DNA from: Candidatus Methanomethylophilaceae archaeon | GTDB taxonomy: Archaea; Thermoplasmatota; Thermoplasmata; Methanomassiliicoccales; Methanomethylophilaceae | Assembly: GCA_050950505.1 (NCBI GenBank) | Contig: JBMNHS010000001.1 | Coordinates: forward strand, 608,001 to 672,000 | Reading direction: 5' to 3' | DNA length: 64,000 nt | Notes under the pieces: generated by a model | Database searches by the model: none | Seen by the model: only the letters and a program-made list of their open reading frames with translations | Told to the model about the DNA's origin: nothing | Translations under genes and position numbers: made by a program | Shown: one piece after another, positions 1 to 64,000 of the stretch | Numbering within the stretch: position 1 is the first letter of the stretch | Layout: each line of letters opens with the position of its first letter

Positions 1-677
1 TCCTTAAATTTCCCTCTCCCTCTTTGGAATTCATCGGGGAGTGTATTCGGGGATACGGCATACGCGGAATGAACGTTACGATACCGTACAAAGAATCTAT
101 AATCCCCTATTTGGACGAAATAGACGGAACCGCGGAATCCGTCGGGGCCGTGAACACAATCGTAAACGATAACGGTGTGCTGAAAGGTTACAACACCGAC
201 GTGGACGGTGTTGATGCGGCATTCAAAAACGCAGATTTCGAAACGAAAGGAAAAAGGATATTGGTGATGGGCTCCGGAGGGGCTTCCCGGGCCTGCATCG
301 TGGCATCCCTGAACAACAATGCAACGGTAACCGTGACGGGAAGGAACAAAGACGCCGTCAAACGATTGTCTTCCGCATTCGGTACCGAAACCATGACGGA
401 ACACGAGCCATTGTCAAACTTTGACGCAATCGTCAACGCCACGCCGGTAGGAATGTACGGAACCGGGGAATATCCGGTAAATCTGAACGATTTGGACGTA
501 AACCATACTGTTTTCGACATGGTCTACGGCATCGAAACCCTTCTTGTGTCGAAAGCGAAAAATCTCGGTTGCAAAATAGCCACGGGGGAAGACATGCTGG
601 CGATGCAGGGCGCCCGGGCCTTCGAATTGTGGACCGGCGTGAGCGGGATGTTTGGCACAATGCGCTCCTGTCTCTGA
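1..677 (+). CDS. aroE: shikimate dehydrogenase (5' end outside window)
   Basis: GMNVTIPYK, GAVNTI, GYNTD, GSGGAS and NATPVG motifs; frame is open to the window edge. Confidence 0.93.
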   Translation, partial: LKFPSPSLEFIGECIRGYGIRGMNVTIPYKESIIPYLDEIDGTAESVGAVNTIVNDNGVLKGYNTDVDGVDAAFKNADFETKGKRILVMGSGGASRACIVASLNNNATVTVTGRNKDAVKRLSSAFGTETMTEHEPLSNFDAIVNATPVGMYGTGEYPVNLNDLDVNHTVFDMVYGIETLLVSKAKNLGCKIATGEDMLAMQGARAFELWTGVSGMFGTMRSCL

Positions 678-770
678 CCCGTCATCCGGCAACACATCAA
701 ATGACGTATTTCATTGTTCGGTCATTCAGCAAAATATATACGATATCGGAATATCGTGGATTCGGTTACC

Positions 771-1565
771 ATGATATTCGGTAAGAATGTTAGAATGGAG
801 AGGATAATGGACCGTACCTCGGGCAACTGTGTCATAGTGCCCATGGATCACGGAATATCCATCGGACCCACCGACGGCCTCTACGATATGAAGCAAACCG
901 TGGATGCAGTGGCCAACGGAGGTGCCACGGCAGTAGTCATGCACAAAGGAGTCGTACGCTTCAGCCACCGTGCCGGGGGCAAGGACATAGGTTTGATTCT
1001 GCACCTGTCCGCTTCTACCGACATGGGCAAAACAAGCAACAGCAAGGTTTTGGTCGCTACTGTCGAGGAAGCTCTCAAGATGGGTGCGGACGCGGTTTCC
1101 ATGCATGTGAACATAGGGGCAGAAACGGAACCCGACATGCTGAGCGATCTGGGTATGGTTTCCGATGAATGCCAGGAATGGGGAGTGCCTCTTCTTGTTA
1201 TGGCCTATCCCCGCGGACCCGGCATTGACAATCCTTTGGACCCCCAGCTTGTCGCTCACAGTGCCAGAGTGGCCACCGAGATAGGCGCCGACATCGTAAA
1301 ATGCAGTTATACCGGAGACGTCGACTCATTCCGCGAAGTTGTCCGCGGAACTTTGGCTCCCGTTGTCATAGCCGGCGGTCCCAAGATCGGTTCCGACGCG
1401 GAAATGCTCAAGATGGTCAAAGACTCCCTGGAAGCCGGCGGTCGCGGTGTATCGATAGGCAGGAATATATTCCAGCATGAAAACGTTGAAGCAATCACCC
1501 GTGCGGTATCCGACATCGTACTCAAGGGCCGCGAAGTGGAAGACGTCCTGAAATATTTGGAATAA
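771..1565 (+). CDS. aroA': 2-amino-3,7-dideoxy-D-threo-hept-6-ulosonate (ADH) synthase, DhnA-type class I aldolase
   Basis: VPMDHG, MAYPRG, ADIVK, AGGPK and SIGRNIFQH motifs; follows aroE; start set at MIFGK. Confidence 0.88.
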   Translation: MIFGKNVRMERIMDRTSGNCVIVPMDHGISIGPTDGLYDMKQTVDAVANGGATAVVMHKGVVRFSHRAGGKDIGLILHLSASTDMGKTSNSKVLVATVEEALKMGADAVSMHVNIGAETEPDMLSDLGMVSDECQEWGVPLLVMAYPRGPGIDNPLDPQLVAHSARVATEIGADIVKCSYTGDVDSFREVVRGTLAPVVIAGGPKIGSDAEMLKMVKDSLEAGGRGVSIGRNIFQHENVEAITRAVSDIVLKGREVEDVLKYLE

Positions 1566-1570
1566 TTTCT

Positions 1571-2641
1571 TTACTTCTTTCCCCGGCGTTTTTTTCCGCC
1601 CGGGGATTTCTTCTTCTTCGGCGGGTCCGGATATCTTTTTTTGATGTCCGCCACCCGGTTTTCGAATTCTTCTTTCAGAATGTCTCCCCGGTATTCGCCC
1701 TCAAAGAAATCGATTTTGGCGGCAGTAAGGGTCTTTCCGGCCAGAGATCGGGATATCTTACCTCTTTGCCAGTAGGGGGCCCTGTGCACCGCGGGGTGTT
1801 GGTACAGCACCCCGTGTTTCGGAGGGCGTTTTCCGGAACGGAGGTGTCTGAACATCGCCTTCTCCGCGCCGAGCAACTGAACGGTGGATGAAGGCAGAGA
1901 CGACAATCTCTCCAATCCTCCCGATAAGGAAATCAGTCTTGCTGCCAACGCCCCGCCCAAAAGTTCGCACATGTTGGGGCAGGTTTCCCTGACGATAGAT
2001 TCGATGTACTCTTCCGTCCGTTCCCGTTCGTCGTACATCATCGAAAGATTCTTGGCCAGCAAAATGACGGAGTTCATATCCGCCGAATCGAAATCCGCAC
2101 CCATGGACTCTATGCCCAAATCCAATTTTTTGATGATTCCTCCCCTTTCGCCGTGCTCGGCGATGAGATCGGAGTAGTTTCTGTCCTTTGCAACATCCGA
2201 CAGTTCCGGGAAGTGCATCCCGTACCATTCATGGAGTCTTTCATCAATCAGGTTGCAGGTCTCGTGGAGATTGTCCAGGTACCGTATGGCCTGAACCAGG
2301 TTTCTGTCCCTCGGAACGGGTTCGGAAGTTCGCAGTTTTCCCAGACGGATCATGACGTCATGCATGATTTCGGGAGTGAATCCGTAATCCTCCGGTCTTA
2401 TAAACGAAGAATCATACATTTCCGGACGTCCCAGTTCCGACTGTCTTCTTTCGGAAACCGAAACCTTTCCGGCTTTGGAAACCAAATCCTTTTCTTCCTG
2501 GATCACGCCGCCCTTCTGAATCAGGGCGAGTTTCTGTGCGGTTTCTTCCGGATCGGAAGTCATCAGAATTTTGTCGATTATTCTGTTGCTTTTTTCATCG
2601 CAAAGAAACACTCCGAACCATTTCGTGACCAGGATTGCCAT
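1571..2641 (-). CDS. nop5: box C/D sRNP protein Nop5 (Nop56/58)
   Basis: ERLHEWYGMHFPEL, VQLLGAEKAMF and PPKHG motifs; Lys-rich C-terminal tail. Confidence 0.95.
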   Translation of the reverse strand: MAILVTKWFGVFLCDEKSNRIIDKILMTSDPEETAQKLALIQKGGVIQEEKDLVSKAGKVSVSERRQSELGRPEMYDSSFIRPEDYGFTPEIMHDVMIRLGKLRTSEPVPRDRNLVQAIRYLDNLHETCNLIDERLHEWYGMHFPELSDVAKDRNYSDLIAEHGERGGIIKKLDLGIESMGADFDSADMNSVILLAKNLSMMYDERERTEEYIESIVRETCPNMCELLGGALAARLISLSGGLERLSSLPSSTVQLLGAEKAMFRHLRSGKRPPKHGVLYQHPAVHRAPYWQRGKISRSLAGKTLTAAKIDFFEGEYRGDILKEEFENRVADIKKRYPDPPKKKKSPGGKKRRGKK

Positions 2642-2647
2642 GACAAA

Positions 2648-3253
2648 TCACATCCGGATGAGTTTTTCGACTTCGGACCAAGGCAAAGAACTGGCTCTTC
2701 CGGTTATCGTCTGCAACTTGGCCTGGAACTCCATTTCTTCCATTCTGTTGAAAGCTTCCTCGATCGAGCGGCCCTGGGTTATCGCGCCGTGACGCGCCAT
2801 CAGCATGGCCTTCGATTCATGGTTGGCGATAATCGCCGCGACGAGTTCTTCGGATCCCGGTGTGTGATAAGGAATCAGAGGAACGTCTCCGAGAAGCATG
2901 ACGCCTTCGGGCGTCAGGTCCGTTCTCAGTTTTCTGTTTTTTGTCGCAACCGCTGTACAGTACAGGGGGTGACAGTGCACCACTGCCTTGGTTTCCGGAT
3001 TGAGGTTGTACAATGCCAGATGTATGCCGGTTTCGATAGAGGGCGTCCCTCCGGAAATGACATCGCCGTCGGTACCGACAAGAACCAAGTCTTCCGGTTT
3101 CAGAAGACCTTTGTTTCTCCCGCTGGGTGTTATGAGGATTTCACTGTCCCCGATCATCATGCTCATATTGCCGCCGGCGGAGAACGTCAATTCCCTGTCG
3201 TACAGCATATTGCAGAATTCGACCAAAACTTCCCGTGCATAATTTTCGTTCAT
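2648..3253 (-). CDS. class II aldolase/adducin family protein (FucA-like; candidate 5-deoxy/methylthio-ribulose-1-P aldolase)
   Basis: GGNMS, ITPSG, PSIETGIH, VHCHP and RHGAI motifs; ATGA overlap with mtnA. Confidence 0.85.
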   Translation of the reverse strand: MNENYAREVLVEFCNMLYDRELTFSAGGNMSMMIGDSEILITPSGRNKGLLKPEDLVLVGTDGDVISGGTPSIETGIHLALYNLNPETKAVVHCHPLYCTAVATKNRKLRTDLTPEGVMLLGDVPLIPYHTPGSEELVAAIIANHESKAMLMARHGAITQGRSIEEAFNRMEEMEFQAKLQTITGRASSLPWSEVEKLIRM

Positions 3254-4248
3254 TCCATCACCTTGGATATTTCATCGGGAGCGAATATACCCTTCTCGGT
3301 TATGAACCCTTTAACCAAATCGGCAGGAGTCACATCAAAAGCGGGATTCAGAGCCTTGCTTCCTACAGGAGCAATCCTGATTCCGTTCATTTCCGTGATT
3401 TCGGTTTCATCTCTGTGTTCGATTACGATTTCATCCCCCGTTTCGGCGGAAAAGTCAAAGGTGGATACGGGAGCCGCAACGTAAAACGGAATTCCGTAAT
3501 GCTTTGCGGATATGGCTTTGTCCAAAGTTCCTATTTTATTTGCAAAATCACCGTTGGACACTATTCTGTCCGCACCGGTGATTATCAAATCCACGCCTTT
3601 CGACATGTAATGGGAGGAAGCGCCATCGGGAATTATCGCATGGTCTATGCCTTCCTGAACAAGTTCCCAGGCCGTCAGTTGCATTCCCTGAAGACGTGGA
3701 CGGGTTTCCGAAACGTAAACAAAGAAATTTTTACCTTTGTCTCTTGCCGCGCGCATGGGTGCCAAGGCCGTTCCCACGTCGACAGTGGCCAAAGCGCCCG
3801 CGTTGCAGTGGGTCATCACTTTCGAACCGTCCTTTATAAGAGGCTCCCCGTATTTCCCTATCGCGAGACACTTATCAATCATGGACTGTGCATAAGCATC
3901 CGAAGCGGCAACGGGATCATCGCCGTCTTCGAGAGAAACAATCATGCTGTCCACTGCGTAGAACAAATCATTGGCGGTGGGTCTTGCAGATTTTATCACT
4001 TCTCCCGCTGTTTTTACATCTTCTCCCGCTTCTGCCGCCAGACACATGCCGTAAGCTGCGGCGGCACCTATCGAAGGAGCCCCTCTCACGGTCATGTTCC
4101 TGATGCTTTCAGCAACGTCTCTGTAATTATCAAAAGATACGAATTCTATGTTACCGGGCAGTTTTCTCTGATCGATCATGAAGACCTTTCCGTCTTCGTA
4201 CCAGACGGCCTTTATATCTTCTGTCCCGGAAAGACAATTCACTTTCAT
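3250..4248 (-). CDS. mtnA: S-methyl-5-thioribose-1-phosphate isomerase
   Basis: IDQRKLP, MTVRGAP, RPTA, THCNAGALAT, ETRPRLQG, GADRI..NGDFANKIGT and NPAFDVTP motifs; start set at MKVN. Confidence 0.93.
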   Translation of the reverse strand: MKVNCLSGTEDIKAVWYEDGKVFMIDQRKLPGNIEFVSFDNYRDVAESIRNMTVRGAPSIGAAAAYGMCLAAEAGEDVKTAGEVIKSARPTANDLFYAVDSMIVSLEDGDDPVAASDAYAQSMIDKCLAIGKYGEPLIKDGSKVMTHCNAGALATVDVGTALAPMRAARDKGKNFFVYVSETRPRLQGMQLTAWELVQEGIDHAIIPDGASSHYMSKGVDLIITGADRIVSNGDFANKIGTLDKAISAKHYGIPFYVAAPVSTFDFSAETGDEIVIEHRDETEITEMNGIRIAPVGSKALNPAFDVTPADLVKGFITEKGIFAPDEISKVME

Positions 4249-4356
4249 GTTACCACTGCCGACACATGTCCTGACTATGTTAAATCTGTTGCTGGTATGA
4301 TTCCGGACAACAACCACCAGAAATAAATTATTAGATGAGAGAACATACCGTAAACG

Positions 4357-5100
4357 ATGACAGAGAATAACACAAATGATTTCGTACTGTACTATACAGA
4401 GAAGGGCCTGATTCACGTTTCCAATGAAGTACGCATACAGATTCTGGATGAGCTTACCGAGAGAAGCCTGTCGTTGACCGATCTTGTGAAAATCACAGGC
4501 AAAGCACAATCAACGCTTTCCGTTCATCTGGACAAAATGATGAAAGACGGCATCATCGATGTCAAAGAGGACCCTGAAGACAGCCGCAGAAAAACATACA
4601 GTATCGTTTCTCTCTGTCTTGTGCGCACGACGAAACCCGATCCCGAATCCTTTGAGAAAGCAAAAGAACTTTTCAATGAAATATCCGACGATCCGAAAAG
4701 CGTAGGGGCTCACATGACAAGTCTCATAGTTTTGTCCTTGGATTACCTGGGATTGTCGGTTATGCCTTTGGCCGAAACTCTGGGCAAGATTCACGCCCAG
4801 GTGTTGCATGAGAGCATGACGAAAGGTCCGGTGGACGACGTGATCGACAATCTCATCGACATGTACTCTTACGCCAACTTGGGAGAAGTCACGGTATTCA
4901 AACGCAACCCGTTGACACTTGTCGTAAAATCCGATATGAGAGTAAGCAAAGGCGCGGCAAAGTCCTTCGGTATGTACGCCAGAGGTTTCTTTATCCAGGC
5001 CCTGAACATAATATACGGAGTGGAAGCGGAAGTCCCCCGTTGGGAAGTTTTCGGTGCCGACAACAATTATTACAAATTCGAATTGGACGTCAGGCAGTGA
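4357..5100 (+). CDS. ArsR-type wHTH transcriptional regulator with V4R-like C-terminal domain
   Basis: HTH segment SLTDLVKITGKAQSTLSVHLDKM followed by DSRRK; C-terminal V4R-like region. Confidence 0.8.
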   Translation: MTENNTNDFVLYYTEKGLIHVSNEVRIQILDELTERSLSLTDLVKITGKAQSTLSVHLDKMMKDGIIDVKEDPEDSRRKTYSIVSLCLVRTTKPDPESFEKAKELFNEISDDPKSVGAHMTSLIVLSLDYLGLSVMPLAETLGKIHAQVLHESMTKGPVDDVIDNLIDMYSYANLGEVTVFKRNPLTLVVKSDMRVSKGAAKSFGMYARGFFIQALNIIYGVEAEVPRWEVFGADNNYYKFELDVRQ

Positions 5101-5103
5101 AAT

Positions 5104-5733
5104 TCACCTGAGGACGGCAAATTCCAAAAGCACGCCGTCCCCCAATTTTTCAAAATTAATCAGTTCAAGTTTTATTCCGTTGTCGGCCGACAGGCCGTCG
5201 CCGTCCACAGGTGTCGGGGCATCCCTTCCGCCGATGATGAGACTTCCCACGAACACCGAGTAACGGTCAACCAGTCCCGCATTGAAAAAATGCGAAATGG
5301 TTTCCCCTCCGCCCTCTACCATCAATTTTTTGATGCCCTCGGAATACAGACGGCCCACAAGGTCCTCCAAATTTATGGTGCACTTTCCCGTGCGCATGAC
5401 CGTCGCGCCTTTCCAGGTTTTTTCGCAAGTTTCCAAAGTGACGATGACGGTGGGTGCCCGGTCATCCAAAACCAAAGCGTCTTCAGGAGTCCTCCCGTGG
5501 GGATCCAAAACGATTCTGACGGGATTTTCATCATAACCGAGACCTTTGACCGTAAGATGAGGGTCGTCGGAGACGACGGTTCCGACACCCACCAGGATTC
5601 CGTCGTTGTCCCGTCTCATCCTTTTGACCCTGTCTTTGTCTTCGCGGGAGGATATGGAAATCTGAGTTCTGTCTTTTCCGGCGATTTTTCCGTCAGCCGA
5701 CATTGCACAGTTAACTTGAATGAACGGTCTCAT
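5104..5733 (-). CDS. arfC: 2,5-diamino-6-ribosylamino-4(3H)-pyrimidinone 5'-phosphate reductase (RibD C-terminal type)
   Basis: AMSADGKI, GVGTV..DDPHL and MVEGGG motifs. Confidence 0.88.
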   Translation of the reverse strand: MRPFIQVNCAMSADGKIAGKDRTQISISSREDKDRVKRMRRDNDGILVGVGTVVSDDPHLTVKGLGYDENPVRIVLDPHGRTPEDALVLDDRAPTVIVTLETCEKTWKGATVMRTGKCTINLEDLVGRLYSEGIKKLMVEGGGETISHFFNAGLVDRYSVFVGSLIIGGRDAPTPVDGDGLSADNGIKLELINFEKLGDGVLLEFAVLR

Positions 5734-6760
5734 TTGTAGTCCCCGGATTTACGCTGAAATGATACCCGTCATCTTTGCGTTCGACACCGAACCTCACGTC
5801 CAGAAACGTTTCCAACGTGTCCATTTGACTGAGAAGGTGTCTGCTGATGTTGGAAACCTTGAAAGCGCTTTTGCCCTCGGCCATGGCCATGTACGGCAAA
5901 AGTTGGTCTGCGGTGTGCACATCGATGGTGGAACCGCTTGTCATTTCTTCAATCAAATCCCTGGCGGCATCCTCGCCGGTCTTTTCCGCCGAGTATTCCC
6001 GGGTGGTCAATCCGTTGCTTCCGAGTTTTCCGTTTTCGAAATCGGCAACAAGGGATATTCCGGCCCCCCGGGAATTTCCCTGGGACGTCTGAATGTCAAT
6101 TTCTGCGTCCGCATAAGGTTTCATGACTTTGACGCAGGACCGGACGATGTCCCGGCCTATTCTGTCGGACAGATTCTGAGTGAAACAAATTCCTCGGACT
6201 GCAACAAGATCCCCAAGTTCCGAAAGATCCAGAGGTTTGATTGTCTTAATCGGTTTCTGTGTTGCAATGACATGACCGCCTCCGCGGGGATAGAATCCTC
6301 TTTCCAGGATTTCGGCTTCGGTTTCGATTCCCATCCTGCCCATCAACGGGTACAGAATCTGTTGATAGCTGTCGATCGGCGGAGCCCAAAGGACGTTGGT
6401 GCCTCCCCGGATATCCACGGTAAGTCCGTTTTCATGATTGCGCGCGGCAAGCATAAGTGCCTGCAAAACAAGAGAAATGCTTCCTGCGGTGCCTATGTTC
6501 AGTTCAATATGATTGTTCTGTTCGGTTCCGGGGCGGAACATAAGTTCGGAAGAACCGGTGAAATTACCCTCAACCTGCGAACCGGTTATTTCGGCGACGG
6601 CACCGACAGCGGCACAATGCTGTCTAGACAATCCGTTCGTGGGCCGGTTTTCTCTTATTCGGGTAAGGTGTGTGGGCATGCCTGTCAGGACCGAAAGAGC
6701 CACGGATGTGCGGACCATCTGTCCTCCGCCTTCTCCCCTAGAACTATCGATCTCCAACAT
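5711..6760 (-). CDS. rtcA: RNA 3'-terminal phosphate cyclase
   Basis: GEGGGQMVR, IRENR, TAGSI, GGTNV, RGFYPRGGG and DVHTADQL motifs; true start is MLEID (the longer ORF runs through tRNAs). Confidence 0.93.
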   Translation of the reverse strand: MLEIDSSRGEGGGQMVRTSVALSVLTGMPTHLTRIRENRPTNGLSRQHCAAVGAVAEITGSQVEGNFTGSSELMFRPGTEQNNHIELNIGTAGSISLVLQALMLAARNHENGLTVDIRGGTNVLWAPPIDSYQQILYPLMGRMGIETEAEILERGFYPRGGGHVIATQKPIKTIKPLDLSELGDLVAVRGICFTQNLSDRIGRDIVRSCVKVMKPYADAEIDIQTSQGNSRGAGISLVADFENGKLGSNGLTTREYSAEKTGEDAARDLIEEMTSGSTIDVHTADQLLPYMAMAEGKSAFKVSNISRHLLSQMDTLETFLDVRFGVERKDDGYHFSVNPGTTNETVHSS

Positions 6761-6822
6761 AATAATCAGAAGTGTATGTTGAGTGGTCGATATAGATTTA
6801 ACCCTGCGGGTGAGTTCATAAG

Positions 6823-6894
6823 TGCGACCGCCGGGATTCGAACCCGGGTCGGAGGCTTGGGAAGCCCCTATCCTAACCACTGGACTACGATCGC
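6823..6894 (-). tRNA. tRNA-Gly(CCC)
   Basis: Cloverleaf GCGATCG...CGGTCGC-A; anticodon arm GGGGC-TT-CCC-AA-GCCTC; T loop GTTCGAATC. Confidence 0.95.
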
Positions 6895-6981
6895 GCAATA
6901 GGGGGTAAACGTTCGGTTCTATTAAAGATAAGGGTGTCTTTCCGCGTTGTTTTAATACTACCGCAGTGTTGCATGTCGCAC

Positions 6982-7057
6982 GGGCCCGTGGTCTAGTGGT
7001 TATGACGTCGCCCTTACAAGGCGAAGATCGTTGGTTCAATCCCGACCGGGCCCACCA
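6982..7057 (+). tRNA. tRNA-Val(TAC) with encoded CCA
   Basis: GGGCCCG...CGGGCCC-A-CCA; anticodon arm TCGCC-CT-TAC-AA-GGCGA; TATA-like TTTAATA at 6951. Confidence 0.96.
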
Positions 7058-7099
7058 CGTTGTTTCTGGACGTCTTCGAATCTTTGCATCTGTTCTAAA

Positions 7100-7390
7100 A
7101 TGGATGGATGACATCTCCATATGCGGAGATTTATCGATTTTCGCTTGAATTTCGCGATTTTTATCATCAGATTTTTCAGGATATTTTCTGCGTGTACAAT
7201 ACAATTATATATTAAGTGATAGATGGATGGATGATATGTCCATGAATAGGGCATAGCCGGGAGCCAACTGTTTCGGTTTCTCCTCCTTCCGACTCCCGGT
7301 TAAATCTTTATCATGTTTATTTTGACGCGATTTGAACTGTCAGTTTAAAAACTTATAAATAGTCAGAAAATGGATGGATGATACGTCCAT
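7100..7390. repeat. three copies of 21-bp dyad ATGGATGGATGAYAYSTCCAT (7100-7120, 7223-7243, 7370-7390)
   Basis: ATGGATGGATGACATCTCCAT / ATGGATGGATGATATGTCCAT / ATGGATGGATGATACGTCCAT read directly. Confidence 0.9.
7235..7320 (+). ncRNA. putative small RNA (hairpin with CTCCTCC loop); ends approximate
   Basis: TATA TTATATAT at 7205; stem GCCGGGAG/CTCCCGGT (7256-7300); T-rich tail. Confidence 0.35.
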
Positions 7391-7480
7391 AAAAGATGCC
7401 GCCGAGGATATATCGCTCACCAAATTTCTACTCTTAACCCTCGGCGGCTGTATATTGGGCGAAGGCAATGAATTTTTTCG
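7383..7480 (+). ncRNA. putative small RNA (hairpin with CTCACC loop); ends approximate
   Basis: BRE/TATA AAAAAC-TTATAAAT at 7347-7360; perfect 10-bp stem GCCGCCGAGG/CCTCGGCGGC (7398-7448); T6 tract near 7473. Confidence 0.35.
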
Positions 7481-7522
7481 ATGAAAATCATACAGTATTT
7501 CCAGTGTACGAACGGAATAAAA

Positions 7523-7599
7523 TGGTGGACCCGGCCGGATTTGAACCGGCGACCTTCGCCGTGTGAAGGCGACGTCATAACCAACTAGACCACGAGTCC
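7523..7599 (-). tRNA. tRNA-Val(CAC) with encoded CCA
   Basis: GGACTCG...CGGGTCC-A-CCA; anticodon arm TCGCC-TT-CAC-AC-GGCGA. Confidence 0.96.
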
Positions 7600-7683
7600 T
7601 GTACCGTAGCAATATAATGACTGTATTTAACGCTCGCGCATACCAGGAACAAAGATTAACATAAGCAACCCCTTACCGCGGAT

Positions 7684-9075
7684 ATGCCCGAATCCGACCG
7701 CATTCAGCAGAATGCCGAAAATAAGAAACTCTTCTCCAGAGAGTTCGATGTGATTTTGTCCACAGAGAAAACGGGATACCCGAGCTTCATCGGCGGCCTC
7801 CAAGTGGCCTCAGGCATGGATTATCAATTATCCAGTCCGATAGACGAAAGTATAATTTTCGGCAAATTCCAACGTCCTGAGGAAGGAACCGCCGCATATG
7901 CGGTCGAGGCGGCCAAGAAAGCCTTTGAGGTTTGGTCCGCAACGGAACCTTCGGAACGTGCAGCGATATTTGAAAACGTCCTTGAAAGGGTAAAGGCCAG
8001 AAAATTCAGGCTTGCGGCCTGCATTGCAATCAGCACGGGAATGGTAATGGAAGACTGTATCAACGAATCCGATCGGCTGATTGAGATAATCGAAGATGCC
8101 TGTGCCACTGCGGAACGTACCGAGCCTCTCGGAGTCTGGGGGATAATCTCCGAACACAATTCATCTCTGGCGTCCCCTGCCGGTGCGGCGGTTTACGCCA
8201 TGCTTGCCGGAAACACCGTTGTCGCGCTTCCCGCCAAGGGCTGCCCCATGCCCATGTTCATGTTCAGTGATATTCTCCGCGCCGTCGGAGTGCCCGACGG
8301 AGTATTCAACATACTGACTTCGGAAAGTCATGAAACGGACATGGAAATCAGCGAAGATCCGATTGTCAGGGGAATCGCCGTCTCCGGGGGCGGAGACAGA
8401 ATAGACGAACTTATGTTCCTTCCCGTGGATCATGAACTCAGGTTCGTAAGCGAAATAAAAGGAATGAATCCGATTCTCGTTCATAAAACCGGAAATATGG
8501 AAGCAGTTGCAGACAGCATAGCCGAATCCGCGTTCAGAAGCGCGGGTCAGAGACTGTATTCCTGTTCCAAAGTCATTGTAATCGAATCCGAAAAAAGAAA
8601 TCTTCTTTCCGCTTTGAAAGAATCCGTCAAATCCCTTGTGGTCGGTGATCCCGCGGAACTGGAAGCGGACGTGGGTCCGCTGATGTCAAAAACCGATCTT
8701 CTCAGATTCCAGAAACTTATGGAAAATCATTCCGATATGGTTATTCTTGGAGGAAAGAGGGTGCGGGGAGAATTCCTTGATGGGGGCAGTTATGTGGAAC
8801 CCGCCGTTGTGGAGGTGTCTTACGCCGAATGCGAACTTGGAAGTTATGACATGGGATTGCCGATTCTGGCAATTGTATCTGTTTCCGACGAAGATGAAAT
8901 GTTCGAAGAATTGCTGAGCACCGAATGCGGACTGTCCGCTTCCCTGTTCACCGATGACGGCAAACTCATCGAAAGATTCAAAGAAGAAGCGGAAGCCACC
9001 GTCCTCAATATTAACAAAGGGACGGAAAACACGCTTCCGGCATCCACTCTGAGCATAGAGAAATTCAGTGCCTGA
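7684..9075 (+). CDS. aldehyde dehydrogenase family protein (P5C dehydrogenase-like), catalytic Cys replaced
   Basis: EPLGVWGIISEHN, AGNTVV, GVPDGVFN and SAFRSAGQRL motifs. Confidence 0.82.
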   Translation: MPESDRIQQNAENKKLFSREFDVILSTEKTGYPSFIGGLQVASGMDYQLSSPIDESIIFGKFQRPEEGTAAYAVEAAKKAFEVWSATEPSERAAIFENVLERVKARKFRLAACIAISTGMVMEDCINESDRLIEIIEDACATAERTEPLGVWGIISEHNSSLASPAGAAVYAMLAGNTVVALPAKGCPMPMFMFSDILRAVGVPDGVFNILTSESHETDMEISEDPIVRGIAVSGGGDRIDELMFLPVDHELRFVSEIKGMNPILVHKTGNMEAVADSIAESAFRSAGQRLYSCSKVIVIESEKRNLLSALKESVKSLVVGDPAELEADVGPLMSKTDLLRFQKLMENHSDMVILGGKRVRGEFLDGGSYVEPAVVEVSYAECELGSYDMGLPILAIVSVSDEDEMFEELLSTECGLSASLFTDDGKLIERFKEEAEATVLNINKGTENTLPASTLSIEKFSA

Positions 9076-9780
9076 TCAGATTCCCCGGGTCACAACCTTT
9101 TTCACGAAAGGCTTTGCCCCGTCATACATTTCCCTGATTGTTTTGACGGGATAAGGCTGAACCTTCCCCGCTTCCGCGGACATGGTCACTCCGGGACGGA
9201 ATTGTTGGATGCAGTAACAATCGGCACCTCTCAGATGTTTCGCTATCTCAATCACATCTTCGACGGACACGGCCGGGGGGTAAACCGTCGTCCGGAATTC
9301 ATGTTCCGCGCCTGACTCTTTGATGATTCGGATACTTTCGGCAATCTTGTCCAAGTCCACCTCGATGCCCGCGGCATTGCTGTATTTTTCTTTGTCGAGA
9401 GCCGTCTTGACGTCCATGGCCACGTAATCAATCATTTTGGCTCCGATCAAATCGTCCAAAATTTCGGGACGGCTTCCATTGGTATCCAATTTCACTCCGA
9501 GACCCAGTTTTTTAATCTCTTTGAGAAATCCGTACAAACCGTTCTGCAAGGTCGGTTCTCCGCCGGATATGACCACGCCGTTGAGGAAATCGCTGTTTTC
9601 CCGAATGTATTCCAATACTTCTTTTTCATCAACGGAATCCGCGTTTCCTTTGACAAGTTCGGGATTGTGACAAAACGGGCATGAGAAATTGCAACCGGGC
9701 GTGAATATCAGACAGGCGACCTTCCCGTCCCAATCGGAAAGTGTCGTCTTTATAAAACCGCCTATTTTCATGTTCGGCAT
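9076..9780 (-). CDS. nrdG: anaerobic ribonucleoside-triphosphate reductase activating protein (radical SAM)
   Basis: GCNFSCPFCHN, SGGEPT, KLDTNG, AMDVK and EFRTT motifs. Confidence 0.88.
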   Translation of the reverse strand: MPNMKIGGFIKTTLSDWDGKVACLIFTPGCNFSCPFCHNPELVKGNADSVDEKEVLEYIRENSDFLNGVVISGGEPTLQNGLYGFLKEIKKLGLGVKLDTNGSRPEILDDLIGAKMIDYVAMDVKTALDKEKYSNAAGIEVDLDKIAESIRIIKESGAEHEFRTTVYPPAVSVEDVIEIAKHLRGADCYCIQQFRPGVTMSAEAGKVQPYPVKTIREMYDGAKPFVKKVVTRGI

Positions 9781-9843
9781 ATGGTTGCATCCGATATTAT
9801 CAGTTTTGCAGTATGATTAATAACAACATCACAATATTCCCGC

Positions 9844-11391
9844 ATGACTAAAATGACTGTCCGTTTCTTCCCTGCCGGGAAAGTTGTGGAGTTGGACGAA
9901 GTTCGCAAAATTTCTCAGGCGGCGGAGTTGGCAGGTGTTAAAATAACGTTGCCCTGCAACGGCAGAGGCCGTTGCGGACGTTGCGGAGTATACATCACAC
10001 AAACACCGGAGGACGGCAGTGAACCGAACCTCACGGGCATGGAGAGAGTGCTGGCATGCAGGCACGACATCACCGGAGACATCGACGTTTTCGTCCCCTT
10101 GGATGAATATGGCCGCATAGTCGCCGGAGAAGATCAAAGAAAAGTCTATGACGGCGAGATAGTGCCCATAGTAAAAGCGAAAGGCAAGACCCAGCTGGGA
10201 CTCGCCGTCGATTTGGGAACCGCCGCAATCGCGGTCAGTATCCTGGATCTCAAAACCGGATTCGAATTGTATTCAACGGTGGGGGACAATCCGCAGTCCT
10301 TCGCGGGTGACGATCTCGAATCCAGAAAAGCATATGCCGATGAGAAAGGCGGAGACATCCTCAGAAAAGCGGCCATAGACAAAATCAATGATCTGATGTA
10401 CACCTTTGTCGGAGACCCGGACAATGTGAAAACCGCGGTTATTTCCGGTAAGCCCTATCTGATGGCGTCTCTGACCGAAGTTTGCAGCATGACCGGAGGT
10501 CCATTCTGCCTCGGCGGTTCCGAACTGGGTCTCGACATGGCCGAAGACGCCCCCACATTCTGTGTGAAAGAACTGTCCGAAGAAGTGGGCGGGGATTTGA
10601 TAGGCGGGATTCTCGCATGCGACATGGACTCCGCGGATGAAACGATTCTTCTGATCGATATCGGTTCAACGGTTCAACTGGCTCTCGGAAACAAAGAATC
10701 AATTCTGGTATGTTCGTCCGAATCCGGACCCGCTTTGGAAGGAGGTAACGTGATTTTTGGAATGACGCCCTCTATCGGAGCCATAGACAGCGTTCAGTTC
10801 AAACGCGGACGCATGAGTTATACCGTGATAGGCGGGACATCCCCGGCCGGAATCTGCGGTTCCGGGCTCATAGATTTGGTATCCGGGCTTTATGCAAGCG
10901 GTTTCATCGACATTGAAGGAAAATTCACCAAGAAAGCGAAAATCTTCGAATCCGAAAATGGAAAGGCCTTCGGAATAACTGACAGGATTTACGTTACCGA
11001 GGCGGACGTCGCCGCGGTCATGAGGGCCAAAGCCGCGGTATGTGCCGGAATCCTGACGTTGCTGAATGAAAGGGAAATGGTCATGGACGACATTTCGCGC
11101 ATAGTCCTGTCCGGAAGTTTCGGAATATTCATCAACGTGGACAACGCAATCGCTTTGGGCATGTTGCCGGAGATGGATCGGGACAGGTTCAACTTCCTGG
11201 GCAATGCTTCGATGACATATGCCAGAAACGCAATGCTTTCCGAAAATATAAGGGACAGGGCAGAAGCGGTCCGCGGCATAATCAATCCGATAAATTTCAG
11301 GGACGGCTCTTACGATGACGAATTCAAACTTGTGTATCCCATACCGGAAGACGGATCCTTCATTTCCAAGCTGAAGAGGAGGCTGCTTTAA
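9844..11391 (+). CDS. ASKHA/2Fe-2S corrinoid reductive activator (RACo/AcsV-like, DUF4445)
   Basis: N-terminal CNGRGRCGRC...LAC; DLGT, GPALEG, GICGSG and AIALGMLP motifs. Confidence 0.8.
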   Translation: MTKMTVRFFPAGKVVELDEVRKISQAAELAGVKITLPCNGRGRCGRCGVYITQTPEDGSEPNLTGMERVLACRHDITGDIDVFVPLDEYGRIVAGEDQRKVYDGEIVPIVKAKGKTQLGLAVDLGTAAIAVSILDLKTGFELYSTVGDNPQSFAGDDLESRKAYADEKGGDILRKAAIDKINDLMYTFVGDPDNVKTAVISGKPYLMASLTEVCSMTGGPFCLGGSELGLDMAEDAPTFCVKELSEEVGGDLIGGILACDMDSADETILLIDIGSTVQLALGNKESILVCSSESGPALEGGNVIFGMTPSIGAIDSVQFKRGRMSYTVIGGTSPAGICGSGLIDLVSGLYASGFIDIEGKFTKKAKIFESENGKAFGITDRIYVTEADVAAVMRAKAAVCAGILTLLNEREMVMDDISRIVLSGSFGIFINVDNAIALGMLPEMDRDRFNFLGNASMTYARNAMLSENIRDRAEAVRGIINPINFRDGSYDDEFKLVYPIPEDGSFISKLKRRLL

Positions 11392-11395
11392 AAAA

Positions 11396-12136
11396 ATGAC
11401 CGTCATAGCGCTGGTCGGCAAAGGCGGAGTGGGCAAAAGTACGATAGCTTCCCAAATCGTGAGACGACTGTCGAAAACCGACACTGTTCTCGCTGTGGAC
11501 GCGGATCCCAATTCCAATCTCTGCGATAAACTGGGTATTGAAGTAAAAGGCTCCATCGGAGAACTCAGGGACGAGATAATCGCGGACCCCGCAAAGGTTC
11601 CCGAGGGGTTGAGCAAACAACAGTATGTGAGCGAAAGAGTGGAACGTGCGATATCCGAAACGGATTCCGTGGATCTTCTTGTCATGGGGAGGCCGGAAGG
11701 CGAAGGATGCTACTGTTTTATTAACACCGCACTGAAAGAAAGTTTTGTCAGACTGATACCCGGTTACGGATACACAGTGGTGGACAACGAAGCGGGGATG
11801 GAGCACATGTCCCGCAAAGTCCTGCCTCATGCGGACGTGTTCATTTTTGTTTCCGATCCGACGGTTACGGGAATCAAAACCGCAGAACGGCTTTCTGACT
11901 TGGCCGATGATGTGGGAATAGTGATGGACAGAAAAATACTGATTCTCAACAACGTTTCGTCAAAACTTTCGGACAAACTGAACCGGGCCGCGAAAGAATC
12001 GGGATTCTCCGAGGTAATGACATTCCCTTATGAAGAATATATTTCCGAATCTGCGATGGAATCCGAAGAACTCGACGTTCCGGAAGACACGGGGTTCGGC
12101 AAAGCCCTCACAGAGCTGTTGAAGGTCATAATTTAA
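11396..12136 (+). CDS. cooC: CooC/AcsF-type nickel-insertion ATPase
   Basis: GKGGVGKS, VDADP, GRPEGEGCYC and DNEAGMEH motifs. Confidence 0.88.
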   Translation: MTVIALVGKGGVGKSTIASQIVRRLSKTDTVLAVDADPNSNLCDKLGIEVKGSIGELRDEIIADPAKVPEGLSKQQYVSERVERAISETDSVDLLVMGRPEGEGCYCFINTALKESFVRLIPGYGYTVVDNEAGMEHMSRKVLPHADVFIFVSDPTVTGIKTAERLSDLADDVGIVMDRKILILNNVSSKLSDKLNRAAKESGFSEVMTFPYEEYISESAMESEELDVPEDTGFGKALTELLKVII

Positions 12137-14171
12137 GTAAATCCATATTTTCAGAAGGATGGTTCCTTTCCGATATCCACGCGATTAGCGATTCGTTGTC
12201 CGTGACTGCGTCTCCGTCCGCTATCTTGCCGTAGAGCTCCGAATCCCCTGAGGATTCACAGGCCTTTTTCAATGAATCCCCAAGCATGGATTTGAGACGG
12301 GAACTCATCCAGGATACCCGTTTCAATCCCCCGTCTCCTTTCAGGAAACCTTCGGACAGGACGTAACGTCTGCCGAGCCCCATATACCCGGGACGTTGGG
12401 AACCTCTTCCGACCATTGCGGATATTTCCGAATATGACATTCCGGACGGATTGTTTCCCATTTCCGAACGGTCAACGAGAATCACGGAACGACGGTCGTC
12501 CGATATCGCAGCCACGACTTCCATGCAACTGCAGGCGGTCATCGGCGAATCTGCGATACTGTGAACGCAGACTCTCGTCACCGAACCCATGGACGTCTTC
12601 GAAACGATATCGTTCACCCCCGACCAAACTCCTTTTTTCGAATCGATGCATTTCCCCTTTGAGAAAGGCCTCTGTCGGCCCTCGGGATCTATTTCGCTTC
12701 CCACTTTGGCATCGACCCATGTGACGGAACCGCAAACGCTGGACCGCTCCGGTGTAATTATGCAGATGTGTCCCGGTGCATAAGTCTGGCATATTGTGCA
12801 GGTGTAGAATTCAGGTACGTCTTCGTCGGTCAATCCGGAGATTTCGGCGTCTCTTGACAAGAAATGTTTTCTCGCTTTTTCCAATCCTATGGAAACAACG
12901 GAAGGTTCGACCGAGAACGTGACATCGACGGAATCCACGGCAGAGCCGAAGTTCTCTTTGATGTCCGATATGATATTGTCTCCCAAATCTGTGAATCCGA
13001 TTCCTTTTTTAACGGCGGAATCACTTACTCGGATCCAACACGTATCTCTCTGTCCGTTATGCCAGACGCCTTCCATACGACTCAAGGCAAAGTGAATCCT
13101 TCGTTCTATGGCCTGTTCCATGACGGATTCGACTCTTCCCGAAACCCTGACTTCCAGCGACAGGGGGTAATCGCCCCTCTCCAATTTTGGAAGATCCTTT
13201 CCGATTACGAAAGTTCTGCCGTCCTCGGTCTGTTCGTTGATTCTGACGATTTCATAGGAAGGCGCCTCATCGTTGCCTCCGAATTCAAAGAAAGCATCGA
13301 CTTTCCGTATACGTTCATTCTCAAAAGAAGAATCTGAACGAATTTTCCCTCCCTTTTTGAAAGTGATTCCCCGTTCGGCCACAGCTCCGGAAACAAGATT
13401 GATTTTTCTGTATCCGGAGAATCTGGGTATTTCAGGGAATACGGAGTTTACGACGGTATATGACCCCACGGCCGCCGCGGAAAATATCGTGAGAACATCC
13501 AAAACGGTCAGCGTACCGGTGTGCACCGTAATCAGTTTAGGTCTCTTTTTGAGATATTTGGCGACAGAAACCCGGTCTCCGGCTTTGACGTTGCCGTACA
13601 TTATCGCGGTTCTGGCCAAAAATCCGTTGACTTCCAGAGATCGGTTTCCGCCGAGTCTGAGAACATCGCAATTAACATCAAAATCGGAATAACCTCCCGC
13701 AAGAACAATAATCAGGCCTCTTTCCGAGCAATACCGAATTTCATCCGCCGAACTGTCATCGGGTTCCCCGATGAACAGAACAATCCCGGGAACGGTGCCG
13801 TCAATAAGATCGGTGCCGTAATCGGCGATAAAAGAATCGGACACCAGTTCTCTGTCATAAATCGACCTGAGAATCTCGTGGGCTATGGACGCCTCGATTC
13901 CCGCTGCAAGCCCTCCTTCCGTTCCTTCGTGAAATTCATCGGAAAATAAATTCCGCAGGTCGGACACTTTCAGCCCCTCAATCCCCGTCCAGGAATAAAC
14001 CGTGGGAATCCCCCGTCCGGTGCTTCCGGATTTCAACACAACGTCTTCAGACAAATCCGATATGCCATTCAATGCTTCTCCGACAAGGTGCTCAAGCCCG
14101 TCATCCAAGGCCTTCCGGACACCGTCCCCGGAATTCACGACTCTGTTCAAAACCATGTCAGCTGAGCTCAT
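12126..14171 (-). CDS. acsB: acetyl-CoA synthase (AcsB/CdhC)-like protein, divergent
   Basis: A-cluster ligands CTICQ..PGHIC..TPER...CG and TACSC; ERRIH and GQRDTCWIR motifs. Confidence 0.82.
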   Translation of the reverse strand: MSSADMVLNRVVNSGDGVRKALDDGLEHLVGEALNGISDLSEDVVLKSGSTGRGIPTVYSWTGIEGLKVSDLRNLFSDEFHEGTEGGLAAGIEASIAHEILRSIYDRELVSDSFIADYGTDLIDGTVPGIVLFIGEPDDSSADEIRYCSERGLIIVLAGGYSDFDVNCDVLRLGGNRSLEVNGFLARTAIMYGNVKAGDRVSVAKYLKKRPKLITVHTGTLTVLDVLTIFSAAAVGSYTVVNSVFPEIPRFSGYRKINLVSGAVAERGITFKKGGKIRSDSSFENERIRKVDAFFEFGGNDEAPSYEIVRINEQTEDGRTFVIGKDLPKLERGDYPLSLEVRVSGRVESVMEQAIERRIHFALSRMEGVWHNGQRDTCWIRVSDSAVKKGIGFTDLGDNIISDIKENFGSAVDSVDVTFSVEPSVVSIGLEKARKHFLSRDAEISGLTDEDVPEFYTCTICQTYAPGHICIITPERSSVCGSVTWVDAKVGSEIDPEGRQRPFSKGKCIDSKKGVWSGVNDIVSKTSMGSVTRVCVHSIADSPMTACSCMEVVAAISDDRRSVILVDRSEMGNNPSGMSYSEISAMVGRGSQRPGYMGLGRRYVLSEGFLKGDGGLKRVSWMSSRLKSMLGDSLKKACESSGDSELYGKIADGDAVTDNESLIAWISERNHPSENMDLLKL

Positions 14172-15066
14172 TTAATTTTTCAAGAGTGAATATACCGTTC
14201 AATTTTTCCAGTTCCTTCGGCAAAACATCCCGGAGTTTCTGAGCGGATGTGTCACTGTGTCCGACATCGGCCACAAGTTCGACCATCATTCTCTGATAAC
14301 ATATTTTCACTTTGCTGAAAACTGAAATCAGGTTGAGATTCTTTCGTGCCAGCAAATCAAAAATCTGTTGAAGCGCACCCGGGTTATCCGGTACTTCAAA
14401 CACAAGGTTGACGAGATGGGTATCGGGTTTGAAGAAAATAATCGACAGCACCCATGATTCTGCGTCGGAAACAAGCATCACGTCACGACCGTTTGCATTT
14501 TTGAGAATGTCTCCGTATCCCGGGGCTATGTCGAAGGTTCCGTCTTCGAAAGTGCAGGGTTCGGCACGTTTGATTTCTTCTTTGGTGTGGTATTCCGGAT
14601 CCGATCTGAACATCCTGCCTATTTCAGCGGGCGTTATCAGGATGTGGTCGATGAAAGAAACCGAGGGATCTTCCGCTGTCTTTCTTTTTTCAAGTTCTTC
14701 CAAAAGCAAATCCGCTTCTCCGGCGAAACTGAGATCGGCCATCAGTTTCCAGATTATGACGGTGTCAGATATACCGTTGAGGGAAACCGAATTCAGAATG
14801 TTTATCTCACGGTCGGACAGAAACTTCGATGCCTGGGCACTTGAGCCGGGGACATCCTTCATGTAAAACGTGATGTACGTCAGCGTATGATAATTCTCCT
14901 GGGGGAACATGGACAGTATTATTTCAAAGTCCTTGGGCCCTCCGCCGGTGTGTTTGAACAATGTACTGTAAACACACCCGCCGTTCATCAAACCCATCGT
15001 ATCGGACAGCCAACGGTCGATTTCGATCTTTGTGTTTTTGACCTTTGTGAATTCCCAGAATTTCAT
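14158..15066 (-). CDS. double ACT-domain protein
   Basis: Two ACT signatures, MKDVPGS...INIL and VPDNPGAL...LNLI. Confidence 0.7.
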   Translation of the reverse strand: MKFWEFTKVKNTKIEIDRWLSDTMGLMNGGCVYSTLFKHTGGGPKDFEIILSMFPQENYHTLTYITFYMKDVPGSSAQASKFLSDREINILNSVSLNGISDTVIIWKLMADLSFAGEADLLLEELEKRKTAEDPSVSFIDHILITPAEIGRMFRSDPEYHTKEEIKRAEPCTFEDGTFDIAPGYGDILKNANGRDVMLVSDAESWVLSIIFFKPDTHLVNLVFEVPDNPGALQQIFDLLARKNLNLISVFSKVKICYQRMMVELVADVGHSDTSAQKLRDVLPKELEKLNGIFTLEKLNELS

Positions 15067-15097
15067 AGGAGACCCTTTGTTTGATTGTAAGCAACAA

Positions 15098-15364
15098 TCA
15101 TATATTTTTCCCGTCAAAGTATTTCACGGACGCAAAGGGACGGGTCCAACAGGGATCGTCGTTGACCGATCCGATGTCCGCAATGATATTCGGAATGCTG
15201 CCCGCATCGTCACGGGACGAAGAGCAATGTTCCAGCGCATCCAGAAGATCCTTCCCGCGGGCGGTCATTCCGGACATGTGCAATGCGTCCTCAATGAGGA
15301 CTGAAGCCTCTTCCAACAATTTGTGCGCTCTCCGAAGCTTCTCTATGGACTCTTTAGCATCCAT
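15098..15364 (-). CDS. hypothetical protein (88 aa)
   Basis: SD AGGAG upstream of ATG; operon context. Confidence 0.6.
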   Translation of the reverse strand: MDAKESIEKLRRAHKLLEEASVLIEDALHMSGMTARGKDLLDALEHCSSSRDDAGSIPNIIADIGSVNDDPCWTRPFASVKYFDGKNI

Positions 15365-15366
15365 AT

Positions 15367-15759
15367 TTATCTCCTTTTGGTGAAGTGGTATCTTCCGGGC
15401 ACAACGGATTCCGGCCCTGTGGTAAACTTGCACAAATCACATCTTCTTCTGACTTCGATTATTCCGCCGTCCAAAGTTCTGTTTTTGACGGAAACCATCT
15501 GATTTCTGCAAACAGGACAGATTTCGGGCAATTCTTTGTCTTTGGCGGTGCTGTACTCTATGTTCACACGGATAATTCCCTTATTGAGACCGATTCTGCG
15601 AATCCTCTCTCCGCTGATTCTGTAATCCTCATCGAGACGGGATAACTGTGTACTGACCAATCCGACCAATTCCCTTTGCGATCGGACCTGCGGATTTTTA
15701 TGCATCACTATCAGTAACGCATCCGCGACGTCATTCTCGCGAGGGATTTTATACGCCAT
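15367..15759 (-). CDS. hypothetical protein with C-terminal Zn-ribbon
   Basis: CPVC...CDLC; SGERIRR motif. Confidence 0.7.
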   Translation of the reverse strand: MAYKIPRENDVADALLIVMHKNPQVRSQRELVGLVSTQLSRLDEDYRISGERIRRIGLNKGIIRVNIEYSTAKDKELPEICPVCRNQMVSVKNRTLDGGIIEVRRRCDLCKFTTGPESVVPGRYHFTKRR

Positions 15760-15844
15760 CAATACTGGGTATGTGGTCTACAACTATATGGTTTAATTGA
15801 AACACTAGGTAGTTTAATTAAGAATAACTGATTACGGAATCCGA

Positions 15845-15930
15845 GCGGGGGTAGCCAAGAGGACAACGGCATAGGACTTAAGATCCTAGACTTTAGGGTT
15901 TCGTGGGTTCGAATCCCATCCCCCGCACCA
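15845..15930 (+). tRNA. tRNA-Leu(TAA) with encoded CCA
   Basis: GCGGGGG...CCCCCGC-A-CCA; anticodon arm TAGGA-CT-TAA-GA-TCCTA; long variable arm. Confidence 0.96.
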
Positions 15931-16125
15931 CCTTTTCTTTTTCGAATTCACCCTGTAAATATTTTTACGGATCCAATCAAATCAAAGCATACCCAACCGG
16001 CTGCGGAGACCATGACTCATTGCGGATTGCAGGCAGAATACTCTTTCGAAGCGCATTCTTCCCGAATTATAAAATACACCGCATTCCAGTATCCTTTTGG
16101 GCTTATGTGCCCGGGGAGTTTCCCA

Positions 16126-16428
16126 ATGACAGAAAAAGCACAGAAAAGAAAAGAGAACAGGAACGAATTCAGAGTGGAGGTGCTTGAGGCATTCGCGGCG
16201 TTGATTACCGCTGCATTCGGACTTGTTGCGGCACTTGCTTGGAACGAGGCAATCAAAACGACTATCGATAACTTCTTCGACAAAAGTCTAGAGGTGACTC
16301 TGGGACAGTTCGGGGCACTGTATTTCTATGCCATAATCGTGACGCTCATCGCCGTTCTGTTCACTATTTGGATAGCCAGAGCCTCCAAGAAGGCAAAGTT
16401 GTTGTTGGTTGATGAAGAAAACGAGTGA
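16126..16428 (+). CDS. DUF5654-like small membrane protein
   Basis: LITAAFGLVAALAWNEAI and YAIIVTLIAV; SD GGGGAG. Confidence 0.8.
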   Translation: MTEKAQKRKENRNEFRVEVLEAFAALITAAFGLVAALAWNEAIKTTIDNFFDKSLEVTLGQFGALYFYAIIVTLIAVLFTIWIARASKKAKLLLVDEENE

Positions 16429-16440
16429 ACGATTTTTCAA

Positions 16441-16485
16441 GGCTCCTCACCGAGCCACAAACCCTTTATTTTCCGTTTTTGTTTA
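16441..16485 (+). terminator. hairpin plus T-rich terminator
   Basis: GGCTC-N6-GAGCC followed by ACAAACCCTTTATTTTCCGTTTTTG. Confidence 0.55.
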
Positions 16486-16593
16486 TTTAAGGGCTTCTGA
16501 TTAACCAATTAGCCAGAAGTGAAATCCAGTTAAATCCGGGAATAGGTTATATTTATATAATATGACTCAGTAGTTTGTCGCGGAGTTATATTC

Positions 16594-17019
16594 TTGGTCA
16601 AAACAGACAAAGGGCCCGGTACGGGAGGTCAAGGTACAAAACCGACCTCAGGTGCCGGCGGAAACAGAAGGACAACAAGTCCCGGCGGAAACAGACCTGC
16701 GAACACAGGCGGTGCCGCCGCACCCAACAACAGAAGAAGGTTCAAGCCCAAAGTCAAAACCACTTCTAAAAAACAGCCCATGCTGAATATGCACAAAATA
16801 AAATCATTCAAATATGATATGAATGCGGTTCTGTCCGAATCCACCATGGACGAAGACAAAGCATCATCGTTTTTGGCAACCATAATCGCAAAAGCTTCTA
16901 GAAATTCGACGAAGGAAGCAAAAATCCATGTCAAAACCTTTTTGGATGAAGGCGATCTGATGAAAAAGGAGCATGATGAGATTATTAAGCTCCTTGATAA
17001 ATACAGCAGATACCGCTGA
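16594..17019 (+). CDS. hypothetical protein with Gly/Arg-rich disordered N-terminus
   Basis: TTG start with SD GGAG; folded C-terminal half (FLATIIAKASR..LLDKYSRYR). Confidence 0.7.
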   Translation: MVKTDKGPGTGGQGTKPTSGAGGNRRTTSPGGNRPANTGGAAAPNNRRRFKPKVKTTSKKQPMLNMHKIKSFKYDMNAVLSESTMDEDKASSFLATIIAKASRNSTKEAKIHVKTFLDEGDLMKKEHDEIIKLLDKYSRYR

Positions 17020-17025
17020 TACCTT

Positions 17026-17472
17026 ATGAAGTATGCAGAGATGCAACCGGGACGTATATTCGTCCTAAGCCTCGAGCCCGGTGAAATAATACGGGAAGAG
17101 GTGGAAAAGTTTTCTAAAATACAAGATATCCGTTATGCCACAGTATCTGTGGTAGGCGGAGTGGATAAAGGGTCAAGATTGATTGTGGGTCCGAAATATC
17201 CCATAGAGGGTTGTATTGAGCCCTTGACCAGTGATTTGGATGCACCATGTGAAGTCACAGGGTTCGGTACGCTGTTTCCCGATGCTTCCGGCAATCCCGT
17301 TCTGCATATGCACGGAACCGCGGGCAGAGACGGCAAATCAGCCACGGGATGTTTCCGTGACGGCGTCATAGCATGGTTCGTCACCGAAGTGGTGATAACC
17401 GAAATGATCGGAAAGGGGCCCGTGAGAAAAATCGTCGGGAATTCCGGTCTGGAAGCGATGACAATCGAGTGA
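17026..17472 (+). CDS. PPC/DUF296 domain protein
   Basis: GRIFVLSLEPGE, LHMH and EVVI motifs. Confidence 0.82.
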   Translation: MKYAEMQPGRIFVLSLEPGEIIREEVEKFSKIQDIRYATVSVVGGVDKGSRLIVGPKYPIEGCIEPLTSDLDAPCEVTGFGTLFPDASGNPVLHMHGTAGRDGKSATGCFRDGVIAWFVTEVVITEMIGKGPVRKIVGNSGLEAMTIE

Positions 17473-17473
17473 T

Positions 17474-17815
17474 TCAACGCCTTACGATTCCGTAACTGTC
17501 CATCCAGTTGTCGAAAACACCGTCGGCATACGTGTTCATATGCACGGCGTCCTCTTTCTCAGGAACAATGAATCCTGCGAGAGGAAATTCATTGTCGCAG
17601 TGAGGGCATCTGATATTTGGACAATTCTGGTTCGCCTGAGGACATGCCATACAGGCGATTGCCCGGGATTGAAACAGACTGAATTCTTTATGGCACACAG
17701 GACAAAGGAACCTGCGGGCCGCCACTTTAAGATCTTTGGTAATTCCCGCGCTCCGTTCTTCCGGTGTGAGATACATCGGACCAAACGGAGACACAGGTGC
17801 TTGATTCGGATTCAT
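17474..17815 (-). CDS. Cys-rich Zn-finger hypothetical protein
   Basis: CPVC, CMAC, C..CPHC; ATGA overlap with the GGGPS stop codon. Confidence 0.72.
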   Translation of the reverse strand: MNPNQAPVSPFGPMYLTPEERSAGITKDLKVAARRFLCPVCHKEFSLFQSRAIACMACPQANQNCPNIRCPHCDNEFPLAGFIVPEKEDAVHMNTYADGVFDNWMDSYGIVRR

Positions 17816-18552
17816 TTTTCTCCTCTGGACGCTTCGACGACTTCCTTCAAACGTCCGATGTCGGAACATTCTTCGATGAAAGTTCCTGTAACTATCGCAT
17901 CGGCGCCCGCTTTTCGGGCGGCTTCGGCAACTTCGGGAGTCCTGATCCCTCCTCCGACAATCAGGGGAATGGATATCGAACTCTTGACTGCGGATATCAT
18001 TTTTGCCGGAACGGGCACGTCGGCACCGCTTCCGGCTTCAAGATAAACGTAATCCATGCCGTACATTTCACAGGCAATCGCGTATCCGACAGCCTTATCG
18101 ACTTCCGAGTGTTTAATCAATTCTGCTTTACCGACCTCGCCCACCTTCATGCCGGGTTCAATAAGCAAATATCCCATCGGAATTGTTTCGATTCCCAATT
18201 TTTTGATATAAGGTGCGGCATAAGCCTGTGCTCCGAAAATCCAAGCGGGATCGGAGCTGTTTACAAGGCTCATAAAAAAAAGGGCGTCGACTTCAGGGGA
18301 AAGTTCATTGGGCCCCCCGGGAAAGTGTATGCTCGGAAGTCCGGACATCTCGCGGATGGCTTTCGCGGTTTCGCCGAGATTTTTGGAAGTGACTCCGGTG
18401 GATCCCCCAATCATGATCGCGTCGGTGCCTGCGTCCTTTGCAAGTGCTGCCAATTTTCCTGCTTCTTCGGGACTTTGTTTATCGGGGTCCAGAAGGGCCA
18501 TGTGAATGGTGCCTTGTCCGATTTTATCCTGAAGATACTGTTTGACATTCAT
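17812..18552 (-). CDS. geranylgeranylglyceryl phosphate synthase (GGGPS)
   Basis: LLDPDK, IGGSTG, YLEAGSGA, VGGGIR and VTGT motifs. Confidence 0.94.
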   Translation of the reverse strand: MNVKQYLQDKIGQGTIHMALLDPDKQSPEEAGKLAALAKDAGTDAIMIGGSTGVTSKNLGETAKAIREMSGLPSIHFPGGPNELSPEVDALFFMSLVNSSDPAWIFGAQAYAAPYIKKLGIETIPMGYLLIEPGMKVGEVGKAELIKHSEVDKAVGYAIACEMYGMDYVYLEAGSGADVPVPAKMISAVKSSISIPLIVGGGIRTPEVAEAARKAGADAIVTGTFIEECSDIGRLKEVVEASRGEK

Positions 18553-19397
18553 TATATCACGCCGATGACAAAGGCAAGCAAAGCGAACAACATAGCGTAC
18601 TTTGTCGTTCTCTGAGCTTCATATGCACTTTTAAAAACAATAAACGCAGAATATATAAACATTGCATCTGCGACCAATATAATGCTGTAGAAGACATTCA
18701 TTGAACCATTCAATAACGGAAGTATGCTGAGACCGATTCCAATCAGGAATGCGGAACCTGCGACATAAGAGGCGTTCCGGTCTCCGATTTTCATCGGTAA
18801 CGTGGTTCTGCCCTCGTCGGATTCCCGGTCTTCTATGTCTTTGGCCAACTCTCTTCCCAAGTTTGCAAATATCGACATGGCGGCCATCGGGAGAACAGGA
18901 ATGATGTTTCCGCAGACGGCACCTCCGAGAAGGAATAACATTCCGGACAATACGGCAATCGTGATGTTTCCGATGAATCCTTTCTTTTTGAGGAAAATTT
19001 CATACGACAGCATCAGAACTGCCGCAACAATGACTATAACGGTGGAGATGTAGCTCCAGAATACGAATCCCATGTAATATGATGCAATGTGCGTCACTAT
19101 CCCGACAATCACGGCTAGTGCCATCAGGAACATACCGGAACACTATGCGGCTCTCGGGGTAATTTTCCCCTGCGGTATCGGTCTTTCTGGGTGTGCGTTG
19201 ATGTCTATGTCACGGTCCACGTAATCATTGAGGGCATTTCCGCCTGCCATGAACATGAATACGATGATACAGGAAATGGTGATACTTACCCAATAATCCA
19301 AAATATTCAGGCCGGAGGCTATGAAGGCACCTACTATGACGCCCACGATACCCATTACGTTATTTTCGAATCTGAACAATTTGAAATATCTGTTCAC
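18552..19397 (-). CDS. digeranylgeranylglyceryl phosphate synthase (UbiA family) with in-frame TAG at 19143-19145 (probable pyrrolysine)
   Basis: First ORF carries NDYVDRDID..HPERPIP and second carries ELAKDIEDRESD..TLP; same frame, separated by one TAG. Confidence 0.88.
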
Positions 19398-19431
19398 GAA
19401 CAGCGGATATCCTGGGTATTAAAATAGTTAA

Positions 19432-20424
19432 TTACTTCCTGAACACATGGTAATATCTGGTTAACGATCCATGCACCCTCTGGGGAAGCATTCTTTCCAG
19501 AGTCATACATTCGGTGGATACTTCTTTGGGAAATATGATTCCCGCCGCTCCCCCGGGGCGGAGTATTTTTGAAACGGATTTCAAAGTTCTGGCATACATT
19601 TCGGAAAGGTTTTCTCCGCCGGTTTTTGTGGAACGGCCGTAGGGAGGATCGGTAACGACGATATCCACATCCGGCCATTTTTCGGCAATGTCCCCGATAT
19701 CCAGAATCTGACTGTCATACAGTTTCAAACCGTAGAACTGCATATTTTCCTCGGTGCCCGCAATCATATGGGGATCAAAGTCGGAAACAATCACCCTCAT
19801 TCCCATTTCCGCGGCTTCAATGGCTATCCCCCCGGTTCCGCAGAACGGGTCCAAAACAGTGGATCCCCTCGCCGCCCCGGTCAGATTTATCAGGGCCCGG
19901 GCATATTTGGGATGCAACGAAATCGGTGAAAAGAACGGACGTTCACCAACCTTTCTTTTTTCGAAAAGATCCGTGACCGGTTTGTATTCTTCGATAAAAA
20001 AGTGAATTTTATCGCTCATGAACATTCTGACGACGATATCGGGTTCGTCCAAATCCACAGGGTTGCGCTTCGAGAAGACGTTCCCTACCTTTCTTATGAT
20101 TTTCTGGGAATCTACGGAACCCATCATCCCTCTGAATCTTTTGGCACGGATTGCAAAAGTTCCTTCGGGGAGTTCTTCAGGCCTGAAGAGATCAACGTCC
20201 TCCGGAGCAAAAGATCCGAGATATTTTCCTATGCCCCGGGTCAATGCCAGTCTGTCGGAAATAAATGATAAACTGTCGGAGGGAAGTCTCAGTATGACGT
20301 ATCCGGGTCCATGGGCGACCATTTCGGCGTTTCCCATTGTTTCCGCATACGCACAGCTTACGGCTTCCTCGCGGGGCATGTCCCCTGCTTCACCCGACAG
20401 TTCAAAGAAATAAATGGGGTTCAC
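19432..20424 (-). CDS. trmG10: tRNA (guanine-10-N2)-dimethyltransferase, THUMP + MTase
   Basis: ERPFFSPISLHP, LDPFCGTGG and TDPPYGRS motifs. Confidence 0.88.
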   Translation of the reverse strand: MNPIYFFELSGEAGDMPREEAVSCAYAETMGNAEMVAHGPGYVILRLPSDSLSFISDRLALTRGIGKYLGSFAPEDVDLFRPEELPEGTFAIRAKRFRGMMGSVDSQKIIRKVGNVFSKRNPVDLDEPDIVVRMFMSDKIHFFIEEYKPVTDLFEKRKVGERPFFSPISLHPKYARALINLTGAARGSTVLDPFCGTGGIAIEAAEMGMRVIVSDFDPHMIAGTEENMQFYGLKLYDSQILDIGDIAEKWPDVDIVVTDPPYGRSTKTGGENLSEMYARTLKSVSKILRPGGAAGIIFPKEVSTECMTLERMLPQRVHGSLTRYYHVFRK

Positions 20425-20440
20425 CGAACCCCGATTGGTT

Positions 20441-21382
20441 TCAGTCCTTAATACCGTCTTCGGTTACCATGAAGACCGCTTCCCCTTCGGGAAGGCTCGG
20501 CGAATCAACAAGTCTTGCGATTCTCTTTCCAGCTTTGCCCTTTCTGAGGTATATGCGGAAGGTGGCAGTGTGACCGACAATGTGCCCTCCGATGGGTCTT
20601 GTGGGGTCTCCGAAGAACGCATCCGGCTTTGCCGACACCTGATTGGTGACCGCAATGACGGCATTGTTCACGGTGGCGAAGTTCAGCAGTTCGTGCATGT
20701 GACGGTTAAGAATCTGCTGTCTCTCGGACAGGGTTCCTCTTCCGATGTATTCGGCTCTGAAATGCGATGTCAAAGAATCAACAATCAGGAGCTTTACCTT
20801 AAGTTCCTTCGCAAGTTCCATGGCTTTTCCCACGAGGAGCACCTGATGCTGGGAGTTGTATGCCCTGGCAACATGAATTCTCTTCAATGTCTCGTCGGGA
20901 TCCAATCCGAGATAGGTGGCCATCTGAATGATCCTCTCAGGTCTGAATGTGTTTTCCGTGTCGATTATGATGACGTCGGAGTCCAATCCCCCTCTTTCTT
21001 CGGGCATTGTGGCATTAACGGCGAGCTGGAAGCAAATCTGTGATTTGCTGCTGCCGAACTCTCCGTAAAATTCGACTATGGATTGGCTTTCCAATCCGCC
21101 GCCGAGCAGTTCGTTTATGGCCTGAGATCCGGTTGTGAGCTTTGTCACAAGCTTGCGTCTCTCAAGAATTTCGTCTCCGGTTTCAAACCCACCGAGATCG
21201 GCGCACATCTTTGCGCCTTCGATGATGTCTGCGGCTTTTTTATCGCCGAGCTCGCAGTCTTCTGCGAGTTGTTTTGCCGGGGCTACTGCAATGTCCATCA
21301 GAGTTGTGTATCCTGCTTCGCGGAGTTTTTCTGATATGGCTGGTCCGACTCCTGGTATGTCTTCTAATGATTTATTGTCCAT
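20441..21382 (-). CDS. radA: DNA repair and recombination protein RadA
   Basis: [24 protein letters not shown] and GGHIVGH motifs; Walker A reads GEFGSSKS. Confidence 0.97.
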
Positions 21383-21508
21383 TGTTAACCTCCAAACCGT
21401 AACAGAGCATCATCTGTATTTAACCGAAAGTATGGGAGGTCGCCGAAAATGCCGAAAGTGTTCCTGCTGCATAAACGTTTATATGTAAGCTCTAGGATAA
21501 GTAGCCAA

Positions 21509-21874
21509 ATGGCCAAGAAAAAAAGAAGAATAAAAGAGGAGCCGAAAGAATCCTATGAGTTCACTCCCACAGAGTTCGATGAGCGGGAGTTCATACTCAA
21601 AGAACTTTTTGAGACCAAAGTGTTCTTTGTTGTGATTTTGTTCTCTTTGTTGGCCGGAGTGCAATGGGCGATTTTTTACCGCCTCGGCAACTATCTCTGG
21701 ATAATCGGTTTTTTGGTCTGTATTCTTCTTATCGTCAAAATGAAAGACATTCTCCGTTTGTTGGGCATAAGAATGGAAATGATGGCAGGCAAATCCATGG
21801 CAGGCAATTACATAATGTTCATGTTGCTGGCTACCGGATTGGCCATTCTTCTGATCAACGCCCCCTTCTACTGA
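21509..21874 (+). CDS. hypothetical membrane protein (about 3 TM)
   Basis: Basic N-terminus, EFDEREF, hydrophobic helices; TATA about 31 nt upstream. Confidence 0.7.
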   Translation: MAKKKRRIKEEPKESYEFTPTEFDEREFILKELFETKVFFVVILFSLLAGVQWAIFYRLGNYLWIIGFLVCILLIVKMKDILRLLGIRMEMMAGKSMAGNYIMFMLLATGLAILLINAPFY

Positions 21875-21876
21875 AA

Positions 21877-23229
21877 TCAGATTTCCCAGCTTAACCTGGG
21901 GTCCAAAAGTTCAGTGAGGAGTTCGGGAGAAACATCCCTCAGCGTTTCTTCGTGATTCAGAACCTTCATCGAAACGGGATCGAGTTCTCTTCCAATTCCG
22001 GAAATCGCGGCCTCTTCGCATATCATATCCTTTGCGCAAATGTACGGTCTGTCGGCGATTATGTTCCATTTTCCGTCTTCGATGAAAGGTTTGCCGTTTT
22101 CGTTGTCTTTCCATCTTTCAAGGAAACGTTCCGAATGTTTTACCCACACCGGCGGTCCGGTGTGCTTGAAGGTTTTGGACAAAATATCCTGTTCCAATTC
22201 AAATACGATTCTGAGTTCGGAACCCGCTTCGTGCACCGCTCTGAGAACCCCAAATCCGAAATCGTTGAGTCTTTTTGCCAATGCATACTGGGTTCTCCAC
22301 AGTTGAGCCGATATGTTTTCCTCAATGACGTCGGGGCGTTCAAAAATAACCGTAAGCAACCCGGTTCCGTCGAGATTCGTTTTACGCTCCAGTTCTTCCG
22401 ACGGCAGCGGGGTTCTGGGGACCGGGAAGAAAAATCTCTCCGAAGGTTCTTCCAAGTATGCTTTGGATGCGACGATGAACCTGGAAAGAGTATCCAAGTG
22501 AACCGCGGATGCGGCGTTCCTTCTCGGATCCACGGGGTCGTACACGGTTAAAGGCGCACCGGTGCCAGGTCCCCTTCCTTCGATTTCAACCACGGTGCCT
22601 TCTTTCCAATCCGAAACGGCTTCGATCGCTTTACCGAACCCGCCGTATTTTATAATCATCAATTCACAGAGATACCCGGAAAAACCGCGTACATCGGGTT
22701 CGGCCCCGTAAACGGATATGCCTTTCATGAATTTCTTCAGCAAACGGATGTGGGTCCGGTCCTCAGGCCCGAGACGTGACAGCACGTATTCCGTGTGAAG
22801 CGGAGTCCGATCAACGGAAGTTTTCAGTTTTTTCGCGTCTTCCAGAATATAACAGGGGACCATATCTACTTCGTGACCTTCGAAGAAACCCCTGGTGTAC
22901 GGGTGTTCGGCGTACAGCCTCTCCCCGTCCAGAATCTTCTCGCCGACAAGAAGTCCTTCCTGCTCGAGCTGTTTTCTCGGAATATCGGGGGAAAACATCA
23001 GAAACAAATCCAAATCCGGGTCGGACAGGTATGTGCCTTTGGCATAAGAACCGACGAATCTGATTTCGGAAACGGAGAGATTTTCCTTGTCGACGAATTC
23101 CTTTGTGCAGGCTTCCAGTCTTTTTGCGGATGCCTCCAAAGCCTTTATCTCCCGTTCATCGGGAGTAATTTTTTCGATGATTTCGGATTCAAGTTCCGAA
23201 AACCCTCTGCCGTCAGTCGTGTCCCCCAT
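21877..23229 (-). CDS. cca: archaeal CCA-adding enzyme
   Basis: GSYAKGTYL..DLD, YAEHPY, DRTPLHT, GFSGYLCEL and DPVDPRRN motifs. Confidence 0.96.
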   Translation of the reverse strand: MGDTTDGRGFSELESEIIEKITPDEREIKALEASAKRLEACTKEFVDKENLSVSEIRFVGSYAKGTYLSDPDLDLFLMFSPDIPRKQLEQEGLLVGEKILDGERLYAEHPYTRGFFEGHEVDMVPCYILEDAKKLKTSVDRTPLHTEYVLSRLGPEDRTHIRLLKKFMKGISVYGAEPDVRGFSGYLCELMIIKYGGFGKAIEAVSDWKEGTVVEIEGRGPGTGAPLTVYDPVDPRRNAASAVHLDTLSRFIVASKAYLEEPSERFFFPVPRTPLPSEELERKTNLDGTGLLTVIFERPDVIEENISAQLWRTQYALAKRLNDFGFGVLRAVHEAGSELRIVFELEQDILSKTFKHTGPPVWVKHSERFLERWKDNENGKPFIEDGKWNIIADRPYICAKDMICEEAAISGIGRELDPVSMKVLNHEETLRDVSPELLTELLDPRLSWEI

Positions 23230-23294
23230 CAGATTGCACCGATACGAAGGTATTGACTCTCTATGTTAAATATAGGCGTCTCCAATTGTCAGAC

Positions 23295-24731
23295 ATGCGC
23301 TGTCCGGTATGCAATTATCCTATAACAGAAGGTTTCAATTTCTGTGTCCGTTGCGGTGCAAAACTTGATCAGGTTCAACCGAACGGTTCCGAGCATACCG
23401 ATAAAACACAGTTTCAAGGATCGGCCCCGGATCAGATTTATCCTCCGCATTCCGGTTACATTCCGACGGAATATTCAGGGCAACCGCACCCTTATCCGGA
23501 ACCGCAGAAAAAAGACGGGAAGGCTCTGAAGGCAATCGTCATTGCCATGATTCTGTTGGCAGTGTCCGTTTCGGGCATATTTTACATAATGCCGTTCAAC
23601 TGCGGTTCATTCGAACCCGACGAGTACGTCATCTACGGAAGCGGCGCTGTGTACTCCGGAGTAATCAAAGTCGAATCGGACCCCGAGGATTTGGATCCCT
23701 ATGACGGAGAAGCATCGGTCATTCTGACTTCATGTCCGGATTCCGTGAGCGGTTATCAATGGAAGGTCACTCCCGTTGATTACCTGAGATACGGGAACGG
23801 CAGCAGTGTGTCCCCGTCAATAATATCCACATCGTCCAGCGGCAAAACCCTGAGTTGTGCGCTGGAACCCGGTCTTTACAAAGTGGATCTCAAAGTCAAC
23901 GGACGAACCCATACGGGTACCTTCGCCCTTGAAGGGGAAGTGTCCAGGGAATATTCCTGGGACTATTATCAAATCGTTGACGGCGTCGGGAACACGTATA
24001 AACCATCCATAAAGCATGAATTTCAAACCGAATTCAGTTTTCTTTACGGAGAATGCGTGACTTCACTTGATTATGACGGGCGGAGGGGATACATTCTGTT
24101 CAAGGATGCGGAAGAGATAATGAACGTCTTCGTTTCCGACAGCAAAACCATAACCGTCAGATTGGAATCGATGCTGAGGGAGGCCTTCGACGATAAGGGA
24201 ATACCTTATGATTTCAAAGATTCCGAAGGGTTCCATTACGCGTCTTATCTATTGGCGTTTGTGCAGCAGGCCATAAAGTACGAATCCGATTCGAACTTGT
24301 ACTGGACGGAAGAATACTGGGCCTTTCCCGCCGAGACGATAATGCGCGGCCAGGGAGACTGTGAGGATACATCGTTCCTGTGCGCGGCATTGTTCAAGGC
24401 GGCGGGATTCGACACTGTCACAGGATTGCTTCCCGGCCATGCGATGGCAGGAATAAGCCTGTCGGGAGGGGTTGTGGAAGACAGAACCAATTCTTACACT
24501 GAGGTCTTGCCCAACAATTACCTCATTTACGAAGATATCGGCGGAAAAAGATTCTACGCCTGCGAAACCACATATTCCTCGCAGTTCGTCATCGGATACA
24601 CCAACATCACCCACACGGAAGTCGGCGAGGGCGGAGAAACCAAGGAAGGCGGGCTCAACAAATGGCTTCCGGGAAACGAATACGCATCTGAGACCAAGAC
24701 ATACGGATTCTACGAAGTGGCCGCTTTTTAA
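23295..24731 (+). CDS. Zn-ribbon + TM + extracellular transglutaminase-like (papain fold) protein
   Basis: CPVC..FCVRCG; single TM; GDCED...GHAM...CETT putative triad. Confidence 0.75.
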   Translation: MRCPVCNYPITEGFNFCVRCGAKLDQVQPNGSEHTDKTQFQGSAPDQIYPPHSGYIPTEYSGQPHPYPEPQKKDGKALKAIVIAMILLAVSVSGIFYIMPFNCGSFEPDEYVIYGSGAVYSGVIKVESDPEDLDPYDGEASVILTSCPDSVSGYQWKVTPVDYLRYGNGSSVSPSIISTSSSGKTLSCALEPGLYKVDLKVNGRTHTGTFALEGEVSREYSWDYYQIVDGVGNTYKPSIKHEFQTEFSFLYGECVTSLDYDGRRGYILFKDAEEIMNVFVSDSKTITVRLESMLREAFDDKGIPYDFKDSEGFHYASYLLAFVQQAIKYESDSNLYWTEEYWAFPAETIMRGQGDCEDTSFLCAALFKAAGFDTVTGLLPGHAMAGISLSGGVVEDRTNSYTEVLPNNYLIYEDIGGKRFYACETTYSSQFVIGYTNITHTEVGEGGETKEGGLNKWLPGNEYASETKTYGFYEVAAF

Positions 24732-25561
24732 GGGGAGGTATCGGGAATCCACCCTTGGCCGTGGGACTCCAAATCCGAAAATATTATTTCTTCGCCGACA
24801 TCAACGGCCATCCGGTCCCTTCCGGCAACGGTTTTGATACCGGTGGCTTTCTCTGCGATCCCTGCCTGTTTTTCGGGGCCGTAACGTATCATCACGACTC
24901 CCAAATGAATGAAAATAACAACTTCCGGTCTGACGATATTGATGAAATCAACGGAATCCTCGGTGCACATATGACCTTTGATTCTCATGTCTTCGGGAAC
25001 GGTTATGGGCAGCATCAACACTCTTGAGCCGATGTACTGTTTCGCAATTTCTTCGGTATAGTCCGTATCACTGACGTAAGAAACGATTCCTCCGTCCGTA
25101 TGAAATTTCAGTCCCACGTTGGTGGGGTCTCCGTGACTCGATTTGCAAACTTCCGTTTCCATTCCTCCGATGACCAATCGGTCACCGGGCACTATCACGT
25201 TGCACTCTTCGGCTATGTTTTGGTGATAACGGGATATACAGGGCCCCAGTCCGTCCAGTCCCTTTATCGCGGTGACGCTGCCGTAAATACGGCCTCTTTT
25301 CCGCCACCCTCCGAAGGAACAGCCTTCGATGACGGATTCCGCATCGGCATAATGGTCGGGATGGGCGTGGGAAACCACCACGGACCCCGTCCGGGTAAGG
25401 TCATAACGTATGTTCTGCATCTGGGTAAGGGCGCCCGGCCCGGGGTCCACATGAACGACCTCGTCATTGTTCATGAGAAGAAATCCGCCGGTGCTGCGGG
25501 TTTGATACATCGTTGTATGCCGACCGCCTCCGGTCCCGAGAAATATAATGCGTGCCGACAT
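24728..25561 (-). CDS. metallo-beta-lactamase fold hydrolase
   Basis: FLGTGGGR, VDPGPG, SHAHPDH and SDT motifs. Confidence 0.85.
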   Translation of the reverse strand: MSARIIFLGTGGGRHTTMYQTRSTGGFLLMNNDEVVHVDPGPGALTQMQNIRYDLTRTGSVVVSHAHPDHYADAESVIEGCSFGGWRKRGRIYGSVTAIKGLDGLGPCISRYHQNIAEECNVIVPGDRLVIGGMETEVCKSSHGDPTNVGLKFHTDGGIVSYVSDTDYTEEIAKQYIGSRVLMLPITVPEDMRIKGHMCTEDSVDFINIVRPEVVIFIHLGVVMIRYGPEKQAGIAEKATGIKTVAGRDRMAVDVGEEIIFSDLESHGQGWIPDTSP

Positions 25562-25641
25562 GGTATAATACAACACATTGATGATATATGCGTTTTTTGA
25601 AATTCGGAAATGTTATACGCAGTCAAAAGATTACAGCGGGC

Positions 25642-26931
25642 ATGATAACGGTATTCCGCGGCGGATGGATTGTAACCCAAAATCCGACCCGAGAAGTTTT
25701 GAAAGGCGACGTTGCCGTCGACGGTGAGAAAATAATCTACGTTGGACCGAACTACAAAGATTCCGCGGAAAGGGAAATCGATGTTTCGGGAGACATCGTG
25801 ATGCCCGGAATGATCAATACCCACACCCACGTGGCAATGTCGGTCATGAAAGGTTCTTTGGACGATCTGCTTTTTCCTGATTTCCTTGAAGCGAGTTTCA
25901 AAGTGGATGCCGACCGAACCGATTATGATTTGGAGACGGGCACGAAACTCGGTTGCATGGAAATGATCCGCGGAGGCACCACAACCTTCATGGATCTCTA
26001 TTATTCCGAGGATGTGATTGCAAAAGCGACCAAAGAAGCGGGAATCCGGGGGGTTCTGTGCTGGTGCGTTCTCGATGAAGACAAAACCACTCAAACCGGC
26101 AATCCGTTGAAAAATTGCATAAAATTCCACGAAACTCACAGGAATGAAAGAAAAATCGTTCCCGGGGTGGGATTGCAGGGAGTATACGCCTGCAACGAAG
26201 AAACCTGTATCGGAGCCAAAGAATATTCCGACAAAGAAAATCTTCCGATGAACTTCCATCTCTCCGAAACAAGGGGGGAAGTGAACCAGCACCGCAGATC
26301 CACCGGCAAAAGGCCCGGCGAATGGATGGCCGATTTGGATATATTCGGCCCCCGGGGAGTCGCCGCGCACTCCGCTTACCTGACCCTCAACGAAGTCAGA
26401 TTGATGGGTAAAGCGGGAATGTCGATTTCCACATGTCCCGTTTCCAATATGAAATTGGCAACCGGGGGAGTGGCACCCGTGCCGGAATTCATATCCGCCG
26501 GAGTGAACGTATCCATAGGAACCGACGGAAATACCACGAACAATTCCCTGGACATGTTCTCGGAAATGAAAATTCTGGGTCTTCTTCAGAAAGCCAGCAG
26601 GTGGGACGCAACCGTCGCCAAAGCCCAGGAACTCTTGGATTTCGCAACCGTAAACGGAGCAAAAGCCGTCGGCATGGAAGACAGAATCGGTTCTGTAGAA
26701 GTCGGAAAGTACGCAGACATCATCGTTCTTGACGGAAAGGATCCGAACCTCAGGCCTCTTCTTCCGGAGAACATCATCGGCAACATTGCATATTCGTCTT
26801 CAAGCCTCAACGTAAAGCATACAATGTGCCAAGGCGATATGGTGATGGAAAACCGCGAAATACTCACAATGGACACCGACAAAGTATTGTCCGGGTCGGA
26901 GGACGTGTGGAGGCAGCTCTGTTTAAGATGA
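25642..26931 (+). CDS. mtaD: MTA/SAH/5'-deoxyadenosine deaminase family amidohydrolase
   Basis: NTHTH, HLSET, CPVSNMKLA and GTDG...NNSLDM motifs. Confidence 0.85.
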   Translation: MITVFRGGWIVTQNPTREVLKGDVAVDGEKIIYVGPNYKDSAEREIDVSGDIVMPGMINTHTHVAMSVMKGSLDDLLFPDFLEASFKVDADRTDYDLETGTKLGCMEMIRGGTTTFMDLYYSEDVIAKATKEAGIRGVLCWCVLDEDKTTQTGNPLKNCIKFHETHRNERKIVPGVGLQGVYACNEETCIGAKEYSDKENLPMNFHLSETRGEVNQHRRSTGKRPGEWMADLDIFGPRGVAAHSAYLTLNEVRLMGKAGMSISTCPVSNMKLATGGVAPVPEFISAGVNVSIGTDGNTTNNSLDMFSEMKILGLLQKASRWDATVAKAQELLDFATVNGAKAVGMEDRIGSVEVGKYADIIVLDGKDPNLRPLLPENIIGNIAYSSSSLNVKHTMCQGDMVMENREILTMDTDKVLSGSEDVWRQLCLR

Positions 26932-27836
26932 ACGGCAGAATAAGTTTTGAAAAACCCGACATAGAGAGACTGAGGTCGGAAGGCCTCACCTGTGTGGATA
27001 TGCACTTTCATACTTGTTATTCGGACAGTTACACCAGGCCGGAGGACGCCGTCAAACTTGCCGAAACGCTGAATATGGGGGTTGCGATAACCGATCACAA
27101 CCAAGTGGGCGGCGTCATCGACGCAATGGAATCCGGCACCGATGTGCCGATAGTGCCGGGAATCGAACTCAGCGCTTCCGACGGACCTCATATCCTGGCC
27201 TATTTCTATGATTGGAAGGATCTGAAATCATTCTGGGACCTGAACATAAAAGACAACATCCGATGGTGCCAATGGATAGCTCTCAAAAATATGCCCACCC
27301 CAAAAATGCTGGATCTTCTTGAAAAGGAGAACTGTGTGATATCCGCCGCCCATCCCATGGGGTATTTGGGGTCAAACAAAGGTCTGGAAGTGTGTATCCG
27401 CAAAAACTACATACATAAGAGCGAAGCGAAAAGATTTGACGCTTTTGAAGTTATCAGCGGAGGTCTGTTCAGGGACGGAAACGTCAGAGCTTCAGAAATC
27501 GCCGAAAAATACAATTTCGGGATAACCGGTGGAACCGACGGACATCTGCTCACGGAACTGGGGGATGTCGTCACGGTGTCCGAAGCGGACGATATCGACG
27601 CCTTCCTTGACAACATAGTAAAAAGGCGCAACAGGGTCATCGGCAAGGAGAAGAATCTTCTTACCAAGGCCTTCATGGGTCTGGCATCCCTGACCGAATT
27701 CTGCAGGCATACCCCTTCCGTGGGATTTGTGCAGTTGGACCAAACCATAATGAATGCCAGACGGAAAATCAATCCGCCTGTGAAAAACTCTTCAGAGCTG
27801 GCTGGCGGTGAGTCTGCAGAAAGAGACCTTGAATGA
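26928..27836 (+). CDS. PHP domain metallophosphoesterase
   Basis: DMHFHT, ITDHN, PGIE, AHP and GGTDGH motifs. Confidence 0.82.
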   Translation: MNGRISFEKPDIERLRSEGLTCVDMHFHTCYSDSYTRPEDAVKLAETLNMGVAITDHNQVGGVIDAMESGTDVPIVPGIELSASDGPHILAYFYDWKDLKSFWDLNIKDNIRWCQWIALKNMPTPKMLDLLEKENCVISAAHPMGYLGSNKGLEVCIRKNYIHKSEAKRFDAFEVISGGLFRDGNVRASEIAEKYNFGITGGTDGHLLTELGDVVTVSEADDIDAFLDNIVKRRNRVIGKEKNLLTKAFMGLASLTEFCRHTPSVGFVQLDQTIMNARRKINPPVKNSSELAGGESAERDLE

Positions 27837-29267
27837 GTCCCTGAAACCCATATTTTCGTATTTCTCCATGCTGTATTCCTCGCAGTCTTCCAAATCTTTC
27901 AGGAACACTTCCATCAGTTCGTTTCCGACTTCGTGGGAATAAATCATGGCATTGGTTTCAAAATTCAGTTTCATGCTTCTTTCGTCCAGATTCGCAGAAC
28001 CGACGGAGCAATAGTAGGAATCGGCGACTATCGTTTTTGCATGCACGAAACCGTTTTTGTAATGATATATTCTGATGCCAGAATCCATAAGTCTGCTGGC
28101 ATAATACAGGTTGGCCCAATATACGAAGGGATGATCCGGCTTGTCGGGAATCATGATTCGGACGTCAACACCGGACACCGAAGCCAATTTCAGAACTGCC
28201 AGGGAAGCTTCGTCCGGAACAAGATACGGAGTCTGTATGTACAGCGTCTCCCTGCACCGGGTGAACAGCATCATGTACTGAGCGTGAACGGGGCTCTGTT
28301 CCAATACGTCGGGCCCCCCGGATATGATCTGAACCACTTTGTCGCCGTAACCCCTGATTCCTTTGTAGAACTTTTCCTCGGCGGTCAGATCCTCCCTTGT
28401 CGCGTACCTCCAATCCGTCAGGAATCTGACCTGAAGACCTTCCACGGCGCTTCCTATGATTCTTACGCTGGCATCTCTCCAGTGGCCCAGAGGACCAAGT
28501 CCCTGGTATTCGTTTCCTATGTTGTGGCCGCCGGTCCATCCGATTTTGCCGTCGACCGTCATTATTTTACGGTGATTTCTGTTGTTTTTACGGGGAGAAA
28601 GCAGACAAGTGGCACGGCTGTGGAACAGAGTGAAGTAACCTCCCGCTTCAACAAATCTGTTGACCGCTTTTTTTGGTCCTTTCCCAAAACCCAAGGCATC
28701 GCACATGAATCGGACTTCCACCCCCTCTTTCACTTTCTGGGTCATCAGATCTACAAGGGATTCCCCGATTTCATCATCCCGTATGATGTAAAATTCAAAG
28801 TTGATTGTTTCTTTCGCGTTCCGGATGTCTTCGAACAGAGCCTCGAAATATTCCCGCCCGTCTGTGAAAACTTTGATGTCGTTGTCATCGGTGTAACTGT
28901 GGCACATATTCCGCATGGTATGGGCGAATTCACTGCTCCCGGGTTTTTCTCTTTCAAGTTCCGCAGTGCTTTTTCTGAGGGTCATTTCCTGTTCTTTCAG
29001 AATATTTCTCAGTCTCATGTCGTCCTGGGCTTTGGTTCTGAAAGCATACTTGGAATAGAATGTCTGGCCGAAGAACAGATACAGAATGAAACCTGCGGGA
29101 GGGAACACCAGCATCACCAACAGCCAAAGCAATGTGCTCTGGGGGTTCGAGCGTTCCCAGAAAATCATCGCGAACACCAAAAGGAGATTTATGGGAACGA
29201 GGAACAACATGATGTCCCCTGTGAACGTTCCCGTGATGAAATCCCCAGGAACGCTCAGTGAGACCAT
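27792..29267 (-). CDS. cls: cardiolipin synthase (PLD family, ClsA-like)
   Basis: Two HKD motifs, NHRKIMTVDG and HAKTIVAD; N-terminal TMs; GSANLD.RS..LNFE. Confidence 0.92.
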   Translation of the reverse strand: MVSLSVPGDFITGTFTGDIMLFLVPINLLLVFAMIFWERSNPQSTLLWLLVMLVFPPAGFILYLFFGQTFYSKYAFRTKAQDDMRLRNILKEQEMTLRKSTAELEREKPGSSEFAHTMRNMCHSYTDDNDIKVFTDGREYFEALFEDIRNAKETINFEFYIIRDDEIGESLVDLMTQKVKEGVEVRFMCDALGFGKGPKKAVNRFVEAGGYFTLFHSRATCLLSPRKNNRNHRKIMTVDGKIGWTGGHNIGNEYQGLGPLGHWRDASVRIIGSAVEGLQVRFLTDWRYATREDLTAEEKFYKGIRGYGDKVVQIISGGPDVLEQSPVHAQYMMLFTRCRETLYIQTPYLVPDEASLAVLKLASVSGVDVRIMIPDKPDHPFVYWANLYYASRLMDSGIRIYHYKNGFVHAKTIVADSYYCSVGSANLDERSMKLNFETNAMIYSHEVGNELMEVFLKDLEDCEEYSMEKYENMGFRDSFKVSFCRLTASQL

Positions 29268-29854
29268 TATTCACCCCTTATGATTTTCGCGGGATTTCCC
29301 GCGACGGCGACACCGGGAGGCACGTTTTTCGTAACCACGGAGCCTGCTCCGACGACGGAACCCCTTCCCACGGTGACTCCGGGCAGAATGATCGCTCCCG
29401 CCCCGATCCACGCGTCGTCTTCAATAATCACAGGTTCGGATACGGTGCCCAATCTCCTTCTTCCTTCGGGATCTTTCGAATGGTTGGGCGTCACTATCGT
29501 AACGTTGGGTCCGATCATGACATAATCTCCGATGGAAACCGTGTTGGAATCCAGAAAGAAACAGTTGCAGTTGATCATGACGTTTTTTCCCAAATGTACG
29601 TTGAATCCGAGATCGCACCGGAACGGGGGGTTGACAACGGTCATCTCATCAACTTCGCTAAGCAGGATTTTTTCAAGAATATTTCTCAGTTCCTCATCGG
29701 TTCTGACTTTCGGTTCGTTGTATTCCATGCACAGTTTCTTCGCACGTTCCAAAGCCTTGACGAATTCCTCGTGTCCCGGCTCATCGTTATACACTTCTTC
29801 GCAGGCATACACTCTTTCAAAGAAAGTATTCAGTCCGAGGTCTTCGCGTTTCAT
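29267..29854 (-). CDS. sugar O-acetyltransferase (maltose/galactoside, hexapeptide repeats)
   Basis: PPFRCDLG, WIGAGAIILPGVTVG and AGNPAK motifs. Confidence 0.88.
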   Translation of the reverse strand: MKREDLGLNTFFERVYACEEVYNDEPGHEEFVKALERAKKLCMEYNEPKVRTDEELRNILEKILLSEVDEMTVVNPPFRCDLGFNVHLGKNVMINCNCFFLDSNTVSIGDYVMIGPNVTIVTPNHSKDPEGRRRLGTVSEPVIIEDDAWIGAGAIILPGVTVGRGSVVGAGSVVTKNVPPGVAVAGNPAKIIRGE

Positions 29855-29964
29855 GTTATCAGCGCTCTTTGATTTACCGTTCTGTTATAATACGGTTCCA
29901 ATGTATTTATCGATGATAATGATTTAAAAGAATCCGATGATACCGATGAAGGACGGCGGTATTC

Positions 29965-30897
29965 ATCAGCGAACCAATCGAAATACATAATCTCGTTAAA
30001 AAATACGGTTCATTTCATGCGGTGAACAATCTCACTCTGAAAATAAAAAGAGGCAGTTTCACCGGACTCCTGGGCCCCAACGGAGCAGGCAAAAGCACGA
30101 CGCTGAAGATGCTCACCCATCTGATAAAGGCCACATCCGGGGAGGCTTACATAAACGGAGTTGACGTGACCAAAGATCCGAAAGCCGCATTGACGGGAGT
30201 GGGAACCGTCGTGGAAACTCCGGAATTCTACACGTATCTGACTCCTGTGGAAACTTTCAAACTGATCGGGCAGGTCATAGGAATGAATCCCGAATCCATC
30301 TCCGCCGAAACCTCATCGATTCTGGAAACCGTCAAAATGGCGGAATGGCAGGACAAGAAAATAGGAACCTTTTCAAAAGGCATGAGACAAAGAATAGCGC
30401 TGGGTCAGGCATTTCTTGGAGATCCCAACGTAATAATTCTGGACGAACCCACTTCCGGTCTGGATCCGAGGGGAATGGCCGAAATACGGCAGGTTCTCAA
30501 GAACATACGGTCAGGCAGGGACGTCACCGTCGTCATGAGTTCCCACATGTTGCATGAAGTCAGCGACCTCTGCGACAGAGTCGCAATCCTGGATCACGGC
30601 AAACTCGTGTTTGAGGACAGCACCGATGCGGTGTCTTCCGTCACCGGGGCGAGACAGCTCATAATCAAAACAAACAGACAGATCACCGATGCCGAGATCT
30701 CCAGAATATCCGGCTTGTCGGGTGTGTTGAACGCCGTCGGGAACGGAGCGGAAATCAATCTGACCGTGGAATCCGGTTCATTCAGAAATCCGGAATTCTT
30801 CAGAAAGGTCGGGGAATTGGACATCGGGGCATACGGGATGCGGGAAGGCGCTTCGCTGGAATCCACCTATCTCAGTCTTGTGAAGGAGTCGAGATGA
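29965..30897 (+). CDS. ABC transporter ATP-binding protein (start uncertain: ATC at 29965 or GTG at 30022)
   Basis: GPNGAGKS, FSKGMRQR, ILDEPTSGLDP and SSH motifs; domain homology extends upstream of the GTG. Confidence 0.88.
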   Translation: MSEPIEIHNLVKKYGSFHAVNNLTLKIKRGSFTGLLGPNGAGKSTTLKMLTHLIKATSGEAYINGVDVTKDPKAALTGVGTVVETPEFYTYLTPVETFKLIGQVIGMNPESISAETSSILETVKMAEWQDKKIGTFSKGMRQRIALGQAFLGDPNVIILDEPTSGLDPRGMAEIRQVLKNIRSGRDVTVVMSSHMLHEVSDLCDRVAILDHGKLVFEDSTDAVSSVTGARQLIIKTNRQITDAEISRISGLSGVLNAVGNGAEINLTVESGSFRNPEFFRKVGELDIGAYGMREGASLESTYLSLVKESR

Positions 30898-31697
30898 TGT
30901 ACGTAACGGTCGATGATTTCAGACAGGTCGGCGTAATCGCCAAAAACGAATTCCGCAAATTCGTGAGGGGAAGAAAGATTCTGCTTTACATTCTCCTTGT
31001 CGGTTTGATTGTCGCGCTCAACGTCTACTTCCTGAACGGATCTGTTATTTTGGAATATTTCGAATCCATGGACAAAAGCGATTTGGTGCTGTATCTGCAC
31101 ACTTCCAGCGTATCGTTCCTGGTATTGATCGGAGCCGTTCTCTTCGCTTCATACACCATAGTGTCCGAATTCGAAGAAAGAACATACCTTCTTCTGTTCA
31201 CGAGGCCGGTGAAGAAAACGTCGATTTTCGTGGGTAAATTCCTGGCATGTTATGCAATCGTGACAATCATGGTTTTGATATACTACGGAATATCCGCGTT
31301 GCATTCCTTCGCGGTCGCAGGGGCCGTTTCTTCTGCGATGGGATACACGCTGTTTCTGACGCTGATTGATATATTCGCATTGTCCGGCATGGCGATGCTG
31401 TTCAGTACCTTGGTAAAAAGAGGAAGCGTATCCGCACTGATGACTTTCTTTGTGATTCTGATGGTGCCGAGCATAATCCTGGCTCTTATGATATTCAAAG
31501 ATCCTCTGTTGATATCGGAAGGTACTGCGTACCAGTTGGAAAATTACTGGTATCTGATTAACGTTGCCGAATCCGCCATTCCGGAAGTGGTGATGAACAT
31601 CAACCTCAGTCTTGCGATGCCCATACTTTCGATGTTCCTTTGGGGCGCCATTCCGTTGACGGCAGCCTGGGCGGTTTTCCTCAATAAGGAAGTGTGA
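30894..31697 (+). CDS. ABC-2 type permease
   Basis: Six hydrophobic helices; SEFEERT...TRPV...GKF motif. Confidence 0.85.
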   Translation: MMYVTVDDFRQVGVIAKNEFRKFVRGRKILLYILLVGLIVALNVYFLNGSVILEYFESMDKSDLVLYLHTSSVSFLVLIGAVLFASYTIVSEFEERTYLLLFTRPVKKTSIFVGKFLACYAIVTIMVLIYYGISALHSFAVAGAVSSAMGYTLFLTLIDIFALSGMAMLFSTLVKRGSVSALMTFFVILMVPSIILALMIFKDPLLISEGTAYQLENYWYLINVAESAIPEVVMNINLSLAMPILSMFLWGAIPLTAAWAVFLNKEV

Positions 31698-31816
31698 CAG
31701 TCTAGATCGGAATCCGCACCGCGAACTTCCATGGAAAAAATCGTAAGGTTATTCAATGAAAAACAATATTGACTGTTTGCGGCCGATTGATGCGGCCGGT
31801 ATTGGAGAACGAAGAG

Positions 31817-32668
31817 TTGTCTAAGATTCTTATAGCGACCGACGGCAGCAAGGTCAGTGAAGAGATGGTGGATTACGCCCTCGATCTGGCATCCGCCTTG
31901 GAATTCGAAGTTTTTATAGTGTACGTCACCGACGAACCCCTCAGGGAGGACGGCAACGGACAGGATATCGGCAATGACGCAATCCGGTACGCCGTCGAAG
32001 GAGCGGAAAAAAGAGGCGTAAAAGCCAGTTCCGAAATCATTCACGGAGTGCCTGCGGTGGATATCGTGAACAAAGCCAACGAAATCGGGGCAAGAGCAAT
32101 CATCATGGGTTCTTTGGGAAGAACCGGACTTTCAAGGTTATTGGTGGGCAGCGTCGCCGAAAGAGTGATCAAACTTGCCTACGGACCGGTAATCATAGTC
32201 CGCAAGCCCGAACATGAAGAAGGCCACAGAATGGAAAGGATGCTCATTGCCACCGATGGCAGCGAAGCCAATCAGTCCGCCGTGAGAATCGGACTCCGTC
32301 TCGCGGCCCGTCTTCACATGAAAGTTTCCACCATAAGCATAAACGACATCAGGGATGTTCCCAGCACGAACGCTTCCGAAACCTGGGCGTTGCTCAATGA
32401 CATAAGCAAGTCTGCCGTGGCCGACGTAATACATCAGGGACACAAGCTCGGAGTGAACGTGGATCCGATTATCGTGGACGGGGTTCCCCACAAGGAAATC
32501 ACTGAACGTTCCGCGGATCACGACATAGTGGTGATAGGTTCACTCGGACGTTCCGGACTCTCCAAACTGAAAGTGGGAAGCGTCGCCGAGAAAGTCGTTC
32601 GCTATTCAAAGTGTCCTGTGATGGTCGTTAGGGCAACGGATTGCTTCGTGCCCCTGGACCCGTTTTAA
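31817..32668 (+). CDS. tandem universal stress protein (two USP domains)
   Basis: Twice IATDGS...GSLGR.G.....GSVAE.V; start could be ATG at 31790. Confidence 0.9.
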   Translation: MSKILIATDGSKVSEEMVDYALDLASALEFEVFIVYVTDEPLREDGNGQDIGNDAIRYAVEGAEKRGVKASSEIIHGVPAVDIVNKANEIGARAIIMGSLGRTGLSRLLVGSVAERVIKLAYGPVIIVRKPEHEEGHRMERMLIATDGSEANQSAVRIGLRLAARLHMKVSTISINDIRDVPSTNASETWALLNDISKSAVADVIHQGHKLGVNVDPIIVDGVPHKEITERSADHDIVVIGSLGRSGLSKLKVGSVAEKVVRYSKCPVMVVRATDCFVPLDPF

Positions 32669-33084
32669 CCGATTTGTTGTCGAGACCTGTATTTGAACCA
32701 TCCTCTGGTGTTGTCAGTCATAAGGTAAATCAAGATCAACAGTTGGAACACGGCACCGAATATCATTCCCGAGACAAGTCCGGATATCAAAGACAGGACG
32801 GTCATGACAACCGCAAACCACCAGCCCCACATTTTTCCGGAGAACAGCGCTCCGCCGATACTTGCGACTATCAGACCGAGTATGATAAAAATCACGCCAA
32901 TCACGGTTGCGCCCATATCAAAAGAAAAATCCAGTTCTTCCATCAGACCCTCGGGCATTCCCATGATAACGGTCACGGCTCCGACCAACATCACGGATAC
33001 TCCGGCAATTATCTCCAAGACCGCGACAAGGGTCAGCAGGATCGGCCGTCTGTAAAATCTCTGATCATAGCTTCTGTCGTTCAT
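32665..33084 (-). CDS. hypothetical 4-TM membrane protein
   Basis: RP..LT.VA..., G..WGW and LIYL....R.WF pattern. Confidence 0.75.
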   Translation of the reverse strand: MNDRSYDQRFYRRPILLTLVAVLEIIAGVSVMLVGAVTVIMGMPEGLMEELDFSFDMGATVIGVIFIILGLIVASIGGALFSGKMWGWWFAVVMTVLSLISGLVSGMIFGAVFQLLILIYLMTDNTRGWFKYRSRQQIG

Positions 33085-33405
33085 CAGAGGCTTATTGCAT
33101 TTGAAATATTAATTGATTCATTGTTTTGAATACTGCAAACGTGTTCTGTTCCGTATTCTGTGTCCTTTTTCTGGCCGGCAAGGATTTCCCATTTGGGCGT
33201 TGATAAAATAACTATTTATAGAAGTATTACTCAACTCCATATCAAGGGAGTCAAGGTGACCACCGTAAACGAAGATTTCGGAAGGGGACGGTGCCTCCGC
33301 GCCTCTTCGGTCACCTTCTCCAATTCTCCGTATGTTTTCCAAAGGGAGCGGGGCGCATCCGTCATGACGGGAACCTTCTCGAAGAAAACCTTTTTATCTG
33401 AAACA

Positions 33406-33429
33406 AGTTATTGACATATGTCAGAAACT
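33406..33429. promoter_or_regulatory. operator palindrome AGTT-AT-TGACATATGTCA-GA-AACT upstream of the DUF134 operon
   Basis: Perfect 12-bp core at 33412-33423, just downstream of TATA-like TTTTTATC (33391). Confidence 0.65.
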
Positions 33430-33493
33430 ATGACACTTCGAACCGTACGCCGACAGGTTGCGGAAAGAAACAATCAACGAAGAGGAACAACCG

Positions 33494-33880
33494 ATGTCAC
33501 GTCCCAAAAAATGGAGAAACGTCTGCCGTTTGCCCTGCAACATGCATTACGGCCCTTTGGACGAGATTCCCGAAACCCGGGAAGCCATTATCATGACCGT
33601 CGAGGAGTATGAAACCATACGCCTGATAGATCACATGGGGTTGATTCAGGAAGAATGCGCCGAACGCATGGAAGTCGCAAGGACCACCGTGCAGAGCATT
33701 TACAGCGACGCCAGGAAAAAAATTGCGGATTCACTGGTCTCGGGTTCCCCGCTGGTCATAGAAGGCGGCCGTTACAAAGTATGCGAACACAGCGAAGGCT
33801 GTCAAAGACGCAAATCCTGCAGACGCAGGGCGCATGAACAAAATGAAAACGATTCAAAAGCAGAAGAGGCGAAATTATGA
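33494..33880 (+). CDS. DUF134 family DNA-binding protein
   Basis: MSRPKK.R and [32 protein letters not shown] motifs. Confidence 0.9.
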
Positions 33881-34242
33881 AAATTGCAGTACCAGTCATC
33901 AATGATTCAGACAATCCGGAAATAGCTCAACAGCTCGGAAGGGCACCGTTTTACATGGTGTACGACACCGAGGCGAAGACCTCCGAAAAGATCGTCAATC
34001 CCGCTCAGGACAGTCCGTCCGGCGCCGGCGTGAAAGCCGCTCAGACCATAGTCAACACAGGATCAGCGGTTTTGCTGACGATAAGATGCGGCGACAAAGC
34101 ATACGAGGTTCTGAACGGAGCCGGCGTGAAGGTTATGGAGGCCTTTGTCGGATCCGCAATGGACAACATTAACGCATACGAGGAAGGAAAGATGTCCGAA
34201 TTGGAAACGATTCATTCCGGACATCACGGAAAAGGGGCCTGA
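33877..34242 (+). CDS. NifB/NifX family Fe-Mo cofactor-binding protein
   Basis: MKIAVP, GRAP, NP....GAG and CGDKA motifs. Confidence 0.85.
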
Positions 34243-34246
34243 TGTC

Positions 34247-35083
34247 ATGAACATCGCGGTGCTCAGCGGCAAGGGCGGCACCGGCAAGACGATGGTATCG
34301 GTCAATCTTGCAACCGTGGCCGGACCCTCCGTTTACATCGACTGTGATGTGGAAGAACCGAACGGTCATCTGTATCTCCGACCCGAGGACGTCGAACGGG
34401 AAGCCGTCGACGTCCTTGTCCCCAAATCGGATCCCGATAAGTGCGACGGATGCATGAGGTGCGTGGAGTTTTGCAGGTTCAACGCACTGGCATACACTTT
34501 GGACAGACTCACGGTGTTCACGGAAATGTGTCATTCCTGCGGAGGATGCAAAGTCATCTGTCCGAAGGATGCCATAACGGAATACCCACGGACGATAGGA
34601 TATGTGGAATCCGGCAAATCGGACAATGTTAAAATTCATACCGGAATCATGAACATCGGCGAAGTGGCCGGAATTCCGATAATAAACAGATTGTTGGAAA
34701 AGATCCCGGAGTCCGGAAATGTGTTCATTGACTGCCCTCCGGGCAGTTCCTGTTCGGTCATGGAAAGCATCAAGGACGCGGATTTCTGCGTACTTGTTTC
34801 CGAACCCACGGTGTTCGGGGCCCACAATCTCAACATGGTCACGGAATTGGTGACGGTGTTCGGAAAACCTTTCGGAGTCATACTGAACAAAGACATAGAA
34901 GGAGAAAGAAACCCCTCGGAAGAATACTGCATTGAAAACAATCTGAAAATTCTGGGAAGAATTCCTTTTGATAAAGAATTGGGACTGCTTAGTTCGGAAG
35001 CCGTAATCGCAGCACGCGAAAATCCGAAGTTCAGAAATCTGTTCACCGAAATATTCAACAATATCAGAGAGGCGGCCTTATGA
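34247..35083 (+). CDS. MinD-like P-loop ATPase with inserted ferredoxin (COG1149-type)
   Basis: SGKGGTGKT, DCDVEEPN, two CxxCxxCxxxC, DCPPG and EPTVFG motifs. Confidence 0.88.
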   Translation: MNIAVLSGKGGTGKTMVSVNLATVAGPSVYIDCDVEEPNGHLYLRPEDVEREAVDVLVPKSDPDKCDGCMRCVEFCRFNALAYTLDRLTVFTEMCHSCGGCKVICPKDAITEYPRTIGYVESGKSDNVKIHTGIMNIGEVAGIPIINRLLEKIPESGNVFIDCPPGSSCSVMESIKDADFCVLVSEPTVFGAHNLNMVTELVTVFGKPFGVILNKDIEGERNPSEEYCIENNLKILGRIPFDKELGLLSSEAVIAARENPKFRNLFTEIFNNIREAAL

Positions 35084-35958
35084 AACAACTGCTGATTCTC
35101 AGCGGAAAGGGTGGTACGGGAAAAACAACGGTCGCCGGTGCGATAATCCGTCTGGCACAGGTCCTTGCCTGTGCCGACTGTGACGTGGATGCACCCAACC
35201 TGCATCTGATACTGAATCATGAGGGGGACGGGGAAAGAAAGGATTATTTCGGACTTCCAAAAGCATTCATCGATCAGAACGCCTGCACCATGTGCGGCCG
35301 GTGTTCGGAGATGTGCCGTTTCAACGCCGTGGATGTGGGAGAATGCACGGTTGTCAACGGTTTCGCCTGCGAAGGCTGCGGACTCTGCGAAGCAATCTGT
35401 CCGGAGAACGCGATTGAAATGCAGGCGGTTGCGGCGGGAGATCTCAGATTGTTCAAAGATGAAGAGAAAGGAGTGTTCTCCACCGCCCAGCTCAGAATGG
35501 GCAACGGAACGTCGGGGCTGTTGGTGACTCAGGTCAAAAATCAACTGAAAAACGCAGCGGCGCACCTGGGATTTGCGGTGATAGACGGTTCTCCCGGCAT
35601 CGGATGTCCCGTCATAGCATCACTCTCCGGAGCGGACATGGTGCTCGTGGTGACTGAACCGTCCATGTCGGGATTCAGCGACATGGAAAGAATCCTGGAT
35701 ACTGCAAAAGGACTCAGGGCGGATACGGCGGTATGCGTCAACAAAGCCGACCTCAATCCGAAAATAACGGAAAAAATAAAAATCCGTTGCGAAGAGAGGA
35801 ACGTGCCTTATGTCGGGGAAATCCCTTACGATTCCATTGCCGTCAAAGCCGTCAACGACGGCCTGACCGTGGCGGACGTGAAATGTCCCGCGGGCGATGC
35901 GGTCCGTGATATATTCCATAACGTAATGGAAGTCTTCGACGGGAGGCGCCGAGTATGA
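35080..35958 (+). CDS. MinD-like P-loop ATPase with inserted ferredoxin, paralog
   Basis: SGKGGTGKT, DCDVDAPN, two CxxCxxCxxxC and DGSPGIGCP motifs. Confidence 0.88.
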   Translation: MKQLLILSGKGGTGKTTVAGAIIRLAQVLACADCDVDAPNLHLILNHEGDGERKDYFGLPKAFIDQNACTMCGRCSEMCRFNAVDVGECTVVNGFACEGCGLCEAICPENAIEMQAVAAGDLRLFKDEEKGVFSTAQLRMGNGTSGLLVTQVKNQLKNAAAHLGFAVIDGSPGIGCPVIASLSGADMVLVVTEPSMSGFSDMERILDTAKGLRADTAVCVNKADLNPKITEKIKIRCEERNVPYVGEIPYDSIAVKAVNDGLTVADVKCPAGDAVRDIFHNVMEVFDGRRRV

Positions 35959-36773
35959 AAGTATACGTATTGGTTGACAACACATCTGTCCCCGGAGGCC
36001 CCGAAGGGGAACACGGACTCAGTTTGTTCATTGAATCCGGAAAACACAAGATAGTGTTCGATACGGGTCAGGGCGAAAGATTCCTCCGTAATGCGGAAAA
36101 GATGAACGTCAATCTTTCCGACGCACAGGCCGCCGTCATATCCCACGGTCATTACGATCACGGAGGCGGAATTGAACATTTTATCGAAATAAACAAAACT
36201 GCCCCGGTTTACGTCCACAGGGACGCCTTCAAGCCCCATCTGGCATTCAGAGGCGGAAAATACACGGACATAGGAATCAATCCGGATTTGAAGAACAATG
36301 CCCGGACGGTACTTACCGACGGCATCACGGAAATCGCGGAAGAATTGATTCTTTTCAGCGGAACGGAGAACAGGTATCCTCTTCCCCCGGGCAATGAAAA
36401 TCTGTTGACGGGACCGACAGAAAACCCATATCCGGACAAATTCGAACATGAGCAGAATCTGATAATCAAGGAAGACGGAAAAACCGTCCTGATTACCGGA
36501 TGCTCCCATCGCGGAATCGCAAACATAGTCACCGGAGCCAAGGAAATTCTCGGAAAGTTTCCGGATATTGTAATCGGAGGATTCCATCTCCGTGCAAGAC
36601 CGGGAAACAAAGAGGATTTATCCCACATCCGCAGGACCTCCGAGGTTCTTTCGGAGACAGGAGCCAAATTCTACACGGGCCATTGCACCGAAGAATCGGC
36701 TTATGAAACAATGAAAGAAGTATTGAAAGAAAACATTGGAAAAATGGGAACCGGGAACATACTGGTACCTTAA
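35955..36773 (+). CDS. MBL-fold metallohydrolase (COG1237-type)
   Basis: EHGLS, FDTG, SHGHYDHGGG, GCSHRG, GGFHL and GHCT motifs. Confidence 0.88.
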   Translation: MKVYVLVDNTSVPGGPEGEHGLSLFIESGKHKIVFDTGQGERFLRNAEKMNVNLSDAQAAVISHGHYDHGGGIEHFIEINKTAPVYVHRDAFKPHLAFRGGKYTDIGINPDLKNNARTVLTDGITEIAEELILFSGTENRYPLPPGNENLLTGPTENPYPDKFEHEQNLIIKEDGKTVLITGCSHRGIANIVTGAKEILGKFPDIVIGGFHLRARPGNKEDLSHIRRTSEVLSETGAKFYTGHCTEESAYETMKEVLKENIGKMGTGNILVP

Positions 36774-36825
36774 AACTTATTAAAAAACAAAAAATCAAAC
36801 CCATAGAGAGACAAGGAGAAAAAAA

Positions 36826-37182
36826 ATGAGAATATTTGTGGCAAGCGACGGAGAACAGGTGACCCAGCATTTCGGTCACTGCAGATACTTCAGGGCGTAC
36901 GACGCAGAGAACAACACCATCGTGGATTCCAGGGTTATAGAAAATCCCGGACACAAACCCGGATTCCTTCCGGTGTTTCTGAAGGAACACGGTGCGGACG
37001 TAATCATATCGGGAGGTATGGGCGCGGCGGCAATCGATCTGTTCAATCAGAACGGAATAGAAGTGATCGTAGGAGCCTCAGGGGATGCCAAAGCGGCGGC
37101 GGAAGCCTTTTTGGCCGGAGATTTGGAATCCACCGGTGATGTATGCAGAGAGCATATGCATCACGACGAATGCGGTCACTGA
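36826..37182 (+). CDS. NifB/NifX family protein with His/Cys tail
   Basis: QHFGHC, NPGHKPG, GGMG and CREHMHH motifs. Confidence 0.87.
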   Translation: MRIFVASDGEQVTQHFGHCRYFRAYDAENNTIVDSRVIENPGHKPGFLPVFLKEHGADVIISGGMGAAAIDLFNQNGIEVIVGASGDAKAAAEAFLAGDLESTGDVCREHMHHDECGH

Positions 37183-37690
37183 ACGAAAAATAAAACCATG
37201 ACACAATGCACAGTGCGGATCGGAAGCCTGATGATTTTTACGTCATCGGACATCCGCCGCACCGTGCACAATTCCATAGTCGGTGTTTCGGCACAGAACC
37301 AACTCGACAGTGTCGACGGTGCACACTTCTTGCCGATGCACCATAAAAGCAAACCACCGGTCACCGTAATTTGAAACAATCGGGAAATTTCATGATTTCC
37401 AAAGAAACACGGCTCAGACGCATCCGTTTTTGAGAACCTCAATCCATTGTGCGCATTCCGTGAATATACCCCCTCATTCCGAGAATAAGATATAAAAATG
37501 AAAATGTATACATACATGCGGCCGTACGATTCGACGACCATGTTCGGGATGTTTCACATTCTGAATAAAGGCAATCGATGCGACGGTTCCGATAAACGAT
37601 ATATATATAGATACAGCAGTCATTAAATTTGCGTCGGAGATTGTTTTGGAAGCATAACTACAATAAGGTTGTTTCAAAAAGGGGTCAGTA

Positions 37691-40600
37691 ATGGAAAGGT
37701 TGGATAAATTAGGACTCGGGATATGGTTCGTATCACTGTTGCTCGTATCGGCAATGGTAGTGCTGGACGGCACAGACGAAGATTCGGACCCGGAAGATCC
37801 CATCGAATATCCGGTCGTCGGAGGCAACGGAGGCATATGGGACAGACCCTTTGATGAATTCATTGTAACTATAAAGGCGGATTGTTCAAAATTCACGGGC
37901 TTAAAAATCAACGGATTTCCGGTTGATGAATCCAATTATACCATATCGTCAGGAAGCGCAGTAATCACCCTGAAACCCGATTATCTCCGGACGCTCAGTG
38001 ACGGGACGCATTCTTTGGAATTTTTGTTCAATGACGGAAACGCATCCATGACTTTGACGGTATCCGTCGAGGCTAAAATATTGAAAATCGAGGAACTTGA
38101 ATCGCTCCTCGCCGATTACGACAAAGACGATTACAGCGAAGAGGACTGGACGTCTCTGGTTGATTTCATAACCGCGGCGAAACTGGAAATCGTAAATCTC
38201 GAAGACGTATCGGAAGTGGAAACATTCGACATCGGTAATGTAAAGACCGAATGCGACGACGTAAGAACATTGGCGGAAATAAAGGAATCCTTTTTGGACG
38301 AGTTGCAGAACAGGATTGACGGGCTGAACGGAACCGATGGTTTCAACATCACTTTGAACGGCGAAGATCTGACGGTGGAATCGGAAAATACCGCGGATGT
38401 TCCGGACATTCTTGATGCAATATCGGATTTGGCCGACATATTGGAGAATCTTTTCGGTACGAATGCCAAGCTGACCGTCAACGGCAAAGATTTTATTCTG
38501 GGCGATGTGAACCTTACAGAACTGGCCGAGGCACTTCTTGAAGATTCGGACGACGGTCTTCCGGACGGAAAAGAAATCGACGCCGAATACGCAGTATCCG
38601 TCCGATATGAAAACGTCAATATCGGTCTCAATGGCATTCTGAGTCTTTACGCCATTTGGAACATCAACCAGTACACCATAACATTTGACACCGACGGAGG
38701 TTCTTCCGTCGACTCCATCAAACAGGATTACGGCACGTCGGTGAAGGCTCCGGCAGGCCCGACCAGAACTGGATACTCCTTCGCGGGCTGGAACCCGGCG
38801 ATTCCGGAAACCATGCCGGCGGAGAACATCACGATAACCGCACAATGGTCGGTCAACCAATACACCATAACCTTCGATTCCGCAGGAGGAACCGACGTCG
38901 ATCCCATCAAACAGGATTACGGCACGTCGGTGAAGGCTCCGGCAGACCCGACCAGAACTGGATACACCTTCGCGGGCTGGAACCCGGCGATTCCGGAAAC
39001 CATGCCGGCGGAGAACATCACGATAACCGCAGAATGGTCGATCAACCAATACACCATAACCTTCGATTCCGCAGGAGGAACCGACGTCGATCCCATCAAA
39101 CAGGATTACGGCACGTCGGTGACGGCTCCGGCAGACCCGACCAGAACGGGATACACCTTCGTGGAATGGGATACGGAAATACCGGCAAAGATGCCCGCGA
39201 CGGACATGACCGTAACCGCAGTCTGGAAAATTAACCAATATACCATAACCTTCGATAACAACGGAGGCGCCGGAACGATACCTGCGGTTGATAAGGACTT
39301 CGAAGAGACCGTCACTGTCCCGGCCTACGGATTCACCAAGATTGGATATACTCAGATCGGCTGGAACACCGCCGCCGACGGCTCGGGAACGTCTTACGAA
39401 AAGGACGGAACCTTCGACATGCCCGCAGACGACATCACACTGTATGCCGTCTGGAAAATCAACCAATACACCATAACCTTCGATTCCGCAGGAGGAACCG
39501 ACGTCGACTCCATCGAACAGGATTACGGCACGTCGGTGACGGCTCCGGCAGACCCGACCAGAACGGGATACACCTTCGTGGAATGGGATACGGAAATACC
39601 GGCAAAGATGCCCGCGACGGACATGACCGTAACCGCAGTCTGGAAAATTAACCAATATACCATAACCTTCGATAACAACGGAGGCGCCGGAACGATACCT
39701 GCGGTTGATAAGGACTTCGAAGAGACCGTCACTGTCCCGGCCTACGGATTCACCAAGATTGGATATACTCAGATCGGCTGGAACACCGCCGCCGACGGCT
39801 CGGGAACGTCTTACGAAAAGGACGGAACCTTCGACATGCCCGCAGACGACATCACACTGTATGCCGTCTGGAAAATCAACCGGTACACCATAACCTTCGA
39901 TTCCGCAGGAGGAACCGACGTCGATCCCATCAAACAGGATTACGGCACGTCGGTGACGGCTCCGGCAGACCCGACCAGAACGGGATACACCTTCGTGGAA
40001 TGGGATACGGAAATACCGGCAAAGATGCCCGCGACGGACATGACCGTAACCGCAGTCTGGAAAATTAACCAATATACCATAACCTTCGATAACAACGGAG
40101 GCGCCGGAACGATACCTGCGGTTGATAAGGACTTCGAAGAGACCGTCACTGTCCCGGCCTACGGATTCACCAAGATTGGATATACTCAGATCGGCTGGAA
40201 CACCGCCGCCGACGGCTCGGGAACGTCTTACGAAAAGGACGGAACCTTCGACATGCCCGCAGACGACATCACACTGTATGCCGTCTGGAAAATCAACCGG
40301 TACACCATAACCTTCGATTCCGCAGGAGGAACCGACGTCGACTCCATCGAACAGGATTACGGCACGTCGGTGACGGCTCCGGCAGACCCGACCAGAACGG
40401 GATACACCTTCGTGGAATGGGATACGGAAATACCGGCAAAGATGCCCGCGACGGACATGACCGTAACCGCAGTCTGGAAAATTAACCAATATACCATAAC
40501 CTTCGATAACAACGGAGGCGCCGGAACGATACCTGCGGTTGATAAGGACTTCGAAGAGACCGTCACTGTCCCGGCCTACGGATTCACCAAGATTGGATAT

Positions 40601-43600
40601 ACTCAGATCGGCTGGAACACCGCCGCCGACGGCTCGGGAACGTCTTACGAAAAGGACGGAACCTTCGACATGCCCGCAGACGACATCACACTGTATGCCG
40701 TCTGGAAAATCAACCAATACACCATAACCTTCGATTCCGCAGGAGGAACCGACGTCGACTCCATCGAACAGGATTACGACACGTCGGTGACGGCTCCGGC
40801 AGACCCGACCAGAACGGGATACACCTTCGTGGAATGGGATACGGAAATACCGGCAAAGATGCCCGCGACGGACATGACCGTAACCGCAGTCTGGAAAATT
40901 AACCAATATACCATAACCTTCGATAACAACGGAGGCGCCGGAACGATACCTGCGGTTGATAAGGACTTCGAAGAGACCGTCACTGTCCCGGCCTACGGAT
41001 TCACCAAGATTGGATATACTCAGATCGGCTGGAACACCGCCGCCGACGGCTCGGGAACGTCTTACGAAAAGGACGGAACCTTCGACATGCCCGCAGACGA
41101 CATCACACTGTATGCCGTCTGGAAAATCAACCGGTACACCATAACCTTCGATTCCGCAGGAGGAACCGACGTCGATCCCATCAAACAGGATTACGGCACG
41201 TCGGTGACGGCTCCGGCAGACCCGACCAGAACGGGATACACCTTCGTGGAATGGGATACGGAAATACCGGCAAAGATGCCCGCGACGGACATGACCGTAA
41301 CCGCAGTCTGGAAAATTAACCAATATACCATAACCTTCGATAACAACGGAGGCGCCGGAACGATACCTGCGGTTGATAAGGACTTCGAAGAGACCGTCAC
41401 TGTCCCGGCCTACGGATTCACCAAGATTGGATATACTCAGATCGGCTGGAACACCGCCGCCGACGGCTCGGGAACGTCTTACGAAAAGGACGGAACCTTC
41501 GACATGCCCGCAGACGACATCACACTGTATGCCGTCTGGAAAATCAACCGGTACACCATAACCTTCGATTCCGCAGGAGGAACCGACGTCGACTCCATCG
41601 AACAGGATTACGGCACGTCGGTGACGGCTCCGGCAGACCCGACCAGAACGGGATACACCTTCGTGGAATGGGATACGGAAATACCGGCAAAGATGCCCGC
41701 GACGGACATGACCGTAACCGCAGTCTGGAAAATTAACCAATATACCATAACCTTCGATAACAACGGAGGCGCCGGAACGATACCTGCGGTTGATAAGGAC
41801 TTCGAAGAGACCGTCACTGTCCCGGCCTACGGATTCACCAAGATTGGATATACTCAGATCGGCTGGAACACCGCCGCCGACGGCTCGGGAACGTCTTACG
41901 AAAAGGACGGAACCTTCGACATGCCCGCAGACGACATCACACTGTATGCCGTCTGGAAAATCAACCGGTACACCATAACCTTCGATTCCGCAGGAGGAAC
42001 CGACGTCGACTCCATCGAACAGGATTACGGCACGTCGGTGACGGCTCCGGCAGACCCGACCAGAACGGGATACACCTTCGTGGAATGGGATACGGAAATA
42101 CCGGCAAAGATGCCCGCGACGGACATGACCGTAACCGCAGTCTGGAAAATTAACCAATATACCATAACCTTCGATAACAACGGAGGCGCCGGAACGATAC
42201 CTGCGGTTGATAAGGACTTCGAAGAGACCGTCACTGTCCCGGCCTACGGATTCACCAAGATTGGATATACTCAGATCGGCTGGAACACCGCCGCCGACGG
42301 CTCGGGAACGTCTTACGAAAAGGACGGAACCTTCGACATGCCCGCAGACGACATCACACTGTATGCCGTCTGGAAAATCAACCAATACACCATAACCTTC
42401 GATTCCGCAGGAGGAACCGACGTCGACTCCATCGAACAGGATTACGACACGTCGGTGACGGCTCCGGCAGACCCGACCAGAGAAGGATTTGTTTTCATGG
42501 GATGGAATCAGACGGTACCTGAAATCATGCCCGCTGAGAACTTGGAGCTCCTTGCTATTTGGGAATATCCGATTGTCGGCGGTAAAGAAGGTATGTGGAA
42601 CAAACCCCTTAATGAATTCACTGTAACCGTGGAAGCGGATTATTCGAAATTCACAGGTCTGAAAATCGATGGAAATCCGGTCGATGAATCAAACTATTCC
42701 GTAGTATCCGGAAGTACCATAGTCACACTCAACCTCGATTATCTCTGGACACTTGGCGACGGGGAGTACGACATAGATATTTTATTCGATGATGGAAACG
42801 CGTCCATGATTTTGACGGTATTCGCAGATGCTAAAATCTTGAAGATTAAAGAACTTGACACACTTCTCGCCAAATACGATGAAAATGATTACGGGGAAAT
42901 CTACTGGACCGCTTTGTTAGAGTATGTAATGTCTGCGAAGGAAGAAATCTCAAATCTTGATGATATTGAGAAAGTGGAAAACTATGATACCAATGCCGTA
43001 GAGGGTAATTGTGACGACGTAAAGACTTTGGCGGAACTCAAAGGATCTTTTTTGGCTGCGTTGCAGGACGAGATAACCATACTGAATGGAACCGACGGCA
43101 TCCACGTTGCCTTGGTCGATGAAAACATAACTGTCAAGATTAAAGACAATGTATCTATTTCGGTGGTTTTTAATGCGGCATCTGAGATGGTCAACGCATT
43201 AAAGAACATCGTCGGTAACGACAGCACCTTGACAATCAACGGACAGGAATTCACACTTTACGATGATGGGTTGCTCCCGGCTCTGGTTACCGCAATTCTT
43301 AACGAAACGACACCCGAAGAATTCCTGGACAAAGGAGATCCCGTGTCCGTTGGTTATGCCGCCAATATTGCGTACGAAGATGCAAACATAACTCTCGACG
43401 GTTGCTTGAACTTTAAAGCAGTCGGAACAAGAGAGATGCTGTTGATAACACTGCAGACCAAAATAGACGAGCTGAACAAAACCGAAGGCATCAACGTTAT
43501 TTTGAATGTTGAAGATGCGGCGGTGGACATAGCGGTGGAGTTTGACGACAACGTACCGATTCCCGTCGTCCTTAATGCGGCATCCAATCTGGTTGAAATA

Positions 43601-46600
43601 TTGAAGAAAATTGTCGACCCGGAAGAAAGTACATTGAAGCTTGGCAGTAGCGACAAAACATTCACTCTCCTGGATGAGGGGTTGCTTCCCGCCCTGGTTG
43701 TCGCACTTCTTGCAGACACAACGCCCGAAGAATTCTTGCTGAACAAATTGGAAGTAAGCACCGATTACATCGCATCTCTTCTGCATAAAGACGAATATAT
43801 CCCGCTTGAAGGCAAGTTAAGCTTCAAGGTAATCGAAACTACATGCGAAGTGATTTTCAGAGATTACAACGGAAATGTGCTGAAAGAGGAAACCGTTATA
43901 TATAGAGAAGGGGCCACCCCCCCGAACAATCCCGACAATAAGAAAGGTTATCGTTTCATCGGTTGGGACACATCTTACGATTGCATATTGACAGATCTGG
44001 TAATAACCGCTCAGTATGAGATATGTCAGTACACTGTAACCTTTTACACCGACGGAGGCTCTGCAGTCGATTCGATAACAGAGGATTACGACACATCAGT
44101 GGAGGGACCGGATAACCCTGTCAGAGGCGGTTATATCTTTTACGGATGGTACAACTCCGAAGGCGAAGAGGTAACTTTCCCGTTCAATATGCCCGTCGGA
44201 GGTTTGAATCTGACTGCGATGTGGAAAATCGGAATATCCGTTCCCGTCGGTAAAGAATTGACTTACAACGGAGCGAATCAGCTCGGCGCCGACGGAGGAA
44301 CCGGATATACTTTGGAAACGGGCAAGAATCAAACCAACGTCGGTGATTACACAGTCACGGCTACGCTCAACGACGGTTACCTGTGGGTCATTCCCGGAGA
44401 AAATGGGGGTGATATGTACAGTATAGAACCTCAGGTCATTTCATGGAGCATAGTCAAAACCAAATTGACCGTAAAGGCCGACGATGTGACAGTGATATTC
44501 GGCAATGAACCTGTATACACCGTGACTTACATAGGATTGGTCGGGGATGACAGCGAATCAGCACTTGGAGGCAAGTTAACTTTCAACACGGGCTATGACG
44601 CGGATTCTAACGTTTACAAAGAAACATATGTCATAACGCCCTCCGGCCTGACTTCGCCCAACTACGACATCGAATTCATTTCCGGTACGTTGACCGTCAA
44701 TAAAATCAAGATTGATGTTCCCGCTGCAATTTCTGATTTGATTTATAACGGATCTGAACAGACAGGCGTTCTCGAAGGAGAAGGATACACCCTGACCGGC
44801 AATTACAAGGGAACCGACGCCGGCAATTATGTCGCAACCGTCACGCTTGTGAACGGTTACATATGGATTATTCCCGGAGAAAACGGCGGAGAGAACACAT
44901 ACACAGCCGATCCACAGGAAATCAACTGGAGCATAGGGCAGAAGAACATAGCCGGAGCCGTCGTCACCCTTGACGGCACGTCTCTGGTTTACACCGGATT
45001 TGCGATAAAGCCCGGAGTGACTTCTGTCACCCTTGACGGCAAGATTCTTGTGGCAGGCACGGAATACACTGTGTCTCACGGCGAGAACATCAACGTCGTA
45101 ACCGGCGGATCGGTTGTCGTCACCGGAGAAGGGAATTACACCGGAACCGTTACGGCAACCTTCGTCATAACCAAGGAGAAACTCACCCTGCCGGCGGAAA
45201 ACACGACACTGTTCATATACACCGGTAAAGAGCAAACATATGACATTTCGGGCTTCGACCCTGACACCATGGGCATCGAAAACAACACGAGAACCGAGGC
45301 CGGATTCCAAACCGTTATCGTATCCATAAAGGACAAAGCCAACTATGAATGGGCCGACGAAACGGATGACGATGTGAAATTCACGTTCACAATATCCCCG
45401 AAGGAACTGGACATCAGCGAAGAATTCGGATTGGTCGCTGTGGACCGGGTTTACAACGGAAACGATGCAGAATTCATTTTTGTGTTCATGGATAGGGTTC
45501 TTGATTACACTCTTCTGGTAAACACCGATTATACCGTGACCGTTACCGGCGTGAACGGCATCAGGGATGTCGGAACTGTGACCGTGACCGTTACCTCCGT
45601 GGATGGTAGCAATTACAGCGTGTCCGCGACCAAGGAAATCAATATCACTCCAAAAATCATTGAATTGGATCTGACCGGAGAAAACACTTCTAAAATCTAT
45701 GATGGCAAAGTTGCGGTATTCGACTTCGAATTTAATGTTAATTACCCTATATATACTCTGAAGGAAAACACAGATTACACAATTGAATTCCTCAGAGGCA
45801 GCTATGACACAACGGATTTCCTGAACGTCGGAACCATAACAGTGAACATAAAACCCGTGGACGGCAGTAATTACAGCGTGTCCGGAACCATGTCCTTTAC
45901 CATCCTTAAGGCGGAACTGACCGCGACTTATGCGGGAGAAACCGTGGAATACGGAACGACGCCCGGGCTGTTCGTTACGGTAACCGGTTTCGTCAACGGC
46001 GAAAACGAGACTGCGGCAGGATATGCCGCACCGTCGTTGATTAACACAAATGTCAACGCAGGCAAATATCAGCTGGCACCCTCCGGCGGAGAAGCCGACA
46101 ACTACACCTTCAAGTATGTTGAGGGACAACTCGAGATAACCAGAGTCAAGCTTGACAAGCCTACAGCGGATCCGACGGAATTTGTCTATACAGGCAATGT
46201 GCAAACTTACAACCCAATCGGTTTCGTCGAGAGCACCATGGGCATCGAAAACAACACGAGAACCGAGGCCGGATCCCAAACCGTTACCGTATTCATAAAG
46301 GACAAGGTCAACTACGAATGGGCTGACGGAACGAATGTCTGTGTTGCATTCGAGTCCTTCAATATCCTGAAGGCAGATTTCTCCGATTTTGAAGTCAATA
46401 TCATCGTTGATGATGAAGAACGCGTTTATGACGGAACGGCCAAGACGCCCGACGTCACCGTTAAAATTGACAGCAAAGAACTCGAGAAAGACAGGGACTA
46501 CACAGTGTCTTATGACAACAACGTCAATGCCGGAGAGGCCGCAAAGGTCATCATAACCGGTATAGGCAATTTCAAGGGATTCACGTCTGAGGTTTTCATC

Positions 46601-49600
46601 ATATCCCCGAAGGACATTTCCGTCACGGGAGCGAGCATAACCGGTAAATACACCTTTGTCGGGGAGGCCATAACGCCGAACCCCGTGTTCACGGACACTT
46701 TCGTTACCGAAAACGATTACTCCGCGACATATGACGACCCCATCAACGCAGGAACGGTTACGGTCACCATCACCGGAAAAGGAAATTATACCGGAAATAC
46801 AACCGTAACTTTCACCATAATGAAGAAAACCGTCACCGTCACTCCCAATGCGGGATTGTCCAAAATTTATGGTGATGCCGATCCCGAGCTGACTTATACG
46901 CTGGATGATGAAGACGCTCTCCCGTTCATAAAGGAAGGCACGGTTCTGTCCAGGGTCGACGGAAAGAATGTGGGTACATACGCGATACTCTTGGGAACGT
47001 TGGAGCTTTGCGGCACGGACAATTATGTCTTGGAATTCACTGTCGGAGTGACTTTCGAAATCATCCCGAAGCCACTGACGGAAGGCATGTTCGTCATAGA
47101 CAGTCAGACCTATACAGGTTCAGTCCTCACACCAATCATTATTTCCGATATCGATTGTAACGAATACACGGTCGCCGACATAAACCCTGTCGGGGCAGGT
47201 GATTACGTTGTGAGCATTTCAGCGGTGACCGACGGAAACTACTCCGGATCGGTTACGGTGAAATACACCATTGAAAAGGCAAAACTCACCAAGCCCGTGG
47301 AAGATGAAACGGTGTTTGTCTACTCCGGCAGTGAACAGATTTACGCCCCCAAGGGTTTCGATACCGGCACTATGAATATCCTCGGCAACAAGATGACCTA
47401 TGTCGGAACTCAGGATGTTACCGTTTCTATAAAGAATAAAGACAACTACGAATGGATCGATGGAACAGATGCCGGTGTAATCTTCACATTCACCATAAAA
47501 GAAAAGATTTTCGATTTCTCTGCGGCGGAAACGTCCGTCAGCGATACGAAATACACGGGATTGAGCATAACCTTCGACTTCGATGGCAAGTTTGTCGATT
47601 CAACCATTGATGAAGGATACACTCTCTTGGAGGGCAAAGATTATGTTGTGGAGTATACCGACAACAAGAATGTCGGAACCGCGACGATAACCATTACCGG
47701 CAAAGGCAACTACGAAGGAGCCGTTATTGTCAAATTTAAAATAACCCCTAAGGAAATCACCGTCACTCCCAAGTCCGGTCAAACCGTGGAATATACGGGT
47801 TACGCACCTGATGTGAAATTCGATTTCCCCGAGAGTTTCGGTACCTTTGAAGATTTCACAGGAACTCTGGACCTTGCAAAGGACGGTCAACCTGTCACTG
47901 TCTACAACGTCGGCGAGTACACCGTTGTCCTCGGAGATTTGAAGTCCACCGATCCCAACTATGAATTGGTGTTGGCAACAGGCACAGTAACATTCGAAAT
48001 AACCCCCAAGAAAATCATCGCCACTCCCGCTGCGGGTCAATCCGCAGAATACGGAACCGGTTTCAGCTTGGAATTCAGCCTTTCCGAAACAGGATTCACC
48101 GACTACGGCGGAGTTCTGGGTCTTGAAAAGGACAACAGTCCCGTCACCGTATACAATGTCGGCCAGTATGTTATCGTCATCGGAACTTTGGCGTCCACTG
48201 ACGATAATTATATGCTTATATTGGCGGAATCGCCGGTAATCTTTGAGATATTCAAGGCGGAACTCATCAAGCCTGCGAAAGGCACAACAGAGTTCATTTA
48301 CACCGGCGAGGAGCAGACCTATGACATTTCGGGATTCAATCCCGACACCATGGATATCGCTGGCAACAAGATGACCGATGCCGGATCCCAAACCGTTATC
48401 GTGTCCATAAAGGATAAGACAAATTATCAGTGGGCGGACAAAACGGAAGGCGATGTGACTTTCACATTCACTATAGGGGAGAGAAACATCTCCGATGTCA
48501 CGATAACCATCGACCCGAATGCGAATCTGACTTACACCGGACTTGTCATAGAACCCGGTATAACGGTGACGTTGGACGGAAATCCGTTCAATACATCCAA
48601 CTATAGCGTGTCCTATGCAAACAACATCAATGCGGGAACCGCAACGGTAAAAATTACTGCCAAAGGGACCAACTACGATGGAACTGCCACAAAGGATTTC
48701 GTCATATCCAAAGCGAAGCTGACGGCGACCTATGCAGGAGAGTCCGTGGAGTACGGAACAATTCCCGGTTTAGTCGTAACGGTAACCGGGTTCGTCAATA
48801 ATGAAAACGCTGGCAACGCAATGGGATATAACGCACCGAGGTTGACCAATTCAAATGTCAACGTGGGCAAATATCAACTGACGCCTTCCGACGGAGCGGC
48901 CAACAATTATTCTTTCGATTACGCCACGGGAACTCTAAGCATAATCAAGAAGAAAGTCAATGTTCTGATTGGAACTGGTCAGACTGCGGAATACACCGGA
49001 GCCGCACCGGCTATCAATTACGAACTGTCCGAAACCGTGGATACCACTGTCACCGGTACATTATCCATAGGTGAGGTTTACAATGTCGGAATTTACAATA
49101 TACTGATAGGAACGCTTGATGCCGGGTCCAACTATGAATTGGTCAGGCCGGAAACCCCTGTCACCTTTGAGATTATTCCGAAAAATATCTCCGGTGCCAC
49201 TGTTGGGGCAATACCCGATCAGACTTACACAGGATCTGCCATCATACCCGATCTTGTAGTGAAGGACGGCAGTAAGACTCTCACAGCGGGTACCGACTAC
49301 GAAGTTTCGTTCGCCGGAGGCGTTGACAATACGAATGTCGGAAACGTCGCGGTCACCGTCACCGGCATCGGTAATTACAAGGGAACGGTTGACGGAGTGA
49401 CGTTCTCCATAATTCAAAAGAACATATCCGGCGTGAATGTAACGGTAACATTCACGGATGGCGTTTATAGCGTCACCGCTATGGACGGCGATAGGACCTT
49501 AGAAGAGGATGTCGATTACGAAGTCGAAACCGCCGGAAACCCTCTGGTAAAGATAACCGTAAAGGGCAAGGGCAACTACACGGGAGAAGTATCCTTCGAG

Positions 49601-52600
49601 ATATACACAATATCATTCGTTGTTGAAAATGGAAACACAATAGCGGATATATACAATCTTCAGAAAGATGACGTTGTTACTCTCGAGAATCCCTCCAGGG
49701 AAGGTTATGAATTCACGGGATGGTATATCGATTCAGAAGGAGAAGAAGTCACAGGGAGCAATATATGGACTTTTGTCAATAAAGCAATAAACAATGTCAT
49801 AACTCTGACGGCGGTATTTGAGCCTTGCAAATATACCATAACCTTTGATTCTGCGGGAGGATCCACTGTTGATTCAATAACCCAGGACTACATGTCCAAA
49901 GTGAACGCCCCTGGCTATCCTGTCAAAACAGGTTATAATTTCGTTCATTGGAAAGATTCAGACGGAAACGAGGTAATCTTCCCCACAGCCATGCCTCTGG
50001 GCGGCATGAAACTTACTGCTGTCTGGTCAATCAACCAATACACCATAACCTTTGACACCGACGGAGGCTCCACAGTCGATTCGATAACCCAGGATTACGG
50101 CACGACAATCGATTCTCTCAATGACCCGACAAAGGAAGGATACACCTTTGCAGGATGGTACCCTATCGTGCCGGCAACCATGCCCGCGAATAACTTTACG
50201 ATAACAGCCTTATGGACCGTCAACCAATACACTATAGAGCTCAATCCCGCAGATGGATTCGTTATCGAAGATGGTGATGGATCTTATACTGTCAAAGGCA
50301 GTTATACCGACAACAGTATAGTAAAAGACGTTATAAATGAAATTCTGAGTGTAAGCATTCATTGCAACGATATCGACATATCAGATGTTTTCGATATCAG
50401 TTATTATGACATGAGCGGTAATGAAATCTTTGTTCTGGACTTATCCAAGGGCGGGACGACATTCATGATTCGGTTGAAGGCAACCCCGGATTCGAACGAA
50501 CACAGTTCATTCGGATGTTGGGTGATTTTCAAATACGGCTCGGTAACAATCGGCAAAGAAAGTACTGATTACTTAACCATCGAGGATGCTTTGGAACAAG
50601 CGAGTTCCGACCAGACGATAATCGTCAAATACAACACATCCTTTGCCGATGAGGATGTAGCTCTTCAGGTTTATGGCAAGACTGTATTTGAAGTGGGAAG
50701 CGGAGTTACATTGTTGTTGCCTTATGACGGTAATCTAAGAAGTGATTTCACCGATGCAAAATTAGATGCAGAAGCAGGGGAAGCGACAACACCTTCCAAA
50801 CGTGATGTTGCCTATGTAAAATTGAACGTACCCGAATCGATTTCTCTTGATGTTTCCGGAACACTTACCGTAAATGCGAAAAGAACACACAGTTCCACGG
50901 CTTACCAGAACATTGTATCAGGTAAAAATTATTCAGAATTAATACTGAATAGTGGCAGTAGGTTAAACATCGAACAATATGGTGTCCTTAACGCCATTGG
51001 TTTTATTTACGGAGACGGTCACATCAAAGCATCAGGGGGAGCAACCGTGCTCGAGACCATGCTCATAAGTAGTTTTAGGGGAGGGTCCGCATCACTTAGT
51101 TTAGGACTTGGCGGAAAAGTGTTTCCATTTGAACAATTCACTATTATAAATATAGAGTCTGATTTGATAATCGAGGAGGATGCCGTGTATAAAGCGCATA
51201 TATTCGTTTATGCAAGTAGTAAGTACACCGGTTCAGATGTGGATTTGATAGGCAACGGCGCCGATAGCATGTTATGTCTTTCCGAGGGACACATATTAAA
51301 AAAGTTTGATGCCGCAACCGGGAATTTGACGCTTGAGGTGGAAGGCACATGCAATTTACAAGATATTAATGCCAACGGTTTCTCTTCCAGCGGTCTTAAT
51401 CTACCCTTTGATGGCAGATGGCATATCGTTGTTAAGAGTGGCAGCGTTCTCAATATAAATTCTGAAGTCAGCTTACTGCCCGGTGCTTCTGTAGTGGTGG
51501 AAGCGGATTCGGTAGTCAATATCAATGGCGGTTTGATCGTGTTCAATCCGTATGAGTACATATATGCGGATAACAAAACATATAATGAATTCCCTACGCC
51601 CAATGCTTCACATTGGTATCGGATACAGCCCACATTAGGATATAAGAGCGACACGTCTGCCAAATTAGAGGTTTATGGTCAGCTCAATGTGAACAAAGAC
51701 GGATACATAGCAGGCAAAGTAGACGTAATGGCAGACGACGTTCTGAACATAGAAGAAGGTGCTGAAACTTCCAAGTATATTTGGTATGTAGGGGAAGTAA
51801 GTACTGTCTTCGAAAGAGCAGTAAAGTTATGGCTGGATGAAACCTATACCATAAGTGTTACCGTTGATAATCCTACTACAAAGGTAGATGAGACATTTTC
51901 CGCGGTTGTTACCGCTTTAGTAAAAAGCAAGTATGGTACACCCATTGCCAATAAGTCTGTTTCTTTCAGATTGCCCGGTGACGATACGGTATATTACGCC
52001 ACTACAGATGGCAAGGGTTATGCAAAAATAACCCTCGAAGTAACCCCATCAGAGAGTGGGTATTGCATCATTCGTGTAGATGTTGACGATAGTTTTGCTG
52101 AGGGTATTATAGAAGTAACGAAGTCCTCGGGTGGTGGCGGTAGTTGTTTATCACCAGACACACTCATAACTTTAGCCGATGGGACTCAAAAGCCCGTCGA
52201 GGAACTTACCGGAGACGAACTTCTGCTGGTTTGGAATATGAATACCGGTACATTTGATGTCGCGCCCATCATATTCGTAGATTCCGATCCTCACGCAGAG
52301 TATGAAATCATTCAGGTGAATTTCTCTGACGGAACGTATGTAAAAGTCATATACGAACACGGGTTCTGGGACTTCGATCTGAACCGGTACGTGTACATAA
52401 ACGACGACTGTCCGCAACAGTACATAGGACACTGGTTTAACAAACAAACCACGGACGCGGACGGAAATTTCGCGTGGACAAAGGTTCAGCTTGTTGACGT
52501 CGTGATTTATACGGAGTACACGACCGCATGGAGTCCGGTCACCGCCGAACATTTGTGCTATTACACAAACGGGATGCTGTCTATGCCGGGCGGCATCGCG

Positions 52601-52852
52601 GGTCTGTTCAACATCTTTGAAGTCAATCCCGAAACGATGGAAATCGATCAGGAAGCCTATCTGGCGGATATAGCGGAATACGGACTTTTCACCTATGAGG
52701 AATTTTCTGAGATTCTCTTTGTGCCCGAAGAAGTATTCGACATATTCCAGGCAAAATATTTCAAGATTGCAATAGGAAAGGGATTGATCGATATGGACAG
52801 ACTGGTTAAACTGGTGGAACGGTACGGCGGCATGCTGGGCATGGAACTCTGA
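37691..52852 (+). CDS. giant adhesin-like surface protein (5053 aa): signal/TM, Ig-like and helical modules, InlB B-repeats, MBG-like repeats, variable domain, C-terminal Hint domain
   Basis: Hydrophobic N-terminus; YTITFD..GG....PTRTGYTF..W repeats; Hint start GGGGS|CLSPDTLITLADG at 52145. Confidence 0.9.
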   Translation: MERLDKLGLGIWFVSLLLVSAMVVLDGTDEDSDPEDPIEYPVVGGNGGIWDRPFDEFIVTIKADCSKFTGLKINGFPVDESNYTISSGSAVITLKPDYLRTLSDGTHSLEFLFNDGNASMTLTVSVEAKILKIEELESLLADYDKDDYSEEDWTSLVDFITAAKLEIVNLEDVSEVETFDIGNVKTECDDVRTLAEIKESFLDELQNRIDGLNGTDGFNITLNGEDLTVESENTADVPDILDAISDLADILENLFGTNAKLTVNGKDFILGDVNLTELAEALLEDSDDGLPDGKEIDAEYAVSVRYENVNIGLNGILSLYAIWNINQYTITFDTDGGSSVDSIKQDYGTSVKAPAGPTRTGYSFAGWNPAIPETMPAENITITAQWSVNQYTITFDSAGGTDVDPIKQDYGTSVKAPADPTRTGYTFAGWNPAIPETMPAENITITAEWSINQYTITFDSAGGTDVDPIKQDYGTSVTAPADPTRTGYTFVEWDTEIPAKMPATDMTVTAVWKINQYTITFDNNGGAGTIPAVDKDFEETVTVPAYGFTKIGYTQIGWNTAADGSGTSYEKDGTFDMPADDITLYAVWKINQYTITFDSAGGTDVDSIEQDYGTSVTAPADPTRTGYTFVEWDTEIPAKMPATDMTVTAVWKINQYTITFDNNGGAGTIPAVDKDFEETVTVPAYGFTKIGYTQIGWNTAADGSGTSYEKDGTFDMPADDITLYAVWKINRYTITFDSAGGTDVDPIKQDYGTSVTAPADPTRTGYTFVEWDTEIPAKMPATDMTVTAVWKINQYTITFDNNGGAGTIPAVDKDFEETVTVPAYGFTKIGYTQIGWNTAADGSGTSYEKDGTFDMPADDITLYAVWKINRYTITFDSAGGTDVDSIEQDYGTSVTAPADPTRTGYTFVEWDTEIPAKMPATDMTVTAVWKINQYTITFDNNGGAGTIPAVDKDFEETVTVPAYGFTKIGYTQIGWNTAADGSGTSYEKDGTFDMPADDITLYAVWKINQYTITFDSAGGTDVDSIEQDYDTSVTAPADPTRTGYTFVEWDTEIPAKMPATDMTVTAVWKINQYTITFDNNGGAGTIPAVDKDFEETVTVPAYGFTKIGYTQIGWNTAADGSGTSYEKDGTFDMPADDITLYAVWKINRYTITFDSAGGTDVDPIKQDYGTSVTAPADPTRTGYTFVEWDTEIPAKMPATDMTVTAVWKINQYTITFDNNGGAGTIPAVDKDFEETVTVPAYGFTKIGYTQIGWNTAADGSGTSYEKDGTFDMPADDITLYAVWKINRYTITFDSAGGTDVDSIEQDYGTSVTAPADPTRTGYTFVEWDTEIPAKMPATDMTVTAVWKINQYTITFDNNGGAGTIPAVDKDFEETVTVPAYGFTKIGYTQIGWNTAADGSGTSYEKDGTFDMPADDITLYAVWKINRYTITFDSAGGTDVDSIEQDYGTSVTAPADPTRTGYTFVEWDTEIPAKMPATDMTVTAVWKINQYTITFDNNGGAGTIPAVDKDFEETVTVPAYGFTKIGYTQIGWNTAADGSGTSYEKDGTFDMPADDITLYAVWKINQYTITFDSAGGTDVDSIEQDYDTSVTAPADPTREGFVFMGWNQTVPEIMPAENLELLAIWEYPIVGGKEGMWNKPLNEFTVTVEADYSKFTGLKIDGNPVDESNYSVVSGSTIVTLNLDYLWTLGDGEYDIDILFDDGNASMILTVFADAKILKIKELDTLLAKYDENDYGEIYWTALLEYVMSAKEEISNLDDIEKVENYDTNAVEGNCDDVKTLAELKGSFLAALQDEITILNGTDGIHVALVDENITVKIKDNVSISVVFNAASEMVNALKNIVGNDSTLTINGQEFTLYDDGLLPALVTAILNETTPEEFLDKGDPVSVGYAANIAYEDANITLDGCLNFKAVGTREMLLITLQTKIDELNKTEGINVILNVEDAAVDIAVEFDDNVPIPVVLNAASNLVEILKKIVDPEESTLKLGSSDKTFTLLDEGLLPALVVALLADTTPEEFLLNKLEVSTDYIASLLHKDEYIPLEGKLSFKVIETTCEVIFRDYNGNVLKEETVIYREGATPPNNPDNKKGYRFIGWDTSYDCILTDLVITAQYEICQYTVTFYTDGGSAVDSITEDYDTSVEGPDNPVRGGYIFYGWYNSEGEEVTFPFNMPVGGLNLTAMWKIGISVPVGKELTYNGANQLGADGGTGYTLETGKNQTNVGDYTVTATLNDGYLWVIPGENGGDMYSIEPQVISWSIVKTKLTVKADDVTVIFGNEPVYTVTYIGLVGDDSESALGGKLTFNTGYDADSNVYKETYVITPSGLTSPNYDIEFISGTLTVNKIKIDVPAAISDLIYNGSEQTGVLEGEGYTLTGNYKGTDAGNYVATVTLVNGYIWIIPGENGGENTYTADPQEINWSIGQKNIAGAVVTLDGTSLVYTGFAIKPGVTSVTLDGKILVAGTEYTVSHGENINVVTGGSVVVTGEGNYTGTVTATFVITKEKLTLPAENTTLFIYTGKEQTYDISGFDPDTMGIENNTRTEAGFQTVIVSIKDKANYEWADETDDDVKFTFTISPKELDISEEFGLVAVDRVYNGNDAEFIFVFMDRVLDYTLLVNTDYTVTVTGVNGIRDVGTVTVTVTSVDGSNYSVSATKEINITPKIIELDLTGENTSKIYDGKVAVFDFEFNVNYPIYTLKENTDYTIEFLRGSYDTTDFLNVGTITVNIKPVDGSNYSVSGTMSFTILKAELTATYAGETVEYGTTPGLFVTVTGFVNGENETAAGYAAPSLINTNVNAGKYQLAPSGGEADNYTFKYVEGQLEITRVKLDKPTADPTEFVYTGNVQTYNPIGFVESTMGIENNTRTEAGSQTVTVFIKDKVNYEWADGTNVCVAFESFNILKADFSDFEVNIIVDDEERVYDGTAKTPDVTVKIDSKELEKDRDYTVSYDNNVNAGEAAKVIITGIGNFKGFTSEVFIISPKDISVTGASITGKYTFVGEAITPNPVFTDTFVTENDYSATYDDPINAGTVTVTITGKGNYTGNTTVTFTIMKKTVTVTPNAGLSKIYGDADPELTYTLDDEDALPFIKEGTVLSRVDGKNVGTYAILLGTLELCGTDNYVLEFTVGVTFEIIPKPLTEGMFVIDSQTYTGSVLTPIIISDIDCNEYTVADINPVGAGDYVVSISAVTDGNYSGSVTVKYTIEKAKLTKPVEDETVFVYSGSEQIYAPKGFDTGTMNILGNKMTYVGTQDVTVSIKNKDNYEWIDGTDAGVIFTFTIKEKIFDFSAAETSVSDTKYTGLSITFDFDGKFVDSTIDEGYTLLEGKDYVVEYTDNKNVGTATITITGKGNYEGAVIVKFKITPKEITVTPKSGQTVEYTGYAPDVKFDFPESFGTFEDFTGTLDLAKDGQPVTVYNVGEYTVVLGDLKSTDPNYELVLATGTVTFEITPKKIIATPAAGQSAEYGTGFSLEFSLSETGFTDYGGVLGLEKDNSPVTVYNVGQYVIVIGTLASTDDNYMLILAESPVIFEIFKAELIKPAKGTTEFIYTGEEQTYDISGFNPDTMDIAGNKMTDAGSQTVIVSIKDKTNYQWADKTEGDVTFTFTIGERNISDVTITIDPNANLTYTGLVIEPGITVTLDGNPFNTSNYSVSYANNINAGTATVKITAKGTNYDGTATKDFVISKAKLTATYAGESVEYGTIPGLVVTVTGFVNNENAGNAMGYNAPRLTNSNVNVGKYQLTPSDGAANNYSFDYATGTLSIIKKKVNVLIGTGQTAEYTGAAPAINYELSETVDTTVTGTLSIGEVYNVGIYNILIGTLDAGSNYELVRPETPVTFEIIPKNISGATVGAIPDQTYTGSAIIPDLVVKDGSKTLTAGTDYEVSFAGGVDNTNVGNVAVTVTGIGNYKGTVDGVTFSIIQKNISGVNVTVTFTDGVYSVTAMDGDRTLEEDVDYEVETAGNPLVKITVKGKGNYTGEVSFEIYTISFVVENGNTIADIYNLQKDDVVTLENPSREGYEFTGWYIDSEGEEVTGSNIWTFVNKAINNVITLTAVFEPCKYTITFDSAGGSTVDSITQDYMSKVNAPGYPVKTGYNFVHWKDSDGNEVIFPTAMPLGGMKLTAVWSINQYTITFDTDGGSTVDSITQDYGTTIDSLNDPTKEGYTFAGWYPIVPATMPANNFTITALWTVNQYTIELNPADGFVIEDGDGSYTVKGSYTDNSIVKDVINEILSVSIHCNDIDISDVFDISYYDMSGNEIFVLDLSKGGTTFMIRLKATPDSNEHSSFGCWVIFKYGSVTIGKESTDYLTIEDALEQASSDQTIIVKYNTSFADEDVALQVYGKTVFEVGSGVTLLLPYDGNLRSDFTDAKLDAEAGEATTPSKRDVAYVKLNVPESISLDVSGTLTVNAKRTHSSTAYQNIVSGKNYSELILNSGSRLNIEQYGVLNAIGFIYGDGHIKASGGATVLETMLISSFRGGSASLSLGLGGKVFPFEQFTIINIESDLIIEEDAVYKAHIFVYASSKYTGSDVDLIGNGADSMLCLSEGHILKKFDAATGNLTLEVEGTCNLQDINANGFSSSGLNLPFDGRWHIVVKSGSVLNINSEVSLLPGASVVVEADSVVNINGGLIVFNPYEYIYADNKTYNEFPTPNASHWYRIQPTLGYKSDTSAKLEVYGQLNVNKDGYIAGKVDVMADDVLNIEEGAETSKYIWYVGEVSTVFERAVKLWLDETYTISVTVDNPTTKVDETFSAVVTALVKSKYGTPIANKSVSFRLPGDDTVYYATTDGKGYAKITLEVTPSESGYCIIRVDVDDSFAEGIIEVTKSSGGGGSCLSPDTLITLADGTQKPVEELTGDELLLVWNMNTGTFDVAPIIFVDSDPHAEYEIIQVNFSDGTYVKVIYEHGFWDFDLNRYVYINDDCPQQYIGHWFNKQTTDADGNFAWTKVQLVDVVIYTEYTTAWSPVTAEHLCYYTNGMLSMPGGIAGLFNIFEVNPETMEIDQEAYLADIAEYGLFTYEEFSEILFVPEEVFDIFQAKYFKIAIGKGLIDMDRLVKLVERYGGMLGMEL
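38663..39040 (+). repeat. two 189-bp (63 aa) B-repeat units
   Basis: 189-nt periodicity of shadow ORFs (38728, 38917, 39106); near-identical DNA. Confidence 0.85.
39041..42481 (+). repeat. 417-bp (139 aa) tandem repeat, 8 full copies plus 1 partial
   Basis: Exact 417-nt periodicity; units differ at three polymorphic spots. Confidence 0.96.
52145..52585 (+). other. Hint (Hedgehog/intein) autoprocessing domain, lacking terminal His-Asn
   Basis: C1 motif CLSPDTLITLADG.QK.VEEL; block B-like IYEHGF; end SPVTAEHLCYYTNGMLSM. Confidence 0.8.
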
Positions 52853-53037
52853 CCCGATTCATGAAACATCGCGGTAACAGATTAGGCATCTGCAACCAAA
52901 GACACAAGTTCAAATCCATCATAGACTGCCCATGAAGTCAAAACGATACGCCGCAAAACCTCACTCAGAGAGAGTATTTTCACGTTCTTTTCATATCTTG
53001 TTAACCGTGTAACACAAATTGATTGTGTCAAAAGGGA

Positions 53038-53148
53038 TGGTCCCCACCCCCTGATTTGAACAGGGGACCTGCTGATATCGGCGGCTGTACCGGAAATTCC
53101 GGAAACACTCTACAGTCAGCCGCTCTGGCCAGACTGAGCTAGGTGGGG
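53038..53148 (-). tRNA. tRNA-Tyr(GTA) with 33-nt intron at 37/38 (53077-53109) and encoded CCA
   Basis: C1-G72 acceptor CCCCACC/GGTGGGG-A-CCA; GCTGA-CT-GTA-G[intron]A-TCAGC. Confidence 0.93.
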
Positions 53149-53200
53149 ACATCCTGTGCTATATGCAACATATTTAAAACCATTTTGGTCCGAAGCGACT

Positions 53201-53947
53201 TTATCCGAAATAATTCAGGTCCTCTTCGGAGGTTCTGCTGCTTTCGAGCTCGCGGACTTTTTGGTTCAGTTCGTCAATCATCGCCGAATGTCCGTCGAGT
53301 TCCTCGGTATCGACTTCGACTTCGAGTTTTTTGACCAAGATACCCATTACCGCGGCGGCACTTTTGTGGTCTATGAAATAACCCGCGGTCTCGCCCATTA
53401 GGCATATAGAATCTATTCCGTATATCTGACCCAGTGCAAGAAACATGGCGCTGGCACCGGCTATTCCGCCTTTGGGTTCGCCGGGTTCAAAAACAACCCC
53501 CAGCTTCTCGTAAGCCGCCTTTACCTCGACTCGGGAAACGGCACCGAGCACTCTCGGAGTTTCAATGATGGTTCCGGTTCCGTAACCTCCGAGGGTGACT
53601 ATTTCGGAAGGATCGTACTCCAGAAGGAGATTGATTATTTTCTTGCAGATTAGGAACTGACCCTCCGAAGAGGAACCCTGATAATCCCCCAGTATGAACA
53701 CCAAGTCGGTGTTTTCGGTCCGGGCGAACCAAAGTTCGTTCCTTGCGAAATCCGCAACGTTCTCTTCGTTTATCAGAACCTGCGGAGGAAAATCAGGGGA
53801 GTATATGGAAGCGAAACGTTTTGCATTCAGAGCGGACGCAAGGTAATCCGCGGCTATTTTGCCGACGTTGCCTATTCCCGGAAGTCCCTCGATGACAATG
53901 GGCTTTTCAAGTTCCGGTTTGGAATCATAAATCACGATACTTTCCAT
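53201..53947 (-). CDS. PAC2 family proteasome assembly chaperone
   Basis: [23 protein letters not shown] and CLMGET motifs; conserved nop10-PAC2 context. Confidence 0.9.
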
Positions 53948-54107
53948 TTTCTCCGTACTCCTCTTCAATGGCCTTGCGGCGGTATGCGCCGTAACGGTCC
54001 TCCGGAGAGTATCTCGGAGGTGCCGGCGATGACGTGACGCCACCGCAGACGGGACACGTTTCTTTGAACGTATATCTTCCGCACCCGCAACGCATCATCC
54101 TGTTCAT
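53925..54107 (-). CDS. nop10: H/ACA sRNP protein Nop10
   Basis: CGRYT....CPVCG and [14 protein letters not shown] motifs. Confidence 0.93.
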
Positions 54108-54121
54108 AAGCTTCATTCGTT

Positions 54122-54895
54122 TTAACGTTTGAGAGCCGCGGTTCCTCCCGCGTCTTCCAAATATTGTATGGCAGCATCCGAAACGTCTTTGAGAATTTCT
54201 TCAGCTTCCTTGTACTCTCTTGCCTTTACGACGATTCTGTATCTGGGACATCCGATACAATGGATGCCCACATCGAATTCTTCGCCTACGGCCAATCCCG
54301 CTTCCAGAGCTTCTCTGATAAGAACGACGCCGTTGGGGGCTGAGGAGGTCATCATCAGGGTGCCGTCGATCTGCACCATCGACACCGTGATGTTTTCCTT
54401 GGCGACTTCCATAAAGGCATCGGTCCACTCTCCCGAGAATTCTTCAAAAAATGTTTCAGGATCGGCCACAGCACCTTCGAAAGCTCCGTAGAGCGTTCCG
54501 TACGTGTCGACAAGATCGTTGCCGAACATGGAGTAGGTGGCATCCTCGGGCACGGACATCCGTTCCGCGATGATTTCCATGAGTTTTTCGGCTTTCTTGT
54601 CATTTTTCCAAAATTGAATTTTTTCCCTCTTCTGGTGAGCGTTCACCGATTTGAGGGAGAGGTCGATCTGACCTTTTTTAGAGTCCACGCCCAGGACTTT
54701 GCAGACTACTTTTTGTCCTTCTCTGACGTAGTCCCTGATGTATTTTACCCAGCCGGTGGCCACATCCCGTATGTGTATGAATCCTACCTTTTCGTCGTAT
54801 TCGTCCAGAGTTACGAAAGCACCGTAGTTCTTTACATCCTGAACGGAACATACGACAAGCTCGCCATACTCGGGAAAGCCCCTGGCCCTCGACAT
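54122..54895 (-). CDS. eif2a: translation initiation factor aIF-2 alpha
   Basis: S1 domain [10 protein letters not shown]...GWVKYIRD; GCPRY. Confidence 0.95.
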
Positions 54896-55059
54896 CAGCC
54901 GACCACCTCGAGCACTTCGCCCTTAATGTCCCCTACCCCGCCTTTGGGGAAGATCAGGGTTGAACCGCAAACCAGGCATCTTACCTCTGTTGCAGGTTTT
55001 CTGAAGGCGATCTGCTCGTTTCCGCAGTCCTGACATTTGATTTTTATGAAATCGGTCAT
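54895..55059 (-). CDS. rps27e: 30S ribosomal protein S27e (absent from the ORF track, 54 aa)
   Basis: Hand translation [54 protein letters not shown]. Confidence 0.95.
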
Positions 55060-55063
55060 TTGA

Positions 55064-55342
55064 TCACTCTGTAAGTTCGAACTTTTTGGCCCTGATGCAG
55101 CTCTTGAGATGTGCTTTCTTGCACGTGGTGCATCTGTACCTGATGTTCACTCTTTTAGTCGGTTTTTCTCTTCCTTCCGGTTTGGGTCTTGGGAAACCTC
55201 CGTATCCCGCGGTTACTTTTCTGAACCGCCTCTGACCCCATTTCAGCTCGCTGGCCTTTCTCTTTCTGACCCTCTCCACATCGTGCAGAGCGTGAGTCTC
55301 ACAGAAAGGACAGTAAGTCATAATGGCCCTGGGCATTTTCAA
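55064..55342 (-). CDS. rpl44e: 50S ribosomal protein L44e
   Basis: [18 protein letters not shown] and CTTCKK motifs; TTG start with SD GGTGA. Confidence 0.96.
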
Positions 55343-55653
55343 TTAAATCACCTTTGTCCGTTGGACAGAACGTGCTAATAATAAAGTCCTATAAATAAAC
55401 TTACTCACAGGCATCTTATAGCGCGCGTATTGTATTGAAAAAAACACAGTGTTCGGACATATAAGAACCTGTCTCATCCGGATCGGCCGCCACCCGTCCG
55501 ATTTAAAGCTTAACGGTGACAATTTTTGTAGGGAATCAACTTACAAACGTATTTAACTATGTCTTTTTAGTAAAATCAATGGATGTTTAGTACGTCATTA
55601 TATATTTAAATTAATACAAATATTAATATAGACGTATGCCAAGTTAATATCCA

Positions 55654-56001
55654 ATGTCTGATGACGGAGTAGTACTGGCAGAATATCTATTCAATGTACT
55701 AGGCATCCGCCAGAACAGTGTTAGAATTCTGAAGCACATGGCCGCATGTGACGGAGTCACATCCGATGAGCTGGAAGCGGTGGTGGATATCAGTCAGCCG
55801 AGCATATCCATCGCGATCAAAGAACTTATTGATCACGGATGGGTAAAAGTGGATTTCATCCGTGCCCAAGGCAAAGGACGCCCCAGGCATCTGTATTCGT
55901 TGTCCAAACCCCTGTGTGAAATAGTGGATGACATCGAAGTTGAAGCCCGGGGCATTATAAATCGGATGGAAGAGGGAGTGGCGTTCCTCAGGGAGCTCTG
56001 A
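55654..56001 (+). CDS. wHTH transcriptional regulator (MarR/TrmB-like)
   Basis: TSDELE....SQPSISIAIKEL...GWV...GKGRP..Y. Confidence 0.82.
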   Translation: MSDDGVVLAEYLFNVLGIRQNSVRILKHMAACDGVTSDELEAVVDISQPSISIAIKELIDHGWVKVDFIRAQGKGRPRHLYSLSKPLCEIVDDIEVEARGIINRMEEGVAFLREL

Positions 56002-56683
56002 AAGTCTCCACTCCGTTTTCGCCGGCTATCAGCGCAACCGATGCAAGATTCAGGAACAGACCGTTTTCCACCACGCCGGGAATATTGTTTATGCTGGACT
56101 CCAGGAAATAAGGTTTCTCAATGCTTTCAAACCTGCAATCGTAAATGTAATTCCCTCCGTCTGTCAGGAAAGGCAGGTTCCCGTTCATTCTGAGTTCCGA
56201 TCTGCATCCCAATTTTTCCAAGGCGAGACCGGTGTGTTCATGTCCGAAACACAAAACTTCCACGGGGAGGGGGGTGTCGGCACCCAACACATCCACGAAT
56301 TTCGAACGGTCCGCTATGATGACTTCCATGTCCGTGGCGGAAGCTATGATTTTTTCTCTTAACAAAGCGCCGCCGAGGCCTTTGATCAATTGCAGAAGCA
56401 GATTGATTTCATCGGCTCCGTCGATGGTGACGTCGATACGTCCGGTCCCTTCAAAAGGAACGACGTTCAGACCGCAGTTTTTCCCCAATTCGGTGCTTTC
56501 TTCGGAAGTGGAAACGCAGGTGAGGGTGAGACCTTCTTCGGAGACTCTTTCACCGATACGGGTTATCGCAAAATATGCGGTGGACCCCGTTCCCAAACCG
56601 ACGGTCATGCCGTCTTCGATATATTCGTCAACGGCGGCCTCCGCTGCCATTTTTTTGTATTTATCCGTTTCAGACAAGGCCAT
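55988..56683 (-). CDS. rpiA: ribose-5-phosphate isomerase A
   Basis: GLGTGST, DGADE, KGLGGALLREK, TDGGN and PGVVENG motifs. Confidence 0.96.
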   Translation of the reverse strand: MALSETDKYKKMAAEAAVDEYIEDGMTVGLGTGSTAYFAITRIGERVSEEGLTLTCVSTSEESTELGKNCGLNVVPFEGTGRIDVTIDGADEINLLLQLIKGLGGALLREKIIASATDMEVIIADRSKFVDVLGADTPLPVEVLCFGHEHTGLALEKLGCRSELRMNGNLPFLTDGGNYIYDCRFESIEKPYFLESSINNIPGVVENGLFLNLASVALIAGENGVETFRAP

Positions 56684-57377
56684 TCAAAATCATCTCCTCG
56701 AGTCGGTCTGCCACGAAAGCGTTGATTCTTTTTCCGATTTCCTCGGAGGCTTCGGTGGTATCTCCCGCAAAGCCGTCGGGGAAACAGACTTCTGCGTTAC
56801 TGACAATCATGTATCCTTGGTCGGAGTATAATCCTATCGGACGGATTTCTTTGACCAGATCCGGGCGTATGGCCAAAACCCTGGCGGTTTCCAACATGCC
56901 TCCGTGGCCGTCCCCTCTGATGCCCTCCATGTCGGGACTGTCCGCCGCAATGTCGTAATCTGTCAGAAACATCACTTTGCAGCCGGTTTCCCTGACGAAA
57001 CGTTTGCAGGCTTCCGAACAGGCGGTCATGTGTCCCGATCCGGCGTGTCCCGTCATCACAAGAAATTTATGTATTCCTTTTTCGTGAGCGGAAACAAGAA
57101 CGTCGTACAGCAACGATCTCATGGTGTCGAAAGTGATCGAAACGGTTCCGGGCATGTTTTTGGTGGAAGAATGAAGTCCGTAGTTTATGCTTGGAAAAAC
57201 CAAAACATTCTCAATCCTCCGGGCAAGCTCTTCCGCAACCCATTCGGGTTGCACAGTATCCGCGTTCAACGGCAGATGGGGGCCGTGAGCTTCCACGGCG
57301 CCTATGACGAATATCCCGACGGGATCCTTTTTTACGGCTTCCGCGAATTCGTCACGGGTCATTTCGCCTACGTTCAT
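56670..57377 (-). CDS. creatininase family protein (ArfB-like amidohydrolase)
   Basis: GAVEAHGPHLP..D, GHAG and HGGMLET motifs. Confidence 0.83.
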   Translation of the reverse strand: MNVGEMTRDEFAEAVKKDPVGIFVIGAVEAHGPHLPLNADTVQPEWVAEELARRIENVLVFPSINYGLHSSTKNMPGTVSITFDTMRSLLYDVLVSAHEKGIHKFLVMTGHAGSGHMTACSEACKRFVRETGCKVMFLTDYDIAADSPDMEGIRGDGHGGMLETARVLAIRPDLVKEIRPIGLYSDQGYMIVSNAEVCFPDGFAGDTTEASEEIGKRINAFVADRLEEMILNGLV

Positions 57378-57425
57378 ACCCTTGAATAGGGATATGTTAA
57401 ATTAATTTGACTCTTTGAAGTCGTT

Positions 57426-58100
57426 ATGCGTTTGGCATCGTTGTTTTCCGGAGGGAAGGATTCCGTGTTCTCCATGTACCTGGCGGTACAGTCGGGGTTT
57501 GATGTGCCGTACATCGTAAGCATGAAGCCGGTGAATGACGAATCCTGGATATTTCATGTGCCTAACATTGACGCGATTCCTGCCTTGGCGGAAACCATGG
57601 AACGGACCCATATCCGGGGATACACCGACGGCACCGAAGAAGGAGACATGTCCGGACTGAAACATGCGCTGTCCGAGCTGGACGTCGACGGCATTGTCAT
57701 GGGCGCGGTCTGGTCGGATTATCAGATGGATCGGATGAACCGGGTATGCGATGAACTGGGGCTGAAAGTGTTCGCCCCTCTGTGGAGAAAGGATCAGAAC
57801 ACCGTTCTTCGGGAAATCATAGATTCCGGCATCGAAGCCGTAATCATAGGGTATTACGCAGAAGGATTCGGACCGGAATGGTTGGGCCGAAAGATAGACT
57901 CCGAAGCCATGACCGAGCTGGAAGAACTGAACCGGAGGTTCGGCGTAAGCGTCACCGGAGAGGGAGGGGAGTACGAGACGTTCGTCATCGACTCCCCCCT
58001 ACACCGGCATCCGCTGGAAATAACCTCTTCCGAAAACGTAATCGGAAGAAACGCCGGAACCATGAACATTTTCACGGTTCGGCAAGGCTCTCGGGCATGA
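57426..58100 (+). CDS. dph6: diphthine--ammonia ligase
   Basis: SGGKDS, SDYQ, PLW and GEGGEYET motifs. Confidence 0.88.
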
Positions 58101-60315
58101 ATTTTCTGAGTCTCAGCGCGTTGGACACCACCAGCAGTGACGAAGCGGACATGGCGGCCGCGGATATCATGGGCATTATCGAAATGTTCTCTATTCCAAG
58201 GGGGTACAGTATCCCTGCCGCGATGGGTATCGCTATGATGTTGTACATGAACGCCAGGAACAAATTCTGTTTGATGTTCTTCATGGTGGCTTTGCCCAAT
58301 TCCATGGATGCCGGTATGGACCTCATGTCGTCGGTCATCATGACCACGTCGGCGGAATCCATGGCGATGTCGGTTCCGGCTCTGACGGCCAATCCCAGAT
58401 CGGATTGCATGAGGGCGGGAGCATCGTTGATGCCGTCTCCGGCCATGGCGACGTAACGTCCTTCGATTTGCAGATTCTTCACGACTTCCAGCTTGTCCCC
58501 GGGTGCGGCGTTGGAGATGACGTTGGTTATCCCCACGGTGCCGGCGACGGACTTCGCCGTGGCTTCGTTGTCTCCGGTGACCATGATTATTTCCGCACCG
58601 TTTTCGTTCATCCGTCTGACGGCGAATTCGGATTCGGGTCTGATGGGATCGGAAACCGCGATAACGCCGAGAAGGACATCTTCTTCCGCGACGTAGAAGT
58701 AGGTCATAGCCTTTTCCGCGAATTCTTTGGATTCAGCGTCGAATCCGGATATGTCGCATCCGCATTCTTCCATGAGCTTGGGATTTCCGATGGTCACGGT
58801 CTTGCCGTTGACCACGCTTCTCACTCCGCCTCCGGTTACGGATTCGAAGCTTTCGTAAACCGGTATTTCAAGATTTTTCTTTTCGGCATATTCGATCACG
58901 GCTCTGGCAATCGGGTGTTCCGAACCGCTTTCCGCCGCCGCGGCGACGGCTATGAGATAATCCTCGTCCATATTCGAAGCCACGCCGGTGACTTCCGGGA
59001 ATCCCATGGTTATGGTTCCCGTTTTGTCCAAAATAATCGTGTTGATGTCTCCCGCCCGTTCCAGCGCGGAAGCGCTCTTGAAGAGAATCCCTTTGTCCGC
59101 GGCGACTCCCGTTCCCACGGTTATCGCCATGGGAGTGGCGAGACCCAGCGCACAGGGGCAGGATATGACCAGAACGGATATCAGTACCGTGAGCGCGAAC
59201 TCCAGCCCTCTTCCGGCGGCAAACCATACCAGGAACGCCGCCAAAGCTATCACGATGACGACGGGAACAAACACGGCGGCAACACGGTCCGCCAATCTTG
59301 CGACCGGCGCTTTGGTTCCCTGGGCGGTCTCCATCATCATTATGATTTCATGAAGCACGGTGTCCTTTTCGGTTCTGAGGGTGTTCACAATCAGGTTTCC
59401 GGTTCCGTTAACGGTGCCGGCGAACACATCGTTCCCCTCGGCCTTGGCCACAGGCATGCTTTCCCCGGTGAGCATGGATTCGTTCACCGTGGAGGTTCCG
59501 GAAAACACAACGCCGTCCACCGGGATCTTTCCGCCGGGTTTCACCGAAACCATGTCGCCGACGGACACTTCCGAAACGGGTATTTCCACTTCTTCGCCGT
59601 CTTTTATGACCGTGGCGGTATCCGGCTGAAGATCCATCAATCCCCTGACGGCGGAATCCGTTTTGACTTTGGAACGGGATTCCAGATACTTTCCGACGGA
59701 AATCAAAGTGATGATCATCGCCGCCGATTCGTATGTGAGATGGGCGGCGGGTTCGCCGAGTATGAGCATTCCCGTGTTCCAGAACGCATACAGAAGGGAT
59801 GCGGTCGCACCCAATGCGACCAACGAATCCATCGTAGGAGTTCCGGTGCGGAGGGCAGGGAATCCACGGAGGAAGAATCTTCTTCCCGCATAAATCACGG
59901 GCAGACAGAGAACCATCTGCACAACGGCCATGACCGCCATGTGGTCGGACAGCCAAGGGATGTTTCCGAACATGTCCCACATACCGATGGTGAACAACGG
60001 TATGGTGAACGCCGCGGCAAGAATGAGATCCCGTCTCCTGACCATGGATTCCTTCGCTTCCGCGGCCGCAATGATTGCGGGGTCGTCCTCAATGGTGACG
60101 TAACCGGAATTTTCTATTACTTTTATCAGTCCGGGTTTATCGGTGACATCCGGATTGTAGGTGATTGCGGCGACGCTGTTGCCGAAATTGACCGCGGCTT
60201 CGTACACGCCGTCCGCGGAGCGAAGAGCTTTCTCCACCCTTTGGGCGCAGGCAGTACAGGACATGCCTCCGATACGGAGGGTCGTCCGTTCCCGCGGTTC
60301 ATCCGAAGAGACCAC
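58072..60315 (-). CDS. copA: Cu(+)-exporting P1B-type ATPase
   Basis: GMSCTAC, TGES, CPCALG, DKTGT, SEHP, GDGIND, YN and MSASS motifs. Confidence 0.95.
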
Positions 60316-60526
60316 GCTTCACCTCTGCACGGAAACCCACATCCACGACGGCGCGGATAAGATCCGTTTCATTCACGACGGAATCGTCGTACGTCACCTG
60401 GGCGGAACCCTTCTTCTGGTTCACCGTGGCGTCGGATACGCCTTCCAAGGATTTTAGGGAAGCTTCCACTTTCTTAACACAGTTAATACAGGTCATTCCC
60501 TGAATTTTGAGGTTTGTTTTAGCCAT
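60299..60526 (-). CDS. copZ: heavy-metal (copper) chaperone
   Basis: GMTCINC HMA motif; directly upstream of copA; start set at MAKT. Confidence 0.88.
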
Positions 60527-60558
60527 ACGGCAGTAATCGTATTTCTGATATAATACGT

Positions 60559-63500
60559 TCAGTTTCTGCTTTCTATGGTTTTCACGATTTTCGCAATCTC
60601 TCTTTCGGGATCTTTCCACATTCCGGGAGTCCACACCCTGTGCATCACCCATCCGTTGGATTCGAGGTATTTCTGCCTGTGATAATCCCTTTCTCTTGCC
60701 GATTGCGACATGCCGTAGAGATGACCGTCGATTTCGATGCCCAAGATGTAATCCCCGTTCTGTTTTACGGCCAAATCTATTCTGTATCCGCCGATACCCA
60801 CGTTCCTGTCCACGGTGTATCCTTTGCGGACGAGGGAGTTGTACACCCTGTCGGACACCGAGCTTTGGGTTTCGATGATCGGGGAATCGTCCCAGCGGGA
60901 ATCGCAGAAGGATTGAAGGATATGGTCGGCAGATGCCGTGTCCCCGTTGCTCACGGCCTCGGAATACTGCAGATATTTCTTCAGCAGCTTCGGACCGTCA
61001 TTTGCAACATCCTCCACTCTCAGGTTTTCGGGTCCTATGGAAGTCACAATGTGAATCTTCCGTTTGGCGCGGCTGATTGCGACGTTGAGGCGGTTTTCCC
61101 CGCCCTGGTTGTTCAGCCACCCGAATCTTTGTGCCATCTTGCCGTCGGGGTTCGGGGCGTAGCCGATGGAGAACATTATCACATCCCTTTCGTCGCCCTG
61201 AACGGTTTCGATGTTCTTGATGAACAGACTCACATCCTCGCCGTTGTCGAATCTTGTCAGCTCGGCGCTGAACACTTTGTTGAAAACCGGGTCTTTGGCG
61301 CATTCGTCGTCAAGCATGTCGCTTATCAGATCTTTCTGTGCCGCGTTGAACGTGAGTATGCCGACGCTTTCGTTCTCCCTCCGGGTTCTGAAGAAGTTCT
61401 TCAGCAACTCTATGATTTTGGCGGCCTCGACTTTATTTTTGGTATTGTCCCAGACACCGTCCACCCTGTGGACTTCGATGGGGGGTTCCTCCGGCACTTT
61501 GATGTTGGGCGAAACGTAAAGTTCCCCTTTGTAAAATGCGTAGTTCGAGAAAGCGATGAGTTCCTCGTATCTGGAACGGTAGTGGAAGTTCAGAAGGATG
61601 GAATCGTAACGGGATCTGGCCAAATCCAGGAGGCTGTCTTCTTCCAGTGCGGCTTCGTCTTCCATAAGACCTTCCTCGTATTCGAGACGTCCGAACCCCA
61701 GACTGCTGGGCCTCAGTTGTTTGTGGTCTCCGGAAACAACGACCTTCCTGGCTCTGTATATGGAGGGTATGCCTCTTTCCACATACATCTGGGAAGCCTC
61801 GTCGAAAATCACCAGATCGAACAGTCTCATGCGGAGAGGCAGAACTTCCGATACGGTGTCGGGAGTCATCAGCCAGACTCTTATTCCGTTGAACAGTTCG
61901 TGATCGAAACGCTCGACGAATTTGTTGATGTTCCATTTCCGTTTACTGTCGGCGACTCTGAGCATGTCCCCTTTGCGTTTGGAATCGGTGATGTTTCTCA
62001 TGTAGCCCTGGAAATGATACTCGGCGGAACTTCTGGCCAGTTCCATCTTCTCTTCGATTTTTGAATCGATGTCCGAGACGATACGGTCGAAATCCCGTAT
62101 GTTCTGCATCAGATCCCTGTTGTTCGCGTCGAATTTCTGCAGACGGTCGTTCAGTATGAATTTCAGCATTTGATCGTTGCACTGCTTGGGTCCGGTTTTC
62201 AGGGCGTCAATCAGGTTAAGCAGATTTTTGCCGTATGTTTTTTCATTGGCGGTCATTCGGTCATAGGCCGCGCTCCGTTCGGAGAACAAATCGTAATCCC
62301 CAAGGCCGTCGAAGAATCTCCGTGGCTCATCCAGCAACATGTCGACCATGGATTTTCCGTATTCCGCGAAACCGAACTCCAGTATCTTTTCCGCTTCTTT
62401 GGCGATTTTTCCTCTGCCCATTTTGCGGCCCAGGGCGCCTTTGGATTTCAATTCGGAAACACTCGTCTCCAAATCCCTGATCAGCATTTTGGTCTCTCCG
62501 ATGTCGTACTCGGAAAGATTGTTTTTCACATTCATGATCCAGGGGTTCCTTTCCAGGCAATCGTGATATTCCCCGAACCCTTTGAGAGTCAGGGAATCCG
62601 AAAAGGTATCGTGAAGGCTTTTCACTTCTCTGTAATTCAGTTTCAGCAATTCCGGGTTTATCCCGTCCCTCAGTATTGCGTATTCTTCGTACTGATGCCG
62701 GTCGTTGAGATCCAGCCATCTGTCCATGGAGTAAAGTTTGTACGGGGAAATGCCGAATTCATCGGGCTTGTACATACGTTTGGAAATTCCGTTCAGTATG
62801 TTGAAATCGTTGTCCACGGATTCAGAAATGTCCCGGAGTCCGTATTCCTCGCGGGGAGGTTCCGGCTCAAGCATTCTGCTTATCTGGTTGTAGAAATTTC
62901 TTTTGTCTCCGGAATCGTCGATGAGCATGCAGTATTTCGACAGATTTCCCAAACGGGAATAGACCACGTCCAGAGCGATTTTCTTTTCTGAGACCATAAG
63001 CACGTTGCGCCCGTGCATTATTTCCGAAACAATCAACGCGGTGATGACCTGGGATTTGCCGGTGCCCGGAGGACCCTGCACCACCAAAGCATCATTCTTC
63101 TGAATTCCCGTAAGGACGTTCTCCTGGGCGCTGTTCAGGGGATTGATGTAAAGCAAATCCTTTTCCGAAGCGCCCAGTCCTTTTTCTTCGATTTCTTGCC
63201 CGGACAGAGGTTCCCTGCCGATTCCGGTGAACTCGTAGGGATCCCAATCTTTGACCAAATCGTTCAGGACTTTGTTTATATTCTTCCTTTCAATTATTTT
63301 TTCGAAGTCCAGGTGTATGGCGCTGGAGTACGAAGAATAACGTCCCAGCACGATGTTGGGAATGATTTCCAGCTGCCCCGGGGTGTATTTAGGGAAGCCG
63401 TTTGTTTTGTACTCTTTGAAAGGCACGGTTCCCGTTTCTTTTCCCGCATCTATGGATATTCCCTGTTCCGAATAGAATTTTATCAATTTTTCAAGGAAGT

Positions 63501-64000
63501 CTTCTTTCTTGTACTCTTCCAAAACCAAATCCGGAATCGGACGGTTGTCCCCGGACATTTTGATGTAAGCCAAAACCAAAGTTCCGTTCAGGACCACGTC
63601 CCGGTCTTTGTCCCTGAACAGGGTGATGTGTCTGGAGTCTTTCTCCATTTTTACCGGGAACAGAGCCAGAGGGGATCTGATGTCGAAATCTTCTCCGGGC
63701 ATTTTTCCCTGGGCAAAGGGATATGCGACGTATAAGTCGTGACGTCCCGTTTCCCTTATGTTGCGGTTCACTTCCCTCATCATGTCGCTGAGGTCCTTGT
63801 AAACGGCAACCTGATCTTTGCCGTCGGACAGGTCGCAGAGTCTGGCGGAATTCTTGGAGCCGAACAACAATTCCATGAAATCCGTGTCCTTCACACCGTT
63901 CAAATCGAAGGCCATGCCCTTTCCGAGCCGGCTCTGGTAAAGCATTCTGTTCTTCTTGTTTATGTTGACAAGTTTCTTTTCCAGTTCCGTCAGTATGTCC
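60559..64000 (-). CDS. DUF4011 + SF1 (Upf1-like) helicase + Vsr-like endonuclease; 5' end outside window
   Basis: LVNINKKNRML, QGPPGTGKSQ, FDEASQ, GDHKQL, HYRS, QGDERD, NVAISRA and RIDLAV..IEIDG..RD..RQ.YLE..GW motifs. Confidence 0.88.
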   Translation of the reverse strand, partial: DILTELEKKLVNINKKNRMLYQSRLGKGMAFDLNGVKDTDFMELLFGSKNSARLCDLSDGKDQVAVYKDLSDMMREVNRNIRETGRHDLYVAYPFAQGKMPGEDFDIRSPLALFPVKMEKDSRHITLFRDKDRDVVLNGTLVLAYIKMSGDNRPIPDLVLEEYKKEDFLEKLIKFYSEQGISIDAGKETGTVPFKEYKTNGFPKYTPGQLEIIPNIVLGRYSSYSSAIHLDFEKIIERKNINKVLNDLVKDWDPYEFTGIGREPLSGQEIEEKGLGASEKDLLYINPLNSAQENVLTGIQKNDALVVQGPPGTGKSQVITALIVSEIMHGRNVLMVSEKKIALDVVYSRLGNLSKYCMLIDDSGDKRNFYNQISRMLEPEPPREEYGLRDISESVDNDFNILNGISKRMYKPDEFGISPYKLYSMDRWLDLNDRHQYEEYAILRDGINPELLKLNYREVKSLHDTFSDSLTLKGFGEYHDCLERNPWIMNVKNNLSEYDIGETKMLIRDLETSVSELKSKGALGRKMGRGKIAKEAEKILEFGFAEYGKSMVDMLLDEPRRFFDGLGDYDLFSERSAAYDRMTANEKTYGKNLLNLIDALKTGPKQCNDQMLKFILNDRLQKFDANNRDLMQNIRDFDRIVSDIDSKIEEKMELARSSAEYHFQGYMRNITDSKRKGDMLRVADSKRKWNINKFVERFDHELFNGIRVWLMTPDTVSEVLPLRMRLFDLVIFDEASQMYVERGIPSIYRARKVVVSGDHKQLRPSSLGFGRLEYEEGLMEDEAALEEDSLLDLARSRYDSILLNFHYRSRYEELIAFSNYAFYKGELYVSPNIKVPEEPPIEVHRVDGVWDNTKNKVEAAKIIELLKNFFRTRRENESVGILTFNAAQKDLISDMLDDECAKDPVFNKVFSAELTRFDNGEDVSLFIKNIETVQGDERDVIMFSIGYAPNPDGKMAQRFGWLNNQGGENRLNVAISRAKRKIHIVTSIGPENLRVEDVANDGPKLLKKYLQYSEAVSNGDTASADHILQSFCDSRWDDSPIIETQSSVSDRVYNSLVRKGYTVDRNVGIGGYRIDLAVKQNGDYILGIEIDGHLYGMSQSARERDYHRQKYLESNGWVMHRVWTPGMWKDPEREIAKIVKTIESRN

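Follow-up and report, generated by a model that had tools for sequence, protein, structure and literature searches.

The spacer between two convergent tRNA-Val genes of the source contig holds a tandem array of three units, each of which is marked by a dyad of 21 bp. The left border is a tRNA-Val with anticodon UAC (6982-7057, + strand; ARAGORN, Rfam tRNA 68.7 bits) and the right border is a tRNA-Val with anticodon CAC (7523-7599, - strand; ARAGORN and Rfam tRNA), where positions refer to the complete 64,000-nt stretch of DNA that was analysed, here called the window. A sequence-only reading of the window had claimed three copies of the dyad. We found exact matches of the pattern ATGGATGGATGAYAYSTCCAT at 7100-7120, 7223-7243 and 7370-7390 (+), with spacings of 123 and 147 bp; with up to three mismatches allowed, none of 100 dinucleotide-preserving shuffles contained a match. 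Of the 15 loci scanned in related genomes, 11 have the full gene order of tRNA-Gly(ccc) (-), tRNA-Val(tac) (+), units and tRNA-Val(cac) (-).

Two of the three dyads lie behind a TATA box. The boxes are, as had been read, TTATATAT from 7205 (unit 2, 7205-7212, +) and TTATAAAT from 7353 (unit 3, 7353-7360, +); copy 2 begins 18 nt and copy 3 17 nt after the start of its box. The same reading had placed starts about 31 nt after the TATA box, and this rule holds in the genus: at 30 of 33 distinct tRNA promoters the best TATA-like 8-mer starts 31-32 nt before the mature 5' end. With this tRNA-calibrated distance, the predicted start of a unit falls on positions 11-16 of the motif.

Unit 2 is the intact copy and the canonical predicted gene. 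Its dyad (ATGGATGGATGATATGTCCAT, 7223-7243), which we treat below as a putative operator, has a position weight matrix (PWM) score of 31.6 and overlaps the predicted start site at about 7235-7237. The predicted small RNA has a length of ~89 nt (7235-7323, +; unit model 95.2 bits, E 3e-15), both ends being predictions, and its T-rich tail closes with a run of four T at 7320-7323. The predicted fold (+ strand) comprises the helices P1 (7236-7241/7249-7254), P2 (7256-7263/7293-7300) and P3 (7273-7276/7289-7292), and the apical loop UUUCUCCUCCUU (7277-7288, +) includes CCUCC at 7282-7286, within the CTCCTCC that had been noticed at 7280-7286. This fold has an energy of -26.2 kcal/mol (z = -2.55) and leaves CCUCC unpaired with a probability of 0.99. 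The 8-bp stem that had been proposed for this unit is a minimum-free-energy helix, and the same applies to the 10-bp stem of unit 3 (7398-7407/7438-7447; z = -3.06).

Unit 3 is a predicted divergent paralogue with a new loop, known from the source genome only. Its dyad (ATGGATGGATGATACGTCCAT, 7370-7390, PWM score 32.6) overlaps the predicted start site at about 7383-7384, and the predicted small RNA extends over 7383-7478 (+; unit model 34.4 bits, E 1e-3) with a run of six T at 7473-7478. In the predicted fold (+ strand; -29.7 kcal/mol), the 10-bp P2 is accompanied by an outer helix (7384-7389/7456-7461). The loop of 30 nt (7408-7437) is without CCUCC and carries, as had been noted, CUCACC at 7416-7421; its sequence is absent from the 15 other species of the genus that were searched. 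Unit 1 is recognisable as a decayed copy that retains just the dyad (ATGGATGGATGACATCTCCAT, 7100-7120, PWM score 25.1) and P1, which agrees with the earlier suggestion that copy 1 may be decayed: no TATA-like box occurs in the 25 nt upstream, the second stem is missing, the unit model reaches 26 bits (E 0.04), and the region 7111-7200 folds no better than its shuffles (z = -1.30). The P1 remnant (7113-7130, +) was read from the sequence as ATCTCC (7113-7118) pairing with GGAGAT (7125-7130). Compared to ATGTCC/GGRCAT in the other units, both arms have changed and the pairing is compensated.

When searching relatives with the unit model, we found strong units in 13 of the 15 other species of the genus, every one of them in the Val-Val spacer and with one to three copies per species. 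The two species without strong units are represented by genomes that are 72% and 76% complete. Across 33 other genera of the order, the model gave a single weak match. The units thus appear to form a previously undescribed family of presumably transcribed small RNAs of ~85-95 nt, known so far from a single genus of Candidatus Methanomethylophilaceae (order Methanomassiliicoccales). Only tRNAs reach the gathering score of Rfam 15 in the window. With E-values up to 10, the non-tRNA matches in 6950-7650 stay at 36 bits against a gathering score of 59 and at 18 against 80, and these sub-gathering matches belong to unrelated bacterial or plastid families. We also considered an archaeal box C/D guide RNA, which has a box C (RUGAUGA) near its 5' end and a box D (CUGA) near its 3' end. 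None of the 24 RTGATGA matches of the window lies in 7082-7480 and the dyad reads GGAUGAUA and not RUGAUGA, and this candidate was rejected.

The structure of the predicted RNA is supported by covariation in P2. Both sides have changed at five of its eight pairs and 96% of the cells pair, whereas controls with slid arms pair in 37-52% and none of 500 shuffles reached the observed covariation. P1 is nearly invariant within the genus, and thus there is almost no covariation support for it at this level. Since 17 G-U pairs compare to 6 A-C pairs in the units, the + strand is favoured. Behind P2, 16 of 23 units have a run of at least four T. Furthermore, the best TATA-like 8-mer of a window-restricted search starts 16-20 nt before the dyad in 20 of the 22 units of the genus.

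The C-rich motif of the loop is the most conserved feature of the predicted RNA. CCTCCTT is invariant in all 19 aligned units and present in 22 of 23. In 17 of 21 units, CCUCC has a mean unpaired probability above 0.7; for two of the remaining four, the lower value arises because a second CCUCC inside the P2 arm was scored. The 16S rRNA of the source organism has the 3' end ...GGAUCACCUCCU, which ends in CCUCCU, and CCUCCUU of the unit loop is identical to it. As is characteristic of small RNAs that mask ribosome-binding sites (RBS), CCUCCUU is predicted to be unpaired and is complementary to GGAGG. Of the overall interpretation in the sequence-only reading, the conserved RNA family, the DNA operator and the conserved C-rich loop are supported by these comparisons and those below, whereas the CUCACC loop of copy 3 has no counterpart elsewhere.

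The dyad is found beyond the spacer. Its symmetrised consensus is ATGGATGTATCATACATCCAT, and the palindrome reaches half-sites of 10 nt, the pattern expected of a dimeric DNA binder. Five dyad sites occur in the 1.33-Mb source genome and none with the reversed control; with up to two mismatches, the dyad is present in 26 of 41 Methanomassiliicoccales genomes, which belong to several genera, with no reversed-control site in any of the 41. Genes adjoining the dyad in the order include those for corrinoid proteins, mcrB and NifH/CfbC-like proteins. Among the neighbours, we confirmed MtaB, MtaC, RamA (TIGR04270, 711 bits) and MCR component A2 (TIGR03269, 713 bits), as well as CobD/CbiB, FecCD, the NifH family, McrB and corrinoid proteins. 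Since the instances behind the PWM had been collected with the ATGGATGGATGAYAYSTCCAT pattern itself and shuffled sequence scores up to 15-23 bits, the weaker sites at FecCD (19.8), mtbC (15.7) and the NifH-like gene (12.5) are assigned by position only. For mcrB of the source genome, the best score is 1.5 and no operator was found; mcr is thus left out of the regulon of this genome.

At two genes, the position of the dyad is particularly regular. One is the gene of a candidate regulator, where a palindrome scoring at least 15 lies directly upstream at 46 of 63 loci. Of these 46 palindromes, 33 are followed immediately (0 nt) by the ATG and 44 have it no more than 7 nt away, and 41 are preceded by a TATA-like 8-mer whose start is 8-10 nt upstream; the dyad fills the 21 nt that separate the TATA box from the leaderless ATG. 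The other is mtaC, where the dyad lies upstream of the TATA box and the best site ends 61-68 nt before the ATG at all 13 loci of the genus (12 of 13 score at least 15). The asymmetric module of TATA box and dyad occurs in both transcription directions. Dyad symmetry is thus combined with a fixed position at several promoters, including that of the regulator's own gene, which is the pattern of an autoregulated operator. Our preferred reading of the dyad is a DNA operator, which at the units overlaps the predicted start.

The candidate regulator, encoded at 789046-790008 of contig C1 of the source genome, consists of a winged helix-turn-helix (wHTH) of the CggR_N/PH0730_N type followed by DUF4443 and DUF2111 (Pfam), with CggR_N at 36.7 bits (cut-off 30). 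Over residues 31-191 it matches PH0730 of Pyrococcus horikoshii (PDB 2P8T; E 2.9e-9), and matches to the N-terminal winged helix of CggR have E-values of 4.5e-4 to 1e-3. Relative to PH0730, the candidate regulator has an additional DUF2111 domain at the C-terminus. An assignment to the SorC/CggR family was rejected, as the C-terminal SorC sugar-phosphate-binding domain is absent. NCBIfam gave no match for the protein, and our literature search revealed no function or DNA site for PH0730 among the matches listed. The source genome also encodes two shorter paralogues (wHTH and DUF4443). All 41 Methanomassiliicoccales genomes searched carry the regulator gene, among them 15 that lack the strict motif, and co-occurrence of gene and motif is therefore not discriminating. 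Among 14 control genomes, DUF2111 matches were found in two methanogens only. A predicted complex of two regulator copies scored 0.29, compared to a mark of 0.42, and counts neither for nor against a homodimer. Because the operator is shared across the regulon and, above all, lies at the regulator's own gene, the wHTH-DUF4443-DUF2111 protein is likely the binder of the operator and would be autoregulated.

We also compared the units to public RNA reads and to possible targets. In four RNA-type public runs, contigs matching 6900-7700 cover the two tRNA genes only and come from other organisms with unlike flanks. Target prediction with the whole interior of unit 2 is dominated by matches of GC-rich stem sequence. 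The 16-nt loop of unit 2 forms an 11-bp duplex with the RBS of mtaC, which ranks 10th of 1138 and is not significant, and the loop of unit 3 ranks the RBS of mtaB first (-25.3 kcal/mol), a value that 9 of 60 shuffled loops equal somewhere in the genome. We found no signal of co-evolution between loop and mtaC leader in six genomes, where cognate pairs (-18.0 kcal/mol) have no advantage over non-cognate pairs (-16.9 kcal/mol). GGAGG occurs upstream of about 66 of 1138 crude gene starts.

With somewhat better than even confidence, we propose that the spacer is a tandem array of an operator-controlled small RNA gene with an anti-Shine-Dalgarno loop. The comparisons show that the units are conserved, keep their geometry, covary in their helix and share an invariant loop motif; transcription, the binder, the sign of regulation and the targets are what we infer. 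An intact unit would consist of a TATA box, the 21-bp operator 16-20 nt further on, a transcript of ~85-95 nt and an oligo-T stop. The RNA would start inside the operator, whose 3' half would pair with the downstream GGRCAU to form the 5' hairpin P1; the long GC helix P2 and a short P3 cap would follow, and the apical loop would present CCUCCUU. We suggest that the operator is the common site of a regulon including the methanol methyltransferase operon mtaCB, other corrinoid-protein genes, B12-related and F430-related genes and the regulator gene. At the regulator gene and the small RNAs, where the operator lies between TATA box and start, bound protein should block initiation; at mtaC, mtbC-like genes and mcrB, it stands just before the TATA box, a placement like that of an activator. 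The RNA, via its CCUCCUU loop, most likely pairs with Shine-Dalgarno sequences of the GGAGG type and would lower the translation of mRNAs led by them.

Other explanations agree with parts of these observations. The small RNA might be operator-controlled as proposed and its loop might yet not mask any RBS, acting instead as a protein decoy, for instance for a factor that recognises the 3' end of 16S rRNA, or on one target outside Shine-Dalgarno sequences. We consider this unlikely, if still to be reckoned with: the mRNA targets are neither significant nor co-evolving, the loop matches the 16S 3' end itself and GGAGG-type sequences are a minority (66 of 1138 crude starts), but an unpaired C-rich loop complementary to the Shine-Dalgarno sequence is the signature of known RBS-masking RNAs (PMC5867862), and the locus has no link to a candidate protein partner. 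The spacer could also hold no gene array, the dyads being operator sites (a sink or leftover duplications) accompanied by hairpin and T-run elements that end convergent tRNA transcription. That unit 1 has the operator only, that copy number varies from one to three among species and that a hairpin with a T run resembles a terminator would fit this idea, which we nevertheless find improbable, as a terminator needs neither an invariant loop motif of 7 nt nor a TATA box 16-20 nt from the operator. The stem moreover covaries while the loop motif is fixed, and archaeal termination requires oligo-T alone.

Slightly more improbable still are small proteins on the + strand (MDDMS...GPPPSDPR..., ~20-35 residues) that start from a leaderless or near-leaderless ATG in the operator, with the RNA structure being secondary. 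The ATGs at positions 5 and 14 of the motif are in frame with each other, the source organism uses leaderless starts, and in 12 of 22 full units this frame stays open through a PPS(D) motif, which CCTCCTTCCGA encodes; many of these 12, however, are near-identical. Premature stops interrupt 3 of 22 units, including unit 2 of the window after nine codons, and two of the species with such stops closely resemble open ones. Furthermore, CCTCC stands in another frame in 7 of 22 units with nucleotide sequence and helix kept, and changes on both sides that preserve P2 are unexpected under coding constraint. The sequence-only reading had offered two alternatives for the dyad itself. As an RNA hairpin at transcript 5' ends, with a 7-bp stem and a GAUGAYA loop, the dyad could form the stem with G-U/G-C variation among copies; this is very improbable, as the predicted start lies inside the dyad at the units and the half-sites fit a dimeric DNA binder. 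At the regulator gene and mtaC, the dyad is upstream of the predicted starts, and the calibrated distance from TATA box to start implies that it is not transcribed there. Hardly any weight is left for minus-strand micropeptide genes (MEMSSIH.., MDISSIH.., MDVSSIH..) or replication-origin boxes. Although the minus strand has ATG-initiated frames, these share only the residues that the dyad encodes and differ in length; instead of ending after eight residues as had been read, they run for 12 codons at copy 2, for 16 at copy 3 and into the tRNA at copy 1. The dyad also occurs at promoters of unrelated genes, and the Cdc6/Orc1 genes (Cdc6_C; C1:421989 and C2:49938, C denoting the contig) are at least 193 kb away from the cassette (C1:615100).

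The operator-controlled anti-Shine-Dalgarno RNA that we favour can be compared to described systems. In Firmicutes, small RNAs with C-rich loops such as RoxS/RsaE bind the G-rich Shine-Dalgarno sequences in a number of metabolic mRNAs through unpaired C-rich motifs, and a repressor site that overlaps the start controls the promoter. They differ in being bacterial, in their CCCC motif (CCUCC here) and in their regulators; the likeness is thus functional only. The Msr regulators are dedicated transcription factors at the mtaCB promoters of Methanosarcina, as we propose for the candidate regulator at mtaCB, and belong to another protein family; we know of no shared operator and of no small-RNA members described for them. 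A further comparison is with sRNA41 and sRNA154 of Methanosarcina mazei, which are established to act through loops that mask the RBS (PMC5867862). Like the predicted RNAs of the units, sRNA41 and loop 2 of sRNA154 are presented there as intergenic small RNAs of a methanogen with anti-RBS sequence in unpaired loops (PMC5867862). They mask RBS, also inside polycistronic mRNAs of central methanogenic metabolism, and thereby repress translation (PMC5867862). A transcriptional regulon governs their expression (PMC5867862); it is that of nitrogen in M. mazei and here would be methyl-corrinoid with a palindromic operator. M. mazei belongs to a different order. The units described here stand in tandem between tRNA genes and are known from sequence alone. 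The likeness to sRNA41 is one of description, no Rfam family matching the units.

A wider reading, which we regard as speculative and rather unlikely, is that the regulator is a master switch of methyl-reducing methanogenesis across the Methanomassiliicoccales and forms a double lock of protein and RNA together with the small RNA. The regulator would then activate highly expressed, Shine-Dalgarno-led genes (mtaCB, other corrinoid methyltransferase operons and, in some genera, mcr) by binding just ahead of the TATA box and repress by binding over the start, with leaderless genes and the small RNAs as the repressed set. In this genus, switching the regulator off would release RNAs that mimic the 16S anti-Shine-Dalgarno sequence and shut off Shine-Dalgarno-led translation. 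Such a double lock would separate Shine-Dalgarno-led from leaderless mRNAs. As the module is used in both directions, it is even conceivable that the regulator sets the direction in which a promoter works.

In guts, rumen and digesters, Methanomassiliicoccales are major methanogens with a methylotrophic metabolism. To our knowledge, the regulation of their methanogenesis is almost wholly uncharted. In full-text searches, we found no paper naming DUF2111 or DUF4443, nothing on small RNAs or a palindromic regulator site in the order, and no anti-Shine-Dalgarno small RNAs of methanogens outside the M. mazei cases. The locus thus yields a conserved 21-bp operator, a candidate regulator with two domains of unknown function and an RNA family with a putative anti-Shine-Dalgarno loop. 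If confirmed, the operator would allow the methanogenesis regulon to be read from the genomes of uncultured members, and the RNAs would add a second archaeal lineage with small RNAs that mask ribosome-binding sites.

The spacer between the tRNA-Val(tac) gene (6982-7057, + strand) and the tRNA-Val(cac) gene (7523-7599, - strand) contains three units, each marked by a 21-nt dyad, ATGGATGGATGAYAYSTCCAT, at 7100, 7223 and 7370. The sequence-only reading had described these copies, TATA-like boxes at 7205 and 7353, GC stems of 8 bp and 10 bp and C-rich loop words, and we found all of them where it had placed them; none of 100 dinucleotide-preserving shuffles matched the dyad pattern at up to three mismatches. 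When the predicted transcripts are folded, the two stems emerge as the helices of minimum free energy (z = -2.55 and -3.06), and unit 1 does not fold better than its shuffles (z = -1.30). No Rfam family was found for the units or the dyad.

To describe the units as a family, we built a covariance model from 19 of them. Of 15 further species in the genus, 13 gave strong matches; the genomes of the two that lack a unit are 72% and 76% complete, and one of them yields only a 26-bit hit, at its mtaC operator. Among 150 other genomes of the order Methanomassiliicoccales, the model detected all seven genus members and gave one weak hit across 33 other genera, at an operator that adjoins a tRNA gene and has no CCUCC hairpin. 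At this site (genome G081 of another genus, L043:1490-1560), the operator-like dyad is ATGGATGGATGATTAATCCAA, its 3' half pairs with TGGATTA downstream, and it may represent a different operator-linked RNA of a neighbouring genus. Genomes carry one to three units, always in the gap between the pair of tRNA-Val genes; 11 of the 15 loci scanned retain the full set of three flanking tRNAs.

The predicted helix P2 covaries. In 23 units (22 distinct rows), aligned with the model and thereby fitted to the structure, which favours the helix, 96% of cells pair and both sides change in 5/8 pairs. None of 500 shuffles reached this covariation or paired share, only 37-52% of cells pair when the partners are slid by 1-3 columns, and the helix is already visible in a MAFFT alignment. 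Helix P1, formed by the 3' half of the operator and a downstream GGRCAU, is paired in 94% of cells and nearly invariant in the genus; it is compensated in the decayed unit 1 (ATCTCC/GGAGAT) and at the G081 site (TAATCCA/TGGATTA). The RNA strand is predicted to be the + strand, since G-U pairs exceed A-C pairs (17 vs 6), runs of at least four T follow P2 in 16/23 units, and the only feature left of TATA in single-unit genomes is an antisense tRNA. We consider the reading of the units as genes of small proteins to be weak: 12/22 units are open in the ATG5/ATG14 frame through a PPS(D) motif, but three, including the window's unit 2, have premature stops in this frame and seven are in other frames.

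The structured RNA carries a conserved loop motif, CCTCCTT, which was invariant in the 19 units of the first alignment and occurs in 22/23 units, the window's unit 3 being the sole exception. It is located either at the apex of a short helix, P3, or inside an internal loop. On average it is unpaired with a probability above 0.7 in 17/21 units; two of the other four fall short because the value was taken from another CCUCC, in the P2 arm. Because the motif matches the 3' end of the organism's 16S rRNA (...GGAUCACCUCCU), the loop is an anti-Shine-Dalgarno look-alike. Such a loop fits the mode of action that PMC5867862 describes for sRNA41 of M. mazei and for sRNA154 (loop 2).

In a target search, the unit-2 loop formed an 11-bp duplex with the mtaC Shine-Dalgarno sequence (rank 10th of 1138). 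The unit-3 loop ranked the mtaB Shine-Dalgarno region first (9 + 8 bp), a complementarity that 9 of 60 shuffled loops equal somewhere in the genome. This match, between 7408-7437 and C1:1023776-1023835 around the GGUGA of mtaB (C1 and C2 are the contigs of the genome), is not significant by energy alone. The mtaCB operon carries the operator itself, and a second mtaB paralogue (C1:1027813) has nearly the same leader as the first. The unit-3 loop was not found in other species of the genus, and cognate pairs of small RNA and mtaC showed no advantage over non-cognate pairs. The earlier proposal of repressor-controlled small RNAs that block ribosome-binding sites appears right in outline: the units would be a new small-RNA family controlled by a dyad at the start site and bearing anti-Shine-Dalgarno loops, with repression and the blocking of ribosome-binding sites as putative effects.

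What we consider the larger result concerns sites beyond the coordinates of that reading. The dyad appears, on sequence grounds, to be a conserved DNA site common to a regulon. The motif occurs with at most two mismatches in 26/41 genomes of the order, this one included, and in 14/15 genomes of the genus; a reversed-pattern control gave zero in each of the 41 genomes. We derived a symmetrised weight matrix from 25 distinct instances; its consensus, ATGGATGTATCATACATCCAT, is palindromic, with two half-sites of 10 nt. In the genome, six sites outscore all shuffle maxima (23.6-32.6 vs 15.2-22.9): the three cassette copies, one between a ramA-type gene and mtaCB (C1:1022952), one immediately 5' of the ATG for a 320-aa protein and divergent from the MCR component A2 gene (C1:790009), and one that separates cobD-cbiB from an ABC ATPase gene. 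Weaker sites, not significant by score alone, lie 5' of a leaderless FecCD (BtuC-like) permease gene (19.8), near mtbC (15.7) and 5' of a NifH/CfbC-like gene (12.5); the NifH-like gene (C2:126732) scores below the cut-off for nifH as well as that for CfbC.

In other genera, the motif adjoins corrinoid-protein genes (seven loci), mcrB (two loci) and a NifH-NifD-like fusion (one locus). The fusion joins a NifH-family domain to a nitrogenase-component-1-type domain (genome G021, of another genus of the family; L009:1525-3021, +) and starts 3 nt past an operator. No mcrB operator was found in the window's genome. The fourth operator copy, in the ramA-mtaC gap (C1:1022860-1022972, -; L004:1420-1510, -), has on its ramA side a P1-like hairpin and then a second one of 7-8 bp (z = -2.36); CCUCC and a T-run are absent there, and the element could be an extended ramA leader or a further short RNA. 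Neighbours of the cassette include a second RACo/RamA-type corrinoid activase (9844-11388, +), an ArsR/MarR-type HTH protein (4357-5097, +) and an aldehyde dehydrogenase (7684-9072, +), and the matrix scan found no operator at these three.

The site occurs in two promoter geometries. At mtaC, the best site ends 61-68 nt 5' of the ATG in 13/13 loci of the genus and is followed by about 8 nt, a TATA box and a short leader that contains a small hairpin and a Shine-Dalgarno sequence of the GGAGG type. The site here lies upstream of TATA, as archaeal activators are placed, and in other genera it does so at mtbC-like and mcrB loci too. In 20/22 small-RNA units, by contrast, the start of the best TATA-like 8-mer is 16-20 nt 5' of the dyad, which puts the predicted start of transcription at dyad positions 11-16. 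The dyad is asymmetric, with ATGGATGGAT as the TATA-proximal half at both mtaC and the units; its orientation is the same and its TATA spacing nearly the same, and the direction of transcription alone differs.

The 320-aa protein (C1:789046-790008) is likely to be the binder of the dyad. It combines a CggR_N/PH0730-like winged helix with DUF4443 and DUF2111, resembles PH0730 (PDB 2P8T, E 3e-9) and has no NCBIfam match; the sole label of its Atlas cluster is 'putative DUF2111 domain-containing protein'. Among 14 control genomes, DUF2111 was detected in just two, those of M. jannaschii and M. acetivorans. A palindrome scoring at least 15 lies directly upstream of 46 of 63 genes for relatives of this candidate regulator, with the ATG 0 nt after it in 33/46 loci and within 7 nt in 44/46. 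A TATA-like 8-mer starts 8-10 nt 5' of the palindrome in 41/46, so that 29-31 nt separate the TATA start from the ATG. Since this spacing equals that from TATA to the 5' end of tRNA genes in the genus (31-32 nt in 30/33 promoters), the regulator gene is predicted to be leaderless, with the palindrome filling the gap between TATA and start. This is the classic position of an archaeal autorepressor. The protein is present in all 41 genomes searched, and its co-occurrence with the dyad is therefore uninformative. Two shorter paralogues (C1:836961-837557 and C1:197992-198582) align with residues 9-211 only (winged helix and DUF4443, no DUF2111); such paralogues occur in most of the 41 genomes, and the matrix hits include no operator at either position.

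The genome (1.33 Mb, 49% GC, two contigs, an estimated 99.6% complete) encodes MtaB and MtaC, a RamA-type corrinoid activase, MCR component A2 and a dimethylamine methyltransferase, and so belongs to a methyl-reducing methanogen. The dimethylamine methyltransferase frame stops at the expected pyrrolysine position, as it would if an in-frame amber codon were decoded as pyrrolysine. This frame lies outside the window (C1:14841-15914, -; L141:45-1115), is 357 aa long and aligns with positions 2-353 of the 463 in the profile; the gene of its cognate corrinoid protein, MtbC, adjoins it. The spacer is present in DNA runs from digesters, bioreactors, wastewater and landfill.

In the literature searched, we did not find the small-RNA family, the operator regulon or the candidate regulator. 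In kind, they are a transcription-factor site and a base-pairing small RNA, both known categories. We read the dyad as the predicted operator of a regulon for methyl-corrinoid methanogenesis, with the DUF4443-DUF2111 protein as its candidate, autoregulated regulator, a finding that matters for methanogen biology.

Follow-up and report, generated by a model that had tools for sequence, protein, structure and literature searches.

The locus and its product

In the 64,000-nucleotide stretch of DNA analysed (the window), the feature under study occupies the 3' end of a single gene for a secreted or surface repeat protein, in which a very long passenger is followed by a C-terminal cassette composed of a Hint domain and an acidic tail (Table 1). 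Pfam searches of the passenger returned matches to Flg_new (21+3 stretches), Flg_new_2, MBG_2 and CBM_X2, together with the sub-cut-off Big_1-like match adjacent to the cassette, a family also represented among the precomputed domains of the closest relatives. Outside residues 7-25 the entire protein contains no uncharged hydrophobic run of 16 residues or more, so a C-terminal membrane helix is absent, as had been stated in an earlier reading made from the nucleotide sequence alone (the sequence-only reading). The same reading had noted the lack of any PGF-CTERM-like or toxin domain; NCBIfam and Pfam searches of the last 236 residues agreed with this and recognised no sortase signal either, and anchoring by a PGF-CTERM or membrane segment was rejected because there is no hydrophobic stretch beyond residues 7-25. 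No match to Exosortase_EpsH was recorded in the host genome.

Table 1. Coordinates in the window of the gene, its passenger features and the residues of the C-terminal cassette
Feature	Position	Strand	Description	Basis
Whole gene	37691..52852	+	Secreted/surface repeat protein (passenger plus cassette), 5,053 aa	ORF list, translation
N-terminal signal peptide or signal anchor	37691..37768	+	Residues 1-26 (hydrophobic 7-25)	Hydrophobicity; crude signal test passed
Tandem array	39041..42481	+	Double Listeria-Bacteroides repeats in 8.3 copies of a 417-bp unit, at 99% identity	Tandem Repeats Finder
Big_1-like Ig domain	51851..52057	+	Residues ~4721-4789, immediately 5' of the cassette	Pfam PF02369, 27.3 bits (cut-off 34.9)
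Linker KSSGGGGS	52121..52144	+	Residues 4811-4818; -1 residue Ser4818; predicted scissile bond Ser4818-Cys4819	Sequence
Hint domain	52145..52585	+	Residues 4819-4965 (cassette C1-M147)	AlphaFold2 model, VIA and Foldseek matches, residue conservation
Cys1 (Cys4819)	52145-52147	+	Putative nucleophile, first Hint residue	
Asp46	52280-52282	+	Hint domain	
His72 (His4890)	52358-52360	+	Block-B His of IYEHGF, Hint domain	
Cys138	52556-52558	+	Hint domain	
Ser146	52580-52582	+	Hint domain, penultimate residue	
Acidic tail domain	52586..52849	+	Residues 4966-5053, 88 aa, five helices; stop codon next	AlphaFold2 full and tail-only models
Tail Asp175	52667-52669	+	Invariant in both subfamilies	
Tail Tyr179-Gly180-Leu181		+	Invariant in both subfamilies	
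Tail Lys212 (then Gly213)	52778-52780	+	Invariant in both subfamilies	

The host is an archaeon: the neighbouring genes code for aIF2-alpha, PAC2, diphthamide synthase and an archaeal CCA-adding enzyme, and McrA is encoded in the genome. The organism is a small-genome methanogen.

Fold and key residues of the Hint domain

Structural comparisons conducted with an AlphaFold2 model of the cassette (pLDDT 92.0, pTM 0.87) bore out the proposal that Cys4819 opens a Hint fold directly after the SSGGGGS linker. By VIA, the model superimposed on the NpuDnaB intein 4o1r (Z 17.8, rmsd 1.9 over 136), Hedgehog 1at0 (Z 17.6, rmsd 2.0 over 140, with model residues 1-150 aligned to chain residues 258-402) and BIL2 6tmm (Z 17.5); 30 chains scored Z>=8 and, among the matches listed, all were of the Hint type. 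Foldseek placed the same three structures at E values between 1.6e-8 and 5e-8, and returned 63 matches to the model at E<=0.001. Sequence searches directed at known Hint families gave marginal matches throughout: PF01079, the sole Pfam match to the cassette at E<=1, scored 17.2 bits (gathering cut-off 29.7) and covered profile positions 13-84 of 213 alone, while TIGR01445 scored 16.2 bits (cut-off 24.5). A family profile run against the PDB scored worse (E 0.85), probably because the underlying alignment carries long passenger columns.

Homology among relatives of the cassette begins exactly at Cys1, with unrelated sequences upstream and a variable -1 residue (S 98, E 38, A 28 and G 23 among 243, plus others). 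Cys1 itself was retained in 243/243 homologues and His72 in 244/244, and both were present in every member of a 30-sequence comparison spanning two subfamilies; in the block-B TXXH motif, His72 is accompanied by Ile69 at the Thr position. Low scores against known Hint profiles and the substitution by Ile69 would be compatible with the Hint and tail being a non-catalytic C-terminal module, deployed for binding or oligomerisation at the tip of the protein. That alternative is considered improbable, given that the block-B His and Cys1 are kept in both subfamilies and that homology starts at the latter, whereas inactive relics of a Hint domain would not be expected to hold the two residues.

Other positions proved more restricted. 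Asp46, present in 242/244 (~99%) of the subfamily to which the window's protein belongs, is matched weakly by phmmer (E 0.3) to Hedgehog D46/D303, and the structural register agrees. The second subfamily, 35-40% identical to the first, has V-N-H-G in place of Asp46 and is devoid of Cys138, a residue confined in the 30-sequence comparison to the window's subfamily; neither can therefore be a universal catalytic residue.

The Hint domain terminates in HLCYYTNGMLSM at residue 4965, without the His-Asn pair whose absence from the ...NGMLSM end had been pointed out in the sequence-only reading. Position 146 was Ser in 243/244 and position 147 Met in 224/244 homologues (Ser or Thr at 146 in 29/30 across both subfamilies), and these are succeeded by Pro148-Gly149, so that there is no +1 nucleophile. 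With no C-terminal Asn, neither splicing nor Asn-driven C-terminal cleavage is to be expected. A true intein or splicing element might have been suspected from the best structural match, the intein 4o1r, and inteins do align by VIA to model residues 1-148, but the missing Asn and +1 nucleophile, the location of the cassette at the end of proteins rather than inserted in a host protein (228/243 end 220-239 residues past Cys1), and flanks consisting of non-conserved passengers make this explanation exceedingly unlikely, and it was rejected on its terminal residues and terminal position. An A-type BIL was similarly rejected, the conserved C-terminal His-Asn being absent.

The acidic tail

The 88 residues that succeed the Hint domain carry a net charge of -11 (family median -12), and the full model resolves them into helices at 169-179, 184-190, 195-200, 203-211 and 217-228, in keeping with the acidic helical tail originally described. 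A pTM of 0.87 for that model, coupled with tail pLDDT values mostly of 88-98, indicates a confident placement of the tail relative to the Hint domain; modelled in isolation it returned a pLDDT of 83.3. Tail identity ranged from 38 to 70% among 14 sequences, and Asp175, Tyr179-Gly-Leu and Lys212-Gly were kept in 29-30 of the 30 sequences spanning both subfamilies.

None of the collections consulted identified the tail as a known domain. It found no match in Pfam or NCBIfam, no usable match in the ESM Atlas, and against PHROGs nothing better than a family of unknown function at E 0.02; the tail-only model reached a best E of 2.1 by Foldseek against the PDB, 3.4 against BFVD, and a best Z of 2.6 in a VIA-wide search, while rows confined to the tail in the whole-model VIA search had Z<=2.8. 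Such an absence of structural matches to a predicted model would not in itself amount to proof of a new fold.

A widespread two-part family

On the evidence of its sequence relatives, Hint domain plus tail is one conserved 235-residue C-terminal cassette, recognised in 2,760 representative proteins at E<=1e-3 and in 1,283 at E<=1e-30, numbers that place it well outside what chance would produce. When both profiles were run against about 300 Clostridia genomes, the tail profile gave 19 strong matches in 10 of them and the Hint profile 19 at abutting places in the same 10, so that the predicted obligate linkage held for 19/19 in both directions; a full-length Hint lay in frame directly 5' of the tail in 16/16 regions fetched. 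Literature searches turned up no description of the cassette, and with at least 1,283 representatives at the stricter threshold it constitutes a large unannotated prokaryotic family having a Hedgehog-like two-part logic and strict Hint-tail linkage.

The cassette is not peculiar to a giant archaeal adhesin. Its carriers are mostly secreted Clostridia proteins with unrelated passengers, including proteases (S8 and C1 peptidases), lipase-like alpha/beta hydrolases, LRR proteins and Ig-like repeats, many others having no Pfam domain at all, and the crude signal test was passed by 169 of the 234 family members that start with Met. Among the Pfam families listed for the best 120 relatives, no cell-wall anchor family was recognised. 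One member, P0354, has a passenger of only ~26 residues, which would be odd for an anchoring device.

Inspection of 13 loci revealed no conserved partner gene beside the cassette, the Pfam assignments of adjacent genes being those of unrelated housekeeping functions. This result, together with the conservation of the tail, bears on a further possibility, that of a pre-toxin Hint which releases the tail as a toxin into a competitor, an arrangement in which polymorphic toxin systems place a Hint domain ahead of the C-terminal toxin. The tail is conserved rather than polymorphic, with the identity range given above and motifs common to both subfamilies, no Asn is available to cut it from the Hint, the 13 loci share no immunity-like gene downstream, and PT-HINT, the Pfam pre-toxin Hint family, did not feature among Pfam matches at E<=1. 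Polymorphic-toxin release was accordingly rejected as close to refuted and is given next to no credence.

Covariation between Hint and tail was computed as mutual information over 195 sequences, but the top pairs (84/86 with 150/151/155) follow subclades and were for that reason dropped as active-site evidence.

Origin and spread

The cassette was detected in 2/61 related archaeal genomes and in 0/300 others from the same phylum; the gene sits in a variable island, and the archaeal cassette nests within the diversity of Clostridia. As judged from these sequence relationships, the cassette is bacterial rather than archaeal in origin, a horizontally acquired element of the Clostridia type. A single record (WP_284544738.1) of Acholeplasma laidlawii, which has no cell wall, contains it as well. 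Searches for carriage on mobile elements gave no match in plasmid or phage collections, and an IMG/VR scan with single-protein patterns, which would recover close relatives only, found none. The archaeal copy shows that the cassette can cross from one domain of life to another together with its passenger, independently of any helper particular to a lineage, which in turn narrows the possible acceptors for any transferred protein.

Proposed mechanism

Taken together, the fold and the invariant residues suggest that the cassette probably cleaves itself from the protein at its N-terminal side by way of a Cys1/His72 thioester, without splicing, and by analogy with known systems it may hand the passenger to another molecule. 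The preferred reading of the last 235 residues is that of an autoprocessing cassette resembling the Hedgehog 'Hog', in which the Hint domain is served by an obligate accessory tail that would direct the transfer; it is advanced tentatively, at somewhat less than an even chance.

Three successive steps can be envisaged. After export, Cys4819 would attack the carbonyl of Ser4818 with the assistance of His4890, and the resultant N-to-S acyl shift would yield a thioester, an event regarded as likely given the fold and the invariance of the residues involved. As Ser-Met-Pro-Gly replaces His-Asn plus nucleophile at the Hint end, neither splicing nor Asn-driven C-terminal cleavage would then take place, leaving Hint and tail joined in a single 26-kDa piece. 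Finally, the co-folded tail, with its invariant Asp175, Tyr179 and Lys212, would present a nucleophile other than water to the thioester, for instance an amine or hydroxyl group borne by a glycan, a surface protein or the head group of a lipid, and the 4,818-residue body would be released from the cassette bearing a covalent adduct at its new C-terminus. Resolution of the thioester by a tail-bound acceptor is plausible without being the expected outcome.

The identity of any acceptor is constrained by the distribution of the cassette, which is common to Gram-positive Clostridia, a methanogen and the Acholeplasma record, so that neither peptidoglycan nor an archaeal lipid can be a requirement for it. 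[quoted passage not shown]

The same fold and residue evidence would serve equally for a Cys1/His72 thioester resolved simply by water, in which case the cassette would be a disposable C-terminal pro-domain, the passenger would be freed with an unmodified C-terminus, and the tail might hold the protein at the cell surface for a time, set the timing of cleavage or make it responsive to ions, or assist with export or folding. Features which argue for hydrolysis, and correspondingly against transfer, include an acidic tail that is not lipid-like, the want of a conserved partner gene nearby, and occurrence in unrelated envelopes, a spread for which water is at least as good an acceptor; N-terminal cleavage without ligation is, moreover, reported in the account of B-type BIL domains given in PMC7765530. 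Against hydrolysis, a Hint domain alone can cleave, and an inseparable 88-residue tail in which Asp, Tyr and Lys residues are invariant should have a separate function; passengers as diverse as peptidases, hydrolases, LRR proteins and Ig-like repeats are ill suited to a chaperone tail; and Asp46 aligns, if weakly (E 0.3), with the Hedgehog transfer base. Hydrolysis alone is a serious possibility, held with less than even confidence.

Were the tail to direct transfer, the cassette would provide a new enzyme-free means of anchoring or ligating surface proteins, and a ready-made protein-ligation tool; were it to control hydrolysis only, an unrecognised maturation step would apply to thousands of Clostridia surface proteins. 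A more ambitious extension of tail-directed transfer, rather unlikely as it stands, is that the cassette could be the prokaryotic counterpart of the Hedgehog Hog, namely a self-contained C-terminal ligase, independent of ATP and sortase, that uses the Hint thioester, along with a novel domain for binding the acceptor, to join secreted proteins covalently to a glycan, the head group of a lipid or a molecule on the surface of a partner cell. If so, it would be portable across Gram-positive bacteria, wall-less Mollicutes and archaea, and when borne on an N-terminally anchored stalk of 4,800 residues would amount to a covalent 'harpoon' at the tip that fires once.

Comparison with established systems

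A close parallel is with the Hedgehog Hog (1AT0, 6TYY, PF01079). Each forms the C-terminal end of a secreted protein, both consist of a Cys1 Hint without the intein C-terminal Asn followed by a helical extension of ~60-90 residues that is needed alongside, and both have His72, plus, in the window's subfamily and by a weak alignment, Asp46, at equivalent positions. The Hedgehog Hint thioester is transferred to cholesterol with D46/D303 as general base (PMC9163320), and an active-site Asp or His sets Hog-Hint apart from other Hint domains (PMC7765530, PMC9163320). The cassette differs in being prokaryotic, in scoring below the PF01079 cut-off, in having Ile69 instead of the TXXH Thr, and in having no SCYA motif at the Hint end, which contains no Cys; in Hog, Cys143 of that motif is the nucleophile of the branched intermediate (PMC12054796). 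Its tail is likewise unlike the Hog SRR, being acidic and five-helical, and neither the SRR nor any other solved structure could be detected as similar to it. Autoprocessing of the Hedgehog type, by a Hint domain plus a recognition region, is described in PMC2362128 as a eukaryotic invention of unclear origin.

As portrayed in PMC7765530, B-type BIL domains resemble the cassette as bacterial Hint domains in variable secreted proteins, with the intein motifs minus the C-terminal one, and their N-terminal autocleavage is reported there (summarising Amitai 2003 and Dassa 2004). BIL domains are nevertheless set apart by that description, being internal and without a dedicated conserved C-terminal partner domain. 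A-type BILs have a conserved C-terminal His-Asn in the same account, and the solved A-type example 2lwy matches the cassette in fold only (VIA Z 16.6). The top Foldseek match, at E 1.6e-8, was BIL2 of the Tetrahymena BUBL locus (6TMM, 6Y75), which according to PMC8616854 links the sequence on its N-terminal side to a lysine through an isopeptide bond, with no need of ATP, and is a precedent for transfer to an amine. Unlike the cassette, BIL2 has a terminal Asn (N143), is excised, finds its acceptor in a downstream ubiquitin-like domain, and lacks an Asp where the cassette has Asp46.

Sortase matches were recorded in 2/10 of the Clostridia genomes that carry the cassette compared with 143/290 of those that do not, a difference that is not significant (Fisher p = 0.105) among relatives that are not independent. 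With the sortase/LPXTG and archaeosortase/PGF-CTERM systems, the cassette shares a functional analogy only. In such sorting systems, a short-lived C-terminal unit on unrelated surface proteins is removed via an acyl-enzyme (thio)ester and the protein passed to an acceptor, for which a separate enzyme and a hydrophobic signal are needed. In the cassette, unlike these systems, the putative catalyst and signal form one self-contained soluble domain.

The giant gene and its archaeal host

Translation of the window bore out the sequence-only reading of this gene in all its listed elements and their coordinates: the giant open reading frame ends in a Gly-Ser linker and Cys4819, followed by CLSPDTLITLADG, IYEHGF, HLCYYTNGMLSM, an 88-residue tail and a stop. 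The last 235 residues, hereafter the cassette, are numbered from Cys4819 as Cys1 (Ser4818 as residue -1) and comprise a Hint domain (C1-M147) plus the tail, the sequence ahead of Cys1 being the passenger. The sole long uncharged hydrophobic stretch of the 5,053-aa protein is N-terminal (residues 7-25), and Pfam assigned to its body Listeria-Bacteroides (Flg_new) repeats, MBG, CBM_X2 and a Big_1-like domain. A repeat array within the gene suggests either very recent amplification or a stretch that assembly tends to collapse or expand. The host is a methanogenic archaeon, with flanking genes for aIF2-alpha, PAC2, diphthamide synthase and an archaeal CCA-adding enzyme, and with McrA present in a 1.33-Mb genome (99.6% complete) that gave no match to Exosortase_EpsH.

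Coordinates of the features in the window
Feature	Position (nt)	Strand	Basis
Giant ORF, 5,053 codons	37691-52852	+	ORF list, translation
417-bp unit of two Listeria-Bacteroides repeats, 8.3 copies, 99% identical, within the giant gene	39041-42481		
Linker KSSGGGGS, then Cys4819	Cys4819 at 52145		
1,128-aa protein, DUF4011 + AAA_11/AAA_12 helicase + C-terminal MTES_1575 restriction-endonuclease-like domain; unrelated to the cassette	60559-63945	-	

Predicted fold of the cassette

Known sequence profiles detect the Hint part barely: Pfam PF01079 scored 17.2 bits (E 0.004; cut-off 29.7 bits), over the N-terminal third only, NCBIfam TIGR01445 fell below its cut-off, and PDB sequence matches reached E 0.02 at best. 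The AlphaFold2 model built from a 32-sequence alignment (pLDDT 92.0, pTM 0.87) contains strands as far as residue 148 and, at 169-228, five helices. Of the 48,161 chains compared with it by VIA-align, the NpuDnaB intein matched with Z 17.8, the Tetrahymena bacterial intein-like domain BIL2 with Z 17.5 and Hedgehog 1AT0 with Z 17.6, residues 258-402 of the last aligning with model 1-150 (rmsd 2.0 over 140); Foldseek agreed (E 1.6e-8 to 5e-8), and the structural matches all spanned about residues 1-150. The model and both comparisons clearly support a Hint fold opening at Cys4819, and on this predicted fold the domain is a member of the HINT superfamily. Intein ends map to model residues 147-149, here Met-Pro-Gly; hence the His-Asn pair is missing, as had been noticed from the sequence, together with any +1 nucleophile, and because of these terminal residues neither splicing nor Asn-driven C-terminal cleavage is expected.

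Folded alone, the tail gave the same five helices (pLDDT 83.3), and the pTM of the whole 235-aa model implies that it is placed confidently against the Hint domain. It was recognised by none of Pfam, NCBIfam, PHROGs and the ESM Atlas, and no structural likeness was found among solved or viral predicted structures (best VIA Z 2.6, Foldseek E 2.1, BFVD E 3.4). Its net charge is -11 in the window (family median -12), the Hint part being acidic too (-17; family median -12).

Linkage, extent and passengers of the family

Tail (A2) and Hint (A3) profiles, from 14 sequences each, were scanned over the same 300 Clostridia-class genomes. Strong matches numbered 19 for the tail (E<=5e-19; 10 genomes) and 19 for the Hint (E<=6e-36; the same 10 genomes); in addition, the tail profile gave two weak matches (about E 1e-3) without a Hint, and the Hint profile one weak unrelated match. 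Since the strong matches of the two profiles abut, linkage in this sample is 19/19 in both directions, in keeping with the earlier suggestion that the pairing might be obligate; a full-length Hint (profile 1-144/145) stood in frame directly before the tail in 16/16 fetched regions. Hint and tail form a single cassette, the tail being no loose appendage. A genome has 1-3 copies, often together on one contig. At one Christensenellaceae MAG locus (L014:3640-6704) the gene lies in two frames, broken inside the Hint by a frameshift or sequencing error.

With the 236-aa query, a word-indexed search at E<=1e-3 retrieved 1,907 proteins of greater length; the 120 best shared 62-89% identity over 96-100% of the query. 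An exhaustive representative search retrieved 2,760 (E<=1e-3), 2,035 (E<=1e-10) and 1,283 (E<=1e-30). The 243 top-scoring matches from both searches, a set biased towards close relatives, all keep Cys1 (243/243), exactly where homology starts; the sequences before it are unrelated and residue -1 is variable (S 98, E 38, A 28, G 23, N 17, T 13, K 11, others 15). The C-terminal end lies 220-239 residues past the Cys in 228/243. Passengers include S8 and C1 peptidases, alpha/beta hydrolases, BspA-type LRR, Flg_new and Big_1, many having no Pfam domain, and 169 of the 234 Met-starting proteins passed a crude signal-peptide test, most others looking like fragments. An additional C-terminal extension of ~45 aa occurs in 14 of the 243, and in 12 of these (P0018, P0026, P0033, P0038, P0094, P0096, P0101, P0113, P0117, P0121, P0127, P0138) it is a His-, Asn- and Gly-rich low-complexity stretch, mostly with RRRGR at its end, that looks metal-binding; passages of PMC8616854 report that zinc affects Hint domains.

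Distribution and origin

All 12 loci in the species-representative genome collection belong to Clostridia-type MAGs (Anaerovoracaceae, Christensenellaceae, Oscillospiraceae, Peptococcaceae, Acutalibacteraceae and others). Archaeal copies were confined to the window's genome (one) and a second genome from its genus, whose copy is 76% identical (2/61 relatives searched, 1/29 genera); scanning 300 more genomes from the phylum (137 genera) with the tail profile gave no match. The PLD-ABC-Usp block flanking the adhesin is kept in the window and in two same-genus genomes (loci L033 and L034), with PAC2 just past each fetched stretch. Between these flanks L033 and L034 have no giant ORF or adhesin homologue, and carry ~8 kb of other genes in place of the content of window about 33000-53000, being without the CbiA/Fer4 pair, the MBL-fold gene and the 15-kb adhesin gene; as that gene is missing despite the kept flanks, the adhesin lies in a variable island.

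In a FastTree phylogeny of 57 cassettes, rooted on a second subfamily, both archaeal copies and three further proteins formed a clade (support 0.71) that joined an Anaerovoracaceae sequence and its relatives (1.0), the joint group being nested in Clostridia clades (0.97 and 0.85). Homology extends beyond the cassette: the nearest relatives show 46-85% identity along window residues about 4000-5052, so that common ancestry with them covers the final ~1,000 residues. The cassette appears to be bacterial in origin, and transfer from bacteria into the genus of this archaeon is the simplest reading; inside the innermost clade it may have run either way. No copy turned up in plasmid, phage and IMG/VR collections. 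One RefSeq record, WP_284544738.1 (P0250; 251 aa), comes from the complete 1.46-Mb genome of a cultured wall-less Mollicute, Acholeplasma laidlawii; it has 17 residues ahead of Cys1 and no signal peptide, shares its 90% cluster with a 1,246-aa member, and may represent only the final part of a disrupted or truncated gene.

Two subfamilies and their conserved residues

Two cassette types were apparent among 30 sequences from genomes, that of the window being marked by FVDSDP, HLCYY.NG.LSM-PGG and NIFEV. The second (L019-L030 and L011:11368-12042) is 35-40% identical to it, with VVNHG for the Asp46 segment, no Cys138 and Thr for Ser146, and often lies beside window-type or other copies on one contig (G063:C35, G192:C64, G273:C5, G163:C15, G299:C74). 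Both types share Cys1, Thr6, Thr9, Gly13, Gly35, Phe60, His72-Gly73, Tyr93, Gly95-His96, Phe98, Leu116 and Ser130 in the Hint, and Asp175, Tyr179-Gly180-Leu181 and Lys212-Gly213 in the tail. The invariant Cys1/His72 pair (His72 being His4890) would constitute the minimal machinery for an N-to-S acyl shift, and the invariant polar residues of the tail argue that it has a site of its own.

Asp46, kept in 242/244 sequences of the window's type, coincides with Hedgehog D46 when phmmer weakly aligns the cassette with 1AT0 (E 0.3), the position being Val or Asn in BIL2 and the NpuDnaB intein. Sections of PMC9163320 present Hedgehog D46/D303 as the general base coordinating two catalytic steps, and an active-site Asp or His sets Hedgehog (Hog) Hint domains apart from others according to part of PMC7765530; as the second subfamily has no such Asp, the parallel is a lead only. 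Hedgehog Cys143, of the SCYA motif at the Hint end, serves as a branched-intermediate nucleophile and is the counterpart of the +1 residue of inteins (PMC12054796); the corresponding stretch here is Leu-Ser146-Met-Pro, with Ser or Thr in 29/30 sequences.

Comparison with known systems

An intein and an A-type BIL were rejected, there being no terminal Asn and no insertion, as was a polymorphic-toxin Hint, the tail being conserved and no immunity gene present. The cassette resembles the Hog domain in architecture; however, it is no sequence member, for it scores below the PF01079 threshold, lacks the SCYA motif, and has a tail unrelated to the sterol-recognition region. No description of it was found in the full-text literature, subscription-only literature not being covered. 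Contributed here are an archaeon as host, a likely origin in bacteria, linkage counted in both directions, the split into two subfamilies that share a core, the (weak) Asp46 alignment, a non-significant sortase comparison and the record in a cultured organism.

Formation and fate of the putative thioester

The first step would be thioester formation at Ser4818|Cys4819, which is probable given the predicted fold, the invariance of key residues and a module edge falling exactly at the Cys. A non-catalytic module is improbable. That the thioester is then resolved by a tail-bound acceptor is a reading adopted tentatively: strict Hint-tail linkage, the tail's invariant polar residues and the location of the cassette at the usual place of a C-terminal anchor on secreted proteins point towards transfer, as do the weak Asp46 alignment and the precedents of Hog and BIL2, as outlined in parts of PMC9163320 and PMC8616854 respectively. 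Sortase was found in 2/10 carriers against 143/290 non-carriers, rarer in carriers but not significantly so (p = 0.105), relatives not being independent.

Resolution by water is almost equally likely, consistent with the occurrence of the cassette in unrelated envelopes, including that of the wall-less A. laidlawii (if the gene is intact), with the lack of a conserved partner gene and with an acidic tail that is not lipid-like. Hydrolysis would also suit P0354, a complete-looking 278-aa protein on a 157-kb contig, in which just ~26 passenger residues separate signal peptide from cassette; either a short, perhaps modified, peptide is what it yields, or its function resides in the cassette.
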